Shown one piece after another: positions 1-64,000 of a DNA stretch of 64,000 bases. The stretch comes from Clostridia bacterium. Lineage in GTDB: Bacteria; Bacillota; Clostridia; Oscillospirales; CAG-272. The position numbers were made by a program, and so were the translations under genes. The stretch covers positions 1 through 64,000 of the forward strand of contig JAFSYU010000020.1 in the NCBI GenBank assembly GCA_017443595.1. The letters are read 5' to 3'. The notes beneath the pieces were generated by a model. It did not search any database. It was not told the origin of the DNA and saw nothing but the letters and a program-made list of their open reading frames with translations. Position 1 is the stretch's first letter; each line of letters opens with the position of its first letter.

Positions 1-476
1 ACAACATTGAAGTCGGAACGGCGAAAGGCTTGCAGCAGATACACGGATACATTTTTGGCGGGCTATATGATTTTGCCGGGCAGATACGTGAATTCAACAT
101 TGCAAAAGGAGGCTTCGTCTTTACACCCGCGCTGTGTTTGAGCGGAGCTCTTGCAAATATCGAAAAAATGCCTGAAACCACGCTTGAAGAAATTGTCAGG
201 AAATACGTTGATATGAATGTCGCACATCCGTTTATGGAAGGCAACGGCAGAAGCACGCGAATGTGGCTTGATATGATTCTGAAAAAGAATCTGAAAAAAT
301 GCGTTGACTGGAGCTTAATTGACAAAAAAGATTATCTCGCCGCCATGCGCATAAGCGTTGTCGATACACAAAAGATATATTCGTTAATAAAGAATGCCTT
401 GACCGACGATATCAACAACCGCGAGATCATCATGAAAGGCATTGATTATTCTTATTACTACGAGACCGAGGAATAA
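1..476 (+). CDS. Fic/Doc family protein, 5'-partial. The frame is open to the window start and the listed TTG start is probably internal.
   Basis: Motif [12 protein letters not shown] matches the Fic active-site motif HPFx(D/E)GNGRxxR. The reading frame continues upstream of position 30 with no stop. Confidence 0.7.
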
Positions 477-696
477 TAATGCTAAAAAAGTAAAGGATGA
501 GAACAACTGATGGGAAATAAAACCAAAAAAGAAGAAGAGTATTTATCACTCAAAAAGGAACAGTTAGATCATATCTGAGAAGATCATTCTCACGGCAAAT
601 AACGTCTTGACGCAATCCGGAATTACTTATCTTCCATTTTATATGGCTTTTATGCTGTAGCAAATAAAATCTCATCACTAAATAATAGGTAATATT

Positions 697-1950
697 ATGG
701 CATACAACGAATTGATAAAAAACTTCAATCGAATCCGCGATTATATGCGAGAGTTCTATATATACGGTTTCAAACGCCGTGATGAATACACAAAGAAAAG
801 TTCCCGTTCATATGATGACGAGAGACGAAGAATGGAGAGTTTGTTGGGCGATTATATGCGCTTTCGTCAAACAGCCGACGGTAAAAATGTTTTTATTTCG
901 ATAGACAGCCGTGTTTCCAACCATAACCCTTTATACAAAGCCTGGAAAGCCAAAAGCTTCACTGACGGAGACATAACACTCCACTTTGTTCTTCTGGACA
1001 TTCTTTCAACTGAAAAAAACGGCATAACACTTTCAGATATAGTTGACAAACTGTATGAAATGCTTCCCGAATCCTCAAGACAGTTTGATGAATCAACGGT
1101 TAGAAAAAAGTTAAAGGAATATACTTCCGAAGGCATAGTCAAAACAAAAAAGGAAGGAAAAACAGTTAAATACCTCCCTGAAGAGATAGCAGATGTCTCC
1201 GGTTTTTCCGACGTGCTCGATTTCTTTTCTGAAACAGCTCCGTGCGGGGTAATCGGCTCATTTCTACTTGATAAAGTGCATTCTCATAATGACCGCTTCG
1301 CGTTTAAACATCATTATATTACCGGCGCTCTTGACAGTGATATTGCCTGTTTATTGTTTGATTCAATGAAAGATAAATGCAACATCACGCTAGAAACTAT
1401 CAACCGGCACAGGGACAGGATTGCGGAAAATCACGTTATTCCTCTGCGGATCATGATCAGTGTGCAGAGCGGAAGGCAGTACCTGATGGCATATGTTCCG
1501 CGTTACAGAAGAATTACTTCATTCAGATTGGACAATATATTGTCGGTTAAAAAGGACGAGAAAACTGAAAAATTCGATTATTTCAGAGAACAGCTTGACA
1601 GAATACAGTCGCATATGTGGGGGGTTAGTACACAAAGCCGTGCCGGAAACCGTATGGAACATGTGGATTTCACAGTTACCTACAGCGACAACGAAAAACA
1701 TATTCCTAAAAGGCTTGAGCGTGAAAAACGCTGCGGAACTGTAGAACACCTTGATGATAACACAAGTCGATTCTCCGCGGATGTTTATGACGCTACAGAG
1801 CTTGTTCCATGGATAAGAACATTTATATGCAGAATCAAGGAAATCCATTTTTCTAACGAAATCCTTCAGAAACAGTTCCGCGATGACATGGAAGCAATGT
1901 ACAGATTATACGGTATAGAGGAAGGTGGTGAAAGCAATGCTGTTCAGTGA
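697..1950 (+). CDS. WYL-domain transcriptional regulator (wHTH + WYL + C-terminal extension), PafB/C-like
   Basis: 417 aa. A winged-HTH-like segment (LLDILSTEKNGITLSDIVDKLYEM) is followed by a WYL signature, GRQYLMAYVPRYRRITSFRLDNILSV (YLxAY...R.TSFRLDNI). The 3' end overlaps the next gene, indicating translational coupling. Confidence 0.6.
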   Translation: MAYNELIKNFNRIRDYMREFYIYGFKRRDEYTKKSSRSYDDERRRMESLLGDYMRFRQTADGKNVFISIDSRVSNHNPLYKAWKAKSFTDGDITLHFVLLDILSTEKNGITLSDIVDKLYEMLPESSRQFDESTVRKKLKEYTSEGIVKTKKEGKTVKYLPEEIADVSGFSDVLDFFSETAPCGVIGSFLLDKVHSHNDRFAFKHHYITGALDSDIACLLFDSMKDKCNITLETINRHRDRIAENHVIPLRIMISVQSGRQYLMAYVPRYRRITSFRLDNILSVKKDEKTEKFDYFREQLDRIQSHMWGVSTQSRAGNRMEHVDFTVTYSDNEKHIPKRLEREKRCGTVEHLDDNTSRFSADVYDATELVPWIRTFICRIKEIHFSNEILQKQFRDDMEAMYRLYGIEEGGESNAVQ

Positions 1951-2854
1951 ACTCTACAGTGCTTATTACAACGCCGTCGCTGCGATTCTGAAAGAAGCCG
2001 TAGCATCGCCGGTTTCAGCCGCCCAGATCACAATGATTGCCAAAAAATATGCATTCAGCGAGAGTTTCTTAACAATAACCGAATCTCTGAAAAACGGAGA
2101 CTGGCCTCTTCTTAACGACGACAATACCGGTGTTGTTCGGAACAGTCCTGAAATGCCCCTTACACTTCTTCAGAAAAGATGGCTGAAAGCAATCTCAAAT
2201 GATCCGAGAATACGTCTGTTCAACGTTGAAATGCCCGAATTTACGGATGTTGAGCCACTTTTCGGGTCGGATGATTTCTGCGTTTTCGACAAATACTCCG
2301 ATGGTGACAATTATGAAGATGAGCAGTACATAACACATTTCAGGATTATCCTTGATGCGATTAAAAACAAATATCCCCTGCAATTCTTTATAATGAACAG
2401 AAATGACAGATTCAGCAGACTGACAGCGCAACCTGAGTATATCGAATATTCAGAGAAGGATGATAAGTTCAGAGTCGGCATATCCGGTTTCAGATACGGA
2501 GATACAGTTAATATCGGCCGGATCCTGTCCTGTAAACGCGTAAAAAACTCTTTCCCATCAAGGACGGCCAATGGGATCAGAACAATGGGAAAAGTTGTGC
2601 TGGAAGTTACGGATGACAGAAATGCCCTGGAGAGAGTTCTGCTTCACTTCGCGCATTTTGCCAAAGAAGCGGAGAGAATTGATGAGAATCATTACCGGAT
2701 AACAATCGAATATGACCGAGATGACGAAGTTGAAATGGTTATAAGAATCCTTTCGTTCGGTCCAATGATCAAGGTTTCAGAGCCGTTTTATTTCCGGGAT
2801 CTCATAAAAAACCGTTTGTTAGATCAAAAAAACCTCATAAAAAGCTGCGAGTGA
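1925..2854 (+). CDS. Second WYL/WCX-like domain protein, the likely heterodimer partner of the upstream regulator
   Basis: 309 aa and overlaps the upstream gene. A WYL-like segment (PEYIEYSEKDDKFRVGISGFRYGDTVNIGRI) and a WCX-like tail (YRITIEYDRDDEVEMVIRILSFGPMIKVSEP) are present. The match is weaker than for the first gene. Confidence 0.4.
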   Translation: MVKAMLFSELYSAYYNAVAAILKEAVASPVSAAQITMIAKKYAFSESFLTITESLKNGDWPLLNDDNTGVVRNSPEMPLTLLQKRWLKAISNDPRIRLFNVEMPEFTDVEPLFGSDDFCVFDKYSDGDNYEDEQYITHFRIILDAIKNKYPLQFFIMNRNDRFSRLTAQPEYIEYSEKDDKFRVGISGFRYGDTVNIGRILSCKRVKNSFPSRTANGIRTMGKVVLEVTDDRNALERVLLHFAHFAKEAERIDENHYRITIEYDRDDEVEMVIRILSFGPMIKVSEPFYFRDLIKNRLLDQKNLIKSCE

Positions 2855-2876
2855 AAGACCTCGCAACTTTTTTTCC
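2845..2876 (+). terminator. Rho-independent terminator after the WYL pair
   Basis: GCGAG-tgaaagacc-CTCGC hairpin followed by aacTTTTTTT. Confidence 0.6.
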
Positions 2877-2898
2877 GTGAAAACGCTTAAAAACCGGG

Positions 2899-2904
2899 CT
2901 ATAA
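2899..2904 (+). promoter_or_regulatory. TATAAT -10 element in front of the non-coding region
   Basis: gggcTATAATaatatcgc. No convincing -35 element was found, so this is a weak call. Confidence 0.3.
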
Positions 2905-2911
2905 TAATATC

Positions 2912-3065
2912 GCAAGGTTGAAAACGGGTGTGTCAAATCACCGCTTTGCCCGAGGATATTCCAAAGGGTATGATGGTTCTCTCCGCTTGCGAGTTGGCAG
3001 TCACTTCACAGTGATGGGGTTCAAATCCCCGTATACGCAGGTTCGAATCCTGCCGTGCGTTGAAA
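2912..3065 (+). ncRNA. Candidate structured or tRNA-like ncRNA, or a long 5' leader, carrying two tandem tRNA T-arm-like hairpins
   Basis: TGGGG-TTCAAAT-CCCCG (3015-3031) and GCAGG-TTCGAAT-CCTGC (3037-3053) both carry the GGTTCGAATCC-type T-loop consensus, and a TCACT-tcac-AGTGA hairpin sits at 3001-3014. No complete cloverleaf can be drawn, and nothing across about 450 bp is credibly coding. Confidence 0.35.
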
Positions 3066-3334
3066 AACGTATCGCCAGTGGTTGGAAATCGCTCCGAAAG
3101 GGGCTCAGTACGCGTTTTGCCGCGAAGAAAAAAGTGTCTGTCGCGTCGGATAACAGCTTTACAGTCGTTTGAAGACAATGGAAAAGCAGCCTTGTCCGAT
3201 CCCGGATACCGTTTATCTGTGACAAAGGCCAGACAAATCTGTTCCGCCTTTGAAATAGAAAGCTTAAGGTTTTGGCCGCCGCCTTTTCATAGACAGGCAC
3301 GACGACATTTATAACCCTATGGAGGTTTGGAAAT

Positions 3335-4441
3335 ATGAAAACTGTAGTCATCAATGAAAAACAAAAAGGTTTCCTTTTTAAAGACGGGAAGTACATTAAA
3401 ACCGTCGGCGCCGGTAAATACAGACTGTTCGGCGGCAGAGACATCGAAGTATCCGAATATGGCAGCATCATAACAAGTGCTTACTGTACACTGGACACTT
3501 TGCTTGAAGACAAGGAATTTGCCGCAATGGTATCTGTTGTCGAAGTCAATGACGAGCAGATTGCTCTCCATTATGTCAATGGCAGATTTGCCTGTGCTCT
3601 TCCCAGGCACGGAAAATACGCTTTCTGGAATGGTAGCGATACGCACTCCTTCCAGATCGTTGATATATCTTCACCGGAAGTCGATTCAATTGTCCCGAGG
3701 TACATTTTTGACAAAATCCAGCCCACTCTGTTTACCAGAATTGAGGTTGCCGAATACCAGAAAGCTCGCCTGTATTACGACAATAGGTTCGTCCGTATTC
3801 TTGAACCCGGGACGTACTTTTTCTGGAATACAAGCGTAAAAGTCAATGTAGGGTTTGTCGATACCCGGCTTACAAAAATGGATATAACCGGTCAGGAGAT
3901 AATGACGCTCGACAAAGTTTCTCTGAGAATCAATTTCGTCTGCAACTACAAAGTTACCGATTATGTCAGAATACTGACTGAAATCGATGACTATGTTGAG
4001 CAGATGCACATCGCCGCTCAACTTGCTCTCCGGGATTACGTCGGCAAGTATAAACTTGACGAAATACTTGAGAACAAAGATGAGATGTCCAAGTATGTTT
4101 TCCAGAAACTGAAAGAAAAAGAAGCGGAGCTCTTCGTCGAAATAAAAGATGCTGGCGTCAAGGACATTATACTTCCCGGCGAGATCCGCGACATTATGAA
4201 TACCGTACTTGTGGCTGAAAAGAAAGCTCAAGCGAACGTTATCACCCGCCGCGAGGAAGTGGCCTCCACAAGATCCCTTCTGAATACAGCCAAACTCATG
4301 GAGGAAAACCAGACTCTCTACAAGCTGAAAGAACTTGAGTATGTCGAGAGGATCTGCGAAAACGTCGGAAATATCAATGTTAACGGAAATAGCGACATGC
4401 TTTCCCAGCTTCTCGGAATAGTGGGAGACAAGAAAGAATAA
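3335..4441 (+). CDS. SPFH/band-7 (slipin/stomatin-like) domain protein
   Basis: 368 aa. The C-terminal half resembles HflK/C- or stomatin-type SPFH domains followed by a coiled-coil (…LALRDYVGKYKLDEILENKDEMS…LVAEKKAQANVITRREEVAS…). Confidence 0.6.
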   Translation: MKTVVINEKQKGFLFKDGKYIKTVGAGKYRLFGGRDIEVSEYGSIITSAYCTLDTLLEDKEFAAMVSVVEVNDEQIALHYVNGRFACALPRHGKYAFWNGSDTHSFQIVDISSPEVDSIVPRYIFDKIQPTLFTRIEVAEYQKARLYYDNRFVRILEPGTYFFWNTSVKVNVGFVDTRLTKMDITGQEIMTLDKVSLRINFVCNYKVTDYVRILTEIDDYVEQMHIAAQLALRDYVGKYKLDEILENKDEMSKYVFQKLKEKEAELFVEIKDAGVKDIILPGEIRDIMNTVLVAEKKAQANVITRREEVASTRSLLNTAKLMEENQTLYKLKELEYVERICENVGNINVNGNSDMLSQLLGIVGDKKE

Positions 4442-4456
4442 TTAGAGGTAATTACT

Positions 4457-5704
4457 ATGTTTGAAATAAAAGGAACCGTTAATACAGCGATTTGCTATGC
4501 AAAAGTTGTTGAGGACGAGGCCATTGAGCAGATCCGTCGCATGTGCAGCTACGCGCTTACCGAAGAGAGCAAGGTCAGAATCATGCCTGACGTCCATTCG
4601 GGGAAAGGCTGTACTATCGGTACAACAATGACAGTGGTGGACAAAGCCTGTCCCAATGTCGTCGGCGTTGATATCGGTTGCGGAATGTATACTGTCAAAC
4701 TCGAGGATAAAACACTCGATTTTGAAAAAATCGATGAAGCATGTCACTTTATCCCTTCGGGAATGAATGTCTGGGAGGGCCGTATCGAAAGATTTGATTT
4801 AACCGGACTTCGCTGCTACCGGTCTTTAAAAGACTCCCGGCGTCTTGAACGTTCTCTTGGAACCCTTGGCGGAGGAAACCATTTCATCGAGGTCGACAGA
4901 GCATCCGACGGGACCTTTTACCTTGTTATTCACTCCGGCAGCCGCAACCTCGGCAAACAGGTAGCGGAGATCTATCAGCAGCTCGCGATTGATCTACATG
5001 CAGGTAAAGAAGATTATTTCAGACGCAGAGACGAAATCATAGAATCATACAAAGCTGAAGGAAGACGCACAGAGATACAAGCCGCGCTTAAATCTCTCGC
5101 TAAAGAATATGATGCAAAAGAATCTGATGTGCCTGAAGATATTTGCTGGCTTTACGGCTCTTTTCTCGGGGACTATCTCCACGATGTTGAAATCTGTCAG
5201 CAGTTCGCAAAAAGAAGTCGTGAAAAGATGGCGGAGATAATTCTTGAGAGAACGGGAATGACCGCGAAAGAATCGTTCCATACGATTCACAACTACATTG
5301 ATACCGATGAAATGATTCTTCGTAAAGGAGCTATCGCCGCGCATGCAGGAGAAAAAGTGCTTATTCCCATTAATATGCGCGATGGATCTGTAATCGCAAT
5401 CGGAAGAGGAAATCCTGATTGGAACTTCTCTGCTCCTCACGGTGCAGGCAGGCTTATGTCCAGGACCAAGGCGAAAGAAACTCTTGATCTTGAATCCTAT
5501 AAGGAAGCTATGGCGGGCATTTACACCACTTCAGTAAACGAACAGACAATAGACGAAGCACCCATGACCTACAAGTCTCTTGAAGACATTATTGACGTTA
5601 TCCGCGATTCTGTTGATATAGTCGACATTATGAAACCCGTTTACAACTTCAAGGCTTCAGATGACGATCTTCCTTGGAAGAAAAAGACTATTGCGGCTTC
5701 TTAA
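4457..5704 (+). CDS. rtcB: RNA-splicing ligase RtcB (3'-phosphate/5'-OH RNA ligase)
   Basis: 415 aa with the motifs MPDVHSGKGCTIGTT and GGGNHFIE, which are characteristic of RtcB. Confidence 0.85.
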   Translation: MFEIKGTVNTAICYAKVVEDEAIEQIRRMCSYALTEESKVRIMPDVHSGKGCTIGTTMTVVDKACPNVVGVDIGCGMYTVKLEDKTLDFEKIDEACHFIPSGMNVWEGRIERFDLTGLRCYRSLKDSRRLERSLGTLGGGNHFIEVDRASDGTFYLVIHSGSRNLGKQVAEIYQQLAIDLHAGKEDYFRRRDEIIESYKAEGRRTEIQAALKSLAKEYDAKESDVPEDICWLYGSFLGDYLHDVEICQQFAKRSREKMAEIILERTGMTAKESFHTIHNYIDTDEMILRKGAIAAHAGEKVLIPINMRDGSVIAIGRGNPDWNFSAPHGAGRLMSRTKAKETLDLESYKEAMAGIYTTSVNEQTIDEAPMTYKSLEDIIDVIRDSVDIVDIMKPVYNFKASDDDLPWKKKTIAAS

Positions 5705-5775
5705 TCAATCAAATATCTCTCAATGAATCACGATTGTATTCGAATTTTCTTTGCCTGATACGTTATACTGCGTAA

Positions 5776-5819
5776 AACAAAAAAACGTCCTCCGCTCTGT
5801 GGGCGGAGGAATTTTTTTC
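5776..5819. terminator. Bidirectional rho-independent terminator between rtcB and carB
   Basis: An A-run, then CCTCCGC-tctgtgg-GCGGAGG, then a T-run. Confidence 0.7.
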
Positions 5820-8800
5820 AGTTTATCGTAGATATCCCTATGTTCGCTTCTTCAAGCACGTCGAGGAGCATTCGCACGGTATCAAGTGAGGTCAGCGTAG
5901 CCACGCCGTTCTGCGCGGCGGCGCGGCGTATCTCAACGCCGTCTCCGTAATGTACGCCGGATAAGATCGCGCGCGTGTTTATTACGTAGCTTACGTAACC
6001 GGCGCGTATGGAACGCACCACCTCGTCGCTGCCCTCGCTCGGTTTGCCGAGCGTTCTTGTGCGTATGCCGTTCTCACGCAGCACGTGCGCGGTAAGCGAC
6101 GTTGCCTCTATATTGAATCCCATGTTGTAGAATCTTCTGATAAGCGGCACGGTCTCGTCCTTGTCCTCGTCCGCGACGCTTACAAGCACCGTTCCGTAGT
6201 TTTTCAGCTTCATTCCGGACGCTGTGAGCGCCTTATACGCCGCTCTGTGAAGTTTTTTGTCATAGCCTATCGCTTCTCCGGTGGACTTCATTTCCGGTGA
6301 CAGATAAGAATCCATGCCGTACAGCTTTGAGAACGAAAACGCGGGAACTTTTACGTAACAGCGTTCCTTTTCTTTCGGATATATCTCAAATATCCCCTGT
6401 TCTTTAAGCGAAATACCGAGCATAACGCGCGTACCTATATCCGCTAAGCTGAATCCCGTGGCTTTTGACAAAAACGGAACGGTACGCGACGAGCGCGGGT
6501 TGACCTCTATAATATAAACGTTGTCGTCCTTATCCACGATGAACTGAATGTTGAAAAGCCCGACTATCCCTATGCCTAACCCTAATTTTTTCGTATATTT
6601 CAGTATCAGCGCCTTGACTTTATCGGACAAGGAATACGGCGGATATACGCTTACGGAGTCGCCGGAGTGGACGCCCGTGCGTTCCACAAGCTCCATTATG
6701 CCGGGGATGAAAACGTCGCGTCCGTCGCATACGGCGTCCACCTCAACCTCTTTGCCTTTGATGTATTTATCAATAAGCACGGGCTTGTCAACGTCTATTT
6801 CAACGGCGGTCTTCAAATAATTTCTCATATCGCGCTCTTTTGCGACTATCTGCATAGCGCGCCCGCCCAAAACGAACGAGGGGCGCACGAGAACGGGATA
6901 ACCTATTTCAGCCGCCGTTTTAACGCCTTCTTCAATATCCGTCACGGCTTTGCCGCGCGGTTGGGGGATGTCAAGCGAGACGAGCAGATTTTCAAACAGG
7001 TCTCTGTTCTCCGCTCTGTCTATCGCCCCGCAGTCCGTGCCTATTATTTTTACTCCGCGTTCGTTTAACGGATCGGCAAGGTTTATTGCGGTCTGGCCGC
7101 CGAGCGTGACTATGACGCCCTCCGGTTTTTCAAGCTCTATGACGTTCATAACGTCCTCTGTGCAGAGCGGCTCGAAATAGAGTTTATCGGAGCAGGTGTA
7201 ATCCGTTGAAACGGTCTCCGGGTTGTTGTTTATTATTATAGCCTCGTATCCCGCCGCTTTTATGGTCTGAACGGCGTGGACTGTGGAATAATCAAATTCC
7301 ACGCCCTGACCGATACGTATGGGCCCCGATCCGAGCACGATCATTTTCTTTTTATCCGACACGACGGACTCGTTTTCTTCCTCATACGTTGAGTAAAAAT
7401 ACGGGATGTAGCTGTCAAACTCCGCGGCGCAGGAATCTATCATTTTAAATACCGGTTTTATGTTGTTTTTTATGCGAAGATCGTATACTTCTTTTTCGGT
7501 AACACCCCATAAAACCGCTATTTCTTTATCGGAAAATCCCGTTTTTTTGCCGTCGTATAATGCCGACAGATCAAACGGTTTTGCTTTTATTTCCGCTTCT
7601 TTTGTTACTATATTTCTTATTTTCCTTAAAAACAGGCGGTCTATAACCGTAATATCGGCTATCAGATCGACAGTCGCGCCGACGCGGAAAAGCTCGGCTA
7701 TGGCAAATATCCTGTCGTCCTTGCCGTCTTTTATATAATCAAGCAAAGCGTCTTTTGTATAGCCGTCAAATTTCGGTAAATGAAGATGATAAGCGCCGAT
7801 CTCAAGCGAGCGTATGCCTTTGAGCAGACTTTCTTCAACAGTTCTGCCCACGCTCATCGTCTCGCCGGTGGCTTTCATCTGAGTGGATAATCTGTTGTCC
7901 GCGTCCGTGAATTTATCAAACGGGAATCTCGGCAGCTTTGTCACAACGTAGTCAAGCGCCGGCTCAAATGAGGCGGGGGTATTTGCGAGCATTATCTCGT
8001 CAAGCGTCATGCCAACGCCTATTTTTGCGGAAACGCGCGCTATGGGATAGCCGCTCGCTTTGGAAGCGAGAGCCGAACTGCGCGAAACGCGCGGGTTTAC
8101 TTCTATCAAATAATACTGAAACGACTTGGGATCGAGCGCGAACTGAACGTTGCAGCCGCCCTCTATTTTAAGCGCGCGGATAATTTTAAGCGCGCTGTCG
8201 CGCAGCATATGATATTCTTTGTTCGTAAGAGTCTGCGACGGGCATACGACTATGGAATCTCCGGTATGAACGCCGACGGGATCGACGTTTTCCATATTAC
8301 ATACGGTTATTGCCGTGTCGTTTTTGTCGCGTATGACTTCGTATTCTATTTCCTTATAGCCTTTTACGCTTTTTTCGATCAAAACCTGACCGACGGGTGA
8401 AAGCGCAAGTCCGTTTTTTAAAAGCGGCACAAGCTCTTCCTCGTTTTCGGCAAAACCGCCGCCCGTGCCGCCGAGCGTGAACGCCGGGCGCAAAACGACC
8501 GGATAGCCGATCCCGGCCGCTATTTTTTTGCCTTCTTCAATATCTGAGCACGTCTGTGACGGCAGGATGGGCTCGCCTAAGCTCTCGCACAGATTTTTAA
8601 AAAGGTCTCTGTCCTCCGCCTGTTCTATACTGCTGCTCTTCGTGCCTAAAAGCTCAACGCGGCACTCTTCAAGCACGCCTTTTTTCTCAAGCGCGACGGC
8701 TAAATTAAGCCCGGTCTGTCCGCCTATGCCGGGCAGTATGGCGTCCGGTCTTTCATAGCGGATTATTTTTGCCATATATTCAAGCGTAAGAGGCTCCATA

Positions 8801-9003
8801 TAGACTTTATCGGCGATAGACGTATCGGTCATTATGGTAGCGGGGTTGCTGTTGCAGAGGACTACCTCGTAGCCCTCTTCCTTTAACGCAAGGCACGCCT
8901 GCGTGCCCGCGTAGTCAAATTCCGCCGCCTGACCTATGACTATGGGGCCGGAGCCTATGACGAGTATTTTTTTGATGTCTGTCCTTTTAGGCATTTTCCG
9001 CAC
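5818..9003 (-). CDS. carB: Carbamoyl-phosphate synthase large subunit
   Basis: 1061 aa with duplicated ATP-grasp halves and a C-terminal MGS-like domain. The length is typical for CarB. Confidence 0.95.
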
Positions 9004-10086
9004 TCCCTCTCATATATCCGATAAATTTGTCAAACAGATAATAACTGTCCTGCGGTCCGGGCGCGGATTCCGGATGATACTGCACGCTGTACGCGCGGTC
9101 CGTCTCGCATTTTACGCCCTCCACTGTTTTATCAAGCAGGTTTATATGCGTTACGGTGAGCGGCGTGTTTTTAAGGCTGTTTATATCGACCGCGTAAGAA
9201 TGGTTCTGGCTCGTTATATCTATTTTTCCGGTCTCTGCGTTTTTAACGGGGTGATTGCCGCCGCGGTGACCGAATTTGAGCTTATACGTCTTTGCTCCGT
9301 ATGCAAGCGAAAGTATCTGGTGGCCGAGACAAATGCCGAATACAGGATATTTGCCTATAAGCTCTTTTACCGTCCGTACAGTCTCCGGCACGTCCTCCGG
9401 GTCGCCGGGACCGTTAGATAAAAAAACTCCGTCCGGCCGCAGCGCTTTTATCGTTTCTGCGTCCGTGTTCCACGGAACGACGGTGACGCGGCAGCCTTTT
9501 TTATTGAGTGATCTGACGATATTCTTTTTCATTCCGCAGTCTATCGCAACTACGTGATGCGAAAGATCCGCCGAGCCGACCTCATATATGTTTTTACAGC
9601 TCACGCGCGGCACGGCGTCCTTCGGGGGCGGCGTTTTTTCAATTATTTCAAGCCCTTTTTCAAGCGGCGTGTCCGCGCCTGTAATAAGCGCTCTTCTGCT
9701 GCCTTTGTCGCGTATGGAGCGAGTCAGCTTTCTTGTATCTATACCGTAAACACCGGGTATGCCGTATTTTTTCATAACAGAGTCAAGCGTTTCGGAACAT
9801 CTGAAATTCGACGGCTCGTCATTATATTCGCGCACTATAAAAGCGCCTGTTGTGGGGGTATCCGTTTCATAATCGTCATCCGCCATACCGTAGTTTCCGA
9901 TAAGAGGATAAGTCATAACGACAGCCTGATAAGTATATGACGGGTCGGATAAGATCTCCTGATAACCCGCCATTGAAGTATTGAAAACAAGCTCAAGCAC
10001 ACAGTCCTTATCCGCGCCGAAAGAGCAGCCGTAAAACTGCTCTCCGTCTTGCAGTATTATTTTTTTGTCATATTTTTGCGCCATGA

Positions 10087-10090
<4 letters not shown>
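8987..10090 (-). CDS. carA: Carbamoyl-phosphate synthase small (glutaminase) subunit
   Basis: 367 aa with a class-I glutamine amidotransferase C-terminus (GICLGHQ). It overlaps carB. Confidence 0.9.
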
Positions 10091-14718
<4,628 letters not shown>

Positions 14719-14730
14719 ACGAGTATCTCC

Positions 14731-16485
14731 TTATTCCACATCCTGTAAGGCGTCGTAGCCCTCTTCTCCGGTACGTACCTTGACGACGTTTTCAACGTCA
14801 TAGACGAATATCTTGCCGTCGCCTATGTGACCGGTGTAAAGCACGCTTTTTGCAGTTTCAATAACGTGTCTTACGGGAACTTTGCTTACTACTATATCTA
14901 CCTGGATCTTAGGCAAAAGATTCGCTTCCACAACAACGCCGCGGTAGTATTCCGGCTGTCCCTTCTGCGCTCCGCAGCCTAAAACGTGAGATACCGTCAT
15001 ACCCGTTATGCCTATGTCCATCATGGCGTTCTTAAGCGCCTCGAATCTCTGCTCTTTGCAGATGATCTCCACCTTTGTAAACTTCGGCGATCCGTCGTCG
15101 AAGGTCGGTACTTTCTTTACCGGCACAGCCTCCGCAACGGGTGTGTCGCCGCTCACCGCAACGGCACCTTCGTAACCGTAATCAAGGCTTTCGACCGCCG
15201 GTACGAAGTCGGCATATGCGCTCGGAAGTCCGTGCTCGGTCTTGTCAAGTCCTTTGATCTCCTCTTCGGGCGATACGCGAAGTCCCACGGTCTTTTTGAT
15301 AATGAAGAACGTCAAAGTCATCATGACTGCCGTCCAGGCGAGTATGGCGACGATGCCGAGCGTCTGTATGCCGAGCAGTCTGAAATCACCCGTGTAGAAC
15401 AGACCTTTAAGTCCGGCGGGAGCGGACGGATTTGCAAGAAGACCTACCGCAATAGTGCCCCATATGCCGTTTGCAAGGTGTACGCCTACCGCGCCGACCG
15501 GGTCGTCTATGTGAAGCTTAAGATCAAGGAATTCAACTACGAATACAACAAGCAGACCGGAAACTATACCGACTATGCTTGAACCTAAAGCGTCAAGCGC
15601 GTCGCAGCCCGCCGTAATACCTACAAGGCCCGCGAGCGATGCGTTTAAGCACATTGAAACGTCCGGCTTTTTGTTTTTGATCCAGGTAAAGATCATAGTC
15701 GTGCAGGTCGCTACCGCAGGAGCGATTGTTGTCGTTAAGAAAATGGATGAAAGCGAGTTGCCGTCCCAGGCAGCCGCGCCGTTGAAGCCGTACCAGCCGA
15801 ACCATAAGATGAAGCAGCCGAGCGCTCCGAGCGTTATGGAGTGACCGGGGATGGCGTTTACTTTCTTGACCTTGCCGGCTTTGTCCTTTATGTATTTACC
15901 GAGTCTCGGACCTACCATTATGGCGCCGATCAGAGCTGTTATACCGCCCACCGAGTGTATCGCGGCGGAGCCTGCGAAATCGTGGAATCCCATTTGTGCA
16001 AGCCAGCCGTTGCTGTTCCAGACCCAGCCCGCTTCTATCGGGTATACGAAAAGCGAGATGACGCCGGAATAAATACAGTATGATAAGAATTTTGTTCTCT
16101 CCGCCATGGAGCCGGAAACTATCGTCGCCGCCGTGGCGCAGAAAACGAGGTTGAATACGAACGACGGAGCGTTGCCGTCTCTTAAAAATCCGCCGAAATC
16201 AGTTAAAATTTTCAGATTCGGCACGCCTATTATGCCAAGTACGTAATCTTCCGCCATCATAAGCGAGAAACCGAGGAGAACGAACACGACCGTGCCTATA
16301 CAGAAGTCCATAAGGTTTTTCATTATGATGTTGCCCGCGTTTTTAGCGCGTGTAAATCCCGTTTCCACCATTGCGAAGCCCGCTTGCATGAAGAACACGA
16401 GCGCCGCACCTATCAAAAACCAAACACCGAATACCTCGCTTGTAACGGTATCTTGTACTAATTTAGTTAAACTTTCGGTTGCCAT
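14731..16485 (-). CDS. amt: Ammonium transporter Amt fused to a C-terminal P-II (GlnK/GlnB) nitrogen-regulatory domain
   Basis: 584 aa. Amt transmembrane core runs to about aa 440. The C-terminal ~110 aa (KVEIICKEQRFEALKNAMMDIGITGMTVS…GDGKIFVYDVENVVKVRTGEEG) is a P-II fold. Confidence 0.8.
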   Translation of the reverse strand: MATESLTKLVQDTVTSEVFGVWFLIGAALVFFMQAGFAMVETGFTRAKNAGNIIMKNLMDFCIGTVVFVLLGFSLMMAEDYVLGIIGVPNLKILTDFGGFLRDGNAPSFVFNLVFCATAATIVSGSMAERTKFLSYCIYSGVISLFVYPIEAGWVWNSNGWLAQMGFHDFAGSAAIHSVGGITALIGAIMVGPRLGKYIKDKAGKVKKVNAIPGHSITLGALGCFILWFGWYGFNGAAAWDGNSLSSIFLTTTIAPAVATCTTMIFTWIKNKKPDVSMCLNASLAGLVGITAGCDALDALGSSIVGIVSGLLVVFVVEFLDLKLHIDDPVGAVGVHLANGIWGTIAVGLLANPSAPAGLKGLFYTGDFRLLGIQTLGIVAILAWTAVMMTLTFFIIKKTVGLRVSPEEEIKGLDKTEHGLPSAYADFVPAVESLDYGYEGAVAVSGDTPVAEAVPVKKVPTFDDGSPKFTKVEIICKEQRFEALKNAMMDIGITGMTVSHVLGCGAQKGQPEYYRGVVVEANLLPKIQVDIVVSKVPVRHVIETAKSVLYTGHIGDGKIFVYDVENVVKVRTGEEGYDALQDVE

Positions 16486-16498
16486 TTATATACACCTC

Positions 16499-18595
16499 TT
16501 ATCTTACGCTGAAAAGTATGTCGGCGTAGCTCGGGAACGGCCAGTATGATTTAGCCGTGAGCGTTTCCGCCTCATCGCACGCTACGCGCAGCCCGCACAT
16601 TTCGGAAAGCACGTCGTCGCGTATCATAACGGACTCTGCTGTTATATCGTCCGCGTCCTGCAGTTTTATAAGCGCTTTCTGCAGAGCATCCGTCTTTATG
16701 GCTATCGTGTCCGTAAGACCCGACAGCTTCTTTACAAGACCCGTTTCGTATTCGCAGGACAGATTCGGGTCAAGCGCTTTTTTGCTCTGCGCGTCCTTTG
16801 CTATATCCGACGCGAATTTTGCGACAGCCGGCAGGATCTGAGTCTTTGCCATTGATACCATGGTATTTGCCTCTATCGTTACGGTCTTGCAGTAATTTTC
16901 AAGCATTATCTCACAGCGCGACTGCAGTTCCTCAACGGAGAATACCTTGTGCGCGGTAAGCATATCCACGTTTTTCTTGTCAAGCAGATGCGGCATGCAG
17001 TCCGCCGTTGTTCTGTAATTGAGCAGTCCGCGAACTTCCGTCGCTTCCTTTATCCACGCGTCGTCGTAGCCGTTGCCGTTGAATATGATGCGCTTGTGAT
17101 CTTTTATGGTCTTCTTTATCATATCGTGCAGCGCCGTTTCAAAATCTGCCGCGCCTTCAAGTCTGTCCGCGTATATCTTCAGGCTCTCGGCTACCGCGGC
17201 GTTCAGCATTATGTTCGCGCAGGCTATGGAGTTTGAAGAACCGAGCATACGGAACTCGAATTTGTTTCCGGTGAATGCAAACGGGGAAGTTCTGTTTCTG
17301 TCGGTCGTATCGCGGTTGAATTTCGGCAGAACGTCAACGCCGAGCTTCATCTGCGTCTTTTCCGCGCCCTGATACGGCGTGTCGTTTTCTATGGCGTCAA
17401 GCACCGCACCGAGCTCGTCGCCTACGAACATTGAGATGACGGCGGGAGGCGCTTCGTTTGCGCCTAAGCGGTGGTCGTTTCCTGCCGTCGCAATGGAAAT
17501 ACGGAGCAGGTCCTGATAATCGTCAACAGCTTTGATGACCGCGCACAGGAAAAGCAAGAACTGCGCGTTTTCATACGGTGTTTCGCCCGGGGAAAGCAGG
17601 TTCTGTCCCTCGTCCGTGGCGATCGACCAGTTGTTGTGCTTGCCGGAGCCGTTCACGCCCGCGAAAGGCTTTTCGTGAAGCAGACAGACAAGTCCGTGCT
17701 TCTGCGCGACCTTCTGCATGATCTCCATTGTGAGCTGGTTGTGGTCCGTCGCAACGTTTGTTGTCGTATATATCGGCGCAAGCTCGTGCTGAGCCGGAGC
17801 AACTTCGTTATGTTCCGTTTTCGCCATGATGCCGAGCTTCCACAACTCGTCGTTTAATTCTTCCATATAAGCCGCTACTCTCGGTTTGATAGCGCCGAAG
17901 TAGTGGTCGTCCATCTCCTGGCCCTTAGGCGGCTTTGATCCGAACAAGGTTCTGCCGCAGAAACGCAGGTCGGGACGCTGATCGTACATTTCTTTTGTTA
18001 TAAGAAAATATTCCTGTTCCGGTCCGACGGACGAAACGACTCTTTTCGCGGTGTCGTTGCCGAACAGCTTAAGAACGCGCAGCGCCTGCTTGTTAAGCGC
18101 TTCCATTGAGCGAAGCAGCGGAGTCTTCTTGTCAAGCGCGTGGCCGCCGTACGAACAGAACGCGGTGGGGATACATAACGTCTTGCCTTTTATGAACGCG
18201 TAAGACGTCGGGTCCCACGCGGTATAGCCTCTCGCCTCAAACGTTGCGCGAAGACCGCCTGACGGGAAAGATGAAGCGTCCGGTTCGCCTTTTATAAGTT
18301 CCTTACCGGAAAATTCCATTATAACGCTTCCGTCGGGCGACGGGGAGATGAAGCTGTCGTGCTTTTCTGCCGTGATGCCGGTAAGCGGCTGGAACCAGTG
18401 CGTGAAGTGAGTAGCGCCTTTTGAGATCGCCCACTGTTTCATCGCAGCGGCTACGGCGTTGGCTACGCTTATGTCAAGCGTCTTGCCTTCGTCAATAGTC
18501 TGCTTCAGCGAATTATATACCTTAGCCGAAAGCGTCGCTTTCATAACTCTGTCGTCAAATACGTTCTCACCGAAATAATCCGATACGGTTTTCAT
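16499..18595 (-). CDS. glnN: Glutamine synthetase type III
   Basis: About 698 aa starting at [13 protein letters not shown], preceded by an AAAGGAG ribosome-binding site. The listed 18643 start is an upstream in-frame extension. The size and sequence fit GSIII. Confidence 0.85.
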
Positions 18596-18619
18596 TGTTT
18601 TTTTCTCCTTTTTTTGTTT

Positions 18620-18659
18620 GAAAAATGAAGAGGCGCCTTCCACAAATGTGAAAGACGCC
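18620..18659 (-). terminator. Terminator-like hairpin plus U-tract inside the glnN 5' UTR, a putative attenuator
   Basis: On the minus-strand RNA, GGCGUCUUUC-acauuugu-GGAAGGCGCC forms a 10-bp stem with two G·U pairs, followed by UCUUCAUUUUUC. It lies between the promoter and the ribosome-binding site. Confidence 0.35.
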
Positions 18660-18684
18660 TTTGCCTTTTCGTTATTACGGCGGT

Positions 18685-18713
18685 ATTATACTACATAAAA
18701 TCCGATTTGTCAA
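18685..18713 (-). promoter_or_regulatory. Near-consensus sigma-A promoter for the glnN operon
   Basis: On the minus strand, cTTGACAaatcggattttatgtagTATAATacc. The spacer is 17 bp. Confidence 0.6.
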
Positions 18714-18761
18714 GCCCTTTTTGCAATTTTTTTGAAATTTTCCTGCATTTTTTGATTTGGA

Positions 18762-18930
18762 TGTTTTGTTGGGGGTTACCCACCCCTCAGGCGCGTACCG
18801 CGCCAACCCCCAAACCCCCTACCCCTCCGGAACCCCCATTGCTCACTACGTTCGCAACGGGGAACCCCTCGGTCCCTCCCACAGATCAAAGATCTGAGGG
18901 GGCTGCCGAGACAATCGGCTGAGGGTGTGT
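18762..18930 (-). repeat. Copy 1 (inverted orientation) of a mosaic GC-rich intergenic hairpin repeat
   Basis: Contains the reverse complement of the shared core GGGGTTCCCCGTTGCGAACGTAGTGAGCAATGGGGGTTCC, a CCCTCAGATC…CTGAGGG hairpin and a GGGGTGGG…CCCC module. Confidence 0.75.
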
Positions 18931-18980
18931 TTTCGTGCAGAATTCTGAAAAGCAACGCGATGAATATATAAATGCTCACA

Positions 18981-19607
18981 TCAATTATAATTTTGATCAA
19001 TATCTCTTTTTCTGCAAATAACCTCTTCATTTCCCGTTTGTTCGTTTTTTTGAAATGTTACTTGAAGATCAAGATAATTGATATTTGCATAATCTGCGTC
19101 ATCTGATCCGGTATAAATCCGAACTGTGTTTTCATCTGTAAAACCTTCTCTGTCATAAGGTTCCCAGAATATAGCGGAACCACTCGGGTTTTTTATTTGC
19201 ACTAACAGCTGACCGTCTACCTGCTCCGCGTCAAAGTATCTGATAAAAACCGGATCGCCCTCAGCTTCAACTTTACAAACACCGTCCTTGCTTTCAACGT
19301 ATTCTACTTTACAAATATTACCTAAATAAACGGTAATATTCTTGCAGGCCGCAAATTCCTTACTGTATTGATATTTCTGATTTATCATTTTCTCCTCTTT
19401 TCTTTCACCAAACAAAACGCCTATAGGTACAGATAAGATTTCGGCAATTACCGGAAACATCGTAACGTCTGGGTAACCGATCCCGCATTCCCATTTTGAA
19501 ATTGACTGTGCGGAAATACCGAGCTTTTCGGCAAGCGCAGTTTGTGTCAAACCTTTCTCTTTTCTTAATTTTGTAATGATATTGCAAAACTCATTTAGCT
19601 TATACAT
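18981..19607 (-). CDS. XRE-family HTH transcriptional regulator with an uncharacterised C-terminal domain
   Basis: 208 aa. The N-terminal HTH_3 is KGLTQTALAEKLGISAQSISKWECG. Confidence 0.7.
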   Translation of the reverse strand: MYKLNEFCNIITKLRKEKGLTQTALAEKLGISAQSISKWECGIGYPDVTMFPVIAEILSVPIGVLFGERKEEKMINQKYQYSKEFAACKNITVYLGNICKVEYVESKDGVCKVEAEGDPVFIRYFDAEQVDGQLLVQIKNPSGSAIFWEPYDREGFTDENTVRIYTGSDDADYANINYLDLQVTFQKNEQTGNEEVICRKRDIDQNYN

Positions 19608-19689
19608 AGCTTATCCCCTTTCTATAACCAAGTATACCACAAAAACAAAGGACCGTCAATAACTGCTCAGTTGTAAATGATTTTTATAT

Positions 19690-20000
19690 TGTTGCTTTCA
19701 TCATAGAGTTGTGCCGTTAGCCCGATATTTTCCGGGGTTGTTTCGCGATTCCAGGGCGGGCGACCAATGGTCGCCCCTACGAGACGCGCGCTGCCCCCTC
19801 GATTTAAAATCGACGGGAGGGGACAGGGGGGTATGGGGGGGTTCTCGGGCGTAGCCCGAGCAAAGGGGTTCCCCGTAGCGAACATAGTGAGCAATGGGGG
19901 TTCCCGTGAGGGGTGGGAAACCACCCATTTTCGTCGGCTCCGCCGACACCTTTTTTTATTATTTCTTATTTATTCTTTATTATTTATATCGGTCTTCCCG
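19690..20000 (+). repeat. Copy 2 of the mosaic repeat family, with both GC-rich and AT-rich modules
   Basis: Modules are CGACCAATGGTCGCCCCTAC, the core GGGGTTCCCCGTAGCGAACATAGTGAGCAATGGGGGTTCCCG, GGGTGGGAAACCACCC, GTCGGCTCCGCCGAC and an AT-rich tail tttattatttcttatttattctttatt. Confidence 0.75.
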
Positions 20001-20004
20001 TTCA

Positions 20005-20035
20005 AATTAAAACGGGTGAGCGTTGCTCACCCGAA
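20005..20035 (-). terminator. Terminator of the PP2C::HATPase gene
   Basis: GGGTGAGC-gtt-GCTCACCC hairpin, followed on the minus strand by GUUUUAAUUUG. Confidence 0.55.
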
Positions 20036-20050
20036 AATCATAATTTCTGA

Positions 20051-22174
20051 TTATATATTTTTTGTTATCGTAAGATTATTTTTGCCGTCTTTATATTCAT
20101 AGCGCATATCGTCCATGCTCTTTTTTACCATAAATATCCCGAGCCCTCCGATAGGTCTTTCTTCCGCGGACAGCGTTATATCGGGATCCGGCTTTGCAAG
20201 CGGATCGTACTGCTTGCCTTGATCTATAAACGTGATAAGCACACGGCGCGGATCGTCCGCAGTTTCAAATCGGATGGTGATCTGTCCTACCTCGGGCGCG
20301 TATGCGTAATGTGCGACGTTTACGAACAGCTCCTCTACCGCGACGTTGATCTGCATCTGAGTTTTAGCAGGACACTCAAGCGCCTCAAGCCGTTCGTTTA
20401 TAAAAGCAAGCGCGCTGTCAAGATTTTCGTCCGTTGCGTCGAGCGTAAGTTCCGGCGCTTCTTTTTTGCCTTCCGGTCCGGCGTATGAGAAGCCGAGCAT
20501 GGTTATATCGTCAAACTGCGGGGCTTCACCCACGAATTTTTCTATTGCACCGCGAACGTTGGATATAAGCGCGGCAGGTTTGGCGCCGGGATCTATATTC
20601 AACGCGTCGGTCAGGCGCTCTTCTCCGAACAGGATCGTTTCGGCGTTTGTGGCCTCGGTCACGCCGTCCGTATATACGAACAGACTGTCGCCCGGATGAA
20701 GCTCAAACTCGTGCTCCTTGAATCTCATGCCTTCCATCGTCGCCACGGCGGGTGAATGACGGTATTTTATAAGCTCAAACGAGCCGTCCGCGCGGCGGAG
20801 AGCGGGATGCTCGTGTCCGGCGTTTGCGGCAATGCCCTTGCCGGTCGTTATGTCAATAACGGCAAGCCATACCGTTACGAACAGTTCCGCCTCGTTTCCT
20901 TCACATAACTGATCGTTTACGTATTTCAGGATCTCGGCAGGGCCGCCCCCCATCATGGAGCGGTTTTTGATAAGCGTCTTTGCTATGACCATGAACAGCG
21001 CCGCGGGAACTCCCTTTCCGGAAACGTCCGCCATGACAAGGCCTATATGAGAATCGTCTATCATAAAGAAATCGTAGAAGTCGCCGCCGACTTCCTTCGC
21101 CGGCGTCATTGACGCGTAAAGATCAAACTCGGTGCGGTCCGGGAACGCGGGGAATATTCGCGGAAGCATATCCGCCTGGATCTGTGCGGCAACGTTCAGC
21201 TCCGCGCCTATACGCTCCTTTTCTGCCGTTATCGCCGTCAGGTTGACAATATATCTGTTAATATCTCTTTCCATCTGTTTTACGGAATCACACAGCGTCT
21301 CCACCTCGTCGCCGGTGCGGATATTCAGACGTGAGATAGCGGAATCTTCCTTTTGTTCGTCGCTTCGATCCTGTACAAACGAACGCGCTGCATCCGAAAG
21401 CATATTGATCGGTTTTATCAGCGCTATTACTATAGCGATAAGAATGACTGCTATCAATATGATAACGGCAATCCCCATAAATATAATAATACTGCGCAGA
21501 TAATCGGCACGGTCCTGCATTATTTCGTCCATTGATATGTCAACTCCGACAAGTGCAATTGACTTTCCGTTATCATCCCTCACCGGTTCCACGGAGGTAC
21601 ACAGCCAGCCGTACGTATCGTTAGTGATGAACGCGGGAATACCGTCTTCCGGATGTTCAACTTCTTTTGCCGGTCCGGAAACAGCATGTTTTGTCCCGAG
21701 CTGACACTGCTCCTCGGTATCATCCGCATCCATTATGTATGTGATCATATTTCCTTCAAGTATCTGGACGTACAGGTATTTGACCCCGTTGCTTTCTTTG
21801 ATATCGAAAAGAACGTCGAGCATCTCGTAATAGAGATCATCCTTGATCGCGTTGGCTTTCCGGTCATATTCATCCTTGTAAGAGACGTCGCTCCAGTATT
21901 TTGCGTCGTCATATTCACCTATCTGTTTGACAGCTTCGTAATAACGGAGAAGAGCTCCCGCGTCAAGTTGAGAAGCCGCTGTTTTTGCAAGGTTTGAAGA
22001 CAGTGTCTTATAGTGATTGTCCATCGTGGAGCTGTAAACTCTGTAACTTATGGTAACCGCGATGGTTGTCAGCACCAGTGCCGCGAAAATGATAACCGCG
22101 ACGGTTTTAAAACGAAGGGAAACAAGCCTGGATTTCTTTTTGTTTGACTTTGACATTGTATTATTTCCTTTCAA
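20051..22174 (-). CDS. Membrane sensor protein carrying a PP2C (SpoIIE/RsbU-type) phosphatase fused to a HATPase_c (RsbW-like anti-sigma kinase) domain
   Basis: 707 aa. A signal anchor and an extracytoplasmic domain of about 200 aa precede a second transmembrane helix. The PP2C motifs are GGDFYDFFMIDDSHIGLVMADVSGKG and DGVTEA. The C-terminal GHKL fold is VAVEELFVNVAHYAY…GGLGIFMVKKSMD. Confidence 0.7.
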   Translation of the reverse strand: MKGNNTMSKSNKKKSRLVSLRFKTVAVIIFAALVLTTIAVTISYRVYSSTMDNHYKTLSSNLAKTAASQLDAGALLRYYEAVKQIGEYDDAKYWSDVSYKDEYDRKANAIKDDLYYEMLDVLFDIKESNGVKYLYVQILEGNMITYIMDADDTEEQCQLGTKHAVSGPAKEVEHPEDGIPAFITNDTYGWLCTSVEPVRDDNGKSIALVGVDISMDEIMQDRADYLRSIIIFMGIAVIILIAVILIAIVIALIKPINMLSDAARSFVQDRSDEQKEDSAISRLNIRTGDEVETLCDSVKQMERDINRYIVNLTAITAEKERIGAELNVAAQIQADMLPRIFPAFPDRTEFDLYASMTPAKEVGGDFYDFFMIDDSHIGLVMADVSGKGVPAALFMVIAKTLIKNRSMMGGGPAEILKYVNDQLCEGNEAELFVTVWLAVIDITTGKGIAANAGHEHPALRRADGSFELIKYRHSPAVATMEGMRFKEHEFELHPGDSLFVYTDGVTEATNAETILFGEERLTDALNIDPGAKPAALISNVRGAIEKFVGEAPQFDDITMLGFSYAGPEGKKEAPELTLDATDENLDSALAFINERLEALECPAKTQMQINVAVEELFVNVAHYAYAPEVGQITIRFETADDPRRVLITFIDQGKQYDPLAKPDPDITLSAEERPIGGLGIFMVKKSMDDMRYEYKDGKNNLTITKNI

Positions 22175-23121
22175 ATCAGGATCAGATTTACGTAAGTATT
22201 GCGGAGCGGTGCGTTATACACAATGGAGGAAACGACGTCTTCTCCTTCGCTGCATAAATAATCCGGAAGGTATGCCGTAAGCTGCTTCACGGAGAATGTT
22301 TCACATAAAGCATATGCAACTCTTCTGATCTGCTGCAGAGAAAGATTTGTTTCGATCACCTTAAGCGAATCATTTTGAGGAGCGCACATGATGAAATATT
22401 TGCAGCCGTCAAGCTCGACGCTGAGTGTCCTGCCGCCGAAAAACGCGGTTTCGTTGATGCAGAAGCCCACGTGCCGGTCAGACCATTTGACGTACGGATG
22501 AGAGGAAAACGCACAATCGCGCATCCGGTTGTAATCCTTTGGCAAAACCGGAGAAAAAACAACGTCTTCTTTTATTTCCGGGCATACGGTGACAAGCTTA
22601 AGAATTGCGTCCTGCTCAAAGCCAAGTGTTTTATAATACGGTATAATGTCCCGGCGAACGGGTTTGCCGAAAAGTGCGCAGTTGTTGTTTCTTGCATATT
22701 CCTCCACGTAATGAAACAGCGCGGTGTAGTATCCGTTTTTTCGGTATTCGGGTAAGGATCCGCCTGCGTACAGAAATTTTGCGTTTAGTGCCTCAGCCCC
22801 GTCGACAAATGAAGCGTCAAACCAATGCAGCATGCTTACAGGCTGACCGTCGACCGCATAAACCGCTGTCGTTATATGACCGAAATTTTCACGGTAAAAA
22901 AACCTGACGTAGTCTTCATCGTCGCCGAAGCAAACCTTCCAAATTCTGCACAGCGATGCTATATCTTTCTCTTCTGCAGTGCGTATTCCGTTGTCCAATT
23001 TATCAAACCTCCACGGTGAGTGTATTGAATCCGGCATAGCGCCGGTAGAAAAAGCGTTTTGATTTTGCTTTGACCATTTGTATTCCGAGCGCGGCAAGAC
23101 TTTCCTCGTCCTCGTAATCAC
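22171..23121 (-). CDS. GNAT-fold acyltransferase-like protein. The start is uncertain because the listed N-terminus overlaps the upstream gene by 118 nt.
   Basis: 316 aa as listed. A GNAT-like N-terminus begins around IRTAEEKDIASLCRIW. ATGA overlap with the downstream PP2C gene indicates coupling. Confidence 0.4.
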   Translation of the reverse strand: MITRTRKVLPRSEYKWSKQNQNAFSTGAMPDSIHSPWRFDKLDNGIRTAEEKDIASLCRIWKVCFGDDEDYVRFFYRENFGHITTAVYAVDGQPVSMLHWFDASFVDGAEALNAKFLYAGGSLPEYRKNGYYTALFHYVEEYARNNNCALFGKPVRRDIIPYYKTLGFEQDAILKLVTVCPEIKEDVVFSPVLPKDYNRMRDCAFSSHPYVKWSDRHVGFCINETAFFGGRTLSVELDGCKYFIMCAPQNDSLKVIETNLSLQQIRRVAYALCETFSVKQLTAYLPDYLCSEGEDVVSSIVYNAPLRNTYVNLILI

Positions 23122-24760
23122 GTCCGGTCTTCATAGCGAACGGGTTGAAGTCTACGGCGTTGTCACGCAGATGAAGCACTGCAGTGCCGTCATTTTCGAT
23201 ACACAGCGTAAGCTGTATATACTCGTCACCCTTTTTACGGAATGCGTTGTCTATTATTGCCTGACATACTTCCTCAACACATAAGGTAATATAATATACC
23301 TTCTTAGGATCAGCATCGTTTTCTTCACAGAAGCCTTCGGCTTTGCTCAAAAGATCGGAGATATCCGAGGAATTGGCGTCAAGCAGATATGAGAAGACCG
23401 CGTCTGTTTCTTTTCGCTTTTTGATATGGCAAACGGGGACCCAGATCGCAAGTGTTCCAAGCTCCGCCGCCAAAAAAACGAACCAGAACCATTTAATTCC
23501 AAACGATGAGAATATTACCGCAAATCCGGCAAAGCAGACGAAGGTGCGAAGCTGATTTATCAAAAATACTATTTTTTCTCTGCCTATAGTTTGAAAGCAC
23601 GAGCTCCACGTAATGCTCAATCCGGCGGGTATAACCGACAGACAGAACAGCCGCACGGCGAACGCTCCGTCGGTTACGGCATCGCCCGTAAGTCCGAACA
23701 GCGCGCAGACAGACGGCGCAAATACCGCGAAAAGCACGGATATTACCCCGCCGCATATCACACCGATACCGATGGCGAGAATCATTACGCGTTTGATCGC
23801 ATCCTTATTGTGTTCCGCATAAAACGTTCCGGACAGAGGCTGAGCCGTATCACCGAGAGCCAGATATAAAGCCAGCGCAAAATATGAAACGTTTTGAACG
23901 ACGTTCATCTGCGCCAAAGCGCTCTCGCCTCCGAGACGCAGTAATATATTATTTACGATAAGAAGCGCGGCAAACTGACCGATATAGCCGAAGGAAGAAG
24001 ACATTCCCGTTTTAAGCACGCTGAATATCAGCTTTATATCGGGTTTTGAGAATTTGAAGCGCAGTATCGCCCATTTGCGCGTAAAGTGCATTGAAAAAAT
24101 AACGATACCTATCGCTTTTCCTAATACCGTCGCGATTATCGCACCGCGCACGTCAAGCTTGAAAACGAGTATCAGGACAGCGCTTGCGGCGACGTCTGAC
24201 AGATATCCTGTCAGATATCCCGCGCTTGCGAGCTTTTCGTTATCGTCACAGCGTATGCAGTAATATAATAAAAAATATACGAAGGTCAGAGGCGCTCCCC
24301 AGAACATGATCTGCAGATAATCTTTTGTATAATTCCACAACTCCGTGCCCTCGGTCCCGGCGCCGAGCCCTTTAAGTATATACGGCATAAACAATGAGCC
24401 GAGCACGGCTATCATGACGCTGATAATCAAAGCAACTATAAGCATCTGTGAGAAGACTTTGATCCCGTCCTTCGCCCTACCCTTGCCTATCGCTCTCGTA
24501 TAATGCACGGAAGCACCGATGGCTATCCCGATGTCAAGAACGTTGAATATCATATAGACCGGCGCGACAAGCGACATTGTAGCAAGTCCCGTTTTTCCTA
24601 TGCGGATACCGATGAAGAGGGCGTCGGCAATATCTCCGAGTGCAAGTCCGAGCGACGAAAGAAGCGTCGGCCAAAGCAGCCGCCGGAACATACTGTCGGT
24701 AAACGATTTACTATTTATTCCATTTAATGCGGTATCGCTCATATCGCTCTTCCTTCCCAT
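23003..24760 (-). CDS. MATE/MOP-superfamily membrane protein fused to a C-terminal HATPase_c (anti-sigma-kinase-like) domain
   Basis: 585 aa, probably starting at M7 (24742) with ATGA coupling to the upstream gene. About 12 transmembrane helices of MATE type are followed by ITLCVEEVCQAIIDNAF…IQLTLCIENDGTAVLHLRDNAVDFNPF, a GHKL-like segment. Confidence 0.5.
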   Translation of the reverse strand: MGRKSDMSDTALNGINSKSFTDSMFRRLLWPTLLSSLGLALGDIADALFIGIRIGKTGLATMSLVAPVYMIFNVLDIGIAIGASVHYTRAIGKGRAKDGIKVFSQMLIVALIISVMIAVLGSLFMPYILKGLGAGTEGTELWNYTKDYLQIMFWGAPLTFVYFLLYYCIRCDDNEKLASAGYLTGYLSDVAASAVLILVFKLDVRGAIIATVLGKAIGIVIFSMHFTRKWAILRFKFSKPDIKLIFSVLKTGMSSSFGYIGQFAALLIVNNILLRLGGESALAQMNVVQNVSYFALALYLALGDTAQPLSGTFYAEHNKDAIKRVMILAIGIGVICGGVISVLFAVFAPSVCALFGLTGDAVTDGAFAVRLFCLSVIPAGLSITWSSCFQTIGREKIVFLINQLRTFVCFAGFAVIFSSFGIKWFWFVFLAAELGTLAIWVPVCHIKKRKETDAVFSYLLDANSSDISDLLSKAEGFCEENDADPKKVYYITLCVEEVCQAIIDNAFRKKGDEYIQLTLCIENDGTAVLHLRDNAVDFNPFAMKTGRDYEDEESLAALGIQMVKAKSKRFFYRRYAGFNTLTVEV

Positions 24761-25626
24761 ATGCGGATAAGTTCTTTAGGTCTGCGCAGCAGTTTGTGCG
24801 TTCGTAACCCCGGCAGTCCCATATCTTCCTCCGAATCAACGGTTTTGACTTCATCAGGCAAAAAGCGGTACAGTTCCCGTTTTATAAAACAGTCGCACGA
24901 CCTGTTTAAAACCTTGCAAAAACTGACGTCAAATATCTCGGGTATAACAAAAACACCTGCTGCGTACGCAACGTCTTTGTCATCCGCTTTGAAGAGTGCG
25001 CCCCACAGCTGCAGCTGTGAAAAATGACACAGCGCTTTTTCGGCGGCTGCGGTATCGGCAAGATCGTCGCCCGAGCGTCCTTCCGTCCATTTGCGGTTGA
25101 TGATACGCGCCCGATCAACGTTTTCATCGCATAACGGTTCCACAGACCATGATAAAGCCATGGAACGTCCGAGATTTACCTGATGACGCAAATTTTTGAA
25201 TTCTTTTCCGGCAAGCGCGATCTGTTCGTCTTTATCGTACAAATACGGATAATCGTCACGACAGGCGGTAAATCTGAACCTGCCGGAATAGACACGCTCC
25301 AAAAACAACATGTCCTCGTCGGTCACAAAAGAAAAGACCGGTGAACATTTTGTCAAAAGCGTGTCGATCAGCTGTTTTTTTCCGGTTTCCGTGCCGCACG
25401 GAAAAAGATACACATCTTCACCGCGTACACCGTGCCTGATAAGGAAAGCATCGTCAGATATGTATATTTCATAACCCTCGTGCTCTTGCCATACAAACAG
25501 AGAAGCAAACGTGTAAACGTACATAGTGCTGCGCGATTTTTTACGGATAAACTCTATCTTTTCCATTTGAGAAAACGTAATAGGCGTAAACCGGATCGGC
25601 GTATGGTTACCGAGATTTAATGGCAT
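24739..25626 (-). CDS. DUF2156 (LPG-synthase C-terminal / MprF-like aminoacyl-tRNA transferase fold) domain protein
   Basis: 295 aa. The assignment is by similarity to the DUF2156 family of standalone GNAT-fold aminoacyl-tRNA-dependent transferases. It is moderate-confidence and from memory. Confidence 0.4.
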   Translation of the reverse strand: MPLNLGNHTPIRFTPITFSQMEKIEFIRKKSRSTMYVYTFASLFVWQEHEGYEIYISDDAFLIRHGVRGEDVYLFPCGTETGKKQLIDTLLTKCSPVFSFVTDEDMLFLERVYSGRFRFTACRDDYPYLYDKDEQIALAGKEFKNLRHQVNLGRSMALSWSVEPLCDENVDRARIINRKWTEGRSGDDLADTAAAEKALCHFSQLQLWGALFKADDKDVAYAAGVFVIPEIFDVSFCKVLNRSCDCFIKRELYRFLPDEVKTVDSEEDMGLPGLRTHKLLRRPKELIRIWEGRAI

Positions 25627-25682
25627 AATTTAATTCTCTAAACTTAACAAAGATGATTGGCGTGTTCACAGAGACAAAAACA

Positions 25683-25979
25683 TCATTCAATACTTAAAAT
25701 ATCGACAAATCCCGTAACGTCAAAGATCTCCATGATCTCGGGTTTTACGTTCGTTATCTTCATCTCTCCCTGCTTGTTCATCACCTTCTGTGCGGCAAGA
25801 AGCACGCGCAGTCCGGCGGAAGATATGTAATCGAGTTTTTCAAAATCAAACGTGAGCCCGCTTATACCGTTGACAGATGTGCGAAGCTCTGCTTCAAGCT
25901 GCGGAGAAGTTGTGGTGTCAAGACGTCCTTCAAGTACGATCGTAAGTTTATCTCCGTTCTGATTTTTGGTGATAGTCAT
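25683..25979 (-). CDS. STAS-domain anti-sigma-factor antagonist (SpoIIAA/RsbV-like)
   Basis: 98 aa, with the signature LDYISSAGLRVLL and a conserved phospho-Ser context. Confidence 0.8.
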   Translation of the reverse strand: MTITKNQNGDKLTIVLEGRLDTTTSPQLEAELRTSVNGISGLTFDFEKLDYISSAGLRVLLAAQKVMNKQGEMKITNVKPEIMEIFDVTGFVDILSIE

Positions 25980-26019
25980 TTTATGTACGTATCCTTTCGG
26001 TTATTGTATTATTGTTTAA

Positions 26020-26087
26020 ACTCTGTCTGCAACGCAGACAGCTCCCTCGGCGAGGGAGCGCTGCTATGCCTCTTTTTTTGTGAGGCG
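26020..26087. terminator. Cluster of three hairpins between the precursor-peptide genes and the STAS gene, probably a partial terminator or attenuator
   Basis: CTGTCTGC-aac-GCAGACAG, CTCCCTCG-GCGAGGGAG and GCCTC-tttttttgt-GAGGC. Confidence 0.45.
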
Positions 26088-26107
26088 GAAAAAGCTGTGT
26101 AAGAAAA

Positions 26108-26335
26108 TTATTTTAAGGTTTTTAAGTTGAATGCGGTTTCGGTTTCTTTTTTCTTTTTCAGCTGTGATCCGGTCATTTCATTGATACTGCTGGTATCCTC
26201 GTTGCTCTCGGTTGACGCGTCCTCGTATCCCAGGGTTACGCCTTTCTTTGAGTTAACCATCGCGCGGCCTCCCGCCACTTCGTTCAACAGGTCGTCGCTC
26301 AGTTCTGCATTTTTAAGATCTTTTTTGTCAGGCAT
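26108..26335 (-). CDS. Double-glycine-leader precursor peptide (paralog 1) with a hydrophilic Ser/Thr/Asp/Glu/Lys-rich core
   Basis: 75 aa. The leader MPDKKDLKNAELSDDLLNEVAGG fits the LSxxELxxVxGG double-glycine motif. A strong ribosome-binding site is present. The 52-aa core contains no Cys. Confidence 0.6.
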   Translation of the reverse strand: MPDKKDLKNAELSDDLLNEVAGGRAMVNSKKGVTLGYEDASTESNEDTSSINEMTGSQLKKKKETETAFNLKTLK

Positions 26336-26372
26336 TGTATTTTCCTCTTTTCTTTTTATTTTTTATTTTAAA

Positions 26373-26600
26373 TTATTTCAGGATCCTAACGTGTAACACG
26401 TTTTCGGTTTCTTTTTTCTTTTTCAGCTGTGATCCGGTCGCTTCATTGATACTGCCGGTATCCTCGCTGCTCTCGGTCGACGCGTCCTCGTATCCCAGGG
26501 TTACGCCTTTCTTTGAGTTCACGGTCGCGCGGCCTCCCGCCGCTCCGTTCAACTGATCGTCGCTCAGTTCTTTTGATCTGTTTTTTTTCTCATCATCCAT
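26373..26600 (-). CDS. Double-glycine-leader precursor peptide (paralog 2, a tandem duplicate)
   Basis: 75 aa. The leader is ELSDDQLNGAAGG, and the core is 80-90% identical to paralog 1. The duplication is visible at the DNA level. Confidence 0.6.
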   Translation of the reverse strand: MDDEKKNRSKELSDDQLNGAAGGRATVNSKKGVTLGYEDASTESSEDTGSINEATGSQLKKKKETENVLHVRILK

Positions 26601-26675
26601 ATCTTTTTTCCTTTCTTATACAGCAGGCTTGAATAGCCGTACAGTCGTTTTATCCCGGTATGTATACGCAATACG

Positions 26676-26984
26676 TCACAGCAGCGGAATGATGCCGTTA
26701 TCTTTCATTTCTTTAAGACAATCCCGGCAATAGCCGTATTCAAGTTCCGAGGAATATTTCTCGGCGTCACAGCGTTTGCATCTTAATATGGCGTCTTTAA
26801 CCTGACGGTGATATCCGCCGCTGATCTTATCAAGCGCCTCTGCCGGCAGTTCGACGCCTTCCTCGTCTGCAAACCTGATAAACTCTTCTTTGGTCTTACA
26901 TTCTTTTGCCTTTTTCTTCTGCTCGTCGGTAAGGGAATCCAGAACACCCTTGAGGGCTTCATTCAGCTTATCGTCCATGATCAC
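26676..26984 (-). CDS. Nif11-type (N11P) leader-peptide precursor with a CxxC-x16-CxxC core
   Basis: 102 aa. The leader MIMDDKLNEALKGVLDSLTDEQ…EEFIRFADEEGVELPAEALDKISGG resembles the Nif11 leader family and ends in GG. The 45-aa core is YHRQVKDAILRCKRCDAEKYSSELEYGYCRDCLKEMKDNGIIPLL. A strong GAGGAG ribosome-binding site is present. Confidence 0.55.
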   Translation of the reverse strand: MIMDDKLNEALKGVLDSLTDEQKKKAKECKTKEEFIRFADEEGVELPAEALDKISGGYHRQVKDAILRCKRCDAEKYSSELEYGYCRDCLKEMKDNGIIPLL

Positions 26985-27051
26985 TTTCTCCTCATAATTT
27001 TCTTAATTTAATTATGTCCGGCGCGGCGCGGGGCGGCTGCTGTATTTCATC

Positions 27052-27531
27052 TTATCCGAGCGCCGTACGCAGAGCGGACAACGCTTTATTGTGCCGTATT
27101 TTTACCATTCCGTAACTGATACCGAGCGTCTCAGCGATCTCTGTCAGCGGCATACGGTCGTAGTAATGAAGAACTATAACGTCTGTAAGCTCATCCGGCA
27201 GGTCCTCAAGCGCCCCGGCAAGCTCACGAAGCATCTCGGCGTTTGTGACCTCGTCTTCGGGTGAGCTGTCGCCCGGCACGTCCTCCGGGATCTCTTCCGT
27301 AGGACGCGCTCTGCGGCAGTAATCTATAACGGTGTTTTTAGTGATCGTATATATCCACGTTCCGACCGACGCTTTTGACGGATCGTAGTCGTCCGCGCAG
27401 CTGAACGCTTTTACAAAAACGTCTTCGCAAAGATCTTCAACGTCACTTTCGTTATAGATACGGGAACGTATGTAGGACGTTACCTTCCCGCGATATTCGG
27501 TATACAACCGTTCTTTTTCATCCGCCGTCAT
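27052..27531 (-). CDS. ECF-type sigma-70 family RNA polymerase sigma factor
   Basis: 159 aa. Region 2 (DLCEDVFVKAF…TWIYTITKNTVIDYCRR) and region 4 (LTEIAETLGISYGMVKIRHNKALSALR) are both recognisable. Confidence 0.8.
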   Translation of the reverse strand: MTADEKERLYTEYRGKVTSYIRSRIYNESDVEDLCEDVFVKAFSCADDYDPSKASVGTWIYTITKNTVIDYCRRARPTEEIPEDVPGDSSPEDEVTNAEMLRELAGALEDLPDELTDVIVLHYYDRMPLTEIAETLGISYGMVKIRHNKALSALRTALG

Positions 27532-27734
27532 ACCGGGGATCCTCCCGGCATTTTTTTCTTTCCGGCTATTTCAGATATCTGTTGAACACCTGCCGCGGAG
27601 ACCGAGTCAAGCTCGTCGTCTGTAAGCTCGCGCTCTTCAACGCGGCGGTGAACGCCGTCTATCACCTTCTGCAGCCGGAGATCGTTTTCAAAGTGCTGAT
27701 AATCAAAGAGGTTTTGTAATTTTGTTTTTGTCAC
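27528..27734 (-). CDS. Small hypothetical protein translationally coupled to the ECF sigma gene
   Basis: 68 aa with a GTG start and a GGAGG ribosome-binding site. Its stop overlaps the sigma-factor start. It carries a leader-like ELTDDELDSVSAAG segment. Confidence 0.4.
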   Translation of the reverse strand: MTKTKLQNLFDYQHFENDLRLQKVIDGVHRRVEERELTDDELDSVSAAGVQQISEIAGKKKMPGGSPV

Positions 27735-27800
27735 TCTTGATCCTCCTTTGCCGCTTTGTCTTACGCCTGTTTATACGCAGAAAAATTCGTTATGGCAGTG

Positions 27801-27866
27801 TTTTTTTCAAATTTTTTTGATTTTTTTCGGATTTTTTCGTTTTTTTCAGTTTTTTTCGTCTTTTTG
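27801..27866. promoter_or_regulatory. Array of seven helically phased T/A-tracts, predicted intrinsically curved DNA, upstream of the sigma/peptide transcription unit
   Basis: T5-7 tracts begin at 27801, 27812, 27821, 27832, 27841, 27851 and 27861, a period of about 10 bp. The array overlaps the last codons of the ABC gene. Confidence 0.5.
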
Positions 27867-30050
27867 AACCGTATCGAGTCTCTGACGCGCTACAAGTTCC
27901 GCAAAGAAGCCTTCCTTTGCTATAAGATCGTCATACGTTCCGTCCTCAACTATTTTGCCGTGATCGAGCACGATTATGCGGTCGCACTGGCGTATAGTTG
28001 AAAGGCGGTGCGCTATGACTATACGCGTGCATTTCATCCTGTCAAGCGCGTCTGAGACCTGCTTCTGAGTTATATTGTCAAGAGCGCTCGTCGCCTCGTC
28101 AAACATAAGTATCCTCGGTTTTGGGGCAACTGCGCGAGCGATAAAGAGCCTCTGCCGCTGTCCGCCGGATATACCGCCCTGTCCCTCTGAGATAAGCGTG
28201 TTCATCCCCATGGGCATAGCGCGTATATCGTCAGCCATACCGGCTATCTCCGCCGCCTCCCACGCGTCGTCAAGCGTCAGCCACGGCGCGGAGATCGTGA
28301 TATTGGAGAAAATATCTCCGGTAAACAGTTTTCCGCTCTGCATTACCGCACCGATCTTACGGCGCAGTGATTTTAAATCGAGCTTTTTGATATCGTGTCC
28401 GTCGTAATACACGGCTCCCTTCTGCGGTGTTTCAAAGCCGAGCATTATCCTCATAAGCGTTGACTTGCCGCAGCCTGTCTTTCCGACTATGGCAACGTAC
28501 TGGCCGGGACGGATCTTCAAAGACAGATCGTCGATGACCGGCGGCATATCGTCGGTATAACGGAAAGTTATATTATTCAGCTCTATCCCTCCGGAAAGAC
28601 GCGTGACCACCTGTTTGTCAAGCGAGATCTCAGGCTCCGCCTCCATTATCGGCTTTGCCATTTCAAGCGCCGGTTTTATCTGCGCAAGTCCCGTTGCGAT
28701 ACCGGCGAGCGCGATAAACGCGCTGTTGACCATACCGTAAGCTGAGTTGAACGCGTAATACTCCGCTACCGAGACGTTTGTCTTTACCGCGATGAAAAAC
28801 ATTGCTATGGTGCCGACAAGCGAAACGGCGAGAGTAATGACGGATGAGATCTTCAGAAACAGCGGCGGATCGTAAAGGAGCTTTGCGTCCTTTGCGTACA
28901 TTTTGCCCCATTTGGCAAACGCTCTCTGCTCCGCGCCCGAAAGCTTTATTTTCTGTATACCGGATATAAGCTGATAACTCATACCCAATTCCTTGCTTTC
29001 GTGCTCCATGCTCTGACGCGTTATCTTCATCTGTATGAAGATCCTGATAACGGTGATCAAAAGCGTTGCAAAAGTGACTATGAGCGCGGGCGCGACGAGC
29101 GCGGGCGCGTATTTGAATATCTGGAAAATATATACTATGGAGAATACCGACGCCATTCCCGTAGTCAGAAACATACTTGCTATCTGGCTGCAAAGTCCGT
29201 TTATGTAACCGGCGCGGTTAGAAAGCTCACCGGCGCTGTAATCCTTGAAGAAATCCGGCGGCAGCGAAAGGATCCGCATCATGGTCGCCGCTTCTACCGA
29301 AAGATTCAGCTTTGTTCCTATGCGCGACGTCAGAAGCGCGCGGACGGACGTAAAGAGAAGAATGCTCAGCGACGCGCTTATCATAAATACAGCCGTGCCG
29401 ATAAGCGCCGAAGCGCTGCCCGACGTTATAACGTACGAAAACAGATAATTGTTGAGCCGCGGTATCAGCATACCTATGCCGGTCACCGCAAGCATTGCAA
29501 GTATAAGCGGAATGATATCCGAAAACGATATCTGCTGGATTATATATTTAAGTAAGCTTCCGACCGTCATTTTTGAGATCGGGAACGGTTTATAGAAAGC
29601 TATTGCTTCCTTTTCTATAATATCCTGATTTTTGCGGTTGATCCGCACCGTTTTTCCGAGCTTCCTGTCATAAAAGCTGTAGCCGTTCAGTCCGGTGGGT
29701 ATCAGAGCGACGACGCTGCCGTCGTCCCGGCGCGTGCCAAGCATCGCTCCTATCGCGTCGCGGTACCAGCCCTTTTCAAGTTCTACGGAGCGGCGCATGA
29801 ATCCCGCGGGACGCAGCAGATATTCAAGCACCTCGTTCATATCAGTGATCGCATCCGGCACTTCCTGCGCTGCAACGTGATAATATTTTAAAATATCTCC
29901 TATCGCGTCAGCCGTGATCTGTCTGTCGTCATTGAGCGATTTGCTCATCCGGCGGCCCATAACGGCGTCCGCCATCTGCTCAAACGACTCTTCAAACACC
30001 GCCTGATCCGCGTCTTTTCTTTTGCGTATCTGTTCATCAAACCAGCCCAT
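27846..30050 (-). CDS. NHLM-type bacteriocin ABC transporter, ATP-binding/permease subunit, with a degenerate non-catalytic N-terminal domain
   Basis: 734 aa. An N-terminal domain of about 160 aa lacking the catalytic Cys is followed by a six-helix permease and an ABC ATPase with Walker A GKTGCGKST and signature LSGGQRQR. Confidence 0.7.
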   Translation of the reverse strand: MGWFDEQIRKRKDADQAVFEESFEQMADAVMGRRMSKSLNDDRQITADAIGDILKYYHVAAQEVPDAITDMNEVLEYLLRPAGFMRRSVELEKGWYRDAIGAMLGTRRDDGSVVALIPTGLNGYSFYDRKLGKTVRINRKNQDIIEKEAIAFYKPFPISKMTVGSLLKYIIQQISFSDIIPLILAMLAVTGIGMLIPRLNNYLFSYVITSGSASALIGTAVFMISASLSILLFTSVRALLTSRIGTKLNLSVEAATMMRILSLPPDFFKDYSAGELSNRAGYINGLCSQIASMFLTTGMASVFSIVYIFQIFKYAPALVAPALIVTFATLLITVIRIFIQMKITRQSMEHESKELGMSYQLISGIQKIKLSGAEQRAFAKWGKMYAKDAKLLYDPPLFLKISSVITLAVSLVGTIAMFFIAVKTNVSVAEYYAFNSAYGMVNSAFIALAGIATGLAQIKPALEMAKPIMEAEPEISLDKQVVTRLSGGIELNNITFRYTDDMPPVIDDLSLKIRPGQYVAIVGKTGCGKSTLMRIMLGFETPQKGAVYYDGHDIKKLDLKSLRRKIGAVMQSGKLFTGDIFSNITISAPWLTLDDAWEAAEIAGMADDIRAMPMGMNTLISEGQGGISGGQRQRLFIARAVAPKPRILMFDEATSALDNITQKQVSDALDRMKCTRIVIAHRLSTIRQCDRIIVLDHGKIVEDGTYDDLIAKEGFFAELVARQRLDTVQKDEKN

Positions 30051-30062
30051 TACGTCACCCCC

Positions 30063-32258
30063 TTATTCCGACGTCACGAGCCTTTTGTACGCGCCGTCAA
30101 GAGCCATAAGCTGTTCGTGCGTACCGCGCTCCACGACCTTGCCGTGATCTAAAACGACTATCTCGTCACAGTCACGTATAGTTGAGAGCCTGTGAGCTAT
30201 AACGATGCAGGTTATGCCGCGGTTCTTAATGGAATTCACCACTTCGTACTCTGTTTTGGCGTCAAGCGCGCTTGTCGCCTCGTCAAGTATGATTACAGTG
30301 GGATCCTGCGCAAGAACGCGCGCGATCTCTATACGCTGACGCTGACCGCCGGAGAAATCCTTGCCGCCTTCCGTCAGTACGTACTGGTATCCGCCCTCAC
30401 GCTGTATTATATCCTCATGTATCTGAGCGTCGCGCGCGGCAAGAACTACCTCAAAATCTTCTATTGAATTGTCCCACATTTTTATATTGTTGGATATCGT
30501 GTCTTCAAAAAGGATGATATCCTGATCCACAACGGCTACCGAACCGGTGAACACGCTGCGGTCTATCCGGGAGATCGTTTTGCCGTCAAAGAGTATTTCC
30601 CCACTCCACGGCTGATAAAGTCCGGATATGAGTTTTGATAACGTGGATTTTCCGCAGCCGGACATTCCGACGAACGCCACGCGCTGCCCCTGTTTAAGGT
30701 CAAGGCTGAAATCCTCTATGAGCGGCGCTTCAAGCCGCGAATATCCGAACGTCACGTTCTTCATCTGAAGCGAACCGGAAAGCTTGTCAAAGCCGTCTTC
30801 TTCTCCGTCTGCGCCGTGCTCCTTACTGTTGTGTGCAAATACGGGATCCTCCGGATATTCCATAACGTCTTCTATACGCTCCATTGACGTTCTCATCTCC
30901 TGCATCGTCTGTCCGGCGGAGATAAGATCTGCCGCGGGAGCTATGAACGAGGCGAGAAATCCCTGGAACGCGAATATCATACCGGGTGTAAACTTGCCGA
31001 TCATCACAAGCCATACGCCGAGGATAAGGACCGCCGTGTTCATTATGCCGGAGATCAAAGACGGGATCATTCCGAGATACTGATTTATACGTTCAAAACG
31101 TACTTTCTGCGTATTGACAGACGCCTGGTATCCGGACCATTTTTCAAAATAGCCGTTTTCCGCGCCGCTTGCCTTTATAGTCTCTATCATTTCCACGCCG
31201 GATACGGTGGCGGCAACGAGCTTACCGCTGTCGCGCATCATAACGCGCGTGATGTTCACACGTTTTTTAGATATGTACCGCGAGATCAAAAGCTGAAAGA
31301 TAACGGACGCGACGCCTACGAGCGTGAGTATCCATGAATATCTGATCATGACCGCGAGATAGAAGATCATCATCACCGTGTTCAGTGCGAGCGGTGCGAG
31401 AGTGTTCACTATCTCACCGGCGATATCGGCGTTCAGTTCTTTGCGCTGCTGTATATCGCCCGCCATACGCTGTGAGAAAAACTCCATGGGCAGACGGAGC
31501 ACTTTCCACATATACGTGCTGTTTCCGACGACCGCCATTTTGCCGTCGAGCTTGAGAGAGTATATCGCGTTTATCCAGTTCGCAATAAGCTGAATTACCG
31601 CTATTATGCTCAGACCGACAAAAAACGGTATGAACCAGCCCGGCTGATTCTGCGTCAGAAGTTCGTCTAAGAAAACGCGCGAAAATCCGGCTGATACTAT
31701 TCCTACGAGAGTTGAGATCACGGAGGTTATTATAACAAACGCCACAGCGCCGCCGGCGCCGCGCAGTCTCTTTTTCGTAAAGCTCATTATGCGCTTAGGC
31801 TCTCCGCCCGGCTCAAACTCTTCTCCGGGTTCTATCATAAGGCAGATGCCGGTAAAGCTCTCGTCAAATTTTTCAAGCGTTACGGTATAATCTCCCCTTG
31901 CCGGATCGTTCAAATACACCTTGTTGCCGCGGAATCCGTCGCATACTACAAAGTGGTTGAATTCCCAGTGGATAATGCACGGGAACGTTCCTTTTGCACG
32001 GAGCGTCTCCGGCTCAAAACGGTATCCCTTAGCCGTAAAGCCGTAGTTTCTCGCCGCTTTGAGGATATTGCCCGCCTTGCTGCCGTCACGCGAGACTCCG
32101 CAGTCACGTCTGACCTGTTCAAGCGGCACCCATTTGTTGTAATACGCCATGACCATACACAGGCAGGCGGCGCCGCATTCAAGCGCCTCCATCTGCATGA
32201 TCACAGGTACTTTAGCCCTGCCTTTTGTGACAGGCTGATTTATATTCTTTTTGCTCAT
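30063..32258 (-). CDS. Peptidase-containing ABC transporter (PCAT) with C39 double-glycine peptidase, permease and ATPase domains
   Basis: 731 aa. The C39 motif is QMEALECGAACLCMVMAYY. A permease and an ABC ATPase (GMSGCGKST, LSGGQRQR) follow. Confidence 0.85.
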   Translation of the reverse strand: MSKKNINQPVTKGRAKVPVIMQMEALECGAACLCMVMAYYNKWVPLEQVRRDCGVSRDGSKAGNILKAARNYGFTAKGYRFEPETLRAKGTFPCIIHWEFNHFVVCDGFRGNKVYLNDPARGDYTVTLEKFDESFTGICLMIEPGEEFEPGGEPKRIMSFTKKRLRGAGGAVAFVIITSVISTLVGIVSAGFSRVFLDELLTQNQPGWFIPFFVGLSIIAVIQLIANWINAIYSLKLDGKMAVVGNSTYMWKVLRLPMEFFSQRMAGDIQQRKELNADIAGEIVNTLAPLALNTVMMIFYLAVMIRYSWILTLVGVASVIFQLLISRYISKKRVNITRVMMRDSGKLVAATVSGVEMIETIKASGAENGYFEKWSGYQASVNTQKVRFERINQYLGMIPSLISGIMNTAVLILGVWLVMIGKFTPGMIFAFQGFLASFIAPAADLISAGQTMQEMRTSMERIEDVMEYPEDPVFAHNSKEHGADGEEDGFDKLSGSLQMKNVTFGYSRLEAPLIEDFSLDLKQGQRVAFVGMSGCGKSTLSKLISGLYQPWSGEILFDGKTISRIDRSVFTGSVAVVDQDIILFEDTISNNIKMWDNSIEDFEVVLAARDAQIHEDIIQREGGYQYVLTEGGKDFSGGQRQRIEIARVLAQDPTVIILDEATSALDAKTEYEVVNSIKNRGITCIVIAHRLSTIRDCDEIVVLDHGKVVERGTHEQLMALDGAYKRLVTSE

Positions 32259-32271
32259 AATATATAAACCG

Positions 32272-32532
32272 TCAATTTATTACGTACGTGATAGGAGCGA
32301 CCTCTTTTACGCTGCCGTCGGCATCTTTTACCTCAACTCTGCCGAAAATGCTCCACGTCAGCATACCGATAAGCAGTATCAAAAGCGCAAGAAGCACGAT
32401 CCATACAGAAGGAGAAGTGACTCGGATATAGTCGTTAAGCGACTCCGGGCTTGTTACCTGTTTGATGCTCTTTTCTCTGAAAATGCTGTTTTTTGACTGA
32501 TCTTCCGACATTTTATATCCCTCCCAAATCAT
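32272..32532 (-). pseudogene. HlyD-family NHLM secretion protein reduced to its N-terminal membrane-anchor fragment
   Basis: 86 aa (…SPESLNDYIRVTSPSVWIVLLALLILLIGMLTWSIFGRV…) matches only the N-terminal ~80 aa of periplasmic adaptor proteins that normally run to about 400 aa. Confidence 0.5.
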
Positions 32533-33217
32533 TTTTTACAAAAGCGTAGAATTTTGCGCGTATATCCTTTGCCTGATCACGGCGTAAAAGATACGTTTTA
32601 CCGTCTCTGCTCATACAGTCTTTATATGTCATTCTTGATATATGGTTCATATTAAGCGTGACGCCCTTTTTGATCTGAAGAAAGGAATCGTCAAGCAGCT
32701 CGTCTATCTCTTTAAACGGTTTCCTTATGGAATACACGGTATTGTTGCTGCAGGTGATCTCCGTGTTGTGGCCGTGTCCCTCCACGCGTATGATCTCATC
32801 CTGATAAAGTACGTTGATGACCCGGTCTATCCGTACCGTCAGCGTATGACGCGGTTCCGTCTTTGTCTGCAGGCGGCGGAAGACCTCAACTATGTCTTCC
32901 TGCGACACGGGCTTGACAAGATAATGCACGGCGTCTACGGAAAAAGCATCCACCGCGTGTTCCCGGCTGCTTGTGATAAAAGCCACCGGCGTGTGCGGAC
33001 AGACAGCCTTCATCTGTTTGGCGATCTCTATACCGTTTTCCTCTTTCATGTAAACGTCGCAAAGGAGCAGATCGTAAACGGCGCCGTCCCCGGCTGCTTT
33101 CAGCAGGTCCCTGCCTTCCGAAAACCGGTCAATACGGTAATTGCCGGAAATATTGAAGATCATTTCCTGCAGATTGTATACTTCTTCATTGTCATCATTC
33201 AAAATGGCAATATGCAA
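32513..33217 (-). CDS. LytTR-family response regulator (REC + LytTR DNA-binding domain)
   Basis: 234 aa. The receiver domain has the LLLCDVYM phospho-acceptor-Asp context, and a C-terminal LytTR domain follows. No cognate histidine kinase lies in the window. Confidence 0.8.
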   Translation of the reverse strand: MHIAILNDDNEEVYNLQEMIFNISGNYRIDRFSEGRDLLKAAGDGAVYDLLLCDVYMKEENGIEIAKQMKAVCPHTPVAFITSSREHAVDAFSVDAVHYLVKPVSQEDIVEVFRRLQTKTEPRHTLTVRIDRVINVLYQDEIIRVEGHGHNTEITCSNNTVYSIRKPFKEIDELLDDSFLQIKKGVTLNMNHISRMTYKDCMSRDGKTYLLRRDQAKDIRAKFYAFVKNDLGGI

Positions 33218-33284
33218 TTCCGATCGTCTCCTTTAATTTAATTATAATATACGATTATATAGTATTATTACCATATTTCAAGAG

Positions 33285-33329
33285 AAACGGCACAACCGGT
33301 AGTAAAAAACGGCACAAGTGGTAATAAAA
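33285..33329. promoter_or_regulatory. Pair of 22-bp-phased direct repeats, a candidate LytTR binding site upstream of the regulator gene
   Basis: AAACGGCACAACCGGTAGTAAAA and AAACGGCACAAGTGGTAATAAAA. The ACGGCACAA cores are 22 bp apart, and the pair sits about 68-112 bp upstream of the start codon. Confidence 0.5.
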
Positions 33330-33559
33330 TAAGGTATTATACGTAATATTGTCGATTTAAAAAGCAAAATAAAAGCCGATATTTGACGGTATTGCTATAG
33401 CGGCGCCTTTTCGTGCAGATCCGCTTCGCTTGCCCGCGGGCAAGCTTCACTTTGCTTCACGTCCCGCCCCGGAAAAACACCTGACCAAACAAAAGCGCCG
33501 GGAGCATATAAGTCACCCGACGCGCGTTTTGGGTTTACGTAAAGCCCCGTGCCGGGGTA

Positions 33560-34729
33560 TTATTCCGTCTGTCCCGACGGAACCGTTATATCCGTTTCAC
33601 GCGGAAGCGGTTTTCCCAAAGTCGGGACGTTGTTTTCATCAAACTCAATTTTTTGTATATAAGCGTATCTGCCTTCCACGCCGGCATCCGGCGCCGCCAT
33701 CCCGTGATACGACATCCACACCTCGGACCCGTCCGGCGAATAAAAGAACGCGCAGTGACCCGGAGCGTAGACTCCGTTTGCCGAACTGAATATCGGCTCT
33801 TTGCTCTTTTTCCAGTTGTCCGGGTCCAAAAAATTCTTTTTCGTCGTGTCTTCCCCGACGTAATGAAGCATTCCGAGACAGTAGTATTCGCTCCAGCAGC
33901 CGCTTGCGGAATAAATCAGATATATTTCTCCGTTATGCTTTAAAAATACGGGTCCCTCGTTTACTCTGCCGTCGTTATCCTTGTCCGTTCCTCTTTGCTC
34001 CCAGTCGTACTGCGGATACGTTATCCTTACGCGCTTTGTGCCGACTTTCCACGGACTTGACATATCGGCAAGCATAACGACCTGTCCTTTATCTTCCGAA
34101 AAATAGCAGAAGGCCGTATATATATTGCCGCTCTCCTCGTCGTAATATACCGTCTGGTCTATACAGATCTGATTTGCCAGCGTCTGTCCCTTGAAATGAT
34201 AATCGCCGAAAGGATCGCCGTCTTCCGATTCAAGGCACAGCATACGCATAGATCCGAAATCATAGCCGTTTGTGCACGCGCACGTATAAACGTACCATTT
34301 ATCCTCAGTAGGCATATAATGCAGCTCCGGCGCCCAGACGTTAAAGCCCAGAGTCCGGCTGCCGCCTATGCTGTCCCCTGTCTTTATAAGATCTTTATAT
34401 TCGCCGTTTATAAAAAGATCTTCGACCGTCCTGCTCCTGTAAAGCCGTACCTGTACGACCTCCGTTGCAAGACCGTAATAATATCCGTTGTGATAAACTA
34501 TAAAAGGATCCGGCATTGATTTGTCCGATATGGGATTGTTGAACGTTTTCAACGTCTTCTGCTCCTTTTCCGTTTCGGCTTCTGTCTCAGTCTCCGTTTC
34601 CGTCGTTTCTTCCGTCTGTTTATCGGTGATCTGTTCAGTCACGGTTCCCGTCTGCTCCGGCTGCGGTACGCACGAGCATAAAAGAAGTGCTGTCAGAAGC
34701 GCCGCCGCGGCTCTTACCGTTTTTTTCAT
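33560..34729 (-). CDS. Glycoside hydrolase family 43 lipoprotein
   Basis: 389 aa. A lipoprotein signal peptide (LLCSC) is followed by a GH43 beta-propeller. Confidence 0.7.
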   Translation of the reverse strand: MKKTVRAAAALLTALLLCSCVPQPEQTGTVTEQITDKQTEETTETETETEAETEKEQKTLKTFNNPISDKSMPDPFIVYHNGYYYGLATEVVQVRLYRSRTVEDLFINGEYKDLIKTGDSIGGSRTLGFNVWAPELHYMPTEDKWYVYTCACTNGYDFGSMRMLCLESEDGDPFGDYHFKGQTLANQICIDQTVYYDEESGNIYTAFCYFSEDKGQVVMLADMSSPWKVGTKRVRITYPQYDWEQRGTDKDNDGRVNEGPVFLKHNGEIYLIYSASGCWSEYYCLGMLHYVGEDTTKKNFLDPDNWKKSKEPIFSSANGVYAPGHCAFFYSPDGSEVWMSYHGMAAPDAGVEGRYAYIQKIEFDENNVPTLGKPLPRETDITVPSGQTE

Positions 34730-34730
34730 T

Positions 34731-34910
34731 TCAGTTCTCCTTAACTGTCCATTCCTCTAATTCTTGTTTTGTGATATTCATTTTGGTAATAAGACCGTTA
34801 TAACTTATGTCGTATTGTTCTTTACTTATTGCGCCGTGTTCTTTGAGCGTGTCAAGTGTGTGTATCTGTTTTAAAAACAGGAATTTCTTTTGTTCATCCG
34901 TCATATCCAT
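34731..34910 (-). CDS. Small SHOCT-like protein, a 57-aa ORF below the 60-aa cutoff of the supplied ORF track
   Basis: MDMTDEQKKFLFLKQIHTLDTLKEHGAISKEQYDISYNGLITKMNITKQELEEWTVKEN. The LKEHGAISKEQYD segment is a SHOCT-like motif. Its stop lies 2 nt before the GH43 start. Confidence 0.3.
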   Translation of the reverse strand: MDMTDEQKKFLFLKQIHTLDTLKEHGAISKEQYDISYNGLITKMNITKQELEEWTVKEN

Positions 34911-35745
34911 CGTACCCGTCTAAATAATTGTGGTATTCGCCGCCTGATTTATACCCCGGGAACGTGTCAAGACAAACGGCGTGTATGCTGTTGAAAATGC
35001 TTTTTTCCACGTTCGGATCGTTCTCGCACAGTTTTTTTATAAGCAGTTTTACTTCAAGCCGCTTTGATTCGCCCACGTCAACGGCGCTTCTCTCCGTCAT
35101 TTTACACGCGCAGCGTATGAAATCGAGCCCGTTGTACTTAGCCCATGAGATTATATCGTCCTCGCGCACGCAGTAAAGCGGGCGAATAAGCTCCATTCCC
35201 TCAAAATTGGTGCTGTGAAGCTTCGGCAGCATAGCCTGGAGCTGCGAGCCGTAGAGCATTGCCATAACGGTAGTTTCAATAACGTCGTTCAAATGGTGTC
35301 CGAGCGCTATTTTGTTGCACCCGAGCTCTTTTGCCTTTGCGTAAAGATGGCCGCGGCGCATACGCGCGCAGAGATAACACGGCGTTTTGTCGACGGAATC
35401 CGCAACTGCAAATATATCGCTTTCAAATATCCTTGCCGGGATATTCAGTTTTTTTGCGTTATTTTCTATCTTTTTTCTGTTTGCTTCACTGTAACCGGGA
35501 TCCATTATAAGAAATTCAAGCTCAAACGGTATCTCGCTGTATCTTTGCAGCATCTGTAAAAGCTTTGCCATAAGCATGGAATCCTTACCGCCGGAGATGC
35601 AGGCGGCAATTTTGTCTTTGGGCTTTATAAGCTCGTATCTTTTAACCGCTTCAACGAACGGATTCCAGAGCTGTTTTCTGTATTTTTTGTTTATGCTGCG
35701 CTCGGCTTGCTGATAAAATTCAAGCTCTTTACCCATTTTTAACAC
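34894..35745 (-). CDS. ttcA: tRNA 2-thiocytidine(32) synthetase TtcA
   Basis: 283 aa with the PP-loop SGGKDS and the CxxC motifs of the TtcA family. Confidence 0.8.
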   Translation of the reverse strand: MLKMGKELEFYQQAERSINKKYRKQLWNPFVEAVKRYELIKPKDKIAACISGGKDSMLMAKLLQMLQRYSEIPFELEFLIMDPGYSEANRKKIENNAKKLNIPARIFESDIFAVADSVDKTPCYLCARMRRGHLYAKAKELGCNKIALGHHLNDVIETTVMAMLYGSQLQAMLPKLHSTNFEGMELIRPLYCVREDDIISWAKYNGLDFIRCACKMTERSAVDVGESKRLEVKLLIKKLCENDPNVEKSIFNSIHAVCLDTFPGYKSGGEYHNYLDGYDGYDG

Positions 35746-36445
35746 CCGTTATATCCTTTATCACCTCGCCGGAGATAATGTATCCGGCGACTGTCGGCAC
35801 GAACGAAACGCTGCCCGGCACGGCTTTGCCGGCAGTCCCGTCGTATTCGCCGGTCTTTATCGGCGGCTCTTTTGAGTATACGACTTTCAAATTTTTCACG
35901 CCGCGCTTTTTAAGCTCCGCGCGCATCACGCGGGCAAGCGGGCAGACGGAGGTTTTATAAATATCAGCCACCTCAAACGCGGTCGGATCGAGTTTGTTGC
36001 CCGCGCCCATGCTGCTGATTACCGGCACGTTTGCCTCTTTTGCTTTCATTATTATGCCTATTTTGCCCGTAACCGTGTCTATCGCGTCTATAACGTAATC
36101 GTACTTTGAAAAATCAAAACCGCCATCCGTTTCCGGACAGAAAAACACTTTATGCAGATTTAAAACAACGTCCGGGTTTATGTCTTTGAAACGCTTTGCC
36201 GCCGCTTCGACTTTCGGCACACCCACGGTCGAATGAGTCGCTATTATCTGGCGGTTTATGTTCGACTCGCTTACGACGTCGTTATCAATAAGATCGAGCG
36301 TGCCGACTCCGCATCTCACAAGCGCCTCGGCGGCGTTGCCGCCCACACCGCCTATACCGAATACGGCGACGCGGCTGTTTTTCAGTTTTTCCAACGCTTC
36401 TTTGCCTAAAAGAAGCTCGGTTCTTTCAAATATGTAAGACATCAT
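35729..36445 (-). CDS. tcdA: tRNA threonylcarbamoyladenosine dehydratase (ThiF/MoeB-like TcdA/CsdL)
   Basis: 238 aa with the Rossmann motif VAVFGIGGVGG and a ThiF-family fold. Confidence 0.75.
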   Translation of the reverse strand: MMSYIFERTELLLGKEALEKLKNSRVAVFGIGGVGGNAAEALVRCGVGTLDLIDNDVVSESNINRQIIATHSTVGVPKVEAAAKRFKDINPDVVLNLHKVFFCPETDGGFDFSKYDYVIDAIDTVTGKIGIIMKAKEANVPVISSMGAGNKLDPTAFEVADIYKTSVCPLARVMRAELKKRGVKNLKVVYSKEPPIKTGEYDGTAGKAVPGSVSFVPTVAGYIISGEVIKDITGVKNG

Positions 36446-37200
36446 TTATCCCTTTGCAGAAATTCAAACACGCGGTTTTTGTAATCCGGCGCCTCGTCAA
36501 ACACGGTGTGGCCGTACGGCGGCCCGTACATATAAAGCTCACAGCCGATTTTCATCGCTATATCGACGGACGCTTCCGGCGGCAGTATTTTGTCTTCCGA
36601 GCTGCCTAAAACGAGCGTAGGGCATTTTATCTCGCCTAACCTGTCGGATACGTCAAACCCGTCGGACGCGTTGTATAACAGCTCAAACCGTTTCAGTTCT
36701 TCTTCGCTGAGTTCTATATGCGGTACTTTCATCCCTGCCGCCTGCGCGACGCCGTCGGAATAAAGCACAGCCATAAAATTATTTATTTTTTCTTTTATAT
36801 CGCCGCCCGCAAACGCCGGCCCGGATATCATTTTAGGCGCGGTGGAACATAAAACGAGTTTTTCGACAAGGTCGGGATGATCGAGTGCAAACTGCTGCGC
36901 CGCCATTCCGCCCTGCGACACGCCGAAAATGCACGCTTTTTCGATCCCGAGTGCGTTCATCACAGCCGCGGTATCCTCCGCCATATCTTTTATGCTGTAG
37001 CCGTCAGACAAATTAAGCCGTCTGTCAAGCAGATAAACGGTATAGTCGTTTGTAAATACGGAATAAGCCGCCGCTATCGACGCCTCGTATACAAGCACGC
37101 TTTTTACGCTCAGCCCCGGCAGGATGACAAGCGCCTTATCGCCCGTGCCGAATTTTATATACTGCAGATGCAGTTCGTTTGTTTTAACGGTATGGATCAT
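36442..37200 (-). CDS. Alpha/beta-hydrolase fold protein
   Basis: 252 aa with the nucleophile elbow GVSQGG. Confidence 0.65.
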   Translation of the reverse strand: MIHTVKTNELHLQYIKFGTGDKALVILPGLSVKSVLVYEASIAAAYSVFTNDYTVYLLDRRLNLSDGYSIKDMAEDTAAVMNALGIEKACIFGVSQGGMAAQQFALDHPDLVEKLVLCSTAPKMISGPAFAGGDIKEKINNFMAVLYSDGVAQAAGMKVPHIELSEEELKRFELLYNASDGFDVSDRLGEIKCPTLVLGSSEDKILPPEASVDIAMKIGCELYMYGPPYGHTVFDEAPDYKNRVFEFLQRDK

Positions 37201-37299
37201 AACAGCTCCGTATGGATTTGATAACCGAATTATATACTATTTGCGCGTAAATATCAATATGTTTTATGAAAATTATTATGCAGAAAATAATAAGCGCGC

Positions 37300-37650
37300 G
37301 GGTGTGAGGGGGGACACACCGCGCGCGGCTAAAGCCGCAAAAGCCCCGAGTATTCGGGGGGAGGCGGGGGTTTGGGGGTGGATAGGGGGGGTGGCCCGGG
37401 GTTCCCCAAAAACGAGGAACGAGTTTTTGGGGGTTCACGGGCGGGGGAATCCACAAAGCGCCGGGTGAGGGGTTCCCAGTTGCGAACAGAGTGAGCAACG
37501 GGGGTTCCCGGAACGGCGCACAGATCGTCGCGACAGCGACACCGATTTTTATTATTTATTATTTCTTCTTTATTCTTTATTCTTTAAGACGGACGACCAA
37601 TGGTCGCCCCTACATTGATTTATTTAAAACGGCGGAGACCAAGCCCCGCC
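37300..37650 (+). repeat. Copy 3 of the mosaic repeat family
   Basis: The core GGGGTTCCCAGTTGCGAACAGAGTGAGCAACGGGGGTTCCCG, GTCGCGACAGCGAC, the AT-rich module and the CGACCAATGGTCGCCCCTAC module are present in a different order from copy 2. Confidence 0.75.
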
Positions 37651-37666
37651 GTGAATTCATTTATTT

Positions 37667-39076
37667 TTATTTCGCCGTGTAGAACGCCACGACGGCTTTA
37701 TGCATATTGTAAACGTCAAATTTTGATACCACCTCGTACGGCGCGTGCATCGATATTACCGGAACGCCGACGTCGACTGTGTCTATGTTCTTTTCCGATA
37801 TAAACTTTGCGACCGTTCCGCCGCCGCCCTGATCTACCTTGCCGAGCTCGGCCGTCTGCCATACGACGCCCGCGTCGTCAAAAATCTTTCTTATCCTGCC
37901 TACGTATTCGCCCGACGCGTCGTTGGTGCTCGATTTGCCGCCGCCGCCCGTGTATTTGCAGAGCGCAATGCCGCAGTTGATTATTGCCGAGTTGTTTATC
38001 TCGTAAGCTCCGGCAAAGTTCGGATCGTACGCCGCGGAAACGTCCGCGGACAGACAAACTGAATTCGCGCGGACGATGCGCTCGCTTTTGCCTAATGCTT
38101 CGCAAATATCGGCTATTATATCGCAGAACGCGCTTGTTTTCATACCGGTGTTGCCGTCAGATCCGGTCTCTTCCTTATCCGCAAGTATGCTCATAACGGT
38201 CTTTTTCGGTTTATTAAGCGACAGTATCGCCGTGATCTCGGGATACGCGCAGACTTTGTCGTCGTGTCCGTACGCGGCGATCAGCGATCTGTCAAGACCG
38301 ATGTCGCGCGCTTTCATAGCTGGAACGGCGCAGAGCTCGGCGGACTGGAAATCAGCCTCGGTCATGCCGTATTTTTCGTTAAGTAACCTGAGCAGATTCA
38401 GCTTTATCGCCTCCGGCGTTTCATTGTCGAAAGGCATGCTGCCGGATAACAGATTGAGCTGTTCGCCCTCTATAGCCGCGCCGAGATTCTTTGCGTACTG
38501 ATCGCGCGCGAGGTGCGGCAGTATGTCGTTTACGTAGAACAGCGGATCAGATTCGTCCTCGCCCAGTATGACGTCAACTGTCTTGCTGTCCGCAAGCGTC
38601 ACGGTGCCGTGAAGCGCAAGCGGTATTGCCGTCCACTGATATTTTTTAATGCCGCCGTAGTAGTGCGTCTTCATAAACGCCATTCCGCCCGCCTCGTATA
38701 CGGGATGAGCTTTAAGGTCAAGACGCGGAGAGTCTATATGCGCCGCCGTCAGAGCGATGCCTTTTTCTATATCCTCGCTTCCGATTATAAAGAAATATAC
38801 GCTTTTGCCGCGGTTGTTATAGTAGTATTTTTCCCCGGCTTTTACTTTTTTGCCGAATTTGTATTCTTTAAAGCCTTTTTTCTTTGCAAGAGCTATGGAG
38901 TAAGCGGACGCGTCTCTTTCCGTCTTTGCGTTGTCCAAGAATTTCTTGTAATCCTCGCAGTACGCAAACACGGCTTCTTTTTCATCCGGGCATTTTTCAA
39001 AAGCCGTTTTCTTTTTATAGACCAGCTTTTCCTTTAAAAGTTCGCCCTCTGATTTTTTCTTCTCGTTCTTTGGCAT
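37667..39076 (-). CDS. M18-family aminopeptidase
   Basis: 469 aa. The HIDSPRLDLK motif and overall similarity point to aspartyl/M18 aminopeptidases. Confidence 0.7.
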   Translation of the reverse strand: MPKNEKKKSEGELLKEKLVYKKKTAFEKCPDEKEAVFAYCEDYKKFLDNAKTERDASAYSIALAKKKGFKEYKFGKKVKAGEKYYYNNRGKSVYFFIIGSEDIEKGIALTAAHIDSPRLDLKAHPVYEAGGMAFMKTHYYGGIKKYQWTAIPLALHGTVTLADSKTVDVILGEDESDPLFYVNDILPHLARDQYAKNLGAAIEGEQLNLLSGSMPFDNETPEAIKLNLLRLLNEKYGMTEADFQSAELCAVPAMKARDIGLDRSLIAAYGHDDKVCAYPEITAILSLNKPKKTVMSILADKEETGSDGNTGMKTSAFCDIIADICEALGKSERIVRANSVCLSADVSAAYDPNFAGAYEINNSAIINCGIALCKYTGGGGKSSTNDASGEYVGRIRKIFDDAGVVWQTAELGKVDQGGGGTVAKFISEKNIDTVDVGVPVISMHAPYEVVSKFDVYNMHKAVVAFYTAK

Positions 39077-39095
39077 TATTTTACCCTTCCTTTAT

Positions 39096-39824
39096 TTAGT
39101 TCTTTGTGTTTTTTCTCATAAGAGTTATTTCGTCCGCCTCGCAGAAGCGGTCAAAATTGTCCTCCGTTATTTTGTACTCACATCCGCATCTGCAGCAGCG
39201 CAACGCAAAACAATCATATCTGACAACAAGCTCTATGTCGCCGCTGCAGTTGTTTTCCGGTTCTCCGCCCAGAAGCAGCATATTGTTCACGTCGCCTTTC
39301 GACAGCTCGTTATCCTGCTTTTCGGCACAGTCGCAGTATATCCTGCCGTCGCACATAAGCTCTTTTGTCACGGTGGATATCATAGGCAATAGCGAAAGGT
39401 CCGGAGCGACTCTGCCTGTATACTCTTCCTCGTCGTTATCAAAATAGTCAAGCGCGTCGTTTTCCTGCAGCAGATCGTATAATTCTTTTTCCGCTCTTTC
39501 AAGCTGTTCTTCCACGTTTTCCTTCGTTCCCGTAAAACAGATATCCATACCCGACATGGGACAGGCTAAAAGCGTAAGAGGTCTTTCAAGCACAGACTGT
39601 TTTGAGAGTATGAATTCGTGATCCGTACCGCATACGAAGCACGGCACGGAAAGTCTTATCTTGCCGTCTGACGTATAGGTCATTTTCATTTCACTGTCAA
39701 ATTTGGGGCATTTGAGCTTTATCATATCTCCGGACAGTGCAAATACGCCCACCATGCTCTTCACCGCCTGACCGCAGGTGGGACAGCGGTACGCCACCGT
39801 CGTGTTTTTGGGCTTGATTATCAT
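39096..39824 (-). CDS. Cys-rich hypothetical protein with multiple zinc-ribbon-like CxxC pairs
   Basis: 242 aa. CPTCGQ, CFVCG, CDGRIYCDC and CCRCGC are present. Confidence 0.5.
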   Translation of the reverse strand: MIIKPKNTTVAYRCPTCGQAVKSMVGVFALSGDMIKLKCPKFDSEMKMTYTSDGKIRLSVPCFVCGTDHEFILSKQSVLERPLTLLACPMSGMDICFTGTKENVEEQLERAEKELYDLLQENDALDYFDNDEEEYTGRVAPDLSLLPMISTVTKELMCDGRIYCDCAEKQDNELSKGDVNNMLLLGGEPENNCSGDIELVVRYDCFALRCCRCGCEYKITEDNFDRFCEADEITLMRKNTKN

Positions 39825-40645
39825 TATAAGTTCCTTTCGTAATAAAACAGATATTGCTGTGCTATTCCGGCGTACTCGCCGAGTGAAGACGTATCGAGCC
39901 TGCCGTCAAAATACTTGTCTATCGTCTTTTTTATCCAGACGTCTATCGGAAACGCGCTTGTCTTGTCAAGCGCGAAAAGCAGCGTGCATGACGCGACCTT
40001 CGGACCTACGCCCTTTATTGTGCAAAGCTCGGCCAGTCCCTGCTCGTATGTATATTCGTCTCTTATCTTACACAGGTCCATACCGTTTGTGCAGTGCTGT
40101 GCCGCGGATATGAGATAACCGGCGCGAAAACCGGTCTTTAGGGCTTTAAGTCCGTCCTCGCCCGCCGCAAGCAGTGCTTCCGGCGTCGGGAACGCGTAAT
40201 ACTTTTTGCCGCCGTACTCAAATTCTTCCCCATAGCTTTTACATACCGCGTTTATAAGCGATTTTATCCTGGGTATATTGTTATTTTGCGATATTATAAA
40301 ACTGCAAAGCGTTTCCCACGGGTCCTGGCGCAGTATCCTTATCCCGTCACCCGACTCCATGGCTTTTGTTATAACTTCATTTTCAAAGTGATTTTTTATA
40401 TCCGTGTTGACCAGATCGTAATCCGTATCAAGCCCCAGATATCTTTTCCATATATCATTATATTCGTCTTTTGTGCAGTTAAGATATACGTGTCCTTCAT
40501 CCTGCGATACGCGTAAGACTCTGCCGAAAGCGACGCCCTCCCAGACGCCGTCCCCGTCTTTTTCAAAACGGAACGCCTGGCCGCAGTCAAAGATTTTATC
40601 AAGATCAAAGTGTTTTGGCCTTTTAAGCACAAGAATATCGCCCAT
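39824..40645 (-). CDS. ogg: 8-oxoguanine DNA glycosylase/AP lyase (HhH-GPD family)
   Basis: 273 aa with the HhH-GPD motif IKGVGPKVASCTLLFALD and a catalytic Lys/Asp context. Confidence 0.75.
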   Translation of the reverse strand: MGDILVLKRPKHFDLDKIFDCGQAFRFEKDGDGVWEGVAFGRVLRVSQDEGHVYLNCTKDEYNDIWKRYLGLDTDYDLVNTDIKNHFENEVITKAMESGDGIRILRQDPWETLCSFIISQNNNIPRIKSLINAVCKSYGEEFEYGGKKYYAFPTPEALLAAGEDGLKALKTGFRAGYLISAAQHCTNGMDLCKIRDEYTYEQGLAELCTIKGVGPKVASCTLLFALDKTSAFPIDVWIKKTIDKYFDGRLDTSSLGEYAGIAQQYLFYYERNL

Positions 40646-40701
40646 AATACTTGATTTTTCCCTGTTTTTTTGATATGATATATAAAAAGGAGATTATTGT
40701 G

Positions 40702-41406
40702 ATGAAAGAACAGATATATACAATTCCCGTAAATACCGCGTTTGAAAAATCGCAGGCGGACAAAACGTGCGGATGCCCTTTCTGCACTATGAAAGAGATC
40801 TTGCAGAAAAACGAGCTTGAACTGATCACCGGCGCTTCCATGATGGAGCCGGACATACGCATAAAAACAAACGAGCTGGGCTTCTGCAAAAAGCATTACG
40901 ATATGATGCTGTTAATGAAAAACCGCCTCGGCATAGCTCTTATGCTTGAATCTCATTTAGACGAACTTGGCAAAAAAGTCAAAGCAAAAGGACTTATGCC
41001 GCTTATAAAGGGCAAAGGAAACGCGGTTTGCGAGGATCTGAAAAAGTTAGAGGAAAGCTGCTACGTCTGCGGCAAGATAGAATTCCATATAGATAAAATG
41101 TTTGAGTGCGCCGTGTTTTTGTGGAGCACGGATACGGATTTCCGCAAAAAGACCGCGGATCAGCCGTTTTTCTGTCTGCCGCATTACAGACGCTTTATAG
41201 AATACGCAAAGCGCGATATGTCAAAAAAAGATTACGACGATTTTTACAAAGCCGTATCCGGCATAGAAAACGCGTATCTTGACACTCTGCGTGAAGACGT
41301 GTCATGGTTCTGCAAGAAATTTGACTACCGCTACGCGGACGAGCCGTGGGGCAATTCAAAAGATTCCATAGAACGCGCGACTGCGTTTTTGAACGGAAGA
41401 GTGTGA
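40702..41406 (+). CDS. Hypothetical Cys-containing protein of unknown function
   Basis: 234 aa from MKEQIYT with an AAAGGAG ribosome-binding site. The listed 40651 start is an upstream extension. Confidence 0.5.
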   Translation: MKEQIYTIPVNTAFEKSQADKTCGCPFCTMKEILQKNELELITGASMMEPDIRIKTNELGFCKKHYDMMLLMKNRLGIALMLESHLDELGKKVKAKGLMPLIKGKGNAVCEDLKKLEESCYVCGKIEFHIDKMFECAVFLWSTDTDFRKKTADQPFFCLPHYRRFIEYAKRDMSKKDYDDFYKAVSGIENAYLDTLREDVSWFCKKFDYRYADEPWGNSKDSIERATAFLNGRV

Positions 41407-41532
41407 AATAAAAATTAAAAGGCGGCGGGGCGATCACAGATCGCCCGTTTCACGTTCCGCAGGAACATATCGCGTCCCGTAAGGGACATATCACCTCACA
41501 GATACGTCGCCTTTCAATATATGCTTCGCGTG

Positions 41533-42972
41533 TTATTTATACATGACCGGAAACCACTTTTCCGAGTATTCGGTAACTTCCGCTTCTTTTTCTTTATATT
41601 TTTCAAACGTGAGCTCTTTTGATATCAGATCGCTGAAAGCGCCCGCGGTGTTTGAATAAAGCGTGGGATAACCTGATCTCATAGCTATAACAAAGTCGTA
41701 ATTCGGATTGTTCATTATCACGTTCAGGCTGTTAACGGAGCCGTTGTCGCGCAGGACGTCAAGCATATTGTGATAAAGAAAATCGTATTTTATATACTCA
41801 GTTGAAGAAGCGAAAAGCGCTTCTATGAGATCTCCGGACATCCTGTCGTCCGCCGCATATTCGGGGATGCAAAGCACTACGGCGTCGTCTGAGATGTACG
41901 AGCCGTATTCTCCGTCTTTATTATATTTCGGGAACGGCAGCATTCCCCATACGACGGAAGAATCCGCCATTTCCTCCGCGGCAAACACCGTGTCTATGCA
42001 AAACAGCACTCCGCCCGCGGTAAACGTATCCGCCGGTGAATCCGATCTGAAAGGTCTTTGCAGAGTTGAAAGCAGCTCCACCTTGTTTTTGTATTCTTCC
42101 GTAAAAGTATTTGCGTACGGCGTTTTATCCATGCCGCTGTTTGCAAAGTCAAATCCGGAGCCGGATAAAAGCATCCTTTCATATTTGACGTTTTCTTTTA
42201 CAACGGCGGTGCCTTTGCCGGCTGATGAAGCGGCGGCGGCGCATTCCACGTACTTTTCAAGCGTCCATTCTCCGTCGGACACAAGAGAATACATATCGTA
42301 ACCGAGCTGTTTCGCCAGCTCTTTGTTGAAATATATGCAGTATATCTTTTCAGGCTCAAAACAGCCCTCTCCGGATAAAGCGTACGTTCCGTGGCCGGCG
42401 GAGAACGCGTTAAGCGCGTCGGCGCTGAAATAATCGGCTTTAAGGTCGAGTCCCGGCACGGTGCGCAGACTTTTTACAAGTCCGTCCGCTATAAGCGAGC
42501 CGACAAGACTGATCGGTACGGCGATAACGTCCGCAAAATACTCTTTTTTCTTAACGGCGGCTTTTAGTTTGTTGTACAGATCTTCCTCGGAAAAGCTGAC
42601 CACGTTTACGGTGGCGTCCAGTTTTTCCTTTATTTTGTCCGCGCGCACGACCCTGTCCGACGTGAGCGGAGTTGCGGAGCCGTCGCCTTCATAAAACAGC
42701 GTATCGGTCGCGGCAACGAGTATGCGCATGCCGGAGTATTTAAGGGCGTCAAGCTGCTGCAGCGTGTCGTCCGCGTTTTTTTTCATTTCATCCGAAGTCT
42801 TTTTGTCAACTACTATCTCTTTGACCTCGTTCGTGTCCGTCCCTTCCTGCGTGTCATCTTCCGCGGTCGTTACGGTCTCTTTGCCGTCTACGTTGTTTAT
42901 GATTATAATACCGCAGGACTGCAAACACAAAAGGACGGCGGCGAAAACGGCTAACAATTTAAGTCTTTTCAT
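41533..42972 (-). CDS. ABC transporter extracellular solute-binding lipoprotein
   Basis: 479 aa with a lipoprotein signal peptide (LLCLQSCG). Confidence 0.65.
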   Translation of the reverse strand: MKRLKLLAVFAAVLLCLQSCGIIIINNVDGKETVTTAEDDTQEGTDTNEVKEIVVDKKTSDEMKKNADDTLQQLDALKYSGMRILVAATDTLFYEGDGSATPLTSDRVVRADKIKEKLDATVNVVSFSEEDLYNKLKAAVKKKEYFADVIAVPISLVGSLIADGLVKSLRTVPGLDLKADYFSADALNAFSAGHGTYALSGEGCFEPEKIYCIYFNKELAKQLGYDMYSLVSDGEWTLEKYVECAAAASSAGKGTAVVKENVKYERMLLSGSGFDFANSGMDKTPYANTFTEEYKNKVELLSTLQRPFRSDSPADTFTAGGVLFCIDTVFAAEEMADSSVVWGMLPFPKYNKDGEYGSYISDDAVVLCIPEYAADDRMSGDLIEALFASSTEYIKYDFLYHNMLDVLRDNGSVNSLNVIMNNPNYDFVIAMRSGYPTLYSNTAGAFSDLISKELTFEKYKEKEAEVTEYSEKWFPVMYK

Positions 42973-43796
42973 ACCTGCTCTATAAGATCCATCGCTGCTT
43001 TCATGATATCCGATCCGTCGTAATCCTCTATCCTTCCCGTATCGGCAAGGTTTGCAAGCGCCGGATCTATCGGTATGCGCGCAAGCACCGGCAGACCGAA
43101 TTCAACGGCAGCGGCGTCCGCGGAGCCTTTACCGAATATATAATGCTCTTTTCCGCAGTCCGGGCATTTGAAATAACTGAAGTTTTCCACAAGACCGATT
43201 ATGGGCACGTTCATCATCTTTGCCATATTAACAGCCTTTGAAACGATAAGCGAAACGAGCTCCTGCGGGCTTGTTACTATGATTATCCCGTCAAGCGGTA
43301 TGGACTGGAACACGGTAAGCGGAACGTCGCCCGTTCCGGGAGGCATATCCACGTACATGAAGTCCACGTTGCCCCATATAACGTCCGTCCAGAACTGTTT
43401 TACGGTGCCGGATATGACCGGTCCGCGCCAGACGACCGGGGATTTTTCATTTTCAAGCAGAAGATTTACGGATATTACCTCTATTCCCTTTTTTGAAGTG
43501 AACGGGATAATGCCGAGGTCGTCTCCGTCGCAAAGACCGTGAAGCCCGAAAGCCTTCGGGATAGACGGTCCGGTCACGTCCGCGTCAAGTATCGCGGTCC
43601 TGTGACCTCTTTTTGCGCTCTCCGCCGCCAACAGCGACGTTACGAGAGATTTGCCTACGCCGCCCTTGCCGGAAACGACGCCTATAACCTTTTTTACGTT
43701 TGAGTATTGATTGCACGGTTCTTTTTGCGGAACGCGCGACGAGCAGTTTTCACTGCAGGACGAGCAATCGTGAGTACAGTTTTCAGCCATGATCAT
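42969..43796 (-). CDS. Mrp/NBP35/ApbC-family Fe-S cluster carrier ATPase
   Basis: 275 aa with a Cys-rich N-terminus and the deviant Walker A VSGKGGVGKS. Confidence 0.8.
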   Translation of the reverse strand: MIMAENCTHDCSSCSENCSSRVPQKEPCNQYSNVKKVIGVVSGKGGVGKSLVTSLLAAESAKRGHRTAILDADVTGPSIPKAFGLHGLCDGDDLGIIPFTSKKGIEVISVNLLLENEKSPVVWRGPVISGTVKQFWTDVIWGNVDFMYVDMPPGTGDVPLTVFQSIPLDGIIIVTSPQELVSLIVSKAVNMAKMMNVPIIGLVENFSYFKCPDCGKEHYIFGKGSADAAAVEFGLPVLARIPIDPALANLADTGRIEDYDGSDIMKAAMDLIEQV

Positions 43797-43968
43797 TTTT
43801 CCTTTTAAATAAAATGCTTTGTTATTGTTTAATTATAACCTCAAAACTGTCTTATATCAACAAAATTTAGTGGATTTTTTATTAAAAATATTGTGAGGAG
43901 TTGATTATTTCATACTCTTGTGGTAAAATAGATGAAAAAAAGCGGTTTTTTTCTTAAAAGAGGCAAAT

Positions 43969-44166
43969 ATGGACGTGATAAGGATCAATGAAAACGACGT
44001 TCTTGAACTTAAAAAGAAGCATCCGTGCGGTTCTTTTTTGTTCAAAGTCATAAGGACCGGTTCGGACGTAAGGATAATATGTCAGGGCTGCGGACGCGAC
44101 CTGACTCTGCCGCGCGAAAAACTTGAAAAAAGCATAAAAAAGATCGTTGGTAAAGAAAATGACTGA
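43969..44166 (+). CDS. DUF951-family small protein
   Basis: 65 aa with a CGSF…CQGCGR zinc-ribbon-like motif. It overlaps the prfA start. Confidence 0.5.
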   Translation: MDVIRINENDVLELKKKHPCGSFLFKVIRTGSDVRIICQGCGRDLTLPREKLEKSIKKIVGKEND

Positions 44167-45229
44167 AAAACTTGATCAGATAGTTGAAAAACTGAATAAA
44201 ATAGACGCGGAGCTGCTCGATCCCGCGGTCGTTTCCGATCCCGCCAAGTACCGCGAGCTTATGAAGGAGCGCAAAAACATCCTTCCCGTAGTTGAAAAAT
44301 ACATGGAATACAAATCGCATCTGCAAAGCAGGGCGGAAGCGGAGGAGATATTATCCTCCGGCGACAGCGAGCTTTACGAGCTTGCAAAAGCCGAGCTTGA
44401 CGAAGCCGAGGAAAATATCAAAAAAAGCTATGAAGAATTAAAAATACTGCTTTTGCCGCGCGACCCGAACGACGACAAAAATGTCGTTATAGAAATACGC
44501 GGCGGCGCGGGCGGCGACGAGGCTGCGCTTTTCTCATACGTTTTGTACCGTATGTACTGTATGTACGCGGACAGTATGAAATGGAAAACGGAGCTTATGT
44601 ACTGCAATGAAACGGAGCTGGGCGGATTTAAGGAAGTGTCGTTTACCATAACCGGCGACGGCGCGTATTCGCGGCTCAAATTCGAATCCGGCGTCCACCG
44701 CGTTCAGCGCGTGCCGGAGACGGAGGCGCAGGGGCGCATACACACCTCCACCGTCACGGTCGCGGTGCTTCCCGAAGCGGATGACGTTGAGGTGGAGATA
44801 AACCCGGCTGATATAAAATTCGAGACGTGCAAATCAAGCGGCGCGGGCGGTCAGCATATAAACAAGACCGAATCCGCCATACGCCTGTATCACAAACCCA
44901 CGGGTATTATAATCGAATGTCAGGACGAGCGCAGCCAGTTCAAAAACAAGGACAAAGCGTTAAAACTGCTGAAAACGAAGCTCTACGATATGAAGCGCCG
45001 GGAACAGCACGATAAAATAGCAAACGAGCGCAAAAGCCAGGTCGGCACGGGCGACAGAAGCGAGCGTATCCGCACGTATAACTACCCGCAGAGCCGCGTC
45101 ACCGATCACCGCATAAATATGACTGTATACTCGCTTGAATCGTTTTTGAACGGCGACATGAACGCGATGATAGACGCGCTGATAACCGCGGACACGGCGG
45201 CAAAACTGTCTATGGAGACGGAGAATTGA
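44147..45229 (+). CDS. prfA: Peptide chain release factor 1
   Basis: 360 aa with GGQ (SSGAGGQHINKTESA) and an RF1-type tripeptide region (RVQRVPETEAQGRIHTST). Confidence 0.9.
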   Translation: MVKKMTEKLDQIVEKLNKIDAELLDPAVVSDPAKYRELMKERKNILPVVEKYMEYKSHLQSRAEAEEILSSGDSELYELAKAELDEAEENIKKSYEELKILLLPRDPNDDKNVVIEIRGGAGGDEAALFSYVLYRMYCMYADSMKWKTELMYCNETELGGFKEVSFTITGDGAYSRLKFESGVHRVQRVPETEAQGRIHTSTVTVAVLPEADDVEVEINPADIKFETCKSSGAGGQHINKTESAIRLYHKPTGIIIECQDERSQFKNKDKALKLLKTKLYDMKRREQHDKIANERKSQVGTGDRSERIRTYNYPQSRVTDHRINMTVYSLESFLNGDMNAMIDALITADTAAKLSMETEN

Positions 45230-46836
45230 AAACACTTTATCTTACTTCAAAAGAAAACGATATAAAAACCGCGGCACAGATCATTCTGAGCGGCGGTACC
45301 GTCGCGTTCCCGACTGAGACGGTGTACGGCTTAGGCGGCGACGCAACGAGGCCGGACTGCGCAAAAAAGATATACGCGTCAAAAGGCAGACCGTCCGACA
45401 ATCCGCTTATAATACACCTGTCAAAAGCCGAAGAAGCGGAAAAATACGCGTACACGAACGATATATATTACAAATTGACAAACGCGTTCTGCCCCGGGCC
45501 TTTGACCGTGATCCTGCCTAAAAAGGATATCATCCCGTATGAAGTGACCGGCGGGCTTGACACGGTTGCGGTAAGGATACCGTCGCACCCGGTCGCACGG
45601 GCGTTTATTGAAGCGTGCGACGTCGCGATCGCCGCTCCGTCAGCCAACCGTTCCGGTTCTCCGTCGCCTACGAGCGCAAAGCACGTAAAAGACGATCTTG
45701 ACGGGAAAATAGACGCGCTGATAGACGGCGGCCGGTGCGAAATAGGGCTTGAATCAACTATCGTGAAACTGAAAGACGGCTTTGCCGTCATACTGCGTCC
45801 GGGCGCCGTTACGGAGGAAATGCTCTCGGCGGTCGTTCCCGTAAGACGCGACGGCAGCCTTTACGTAAAGCCGGATGAAAACGTACGTCCGGAAGCGCCG
45901 GGCATGAAATACCGTCATTACGCGCCGGACATGCCCGTGACGCTTCTGAAAGGCCCGCATAACGACGTTGTTTCGTATATGAAAAACAGGCTTGAAGAAG
46001 ATGAAAGCACGGGTATCATCTGCCTGCAAAGCGATGAAAAATATTTACGCGGCAAAAACGTAAAATATATGCCAAACGACGCGGCGGGACAGGCAAACAG
46101 CCTGTTTGCGCTTCTGCGCGAATATAAGGGAACGGATGCGAAACGTATTTATTCCGTAACGCCGTCGCGCACGGGGCTCGGGCTTGCCGTATGCAACCGC
46201 CTGACTAAAGCGGCCGGATTCGATATTGAATACGTGGGTATAACGATACCCGTTCTCGGACTTACCGGGCAGAGCGGCGCGGGAAAAAGCACGGCGGCAA
46301 AATATTTTGCAAAGCTCGGAGCGTACGTATGCGACTGCGATGAGATATACCACGGTATGCTGTACAGGAATTCGCCCATGATAAAAGAGCTTAAAAAGCA
46401 TTTTCCGTTTGCCGTTAAGGACGGCGCGCTTGACAGACCGGCTCTTGCGGAAGCGGTGTTTTCCGATAAAGAAAAGCTTTCCCTGCTCAATTCGATAACG
46501 CACGGCGTCATACTTGACGAGGTGAGAAAACGGCTTTACGAAGCGCAGGATAAAGGATATAAATTCGCGGTGGTCGACGCGTCGCAGCTGTTTGAATCCG
46601 GTTACGACGCGGAATGTACGGCGGTCATAGGCGTGTGCGCGGACGAGGAAACGCGCATAAAAAGGATAACGGAGCGGGACGGGATAAGCCGTCAAAAAGC
46701 GTTGTCCCGCATAACCGGTCAGCATAACGAGGACTTTTTCCGCGTATATTGTGATACGGTGATTGAAAACGACGGGGACGAGGCAAAGCTTGAAGGCGAG
46801 GCCGCCCGCACGGTAAGCAGATACATAAAGGAATAA
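45226..46836 (+). CDS. Fusion of L-threonylcarbamoyladenylate synthase (Sua5/YrdC/TsaC) and dephospho-CoA kinase (CoaE)
   Basis: 536 aa. The YrdC domain (GGTVAFPTETVYGLGGDA, KGRPSDNPLIIH) and a Sua5 C-domain are followed by a CoaE P-loop LTGQSGAGKST from about aa 330. The ORF is continuous. Confidence 0.7.
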   Translation: MKTLYLTSKENDIKTAAQIILSGGTVAFPTETVYGLGGDATRPDCAKKIYASKGRPSDNPLIIHLSKAEEAEKYAYTNDIYYKLTNAFCPGPLTVILPKKDIIPYEVTGGLDTVAVRIPSHPVARAFIEACDVAIAAPSANRSGSPSPTSAKHVKDDLDGKIDALIDGGRCEIGLESTIVKLKDGFAVILRPGAVTEEMLSAVVPVRRDGSLYVKPDENVRPEAPGMKYRHYAPDMPVTLLKGPHNDVVSYMKNRLEEDESTGIICLQSDEKYLRGKNVKYMPNDAAGQANSLFALLREYKGTDAKRIYSVTPSRTGLGLAVCNRLTKAAGFDIEYVGITIPVLGLTGQSGAGKSTAAKYFAKLGAYVCDCDEIYHGMLYRNSPMIKELKKHFPFAVKDGALDRPALAEAVFSDKEKLSLLNSITHGVILDEVRKRLYEAQDKGYKFAVVDASQLFESGYDAECTAVIGVCADEETRIKRITERDGISRQKALSRITGQHNEDFFRVYCDTVIENDGDEAKLEGEAARTVSRYIKE

Positions 46837-46838
46837 AT

Positions 46839-47411
46839 ATGAAACAGGCAATAAAACGCAGCGTTGCCGCAATAGTTTTAGTCGCGCTCGCGGTAGCGTC
46901 CGGCTTCGGCATACAGCAGCTTTATTATGCGATACAGAATAAAAACTACCCCACGGCATATTCGGAATACGTTGACAAATATTCCGAGCAGTACAGCGTG
47001 CCGAAGGACGTTATTTACGCCGTCATAAAGGTGGAAAGCAATTTCAGATACGACGCGGAATCTTACAAAAAAGCCCGCGGACTGATGCAGCTCATGCCCG
47101 GCACGTACGAGTGGATGTGCGGCAGGGAGAAGATAGATCCGGGGGCGTACAGCATTGACGATCCGGAGATGAACATAAGGATAGGCACGTGTTATCTTGC
47201 ATATCTTTACGGAGAATTTGAGATATGGGACACCGTGTTCGCGGCTTATAACGCCGGTCACGGCATAGTGCGGCAGTGGCTTGCAGACGAGCAGTACGGC
47301 AAGGACGGACATCTTATAAACATACCGTATCCGGAGACCTCCTCGTTCGTAAAAAAAGTCGCGGACGCAAGAGCTGTGTATGAAAAGATACTGAAGCGCA
47401 GTGAAAAATAA
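46839..47411 (+). CDS. Lytic transglycosylase (SLT domain)
   Basis: 190 aa. ESNFRYDAES and GLMQLMPGT are SLT catalytic motifs. Confidence 0.8.
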   Translation: MKQAIKRSVAAIVLVALAVASGFGIQQLYYAIQNKNYPTAYSEYVDKYSEQYSVPKDVIYAVIKVESNFRYDAESYKKARGLMQLMPGTYEWMCGREKIDPGAYSIDDPEMNIRIGTCYLAYLYGEFEIWDTVFAAYNAGHGIVRQWLADEQYGKDGHLINIPYPETSSFVKKVADARAVYEKILKRSEK

Positions 47412-47416
47412 CGCTG

Positions 47417-47450
47417 TGACGGGCGGCCGGCGGCCGCCCGTTTTATTTGT
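47417..47450 (+). terminator. Rho-independent terminator
   Basis: Palindrome GGGCGGCCGGCGGCCGCCC followed by TTTTATTT. Confidence 0.7.
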
Positions 47451-47587
47451 TGCGTCTGTTTTTCACGTTTGCATAAACTGCGCGGTACATAAGCGAAAAA
47501 ATGCATTATTTCAGTTGTTTTATGCGGCAAAATATGCATAAAATGCAGGAAACGCCTTAAAATATTTCAAAAATTAAATAAAAGTAG

Positions 47588-47616
47588 TTGACAAGAACGT
47601 ATTATTGTGATAAAAT
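47588..47616 (+). promoter_or_regulatory. Sigma-A promoter for the ABC transporter operon
   Basis: TTGACA, a 17-bp spacer, and an extended -10 TGaTAAAAT. Confidence 0.55.
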
Positions 47617-47652
47617 CATCTCAATTATTTAATACCGAAAGGAAAAAATAAA

Positions 47653-48615
47653 ATGAAAAAAACTTTATCGGCAATTTTAGCAGTTATACTCTGCGCATCG
47701 TTCTGCCTGCTTGCGGCGTCATGTAATTCAACCGGTAAGAAATACACGGTAGGCATAGTCCAGCTCGTACAGCACGTGGCGCTTGACGCCGCTACCGACG
47801 GCTTTAAAAAAGCCCTTACCGATAAACTCGGTGAAGGCAACGTAACGTTTGATTATCAAAACGCGTCCGGCGACACGGCAAACTGCGCAACGATAGTAAA
47901 CGGCTTTGTTTCAAACAAGGTAGACCTTATAATGGCTAACGCTACTCCGGCTCTCCAGGCGGCTTACAACGCCACCCGGACGATACCGATACTCGGAACG
48001 TCCGTCACGGAATACGGCGTCGCTCTCGGCATAGAGAACTTCAACGGCACGGTCGGTTCAAACGTTTCCGGTACGTCAGACCTTGCTCCGCTTGACGAGC
48101 AGGCTCAGATGATAATAGACCTGTTCCCCGAGGCAAAGACTGTCGGTCTGCTTTACTGCAACGCCGAGGCTAACTCGCAGTATCAGGTAAAGGTCGTCAA
48201 GGAATATCTTGAGGCAAAAGGCATAACCTGCAAGACCTATACGTTCAGCGACTCTAACGACATTTCAGCCGTTACGACAGCCGCCGCTGCGGAAATAGAC
48301 GTGCTCTATATCCCGACGGACAACGCCGCCGCAGCTTCCGCTGAAATAATAGGCAATATTTTAAGAGACAAGAAAATACCCGCTGTAGCAGGCGAAGAAG
48401 GCATCTGCACAAAGTGCGGCGTTGCCACGCTTTCCATAAGCTACTACGATCTCGGTTACAAGACCGGTGAGATGGCGGCGGATATACTCAAGGGCGACAA
48501 GAAGATAGAAGAAATGCCTATCGCATACGCCCCCACCACTAAAAAATACAACAAGACCATAGCGGATGAACTTGGCGTCACGATCCCCGAAGGATACGTA
48601 GCGATAGAACAGTAA
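47653..48615 (+). CDS. ABC transporter substrate-binding lipoprotein (COG2984/TrpX-like)
   Basis: 320 aa with lipoprotein signal ASCNS. It is the first of three co-oriented ABC genes. Confidence 0.7.
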   Translation: MKKTLSAILAVILCASFCLLAASCNSTGKKYTVGIVQLVQHVALDAATDGFKKALTDKLGEGNVTFDYQNASGDTANCATIVNGFVSNKVDLIMANATPALQAAYNATRTIPILGTSVTEYGVALGIENFNGTVGSNVSGTSDLAPLDEQAQMIIDLFPEAKTVGLLYCNAEANSQYQVKVVKEYLEAKGITCKTYTFSDSNDISAVTTAAAAEIDVLYIPTDNAAAASAEIIGNILRDKKIPAVAGEEGICTKCGVATLSISYYDLGYKTGEMAADILKGDKKIEEMPIAYAPTTKKYNKTIADELGVTIPEGYVAIEQ

Positions 48616-48653
48616 CCGCAAAACGGCCGGAAGGCTGAAAGGATTTATACAGC

Positions 48654-49553
48654 ATGGGTAATTTTCTCGGAAGTATGCCCGGAGCCATAGCACAGGGACT
48701 TATCTGGGGCATAATGGCTATAGGCGTTTACATAACGTTTCGAATACTTGACATAGCCGACCTTACCGTTGACGGTACGGTATGTACGGGCGCGGCCGTT
48801 TGCGCCGTTCTCGTCGCATCCGGCGTCAACGTATGGCTTGCAATACTTATCGCCACGCTCGCGGGAATACTCGCCGGGTGTATCACCTGGTTCTTCCACG
48901 TGATACTCGGCATACCGGCTATACTCGCCGGAATACTGACGCAGCTTATGCTGTGGTCCGTAAACTTAAAAATAATGGGCGGCGCTAACAAGCCGCTTTC
49001 GGCAAGAAACCTTTACGTGCTTTTAACACAGATGGACGTGCCGCGTTCACTGATATTCTTAGGGATAGCGGCGGTCATCATAATAGCTTTGCTGTATCTG
49101 TTCTTCGGCACGGAGATAGGCTGCGCCATACGCGCTACCGGCTGCAACGGCGCAATGAGCCGCGCGCAGGGCATAAACACCGACCTTATGAAGCTGCTCG
49201 GTCTTGCGCTGTCAAACGGTATAGTCGCTTTGGCGGGTTCGATCCTCTGTCAGTATCAGGGCTTTTCCGATATCAATATGGGAAAAGGCGCGATAGTCAC
49301 CGGACTTGCGTCCGTTATAATAGGCGAGGCGGTAGTCAAGCGCATAAGCAAAAACTTTGCCGTTAAGCTCGCCGGCGTTTTCATAGGTTCCGTGATATAC
49401 TGGATAGTATATCAGACGGTAGTGTTCTTCAAAGTGGACACGGACCTTCTGAAAATGCTTTCCGCTCTGCTCGTCGCCGTATTCCTGGGTATCCCGTATC
49501 TTAAAAAGAAAATAGGCGGGAAAAAGAACAAGGGAGGCGCCGTAAATGGATAA
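48654..49553 (+). CDS. ABC transporter permease (COG4120-like)
   Basis: 299 aa, polytopic. Confidence 0.7.
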   Translation: MGNFLGSMPGAIAQGLIWGIMAIGVYITFRILDIADLTVDGTVCTGAAVCAVLVASGVNVWLAILIATLAGILAGCITWFFHVILGIPAILAGILTQLMLWSVNLKIMGGANKPLSARNLYVLLTQMDVPRSLIFLGIAAVIIIALLYLFFGTEIGCAIRATGCNGAMSRAQGINTDLMKLLGLALSNGIVALAGSILCQYQGFSDINMGKGAIVTGLASVIIGEAVVKRISKNFAVKLAGVFIGSVIYWIVYQTVVFFKVDTDLLKMLSALLVAVFLGIPYLKKKIGGKKNKGGAVNG

Positions 49554-50352
49554 CGTAATGCTTTCCCTTACCGGTATTGTCAAAAAATTCAATCCCGGCA
49601 CGATAAACGAAAAAGTAGCGCTGAACGGTCTTGACCTCACGCTTGAAAAGGGTGATTTCGTTACCGTTATAGGCGGCAACGGAGCCGGCAAAAGCACTAT
49701 GCTGAACGCCATTTCCGGCGTCTGGCGCATTGACAGCGGCTCAATAGTCCTTGACGGAGTTGATATAACGAATCTTCCGGAATACAAACGCGCAAAATAT
49801 CTGGGCAGAGTGTTCCAGGATCCGATGATGGGCACCGCCGCGGATATGCAGATAGAAGAAAATCTGGCGCTGGCGTCGCGCCGCGGCAAGCGCAAGACGT
49901 TTGCCCCCGGCATAAAAAAAGCGGAACGCGCGTCATACGCGGAAGCGTTATCCGAGCTCGGACTCGGGCTTGAGACCCGTCTTTCCGAGAAAGTCGGTAT
50001 GCTGTCCGGCGGACAGAGACAGGCGCTTACGCTGCTTATGGCGGCTATGAAACAGCCCAAGCTGCTTTTGCTTGACGAGCATACGGCGGCTCTTGACCCT
50101 AAGACGGCCGCAAAGGTGCTTGAGATAACGGAGCGTATAGTAAACGAAAACAATCTTACCACGCTTATGATAACTCACAACATGAAAGACGCCATAGTGC
50201 ACGGCAACAGACTTATAATGATGCACGAGGGCAAAGTTATAGTAGACGTGTCAGGCGAGGAAAAAACGCGGCTCACGGTTGAAGATCTGCTTGAGATGTT
50301 CACAAAAGCGAGCGGCGGAGAGTTTACAAACGACCGCGCGATACTTTCATAA
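49546..50352 (+). CDS. ABC transporter ATP-binding protein (COG1101-like)
   Basis: 268 aa with Walker A GGNGAGKST and signature LSGGQRQ. Confidence 0.85.
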   Translation: MDNVMLSLTGIVKKFNPGTINEKVALNGLDLTLEKGDFVTVIGGNGAGKSTMLNAISGVWRIDSGSIVLDGVDITNLPEYKRAKYLGRVFQDPMMGTAADMQIEENLALASRRGKRKTFAPGIKKAERASYAEALSELGLGLETRLSEKVGMLSGGQRQALTLLMAAMKQPKLLLLDEHTAALDPKTAAKVLEITERIVNENNLTTLMITHNMKDAIVHGNRLIMMHEGKVIVDVSGEEKTRLTVEDLLEMFTKASGGEFTNDRAILS

Positions 50353-50354
50353 AA

Positions 50355-50400
50355 CAAACGATAAACGGGCAGCCGCAAAGGCCGCCCGTTCTTTTTTATT
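50355..50400. terminator. Bidirectional terminator between the ABC ATPase gene and marR
   Basis: ACGGGC…GCCCGT hairpin flanked by A- and T-runs. Confidence 0.65.
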
Positions 50401-50403
50401 TGT

Positions 50404-50829
50404 TTACTTTAAGGATGCTTTGATGTTTTCAAGATTTTTTATAAAAAAGTCTTTTTCCGTCTCCGTAAGTCCTTTGACGAATCCTTCGTTTATCCTTTCT
50501 ATGGCGGCGTTAAGATCTTCCGTGGTCTTTTTGCCCTTCTCCGTCAGATAAACGTGAGTTTTGCGCAGGTCTTTTTCGTCAACTACGCGGTCTACAAGAC
50601 CGTCCTTTTCCATTTTACGGAGCGTTATGCTTATGGTAGGTGCTTTCATACCGGTCTTTTCGGCAAGGGAGAGCTGAGTTCCTCCGTCCTTGACGTAAAG
50701 CTGAGAAAGAAGCGTTCTGTATGCGTTCTTGATGCCTAAATTCTCCGCTTCAATACGCACGCGCAGTGTGTAAAGACTTGAGATCTCCTTGATGAGCACG
50801 GATGCGTATTCACCTTTTTTTGTTTTCAT
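50404..50829 (-). CDS. MarR-family transcriptional regulator
   Basis: 141 aa with a wHTH (LSLAEKTGMKAPTISITLRKMEKDGLV). Confidence 0.8.
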   Translation of the reverse strand: MKTKKGEYASVLIKEISSLYTLRVRIEAENLGIKNAYRTLLSQLYVKDGGTQLSLAEKTGMKAPTISITLRKMEKDGLVDRVVDEKDLRKTHVYLTEKGKKTTEDLNAAIERINEGFVKGLTETEKDFFIKNLENIKASLK

Positions 50830-50951
50830 TATAATGTTCCTCCTTGTTTTGTCAAAATCATTATAATCTTTATAATTCTGTTTGTCAACAGTTTACGGAA
50901 AATTTCATTTACTTTTCAGATAAGATACAAAAAAACAACAGATTATGTGAT

Positions 50952-51440
50952 TCAGACCGTTTCAAACTGTATGGATACGCTTTTTCCGTCCGTTTTTATA
51001 ACGCAGTAAGACGGTCTGCCCGCTGACGGGCGCGAAATACTGCCGGGATTGCAGACGTATACGGTCTTATCTTCTTTTTTTATTTCATTATAATACTGCC
51101 TGTGCGTATGGCCGAACAGAGCTATATCACAGCCGCTCTGCGCGGCAAAGCTCTCGTATCTCTGCATACCGAACTTTACGCCGTATCCGTCGCCGTGACA
51201 CATAATGATATCAAGTCCGCAAAGCTGTACGCGCAACAGCGGCGGCTCTTTTGAATAGTGATCGCAGTTGCCTTTAACGGTCAGAAGACCTGTCACAGGA
51301 GGAAGAGAAAGATATTTCGTATCCTCCGCGCCGTCGCCCAAATGGATGACGCATTCAATTTCCGGGTATCTGTCAACGACCGTCTGCATATTATAGGACG
51401 ACCCGTGAGAATCCGAAAAAACGATTATCGTTTTATGCAT
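50952..51440 (-). CDS. YfcE/MJ0936-type metallophosphoesterase
   Basis: 162 aa with VFSDSHG and GHTH motifs. Confidence 0.75.
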   Translation of the reverse strand: MHKTIIVFSDSHGSSYNMQTVVDRYPEIECVIHLGDGAEDTKYLSLPPVTGLLTVKGNCDHYSKEPPLLRVQLCGLDIIMCHGDGYGVKFGMQRYESFAAQSGCDIALFGHTHRQYYNEIKKEDKTVYVCNPGSISRPSAGRPSYCVIKTDGKSVSIQFETV

Positions 51441-51507
51441 AGTACGCTCCTTCCGGTATCAAATCGCAAATTGCGGCATAGTATATTATGAAAAGGGGGA
51501 TAGATAT

Positions 51508-51762
51508 ATGGAACTGAATAAAAAAAGTCTGCAAGATCTCACGGCGCTCTCCGATGACGAGCTGCGCGAAAAAATAAATTCAATAGCACAGTCCGCGGGG
51601 ATAGACAGATCCCGCACCGCACCGTATTTAAAAGATATATCCGGGATAAAAAAGAAGCTCAATTCACTGTCGGACGCGCAGATAAAAGCGCTTCTGTCGG
51701 CATTAGGTGAAGATAACGTCAGAAAAATAAAAGAGGGCCTTGACAATGGATCAAAGCGGTGA
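51508..51762 (+). CDS. Small hypothetical protein
   Basis: 84 aa, hydrophilic and helical. It is the first of three co-oriented small ORFs. Confidence 0.35.
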   Translation: MELNKKSLQDLTALSDDELREKINSIAQSAGIDRSRTAPYLKDISGIKKKLNSLSDAQIKALLSALGEDNVRKIKEGLDNGSKR

Positions 51763-52027
51763 TATATTATCCGCGCTTTTGTCCGACCCGGAAAAGCTTT
51801 CCGCGGCGGTCTCCGCCGTATCTTCAATGCTTGGAAACTCCTCTCCGTCAGGCGACGGGGAGGAAGAAGTAAAAAAGCCGGCGCTGCCGGAAAAGCAGTC
51901 CGAGGGAGCGGCGCTCATAAAAGCGCTCAAACCCTTTCTCTCCCGGGAAAGACAGGAAAGAGCGGATAAAGCCATACGTCTGCTTTCGCTTGCCTCGCTC
52001 GCCTCGGAATTCAAAGACTTAAGGTGA
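51740..52027 (+). CDS. Small hypothetical Ser/Ala-rich protein
   Basis: 95 aa. It overlaps the previous ORF by 23 nt. Confidence 0.35.
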   Translation: MTMDQSGDILSALLSDPEKLSAAVSAVSSMLGNSSPSGDGEEEVKKPALPEKQSEGAALIKALKPFLSRERQERADKAIRLLSLASLASEFKDLR

Positions 52028-52031
52028 TCTT

Positions 52032-52274
52032 ATGTACGCACAGCAATACAGACAACCGCCGAAGGATTACTGCGGCACGGCGATGCAGCCGAAAGAACAG
52101 ATAAATACCCGGCAGCCCGAGCAAACGGAAAGATCTTCAGCACCGGTGCGGTTATTATCCTCCGTCGGAACGGATGAGATACTGATAGCCGTTATTATTT
52201 TTATAGTTATATCGTCGGGCGGTTGGGAGAAAAACGCCCTTTTGCTTATGGCGCTCGTTTTTATTCTTCTTTAG
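52032..52274 (+). CDS. Small hypothetical membrane-anchored protein
   Basis: 80 aa with a C-terminal transmembrane helix. Confidence 0.35.
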   Translation: MYAQQYRQPPKDYCGTAMQPKEQINTRQPEQTERSSAPVRLLSSVGTDEILIAVIIFIVISSGGWEKNALLLMALVFILL

Positions 52275-52836
52275 TATCTTTTTCGGGCTCTTCTTTTGTT
52301 TTCTTCTTCCTGAAAATAACGAACTTGCTGAAGAAATAATTTATAATTACCGTACCTATCGACGCTATGAGCTTAATAAGATTTTCGTTGAAATGCAAGA
52401 CGGTCACAAACAGAGCGAGTATCGCCTCTTCTATCAAAAGCGAGGCTACGCGCGCGCCGACGAACGAGACAATCTCACGGAAAACCGTCTTTCCGCTTTT
52501 GTCTTTGCTTTGAAACACGAAAAACTTATTCGTTACGTATGCAAACGCCACCGCGGCGACCCACGCTATGACGTTTACGACGAGCGTCCACCAGCTGACG
52601 TTGTCCTGCATACCGGGGATATTTACGAGCGGATAAAAAACGAGATAATTTACAAGCGTGGTAAGTCCGCCGAAAACTACGTAAAGCACGACTTCCTTAT
52701 GCTTTTTTATCCAAGCGTTCGCTTTTTTGAAGAAAATCAGATATAAAACGCCCAAAACGAACAGGACGCAGCCGGCTATTATCAGCCACGTGCTTATTTT
52801 AACTCCGAATATCGTATCGTTTAAAAATGCAGTCAT
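52261..52836 (-). CDS. GtrA-family membrane protein
   Basis: 191 aa with four transmembrane helices and GtrA-like sequence. Confidence 0.6.
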   Translation of the reverse strand: MTAFLNDTIFGVKISTWLIIAGCVLFVLGVLYLIFFKKANAWIKKHKEVVLYVVFGGLTTLVNYLVFYPLVNIPGMQDNVSWWTLVVNVIAWVAAVAFAYVTNKFFVFQSKDKSGKTVFREIVSFVGARVASLLIEEAILALFVTVLHFNENLIKLIASIGTVIINYFFSKFVIFRKKKTKEEPEKDTKEE

Positions 52837-53429
52837 TATTTTTCTCCGTCAAAATCTTTGATCAAATCTATCGTTTTTTGTTTGCCGTAAAGTCTGTTTA
52901 ACGCCTCGCACAGCGCTTTTGCCGAGATATTGTCCGGCAAGGACAGAGCGCGGCAGAGCTTTTTTCTTTTTCCGGATGAGTCTTCACAGCCGAAAAGACC
53001 GTAATTATACAGATCCGTCCTTGTTATAACGTCCGTTTCAGGCTCTTTTGTCGAGGTAAACGGCAAAAACAGATCGCACAGCGTTTTCGCGTCCGTTCCC
53101 TCAACGCCCAGATATCCTTCTTTTGACTGCGTGGTCTTGCGCTTTTCCCTGCCCTTTATCTGCGGGATATATACGTTATAAATTTTGTCGTTCGGCAGGA
53201 TGCCTTTTAAGTGACCGCGTATAAGATTTCCCGCGCTGTCGCTGTCCGTGGCTATTATAACGCCGTCCTTGCACAGCGCTTTTATATAGTCCTTTTTTTG
53301 TTTGTCTTTAAAAATACCGAAGCCGTCCGTAGTTATTACCGTCGCGTCGATAATGGAAGAGAGTTTTATCTTATCGTACTTGCCCTCAACGATAACGGGC
53401 AGATCTATCTTTATTTTCATATACTGCAA
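52836..53429 (-). CDS. rnmV: Ribonuclease M5 (Toprim domain)
   Basis: 197 aa with Toprim motifs VIVEGKYD and ATDSDSAG. Confidence 0.75.
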   Translation of the reverse strand: MQYMKIKIDLPVIVEGKYDKIKLSSIIDATVITTDGFGIFKDKQKKDYIKALCKDGVIIATDSDSAGNLIRGHLKGILPNDKIYNVYIPQIKGREKRKTTQSKEGYLGVEGTDAKTLCDLFLPFTSTKEPETDVITRTDLYNYGLFGCEDSSGKRKKLCRALSLPDNISAKALCEALNRLYGKQKTIDLIKDFDGEK

Positions 53430-54436
53430 ACAAGCTGCATTAAGACGCCCCAGTTATCGGACGACGTGTTTTTGACCGCTTTGTCCGCTTCGTAACAGGC
53501 GTGCAAAAATCTGAAACAGCGTTTTTCCGGTATCTCCGCGACGGACGGATACGCGAGTTTAACTATATATTCGTTAATGCCGAGCTGAGTCGCCGCCTGC
53601 TGATACGTAAGTCCGCTTTTCTGCGCTAACTTTATGCGGCAGAGCTTTTCAGCCTCCGCTATTATGGAAGATAATATAAATTGCGGCTTTTCCGCGCGGC
53701 TTTTAGCGTCTTTAATATACATGGCGAGCGCGGACGGGTCGCGTTTTCTTATATTATCCGATATGAAAAACGCGGAAAAACTGATCTTCTGCGGTATAAG
53801 TTCTTCAATATCCGCGCGGTTTATTTCCGCTCTGCCCTTCTCCGCAGCGTACGCGCAGAGCTTTGATATTGCGGATGAAAGCTCCGTCATACCCGTGCCG
53901 CAGCGGGCTGTGAGATATGAAACGTCGCTATCCGATACGGCTATATTCTCGGATTCAAAATGGCGTATCACCCATTTCTGTACACGCGCCGGCGACAGCT
54001 TATCAAAAAACAGCGTTGTGCCTTTTATTTTTAATAAAGCCGCTTTATCGTCCTTGCCCGTGCCGGTGAACTCATCCTCCGTTGCGTATATGACAAGGAT
54101 GATATACGGAAACTTTCCCGCTTTTTCTATTATCTCGTCGGCTTTCTTTTTATATCTCTGCTGAACATAAGGATAGCCGGAATTATACCATACGATCATG
54201 CGGCGCTCGGAAAACTGCGGCAGCATATCCGCAAGTTCAAGCACCCTCTCCGCCTGGTCGGGTCCGGATACCGTTGTGAAATTCAGATCGGCAACGTCCT
54301 CCGGTATGACCGCGCCTTTAAGGTCGAGCAAAAAACGGCGCTTCAAATACTCCTCGCCTCCGTACAGAAAGTACAGTCCGGCGGGGGGGGATGCAATTAT
54401 TTCTTTTGTCAGCTTTACTATGTCCTGTTTTTCCAT
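53417..54436 (-). CDS. holA: DNA polymerase III delta subunit
   Basis: 339 aa. YFLYGGEEYL at the N-terminus and overall HolA similarity. Confidence 0.75.
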   Translation of the reverse strand: MEKQDIVKLTKEIIASPPAGLYFLYGGEEYLKRRFLLDLKGAVIPEDVADLNFTTVSGPDQAERVLELADMLPQFSERRMIVWYNSGYPYVQQRYKKKADEIIEKAGKFPYIILVIYATEDEFTGTGKDDKAALLKIKGTTLFFDKLSPARVQKWVIRHFESENIAVSDSDVSYLTARCGTGMTELSSAISKLCAYAAEKGRAEINRADIEELIPQKISFSAFFISDNIRKRDPSALAMYIKDAKSRAEKPQFILSSIIAEAEKLCRIKLAQKSGLTYQQAATQLGINEYIVKLAYPSVAEIPEKRCFRFLHACYEADKAVKNTSSDNWGVLMQLVCSI

Positions 54437-54458
54437 TTTCCGCCCTTAATATTTAAAT

Positions 54459-55556
54459 TTATACGTTCAGGCTCAGATCCCCCGGCTTTATCCATTTGAT
54501 TTTTCTCATTATCTCGGATATTCCGAGCGAAATACCCGCGGGAAGTATGAAATACATAACGAGTATTTTTATAATAACGAGCCACGGCGCCTCGGCTGCG
54601 GCTCCGAACCCGGACATGGTCTCTTCGTTTATCATAGTCATAAAGCTCTGTATCGGTCCTACGAGACCGGACGTGCCCATGCCTGAGCCTACAGGGTTGC
54701 CGTACATTTTTAAAAGCAGCGTCGAAACGGGGCCGAGTATGGCCGAAGATAAAATCGCCGGTATCCATACGCGCGGATTTCTTACTATATTCGGCATCTG
54801 AAGCATACTTGTGCCTATGCCCTGAGATACAAGACCGCCGACCTTGTTTTCACGGAAGCTGATGACCGCAAAACCTATCATATTCGCACAGCAGCCGACC
54901 GTAGCCGCGCCCGCGGCAAGCCCGGACAAGCCGAGTGAAACGCCTATCGCAGCGGAGCTTATCGGCAGCGTTAAGAACATACCCATGAGCACGGATATAA
55001 CTATACCCATTACGAACGGATGCTGAGGCACCGCCCAGTTGATGATACCGCCGAGCCATGACATGAAAGCAGAAACGGGCGGTCCGACGAGCAGACCGAC
55101 AGCTGAACCGGTGACGACGGTCACGAGCGGCGTTACAAGTATATCCACCTTTGTTTTGCCGGAAACGAGCCTGCCAATCTCGATACCTACGTACGCGGCG
55201 ATAAACGCGCCGAGCGGTTCACCGGGCGAGCGGAGATTTATAAGTCCGCTTTCCGCTATTATAGTGCCGCCTATTATCTGCGAAGCGTAAGCGCCCACCA
55301 TACCGCAGACAGCCGCGGATATGGTAACGAGCGGCGACTGCTTGAATTTTATAGCCACGCCCGCGCCTATACCTGCGCCCATTACGAACTGCGCGGTCTT
55401 GCCGACGGAAACTATAAGATTTCCTATAAATCCGGGGATATACGAGCCTATCTGCGCTATTATAGTACCTATGATAAGCGTTGCGAAAAGCCCCGTGGCC
55501 ATTCCGGACAAGCCGTCTATAAACAGTCTTTTTAAATATTCTTTTACTTTTTTCAT
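54459..55556 (-). CDS. PTS EIIC-like / PfoR-family integral membrane protein
   Basis: 365 aa, polytopic and Gly-rich. It resembles COG3641. Confidence 0.55.
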   Translation of the reverse strand: MKKVKEYLKRLFIDGLSGMATGLFATLIIGTIIAQIGSYIPGFIGNLIVSVGKTAQFVMGAGIGAGVAIKFKQSPLVTISAAVCGMVGAYASQIIGGTIIAESGLINLRSPGEPLGAFIAAYVGIEIGRLVSGKTKVDILVTPLVTVVTGSAVGLLVGPPVSAFMSWLGGIINWAVPQHPFVMGIVISVLMGMFLTLPISSAAIGVSLGLSGLAAGAATVGCCANMIGFAVISFRENKVGGLVSQGIGTSMLQMPNIVRNPRVWIPAILSSAILGPVSTLLLKMYGNPVGSGMGTSGLVGPIQSFMTMINEETMSGFGAAAEAPWLVIIKILVMYFILPAGISLGISEIMRKIKWIKPGDLSLNV

Positions 55557-55635
55557 TATTATTACCTCTTATAAAATCATAATGATTATACTATTTTTTT
55601 CATAAAAAGTCAAGGTAAAATAAAATAAAAAAGTG

Positions 55636-55664
55636 TTGACAATATAGCTCGTTTTTGGTATAAT
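55636..55664 (+). promoter_or_regulatory. Consensus sigma-A promoter for the dockerin protein gene
   Basis: TTGACA, a 17-bp spacer, and an extended -10 TGgTATAAT. Confidence 0.6.
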
Positions 55665-55704
55665 ATATCCGATTACGGTATAAACCCCAAGAAAGGACAC
55701 AAAA

Positions 55705-58700
55705 ATGAAAAAACTGATTTCCGTTTTGCTTCTTATGTGCATGTTGGCATCCTGCGCCGCTTCTGTAACGGTCGCGACAGGTGACACCGAAACGAAGCCG
55801 GTAACGCTTTCGTTTGACTCAAATTCGTTATCTTATTTCGGTTCAGCCAACGATACGAACGTAAGCATAGTAGACGACGAGACCGATTCCGGTCACTCCG
55901 TTAAATTTGAGCTTAAATCCGCTTCTAACGATCCTTACGTATTCTTTAACGTAAGCAGTTACGTCAGCAAGCTCGGACTTACGTCTTCTTTCCCTGCAGC
56001 AAATGAAATAAAATATATTATTTTGAAAATTAAACAGGAAGCCTGTTCAAACAACATATTCAGGATATATTTCTCCACGTCGGTTTCCGCGGGTCCCAAC
56101 GAGCAATTCACCGCGACATCATCGTTTGACGTAGGGCTTGAGGTCTGGCAGTACGTCGTTTTTGACATGAGCAAGTCGACCGGTTGGACCGGTAAGATAA
56201 GCAACCTGCGTCTCGACTGGATAACAAGCGGCAACAGCGACGGAGAATCTCTGTGCATAAACGAGATCATATTTGCAAAAAACGACGATGAAGCCGCGCC
56301 GTATATAAAAGCGGCGGAAGGCACCGGTGAAGATACGCATCCTATGACAAGCGCACAGCAGCAGATCGCAGATTATATCCTTGCAAACGTTAAAGATCTT
56401 GCACCGGAAATATCCAACGATAAAATAACGGCGGCATACGAAGATTCAAGTATTGCGTTGTGGTTCGACCATTCCTATAAAAACACGCCCGCTGAGGACG
56501 TAACTTCCACCGGGCTGAATTCGTATCAGATAAAACTCGCCAAGAACGAGATAGAAGGCTGTCATCTGATGCTCGCTTCCACCGCGGATAAAACCGGTCT
56601 CACGCTTGAGATATCCGACTTTGTAAACGGAAACGGCGACGTGCTGACTAAAGAAGTCTGCTACGGATACTATTTCGACGACGTGGACGGTTATACGGTA
56701 GCCGACCCGATACCGCTGCTCGAACACGAATTCGATCTTACCGCCAACAGAAGCAAAATGTTCATCATAAAAGTTAAATCCACCGCCAAAACTCCGTCCG
56801 GTCAATATGCCGCGACGGCGGTCCTTAAAGACGCGGACGGCAGGGAAATAAAGAAAGCTAACGTTTACGCATACGTCTGGAATTTTGCTCTGCCGGAAAC
56901 TTCAAGCTGCAAAACGCTTACCGATCTCGGTTGGTGGTGTATTTACGAAGGTCACAAATTATTCGCCGGCGACGATTCGCTTATATATTCGAAATATTAC
57001 GAATATCTGCTTGAAAATAAAATGTGCGCGTATACGCTGCCGTACAGCAACGATGGAAAATACGATGACGACAGAGTGGAAAAATATCTCAATGATCCGC
57101 GAATGACCGCGTACACACTTACGTGGAAAACTGAATTCAGCGAGTCGATGATAACAAAAGCGTATAACAGAGTATCAAAAAATCAGACTTGGCTCGATAA
57201 AGCTTATTTCTACCCGGTTGACGAGCCTATGACAAAAGACAAGCTCGATGAAGTCATATCCGACGCAACACGTATTAAGAGCATTTTCGGGGACAGCTAC
57301 AAACTTATAACCCCTATGCACTGGAACAGCCTGTATGACAAAGAATATAAGGTTGACGCGTTTGAATACGTAAAAGGTTACGTAAACGTATGGTGCCCGC
57401 ACACGTTCTTCTTCAACACTTACGCGGACAAGCAGGCCAATCCCGCGCTCACGTACCGCAATTATAAGAAGCTGGAAGACAATATCGGCACGTTCCCGGC
57501 AAGAATGGCAGAAGAACAGGCAAACGGAAACGAGGTATGGTGGTACGTAACGAGATTCCCGCAGGATCCCGAGATCGCGCTGTCCATGAACGATAAATCC
57601 GTAAGGCACAGGATCCTGTTCTGGCAGCAGAAGCTTTATAACGTTGACGGTTTCCTTTACTACGCGGCAAACGACTGGTATCATATAGAAGGCACAGAAG
57701 AACACAGATATATGTGGGACAAAAAACACGAGGTAGATACCGGCACGATAAATCCGTTTAACTTCTACGGCAACGGCGTTCTCGTGTACAGCGGCGCGGG
57801 ACTTCAGGAATACCTTGACAGATACAGCGAAGGCGACTATGGAGCCGTCGGATATTACGGACCGGTAGGTTCGCTCAGGCTTGAATCCGTACGCGACGGT
57901 ATTGAAGACTACGATTACTTTACACTTCTCGATCAGAAATACGGCGAGGGAACGTCCGACGTTATAATCAAAATGATAACGACTTCTCTCGGAAATTATA
58001 ATTTGGACGAAGAACTCTTCGCAAGGCTGCGCACGATACTCGGTAACCTTATAGCAAGCGACAGCATCACGCTTCCCAAGCCCGAATGCACCGTTAAGTT
58101 CGCAGATTACGACGGAACGGTTTTAAGTGAAAAAACTTATAATTACGGTGATAAGCTCACGGCGCCGACCGGACTTACGCGTGAAGCGGACGCTGTCGGC
58201 TCATACGTTTTCAGAACGTGGGATATAGGATATCCGGACGTCTGCACGGAAGACGCGACCTATACCGCCGTATACAACGTCACTTACAATAACTATACCG
58301 TGAAATTCCTTAACTATGACGGCAAGTTATTGAGCACAAAGACGTATCACTACGGTGATAAGATCTCAACGCCGAGAACCCCCACACGCAAAGCTGACGA
58401 ATACGGCAAATACACGTTCAAAGCATGGAATAAAGAGGTCTCTACGTGTACCGGCGACGAAGAATTTACAGCGGTATACGATATTGCCTATACGGATTAC
58501 ACCGTTAAATTCCTTGACTATGACGGCACGGTACTGAGCGAGCAGAAATATCATTACGACGATAAGATAAATGCTCCGGAAGATCCGACCCGTAAAGCGG
58601 ACAACGTATACACGTACACGTTCAAAGGCTGGGATAAAGAAGTTGCAAACTGCAAAGGCAACGAAGAATTTACCGCCGTTTATGATCCCGCTTATATCGA

Positions 58701-59295
58701 TTACACGGTAAAATTCCTTGACTATGACGGAAAAGTTCTGAGCGAGCAAAAATATCATTACGGTGATAAAATAAATACGCCTGAAAAAGATCCTACCCGC
58801 AATGCGGACGAATACGGCACGTATACGTTCAAAGGATGGGATAAAAAGGTCGAAAGCTGCACCGGCAGCGAAGACTTTACGGCGGTATATGATATCAAAT
58901 ATACTGATTACACTGTAAAATTCCTTGATTATGACGGCAAAGTTCTAAGTGAGAAAACTTATCACTACGATGATAAGATAACAGCTCCCGAAGATCCCGC
59001 ACGTGAAGCAGACGAAGAATTTACGTATGAGTTCACCGGCTGGGATAAAGAAGTTACCGTCTGCAAGGGCAGCGAGGAATTCACGGCCGTTTACGGCAGT
59101 ACGCCCGCCAAGACAGTCATACCGGGAGATATGAACGGTGACGGAGAAGCAGACAATAAGGACGTTGTTTCACTGTTCAGATACGTTTCCGGCACGGAAA
59201 AACTCGAAGATGAATCTATCTACGATTTCAACGGCGATAAAGAAGTAAACAACAAAGACGTTGTTGAACTGTTCAGATATCTCAGTGCAAAATAA
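55705..59295 (+). CDS. Large secreted lipoprotein with a central glycoside-hydrolase-like (DUF4091-like) domain, five Listeria/Bacteroides-type repeats and a C-terminal type-I dockerin
   Basis: 1196 aa. A signal peptide with lipobox (MLASCAA) is present. The C-terminal dockerin duplicated segment is DMNGDGEADNKDVVSLFRYVSG…DFNGDKEVNNKDVVELFRYLS. Confidence 0.75.
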   Translation: MKKLISVLLLMCMLASCAASVTVATGDTETKPVTLSFDSNSLSYFGSANDTNVSIVDDETDSGHSVKFELKSASNDPYVFFNVSSYVSKLGLTSSFPAANEIKYIILKIKQEACSNNIFRIYFSTSVSAGPNEQFTATSSFDVGLEVWQYVVFDMSKSTGWTGKISNLRLDWITSGNSDGESLCINEIIFAKNDDEAAPYIKAAEGTGEDTHPMTSAQQQIADYILANVKDLAPEISNDKITAAYEDSSIALWFDHSYKNTPAEDVTSTGLNSYQIKLAKNEIEGCHLMLASTADKTGLTLEISDFVNGNGDVLTKEVCYGYYFDDVDGYTVADPIPLLEHEFDLTANRSKMFIIKVKSTAKTPSGQYAATAVLKDADGREIKKANVYAYVWNFALPETSSCKTLTDLGWWCIYEGHKLFAGDDSLIYSKYYEYLLENKMCAYTLPYSNDGKYDDDRVEKYLNDPRMTAYTLTWKTEFSESMITKAYNRVSKNQTWLDKAYFYPVDEPMTKDKLDEVISDATRIKSIFGDSYKLITPMHWNSLYDKEYKVDAFEYVKGYVNVWCPHTFFFNTYADKQANPALTYRNYKKLEDNIGTFPARMAEEQANGNEVWWYVTRFPQDPEIALSMNDKSVRHRILFWQQKLYNVDGFLYYAANDWYHIEGTEEHRYMWDKKHEVDTGTINPFNFYGNGVLVYSGAGLQEYLDRYSEGDYGAVGYYGPVGSLRLESVRDGIEDYDYFTLLDQKYGEGTSDVIIKMITTSLGNYNLDEELFARLRTILGNLIASDSITLPKPECTVKFADYDGTVLSEKTYNYGDKLTAPTGLTREADAVGSYVFRTWDIGYPDVCTEDATYTAVYNVTYNNYTVKFLNYDGKLLSTKTYHYGDKISTPRTPTRKADEYGKYTFKAWNKEVSTCTGDEEFTAVYDIAYTDYTVKFLDYDGTVLSEQKYHYDDKINAPEDPTRKADNVYTYTFKGWDKEVANCKGNEEFTAVYDPAYIDYTVKFLDYDGKVLSEQKYHYGDKINTPEKDPTRNADEYGTYTFKGWDKKVESCTGSEDFTAVYDIKYTDYTVKFLDYDGKVLSEKTYHYDDKITAPEDPAREADEEFTYEFTGWDKEVTVCKGSEEFTAVYGSTPAKTVIPGDMNGDGEADNKDVVSLFRYVSGTEKLEDESIYDFNGDKEVNNKDVVELFRYLSAK
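58080..59100 (+). repeat. Five tandem coding repeats of about 189 bp (~63 aa each) inside the dockerin protein gene
   Basis: The unit YTVKFLDYDGKVLSEQKYHYGDKINTPEDPTRKADEYGTYTFKGWDKEV..C.G.EEFTAVYD recurs five times, with near-identical DNA segments. Confidence 0.8.
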
Positions 59296-59316
59296 AATAT
59301 AATGCATGCAAAGGCA

Positions 59317-59350
59317 AACCCGTCATCTCCCGATGGCGGGTTTGTTTTTG
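59317..59350 (+). terminator. Terminator of the dockerin protein gene
   Basis: AAACCCGTCATC…GATGGCGGGTTT hairpin followed by GTTTTTG. Confidence 0.65.
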
Positions 59351-59371
59351 TGCCGAGCGGCAGTTCTTTTT

Positions 59372-59405
59372 TTACTATTGACTTTATACTTTTTTTATGG
59401 TACAA
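59372..59405 (+). promoter_or_regulatory. Sigma-A promoter for the MATE transporter gene
   Basis: TTGACT, a 17-bp spacer, and an extended -10 TGgTACAAT. Confidence 0.5.
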
Positions 59406-59428
59406 TGCTTCATATTATGGGGTATTAT

Positions 59429-60817
59429 ATGGGAAAAATAAAAGAGTTTTTTACAGACAGATCGTTTTTTAAAACCGTATTAAAAATAGCTTTGCCCATG
59501 GTTATACAGAACGGTATTACAAATCTTGTAAACGTTTTGGATAACGTCATGGTCGGGAGTATCAGCAGTGAGGCGACGTCCGGTGTTGCGATAATAAACC
59601 AGTTTATGTTCGTTTTTTATCTTCTCACCTTCGGCGCCGTATCCGCCGCCGGCATTTTTACCGCGCAGTATCACGGAAAAGGCGATAACGAAAACGTGCG
59701 CGCCACGTTCCGTATCAAAATAATGATCTGTCTTGCCGCGTCTGTTACCGGTATACTTCTTTTCGCGTTATTTAAAGACTTTTTCATAAATATGTTCCTT
59801 ACCGACACAGGCGCCGGGATAGATCCGGAGTTGACGTTTACGCTCGGAGCGGAATATCTTTTCGTCATGCTTTTCGGTATCGTTCCGTATTCGCTGTCAC
59901 AGGCTTACGCTTCCACCCTGCGCGAAACAAAACGCACGGTGCTTCCGCTTATAGCGGGTCTGTCAGCCGTTATAATAAACCTGTTTTTAAACTACGCGCT
60001 CATTTTCGGCAAATTGGGATTTCCGGCGCTCGGTGTTGCCGGCGCGGCACTGGCTACGGTTATCTCAAGATACGCGGAATTTCTGATACTTGTTATCTGC
60101 ACGCACACAACATCAAAGAAAAGCCCGTTTATCACAGGTGCGTATAAAAGCTTACGCGTGCCCGGCTTACTTATAAGAAAAGTTGTCAGAATGGGCTTTC
60201 CGCTTATTCTGAACGAGGGTTTATGGGCGCTTGCCATAACGCTGCGAAATCAATGCTACTCTACACGCGGACTGCACGCGGTCACCGCTATAAGCATTTC
60301 CTCAACCTTTTCTAATCTTTTCAGCGCCGTATATCTGTCGCTCGGAGCGGCAACTATGGTAATAATAGGAAATATGCTCGGCGCGGGACAGATAGAGCAG
60401 GCAAAGAAAACTAACAAAAAACTGCTTGCGTTTTCCGTTTTATGCTCTGTTGTTCTGGGTATTATCATGGCTTCTTTATCGGGTGTTTTTCCCAAATTCT
60501 ACAACACCACGGAGCAAGCCGCCGCGCTTACGGTATTTATGCTCATAGTCCGCGCGGCGACTATGCCGTTTTCCTCTTATACGAACGTCGCGTATTTCAC
60601 GCTGCGCTCCGGCGGCAAAGTGTTTATTACCGTTTTGTTTGACAGCGCGTTCATGTGGGCTGTCGTTATGCCGCTGTCGTTTATTCTTTCACGTTTTACG
60701 AATATAGACATACATCCCATGTTTATAATATGCGAGGGGACCGAGTTTCTTAAAATGATGCTTGGATATATACTGTTGAAGCGCGGGACCTGGGCTGTGA
60801 GCCTTGTTGACAGGTAA
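59429..60817 (+). CDS. MATE-family efflux transporter
   Basis: About 462 aa from MGKIKEFF. The listed 59306 start runs through the upstream terminator and promoter. Twelve transmembrane helices with MATE motifs are present. Confidence 0.75.
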   Translation: MGKIKEFFTDRSFFKTVLKIALPMVIQNGITNLVNVLDNVMVGSISSEATSGVAIINQFMFVFYLLTFGAVSAAGIFTAQYHGKGDNENVRATFRIKIMICLAASVTGILLFALFKDFFINMFLTDTGAGIDPELTFTLGAEYLFVMLFGIVPYSLSQAYASTLRETKRTVLPLIAGLSAVIINLFLNYALIFGKLGFPALGVAGAALATVISRYAEFLILVICTHTTSKKSPFITGAYKSLRVPGLLIRKVVRMGFPLILNEGLWALAITLRNQCYSTRGLHAVTAISISSTFSNLFSAVYLSLGAATMVIIGNMLGAGQIEQAKKTNKKLLAFSVLCSVVLGIIMASLSGVFPKFYNTTEQAAALTVFMLIVRAATMPFSSYTNVAYFTLRSGGKVFITVLFDSAFMWAVVMPLSFILSRFTNIDIHPMFIICEGTEFLKMMLGYILLKRGTWAVSLVDR

Positions 60818-60880
60818 GACCGCATATACTTGATATATTCACAATATTTATATATAATGATATAAAAAAGGAGGCGCTTT

Positions 60881-62167
60881 ATGGGGTACGGGTCGATACT
60901 TATCGGTATAGCTTTTCTGTTTGTTCCGTCTTTCGGCATATATGATTTTATTCCGGATGCGATAGGCTATGCGCTTTTGCTCATCGGTCTGTCAAAAACG
61001 GCGCAGCTTAACAACGATCTGCAAAACAGCAGAAAGTATTTCAGATATCTTTTCTTTCTGACCCTTGCAAAGCTCCTTTTGATATATCCGCTATCGGGCT
61101 TAAACGACGAGATGACGCAGATGCTGTACGTTTTCTTTTTTGCAATAGCGGAAACGGTCTTTCTGGTCCCGGCGTTTTCAAATCTGTGCGAGGGAAGCTA
61201 TTATCTTTCTTCACGCGCCGGCTGCTCCGTGTCTGACAGAGCGTATTCCGATCTGAAGCTCGTATCAAAAATATTCATATTCGGGCGCGCGATACTCGCG
61301 GTGATACCGGAGCTTACCGTGCTTGCAAACAACGCGTACCGGGAAGAGCTGACGGTTGAAGAACTAAATAAACCTACAATATATGACAGCAAATATATTA
61401 TAACGTTTGCGTGCATTGCGCTGTCGCTTCTGATAGGGATAGTATTTTATATACTTGTGATGAGATATTTTATTCCTCTTATAAAAGACAAAGCGTCGTA
61501 TAGTGAAATAAAACGCCGCTATGACGAGGAAATAACGTCAAATCAGGCTAAACGCGTATATAATTCCGTAAATACCGCGTCTTTGCTTTTCACGTTTGCA
61601 TCTGTTTTTATGGCAACGCTGTATTTTTACGGCTGGGATATTTTGATAGACGTCATCGCCGCGGCCCTGACGACAGCCGGATTTATTATGTTAAAAAACG
61701 TTGTAAACACAAAAAAAGCCGTTATTTTATCCGCGGTTTTCGCAGTTGTTACGGCGGCGGCGTCCGGGTTTGAATACTACACAGCAAAAACGTATTTTAC
61801 GGACGCGTCGTATATAACGAGCGCGTCTATGAGGGCGTATATAATATCCGCATCGGCAAAAGCGGCGGGATTTTTAATATTTTCATCCCTTATCTATTAT
61901 TTTTACAGATGCCTTTGCATAACAGTGAAAAATCACATAAAATCTCCTACTTTTGACGAGGAAGGGTACAAGAACAGGCTGTATAAAAAGTGCCGCGTCT
62001 TATGCGGCGCCGGTATAGCGGCGTGCGGTATATCCGCCGTGTCGGGATTTTTGTTCTCGTATTCCGAGCTGTTCCGCTTTGCCGGTCTGATCTGCTTCGG
62101 CGCGTACGCGATATATTTGTATATAACAACGACAAAGCTGTGCGAGGAGCTTTCAAGATTTATCTGA
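60881..62167 (+). CDS. Polytopic hypothetical membrane protein
   Basis: 428 aa with about 10 transmembrane helices and no recognisable motif. Confidence 0.5.
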   Translation: MGYGSILIGIAFLFVPSFGIYDFIPDAIGYALLLIGLSKTAQLNNDLQNSRKYFRYLFFLTLAKLLLIYPLSGLNDEMTQMLYVFFFAIAETVFLVPAFSNLCEGSYYLSSRAGCSVSDRAYSDLKLVSKIFIFGRAILAVIPELTVLANNAYREELTVEELNKPTIYDSKYIITFACIALSLLIGIVFYILVMRYFIPLIKDKASYSEIKRRYDEEITSNQAKRVYNSVNTASLLFTFASVFMATLYFYGWDILIDVIAAALTTAGFIMLKNVVNTKKAVILSAVFAVVTAAASGFEYYTAKTYFTDASYITSASMRAYIISASAKAAGFLIFSSLIYYFYRCLCITVKNHIKSPTFDEEGYKNRLYKKCRVLCGAGIAACGISAVSGFLFSYSELFRFAGLICFGAYAIYLYITTTKLCEELSRFI

Positions 62168-62181
62168 TATAAAAAGTTTAA

Positions 62182-62205
62182 AAGCATCCGTTTTTGCGGA
62201 TGCTT
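62182..62205. terminator. Terminator hairpin, copy A
   Basis: AAGCATCCG-tttttg-CGGATGCTT, preceded by an A-run. Confidence 0.55.
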
Positions 62206-62387
62206 CAATTTGTTGACAAAGTATTTTTCAGAGAAATACCTTCCCCCTTGGGGAAGGTGGCACAACGGAACGTTGTGACGAAAGGGGCTTTTCAAACTGC
62301 AAAAATCATTTTATAGCCTCTTCCGTCACTTCGTGACACCTTCTCCAAAGGAGAAGGTAAAACAAAAACTGCTTTGTCTTCACTCTG

Positions 62388-62418
62388 AAGCATCCGTTTT
62401 TGCGGATGCTTTTTTATT
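62388..62418. terminator. Terminator hairpin, copy B, an identical 24-nt hairpin
   Basis: AAGCATCCG-tttttg-CGGATGCTT followed by TTTTTTATT. Confidence 0.6.
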
Positions 62419-63166
62419 ACAGTGATGAAAGAAGCTTTAAAAACTTTGTGTCGTTCATCTGCTCGTTTGTTATATATTTCCCGTTATAAAACAGCGAGTA
62501 CGTCGTGACCGGCGTCGGGGCGTTCTGCGCTTCATCTCTGCTCTTGATCTGCACGGCTTTGAATTCTATTCCGTGTTCTTTTGCCGTCTGCTCCACTACC
62601 GGAACGTATTTTGCGTTGAACGGGCACTGATACGTGTAGTATAAAACGAATCCGTCCTCATCCGTGTGCGGATGCTTTGCGCAGGGTTTAAACGCCGGCT
62701 TGACCGCGCTTTTATCAAAAGGCAGATGCCATAGCTGTATACCGTTGTCCGCCTCGTCGCAAGCAGTAAATCCTTTGTATTTTAAATATTTCGGATCGGC
62801 TAAAAACGGTTTTTTCTTCTCCGAAGATAATATACACAGACCTTTTCTGCCTTTTTCTTTGCTGTCTTTTATACATTCGTTAAGCAGATCGTTTGAATAT
62901 CCGTGACCTTTGAAAGATCCGGATACCCACAGGCAGTCTATATACGTATACCCGTCCGCTTCGATCGGACACCACGCGTTTTCCGCGGGGATGTATTCAA
63001 TAAAGCATTTGCCGCGCTCTGCGCTTTTCAAAAACACGAGTCCCTCGTCAAACCGATCGGTCAGCCATGATTTTTTTGACGAGACCTGTACGTCCTTGTC
63101 GTTTGATATGGCGCAGCAAATATGCTCGGATCCAATATTGTCTTTTGTTACTCTTATGTATTCCAT
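62417..63166 (-). CDS. GNAT-family N-acetyltransferase with a YoaP-like C-terminal domain
   Basis: About 249 aa from MEYIRVTKDNIG with a GGAGAT ribosome-binding site. The listed 63268 start extends into the repeat element. Confidence 0.65.
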   Translation of the reverse strand: MEYIRVTKDNIGSEHICCAISNDKDVQVSSKKSWLTDRFDEGLVFLKSAERGKCFIEYIPAENAWCPIEADGYTYIDCLWVSGSFKGHGYSNDLLNECIKDSKEKGRKGLCILSSEKKKPFLADPKYLKYKGFTACDEADNGIQLWHLPFDKSAVKPAFKPCAKHPHTDEDGFVLYYTYQCPFNAKYVPVVEQTAKEHGIEFKAVQIKSRDEAQNAPTPVTTYSLFYNGKYITNEQMNDTKFLKLLSSL

Positions 63167-63174
63167 AATATCTC

Positions 63175-63465
63175 CTTTTTTAATGCGGGTCGTCGAGGCG
63201 CCGACCCCTACGATTCGGAAGGGGGAGAGACTCCTCCCCTGCAAACGGGTCGCCGTGGCTCTGACCACTACGGTTGATGCGCCGACCCCTCAGATATTCT
63301 GAGGGAGGGGTAAGAGGGGGTTTGGGGGGTGTGTCGAGGGGTTCCCCGTTGCGAACGAACGTGAGCAATGGGGGTTCACGAGAGGGGTGGGGCCACCCAA
63401 ATGCGCCGCCGGGGCGGTGCACAATTCGTCGGCTGCGCCGACCCCTACCGTCTGAATTTTTAATT
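63175..63465 (+). repeat. Copy 4 of the mosaic repeat family
   Basis: GTCGTCGAGGCGCCGACCCCTAC, CCCTCAGATATTCTGAGGG, the core GGGGTTCCCCGTTGCGAACGAACGTGAGCAATGGGGGTTCACG, GGGGTGGGGCCACCC and GTCGGCTGCGCCGACCCCTAC. Confidence 0.75.
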
Positions 63466-63467
63466 TT

Positions 63468-64000
63468 TTACCACCCGAATTTCTCGTAATTCGGTTCTAT
63501 CACGGTTTTATTATACTCCATTCCTCCGGGGAAATTTGCGCTCTTTAGGATGCCGGGAGTGATGCCCTTTTCAAGCAGTTTTTCGACCGCCACGCTCGTT
63601 ATGCTCCACATTATGTAATCGGACGCTATGCCGGACGCGGCGCCGAATTTCGCCTCTATGCCCGGCACGTCTATCATCGCCTCGGCGGCAGGCGCGCAGT
63701 TGTCTATCGTTACGGTCGCTATCTCATACAGCTTTTTGCCGGACGGATGAACGGGATCTACCTGCACTGCATACTCCATTGACGTAAACGCTATCACCTT
63801 TATACCCAGCTGTACCGCTTCATACGCGAGATCCACTATCTTTTTCGTTCTGCCGGAAACGGAGCTTAAAAACAGCACGTCGCCCGGGCGGAAATTTGAC
63901 TGTGTAAGCGCATATCTCGCCGCCGCGCCCTGAGTGTTATTCCACCCAAGATCCGAATTATCGCGCGCTCTCGCGTCGTTTTCGACTTTCAGATCATAGC
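63468..64000 (-). CDS. SIS (sugar-isomerase) domain protein, 5'-partial. It extends beyond the window end.
   Basis: The frame is open to position 64000. An SIS phosphosugar-binding segment (FLSSVSGRTKKIVDLAYEAVQLGIKVIAFTS) is present. Confidence 0.6.
   Translation of the reverse strand, partial: YDLKVENDARARDNSDLGWNNTQGAAARYALTQSNFRPGDVLFLSSVSGRTKKIVDLAYEAVQLGIKVIAFTSMEYAVQVDPVHPSGKKLYEIATVTIDNCAPAAEAMIDVPGIEAKFGAASGIASDYIMWSITSVAVEKLLEKGITPGILKSANFPGGMEYNKTVIEPNYEKFGW

What the first reader, a model, noticed from the sequence alone, without database searches (positions are those of the whole stretch)
26108..26600. Tandemly duplicated GG-leader peptides with atypical, highly hydrophilic cores
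Two 75-aa paralogs each have a strong ribosome-binding site and a canonical double-glycine leader (ELSDDLLNEVAGG). Their 52-aa cores are rich in Ser, Thr, Asp, Glu and Lys, have no Cys and have no hydrophobic stretch. This is unlike pore-forming class II bacteriocins. Such cores could be O-modified or signalling peptides. The many Ser/Thr hydroxyls are plausible acceptors for aminoacyl or acyl transfer by the neighbouring DUF2156 and GNAT proteins.
Basis: partly seen in the sequence, partly recalled or inferred. Interest (0 to 1): 0.62.

Follow-up and report, generated by a model that had tools for sequence, protein, structure and literature searches.

The report
Duplicated hydrophilic double-glycine export peptides
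Two tandem genes encode small, very water-soluble, probably unstructured peptides with a standard cleave-and-export tag for the ABC transporter next door; they are one species-specific filling of a swappable cargo slot found in related rumen bacteria, and the neighbouring DUF2156 and GNAT enzymes are very unlikely to be there to modify them.

Summary
Two 75-aa ORFs (minus strand, 26108-26335 and 26373-26600) form a 265-bp tandem duplication. Each has an RBS, a canonical double-glycine leader (L-12, L-7, V/A-4, GG) and a 52-aa Cys-free core (GRAVY about -1, 33% charged, 23-25% Ser+Thr) that AlphaFold leaves as coil.

They lie in an operon-like run: short HlyD-like ORF, C39 peptidase ABC transporter (TIGR03796), partner ABC (TIGR03797), 68-aa ORF, ECF sigma, a Zn-ribbon-type GG peptide, pep2, pep1.

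The family is real but tiny: seven clusters among billions of proteins, dN/dS 0.16-0.6, all apparently from rumen Clostridia.

In seven related species-level loci the stretch between the ABC partner and a STAS gene is a hypervariable slot. It holds 1-5 unrelated GG peptides, mostly Lys-rich hydrophilic or CxxC..CxxC, and in one case a peptide with its own radical SAM enzyme.

DUF2156-MatE-GNAT-PP2C is a separate cassette. It is invariant in all 41 loci examined, and 18 of the 26 loci with at least 3 kb upstream carry no peptides or transporter. Hairpins separate it from pep1. The proposed aminoacyl/acyl modification is therefore not supported.

Best reading: unmodified, leader-cleaved, exported cargo of unknown extracellular role. 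This is a new member of a known kind, of modest interest.

The parts
26108..26335 (-). pep1: 75-aa precursor, leader MPDKKDLKNAELSDDLLNEVAGG, 52-aa hydrophilic core RAMVNSKK...AFNLKTLK
   Evidence: ORF. RBS and DNA alignment. Composition. AlphaFold2 shows only the leader helix 14-21, core as coil, mean pLDDT 61.
26373..26600 (-). pep2: 75-aa paralogue, leader MDDEKKNRSKELSDDQLNGAAGG, core RATVNSKK...VLHVRILK
   Evidence: ORF. 72% identical to pep1. 265-nt direct repeat.
26676..26984 (-). Third GG-leader precursor (100-102 aa): Nif11-like four-helix leader ending DKISGG, 45-aa core with CxxC...CxxC
   Evidence: ORF. Weak TIGR03798 and type-Z S14 hits, both below cut-off. AlphaFold2 core residues 64-95 at pLDDT about 85, beta-hairpin plus helix. 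Foldseek gives only non-significant Zn-ribbon ribosomal proteins.
27052..27531 (-). ECF-type sigma-70 factor, 159 aa
   Evidence: Pfam Sigma70_r2/r4. TIGR02937 at 105.8 bits. Orthologues sit in the same position in L005 and L043.
27528..27734 (-). Unannotated 68-aa ORF. Its stop overlaps the sigma start. It has a conserved N-terminal 45 aa, then a leader-like ELTDDELDSVSAAG and a short hydrophilic tail.
   Evidence: Read from sequence. Homologues directly upstream of the sigma gene in L005 and L043. No Pfam family.
27771..27800 (-). Promoter-like element CACTGCC-N15-GCGTATAA, preceded by phased A-tracts (about 27800-27860)
   Evidence: At 0 mismatches it occurs once in the window, at this site, and again at the equivalent site in L005. 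Function is inferred.
27846..30050 (-). ABC permease/ATPase partner without a C39 domain (NHLP-type ABC2)
   Evidence: TIGR03797 at 716.9 bits against a cut-off of 709.4. Pfam ABC_membrane and ABC_tran.
30063..32258 (-). Peptidase-containing ABC transporter (PCAT) with a C39 domain; Cys28, His102 and Asp118 present
   Evidence: TIGR03796 at 950 bits against a cut-off of 853. Peptidase_C39 2.6e-34. LahT150 (6mpz) 5.3e-71 and PCAT1 (4ry2) 1.7e-99. Catalytic motifs.
32272..32532 (-). Short (79-86 aa) single-TM ORF that I judge to resemble the N-terminus of NHLP-type HlyD accessory proteins
   Evidence: ORF. Conserved directly upstream of the PCAT in L001, L004 and L042. No Pfam hit. The HlyD resemblance rests on my own knowledge of that family.
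26024..26059 (-). Two adjacent GC-rich hairpins between the pep1 stop and the STAS start; probable transcript end or stabiliser that bounds the peptide module
   Evidence: RNA fold -35.4 kcal/mol, z = -3.7, 0 of 200 shuffles as stable. No canonical U-tract, and the terminator scan did not call it.
20051..25979 (-). Adjacent but separate conserved cassette: STAS (25683-25979), DUF2156 (24739-25626), MatE+HATPase_c_2 (23003-24760), GNAT (22171-23121), PP2C/SpoIIE+HATPase_c_2 (20051-22174). Judged not to be part of the peptide system.
   Evidence: Pfam. The cassette is conserved in all 41 DUF2156-anchored loci and mostly lacks peptides.

Best explanation
pep1 and pep2 are ribosomal precursors of unmodified secreted peptides.

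Shown. Each carries a canonical double-glycine leader. They sit in one co-oriented gene run with a C39 peptidase ABC transporter (NHLP type), its C39-less ABC partner and a short HlyD-like ORF.

Inferred mechanism. The C39 domain binds the amphipathic leader helix through L-12, L-7 and V/A-4, and cleaves after G23. The 52-aa disordered, zwitterionic core (5.74 and 5.65 kDa) is threaded out unfolded, as described for PCAT1 and its unstructured cargo CtA. Transcription probably starts at the conserved promoter-like site upstream of the 68-aa ORF and the sigma gene, and mostly ends at the hairpins after pep1.

Shown by comparison. The stretch between the ABC partner and the STAS gene is a hypervariable cargo slot in related rumen Clostridia. 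The pep family is one fast-evolving, copy-number-variable filling of it (2 copies here, 3 in a near-identical strain). The DUF2156/GNAT cassette downstream is an independent unit.

Inferred role, weakest step. The peptides act outside the cell in interactions between bacteria. A non-pore-forming competition or interference factor is more likely than a pheromone, because such multi-peptide, rapidly diversifying, presence/absence-polymorphic arrays are typical of competition loci.

My confidence is about 0.75 for 'cleaved, exported, not modified by the neighbours' and about 0.35 for the competition role.
For: - ORFs, leaders and RBS.
- Transporter pair above NCBIfam cut-offs. C39 domain very close to the experimentally promiscuous LahT150 and to PCAT1. 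Catalytic residues present.
- Recognition rules (L-12, L-7 and -4) and the unstructured 66-aa cargo of PCAT1 are from PMC6959990. LahT150 cleaves diverse cores from a nine-peptide cluster, PMC6363468.
- Core predicted as coil; hydropathy.
- Purifying selection, with the core evolving faster than the leader.
- Cargo slot seen in the window/L001, L004, L005, L008, L009, L042 and L043, with completely different peptides but orthologous flanks: PCAT 80-82% identical where it is complete, ABC2 75-88%, STAS 74-84%.
- Three copies, including a leader/core chimera, in L001.
- No maturase gene within the module in the window.
- Cassette independence. Hairpin boundary.
Against: - No experimental evidence of expression, cleavage or export.
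- No immunity-like small membrane protein lies in the slot, which weakens a bacteriocin-type role.
- The cores are nearly net-neutral (+1) and not amphipathic, so no known killing mechanism fits.
- The cargo module is always next to the STAS cassette in the seven loci seen. A functional link is therefore not excluded, although the loci are phylogenetically close and may share one ancestral insertion.
- T42 and S44 are invariant and could mark a modification site.
Confidence: 0.6

Rival explanations
1. The peptides are quorum or communication signals. After export, the cores (or a C-terminal fragment such as AFNLKTLK) are sensed by the producer population. The read-out would be the local ECF sigma factor and/or the membrane MatE-kinase/STAS/PP2C partner-switching cassette.
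For: A sigma factor and a conserved 68-aa ORF are co-transcribed with the peptides in three loci. A LytTR response regulator precedes the transporter operon in the window. A partner-switching module with a membrane-anchored kinase domain is always adjacent. Hydrophilic GG peptides with non-bacteriocin roles are mentioned in PMC7018657 (BriC), and a VP1 preprint was listed but not read.
Against: There is no histidine kinase or other receptor gene in the module. The LytTR regulator is not conserved: L004 and L042 have xylose/AraC genes there instead. L004, L009 and L042 lack the sigma gene. Arrays hold 2-6 unrelated peptides, and the peptide set is replaced between species with no co-varying receptor seen. 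At 52 aa the core is long for a pheromone.
Confidence: 0.2
2. One reading: the cores are RiPP substrates. Their Ser/Thr hydroxyls are aminoacylated from aminoacyl-tRNA by the DUF2156 protein and/or acylated by the GNAT before export.
For: The genes are near each other. DUF2156 belongs to the LPG_synthase_C family (73 bits), whose characterised members transfer aminoacyl groups from tRNA (my own knowledge). The cores are 23-25% Ser/Thr, with an invariant A-x-T-x-S motif. The adjacency is kept in seven species-level loci.
Against: The cassette occurs unchanged without any GG peptide or PCAT in 18 of the 26 loci with at least 3 kb upstream. GG-leader ORFs are found only where the PCAT is present. 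Cargo in the other loci includes Ser/Thr-poor Lys-rich and Cys-type cores. The one evidently modified cargo carries its own radical SAM enzyme. Hairpins or a terminator separate the modules. STAS is fused to DUF2156 in one homologue (P0090), which ties DUF2156 to the regulatory cassette. The closest solved structure is an uncharacterised protein (2hqy). No paper links DUF2156 with double-glycine peptides.
Confidence: 0.06
3. The peptides are modified, but by an enzyme encoded elsewhere in the genome, for example a radical SAM/SPASM enzyme like the one in the slot of L042.
For: L042 carries a Cys-free Nif11-leader peptide followed by a 464-aa radical SAM enzyme in the same slot. L004 has a homologous peptide (shared ATFG.x.YNT motif) without the enzyme. 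The pep leaders give weak matches to the XyeA triceptide model (14-16 bits against a cut-off of 33).
Against: No homologue of the L042 radical SAM protein exists anywhere in the 64-kb window. The pep leader is short (23 aa), with no extra conserved region for an enzyme to recognise. The weak model hits cover only the generic leader.
Confidence: 0.08
4. The ORFs are not functional genes. They would be decaying duplicates, or chance ORFs on the strand opposite to the real feature.
For: The family is very small. There are no Pfam, NCBIfam or PDB matches. The near-identical central DNA of the two copies could reflect recent duplication rather than selection. Long antisense ORFs exist.
Against: Homologues at 48-53% identity keep length, start, GG position, Lys run and C-terminal FN[LV]K motif. 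dN/dS is below 1 in every pair. RBS are present. The orientation and context match the PCAT. The antisense ORFs are not conserved in length in L039 and L041.
Confidence: 0.04

Closest known systems
LahT and the LahA1-9 precursor array of Lachnospiraceae bacterium C6A11 (PMC6363468)
   Same: [quoted passage not shown] The C39 domain is very similar (6mpz, 5.3e-71 over residues 1-148). One transporter serves several precursor genes with conserved GG leaders and highly diverse cores.
   Different: The paper describes the LahA leaders as Nif11 type. pep1 and pep2 have short 23-aa leaders, Cys-free hydrophilic cores, and no maturase in the module.
PCAT1 and its cargo CtA from Clostridium thermocellum (PMC6959990)
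   Same: Full-length transporter homologue (4ry2, 1.7e-99). The cargo has a 24-residue leader plus a 66-residue core that is flexible and unstructured in the complex; the passages I read give no function for it. Recognition is through L-12, L-7 and position -4.
   Different: There is no detectable sequence relation between the cores (PDB search gave nothing). Here there is a second, C39-less ABC partner plus a HlyD-like ORF, and a multi-peptide variable slot.
NHLP/Nif11 precursor-transporter systems (Haft et al. 2010, PMC2887384; TIGR03796/03797/03794/03798)
   Same: The transporter pair scores above the equivalog cut-offs of TIGR03796 and TIGR03797. The neighbouring 102-aa peptide has a Nif11-like helical leader.
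   Different: pep1 and pep2 lack an NHLP or Nif11 leader. Only a truncated HlyD-like ORF is present. There is no cyclodehydratase, LanM or radical SAM gene in the window module.
Pneumococcal RtgAB and the rtg GG peptides (PMC7018657)
   Same: A strain-variable locus with a PCAT and several GG peptides whose function the authors could not determine and only speculated to be bacteriocins.
   Different: The rtg peptides are associated with immunity-like genes and Rgg/SHP control. Here there are no immunity-like genes, and an ECF sigma factor sits in their place.
RaxX/RaxB of Xanthomonas (from my own knowledge; PMC8872720 was only listed, not read)
   Same: A hydrophilic GG-leader peptide exported by a PCAT that acts as a signal rather than a pore former.
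   Different: RaxX is Tyr-sulfated by a dedicated sulfotransferase encoded beside it. No such enzyme is present here, and Tyr37 is not conserved in the family.

Membership tests
Double-glycine-leader peptides (PCAT/AMS substrates) | Gly-Gly (or GA/GS) at -2/-1, 15-30 residues from the N-terminus | tested here: met
   G22-G23 in both peptides. Invariant in all eight family members aligned.
Double-glycine-leader peptides (PCAT/AMS substrates) | Hydrophobic residues at -12, -7 and -4 on an amphipathic helix | tested here: met
   L12, L17 and V20 in pep1; L12, L17 and A20 in pep2. Helix 14-21 in the AlphaFold2 model. The rule is from PMC6959990.
Double-glycine-leader peptides (PCAT/AMS substrates) | Encoded beside an ABC transporter with a catalytically intact C39 domain | tested here: met
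   PCAT at 30063-32258, same strand, about 3.5 kb upstream. Peptidase_C39 2.6e-34. Cys28, His102 and Asp118 present.
Double-glycine-leader peptides (PCAT/AMS substrates) | Leader actually removed and core exported | not testable with these tools
   Needs an in vitro C39 assay or mass spectrometry of supernatant.
Class II (unmodified, membrane-active) bacteriocins | Amphiphilic or hydrophobic core able to insert into membranes | tested here: not met
   GRAVY -1.02 and -0.90. Best 19-residue window -0.48 and -0.56. Helical hydrophobic moment 0.40-0.45, net charge +1.
Class II (unmodified, membrane-active) bacteriocins | Dedicated immunity gene next to the structural gene | tested here: not met
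   No small membrane-protein ORF lies between the ABC partner and STAS in the window, nor in L005 or L043.
Class II (unmodified, membrane-active) bacteriocins | Antimicrobial activity | not testable with these tools
   Requires synthetic or purified peptide.
NHLP/Nif11 RiPP precursor systems (Haft 2010) | TIGR03796 + TIGR03797 transporter pair | tested here: met
   950.2 bits against a cut-off of 853.3, and 716.9 against 709.4.
NHLP/Nif11 RiPP precursor systems (Haft 2010) | Precursor with an NHLP or Nif11 leader domain | tested here: not met
   pep1 and pep2 give no hit to TIGR03798 or to NHLP models. Only the neighbouring 102-aa peptide gives a sub-threshold 13.4 bits against a cut-off of 32.3.
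NHLP/Nif11 RiPP precursor systems (Haft 2010) | Core-modifying enzyme (cyclodehydratase, LanM, radical SAM) in the cluster | tested here: not met
   None among the window genes 18981-37200. No homologue of the L042 radical SAM enzyme in the window.
   18 of the 26 cassette loci with at least 3 kb upstream lack PCAT, ABC2 and GG-leader ORFs.
   T42 and S44 are invariant within the pep family. Cargo in sister loci shares no such motif and is often Ser/Thr-poor.
   Needs mass spectrometry.
GG-leader pheromone with three-component (HK / LytTR RR) control | Cognate histidine kinase and response regulator conserved with the peptide and transporter | tested here: not met
   No kinase gene next to the LytTR regulator. 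The regulator is absent upstream of the orthologous transporters in L004 and L042.

The most novel reading that the evidence does not exclude
The retained adjacency of the cargo slot to the STAS-DUF2156-MatE-GNAT-PP2C cassette is functional. Under this reading the DUF2156 protein (aminoacyl-tRNA-dependent transferase fold) and the GNAT decorate Ser/Thr of these disordered GG-leader cores before PCAT export. That would define a new tRNA-dependent, O-aminoacylated/acetylated RiPP class whose production is gated by partner-switching phosphorylation.
Probability: 0.05. Interest if true: 0.85.

Novelty: new member of a known kind. Interest (0 to 1): 0.36.

Why it matters
If the reading is right, this adds a sequence-novel, intrinsically disordered, hydrophilic cargo family to the growing set of PCAT substrates that are neither classical bacteriocins nor known pheromones, such as CtA and the rtg peptides.

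It also documents a plug-in cargo slot in uncultured rumen Clostridia. Short-leader hydrophilic, Zn-ribbon-type and radical-SAM-modified peptides are exchanged there behind one conserved, probably promiscuous, LahT-like transporter.

That is useful for genome mining, because such cores are missed by bacteriocin and RiPP rules. It is also useful for choosing test substrates. It does not by itself open a long-standing question.

The negative result matters too. Proximity of DUF2156 and GNAT genes should not be read as a RiPP tailoring pathway here.

Tried and rejected
- Tandem Repeats Finder on the window found nothing. The duplication was shown instead by the repeat finder and by alignment, and TRF does detect it in the three-copy strain.
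- Scans of GTDB genomes and of JGI metagenomes with the peptide alignments found no relatives. Family breadth therefore rests on the two protein searches.
- The profile search also hit long repeat proteins (P0130-P0135) containing 'LSDEEVQDVVGGMV..N.ESGISVTYDD', which resembles the leader plus the start of the core. I judged this to be weak per-repeat similarity inflated by 3-8 repeats. It was rejected as homology but not formally excluded.
- The LytTR regulator and the ThiF/PP-loop/hydrolase genes upstream were considered as module members. They were rejected because orthologous modules in L004 and L042 are preceded by xylose/AraC genes.
- A shared 'TGCGTATA' element upstream of both pep2 and the sigma operon is not enriched: 5 matches against 2.5 expected. 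Only the longer promoter-like element upstream of the 68-aa ORF is conserved.
- The sigma-70 promoter and terminator consensus scans were at background level.
- PDB sequence search with the peptide profile gave nothing. Foldseek on the Zn-type peptide gave nothing significant.
- The literature search for DUF2156 together with double-glycine returned zero papers. No paper listed appears to describe the cassette.
Full report
**Observation**

- They are 72% identical in protein.
- They form a 202-nt direct repeat at 88% identity with 265-nt spacing. The central core DNA is almost identical and the divergence sits at the two ends.
- Both have purine-rich ribosome-binding sites: GAGG for pep1 and AAGGA for pep2.
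- Both leaders have the canonical register L-12, L-7, V/A-4, G-2, G-1. The quoted leader ELSDDLLNEVAGG is that of pep1; pep2 reads ELSDDQLNGAAGG.
- The 52-aa cores have no Cys, 23-25% Ser+Thr, 33% charged residues, net charge +1 and GRAVY -1.02/-0.90.
- AlphaFold2 predicts only the leader helix (residues 14-21) and leaves the core as coil at pLDDT about 60.

A simple GG-leader expression hits 3 of 422 small ORFs in the window, and the three are contiguous. Over 557 kb of window plus related loci, 24 of 25 hits lie in such arrays.

**Are they genes?**

The word-indexed search of 5.8 billion proteins found five clusters at 68-99% identity. The exhaustive profile search of 1.84 billion representatives added two 73-75-aa relatives, P0128 and P0129, at roughly 50% identity.

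All of them keep the length, the GG-R junction, an S/T-K-K motif, an A-x-T-x-S motif, a Lys run and a C-terminal [AP]FN[LV]K or VLHVRILK-type end.

Pairwise dN/dS is 0.16-0.6. The core changes faster than the leader, with dN 0.46-0.65 against about 0.2. So these are coding and under purifying but relaxed constraint. The antisense ORFs are not conserved.

**Context in the window (minus strand, 5' to 3')**

| Feature | Coordinates |
|---|---|
| LytTR response regulator | 32513-33217 |
| 79-86-aa single-TM HlyD-like ORF | 32272-32532 |
| C39 peptidase ABC transporter (PCAT) | 30063-32258 |
| C39-less ABC partner | 27846-30050 |
| Unannotated 68-aa ORF, overlapping the sigma start | 27528-27734 |
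| ECF sigma factor | 27052-27531 |
| 102-aa GG peptide, Nif11-like leader, CxxC..CxxC core | 26676-26984 |
| pep2, then pep1 | 26373-26600, 26108-26335 |
| Two strong hairpins | 26024-26059 |
| STAS | 25683-25979 |
| DUF2156 | 24739-25626 |
| MatE fused to an RsbW-like kinase domain | 23003-24760 |
| GNAT | 22171-23121 |
| PP2C with a kinase-like domain | 20051-22174 |

- The transporter pair scores above the equivalog cut-offs of TIGR03796 (950 against 853) and TIGR03797 (717 against 709).
- The C39 domain is very close to LahT150 (5.3e-71) and the whole protein to PCAT1 (1.7e-99). Cys28, His102 and Asp118 are present.

**Comparative genomics**

A near-identical strain (L001, a 170-kb metagenome contig) has three copies of the 265-bp unit. 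The middle copy is a pep1-leader/pep2-core chimera. Copy number therefore changes by unequal recombination.

Anchoring on the DUF2156 protein gave 170 homologues and 35 loci from GTDB species representatives, all rumen or gut MAGs labelled Ruminococcus, Clostridia or Oscillospiraceae. Four metagenome loci were added.
- In every one of the 41 loci, DUF2156 is followed by MatE. GNAT and PP2C follow wherever the contig continues.
- STAS precedes DUF2156 in 12 of the 26 loci with at least 3 kb upstream, and in one homologue it is fused to DUF2156 (P0090).
- Of the 26 loci with at least 3 kb upstream, only 8 (7 species-level) carry the PCAT/ABC2/GG-peptide module. The other 18 have unrelated genes and no GG-leader ORF.

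Where the module is present, its flanks are orthologous: the PCAT is 80-82% identical where complete, ABC2 75-88% and STAS 74-84%. The content between ABC2 and STAS is entirely different in each locus.
- L004: one hydrophilic Nif11-leader peptide.
- L005 and L043: a 68-aa-ORF homologue, a sigma gene, four hydrophilic Lys-rich peptides and one CxxC..CxxC peptide.
- L008: two Cys-rich peptides and one hydrophilic peptide.
- L009: one hydrophilic peptide.
- L042: one Cys-free Nif11-leader peptide followed by its own 464-aa radical SAM enzyme.

The short contigs carrying the distant pep relatives also hold CxxC..CxxC GG peptides next to them.

Two conclusions follow. Hydrophilic, Cys-free cores are the rule rather than the exception in this system. 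And the slot behaves as a swappable cargo region served by one transporter.

**What this means for the interpretation**

The GG-leader/PCAT-substrate reading is well supported. The recognition logic is taken from the PCAT1-CtA and LahT150 work. L-12 and L-7 form a hydrophobic knot, position -4 confers specificity, the 66-residue cargo is unstructured with no specific contacts, and very different cores are tolerated.

The proposal that DUF2156 and GNAT acylate the cores is not supported, for four reasons.
- The cassette is a self-contained, widely conserved unit that mostly occurs without peptides.
- It is constant while the cargo is replaced.
- The only obviously modified cargo brings its own enzyme into the slot.
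- Hairpins separate the modules in the window (z = -3.7). In L005 a stem plus T-run that I read as a terminator, and about 190 bp, do the same.

The closest solved relative of the DUF2156 protein is an uncharacterised structural-genomics protein (2hqy), so nothing points to peptide substrates.

What I cannot exclude is a looser functional coupling. The module is always next to the cassette in the seven loci, but these are close relatives (DUF2156 at least 64% identical) and may share one ancestral insertion.

**Mechanism proposed**

Transcription probably starts at a promoter-like element, CACTGCC-N15-GCGTATAA (27771-27800). It is preceded by phased A-tracts and is conserved at the same place in L005. 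It would run through the 68-aa ORF, sigma, the Zn-type peptide, pep2 and pep1, across intergenic gaps of 67, 75 and 37 nt, and end or be stabilised at the hairpins.

The precursors bind the C39 domain through the leader helix and are cut after G23. They leave as 5.74- and 5.65-kDa disordered peptides.

The steps shown are the sequence features, the context and the comparative pattern. The steps inferred are cleavage, export, lack of modification and the extracellular role. For the role I lean towards a non-pore-forming competition or interference function (about 0.35) over signalling (about 0.2). The reason is that multi-peptide, fast-diversifying, presence/absence-polymorphic arrays are typical of competition loci. 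The lack of immunity genes and the near-neutral charge are real objections.

**Comparison with known systems and novelty**

The system works like LahT/LahA, PCAT1/CtA and the pneumococcal rtg locus.
- It meets the tested defining features of GG-leader PCAT substrates.
- It fails those of membrane-active class II bacteriocins: hydrophobicity and an immunity gene.
- It fails those of NHLP/Nif11 precursors: the leader domain and a maturase.
- It fails those of three-component pheromone loci.

The peptides have no Pfam, NCBIfam or PDB relatives beyond sub-threshold leader matches.

I rate it a new member of a known kind: a sequence-novel cargo family in a known type of export system, of modest interest. 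The most novel reading still open, a DUF2156/GNAT-dependent RiPP, I put at about 5%.

Noticed in passing
window 27528-27734 (-); L005 631-810; L043 3663-3854: An unannotated, conserved 61-68-aa ORF is translationally coupled to the ECF sigma gene. It has a conserved N-terminal half (L..LF[DE]YQ.F...L.LQK[VI]ID), then a leader-like [EQ]L..[DE][DE]LD.V[SA]AAG, then a short basic tail (GWFKPLEDNKRRPK, EIKPLDKRERRL, VQQISEIAGKKKMPGGSPV). It could be a PCAT-processed pheromone precursor, or an anti-sigma factor removed by export. No Pfam family matches it.
   Followed up: partly
window 20051-25979 (-); L002-L038, L042, L043: An invariant cassette, (STAS)-DUF2156-MatE fused to an RsbW-like HATPase_c_2-GNAT-PP2C, is found in about 40 rumen Clostridia loci, and one homologue is a STAS-DUF2156 fusion. 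It looks like a partner-switching-controlled unit of unknown output. One idea from family knowledge only: a split MprF-like envelope aminoacylation plus flipping system, since MATE belongs to the MOP flippase superfamily. No paper listed appears to describe it.
   Followed up: partly
window 26676-26984 (-); L005 2592-2792; L008 188-689; L039 30-803; L041 426-909; L043 5511-5735: GG-leader peptides whose 45-60-aa cores carry CxxC...CxxC recur in the same slots. The window member folds in AlphaFold2 as a hairpin plus helix at pLDDT about 85, with only non-significant Foldseek resemblance to Zn-ribbon ribosomal proteins uS14/eS29. An exported Zn-ribbon mini-protein would be unusual.
   Followed up: partly
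L042 7833-9523; L004 9321-9629: A Cys-free Nif11-leader peptide (...KGKQATFGKNLYNTKPFGK) is followed by a 464-aa radical SAM enzyme in L042. A homologous peptide in L004 (...NATFGQTIYNTDTKKFKK) lacks the enzyme. This may be a C-C or ether cross-linked RiPP.
   Followed up: no
L001 9736-10493: A near-identical strain has three copies of the 265-bp unit. The middle copy is a chimera of the pep1 leader and the pep2 core, which shows ongoing unequal recombination.
   Followed up: yes
L005 1316-1651; L043 4826-5149: Two long hydrophilic GG peptides (111 and 107 aa) contain a second, internal leader-like motif (SDKAVGG and DLYDVSGG). These may be tandem two-core precursors or fused duplicates.
   Followed up: no
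window about 27800-27860 (-): Six phased A-tracts (GAAAAAAA repeated about every 10-11 nt) sit immediately upstream of the conserved promoter-like element, suggesting intrinsically bent DNA. An A-rich stretch is also present in L005.
   Followed up: no
proteins P0130-P0135 (not in the window): Long repeat proteins (540-1827 aa, which look to me like phage tail fibres) contain 'LSDEEVQDVVGGMV..N.ESGISVTYDD'. This resembles residues 12-39 of pep1, spanning the leader and the start of the core. It is probably repeat-inflated chance similarity.
   Followed up: partly
window 34894-37200 (-): ThiF-family E1-like enzyme, PP-loop ATPase and alpha/beta hydrolase genes lie upstream of a GH43 gene and the LytTR regulator. 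They are not conserved with the transporter module in L004 or L042, so they are probably unrelated.
   Followed up: partly
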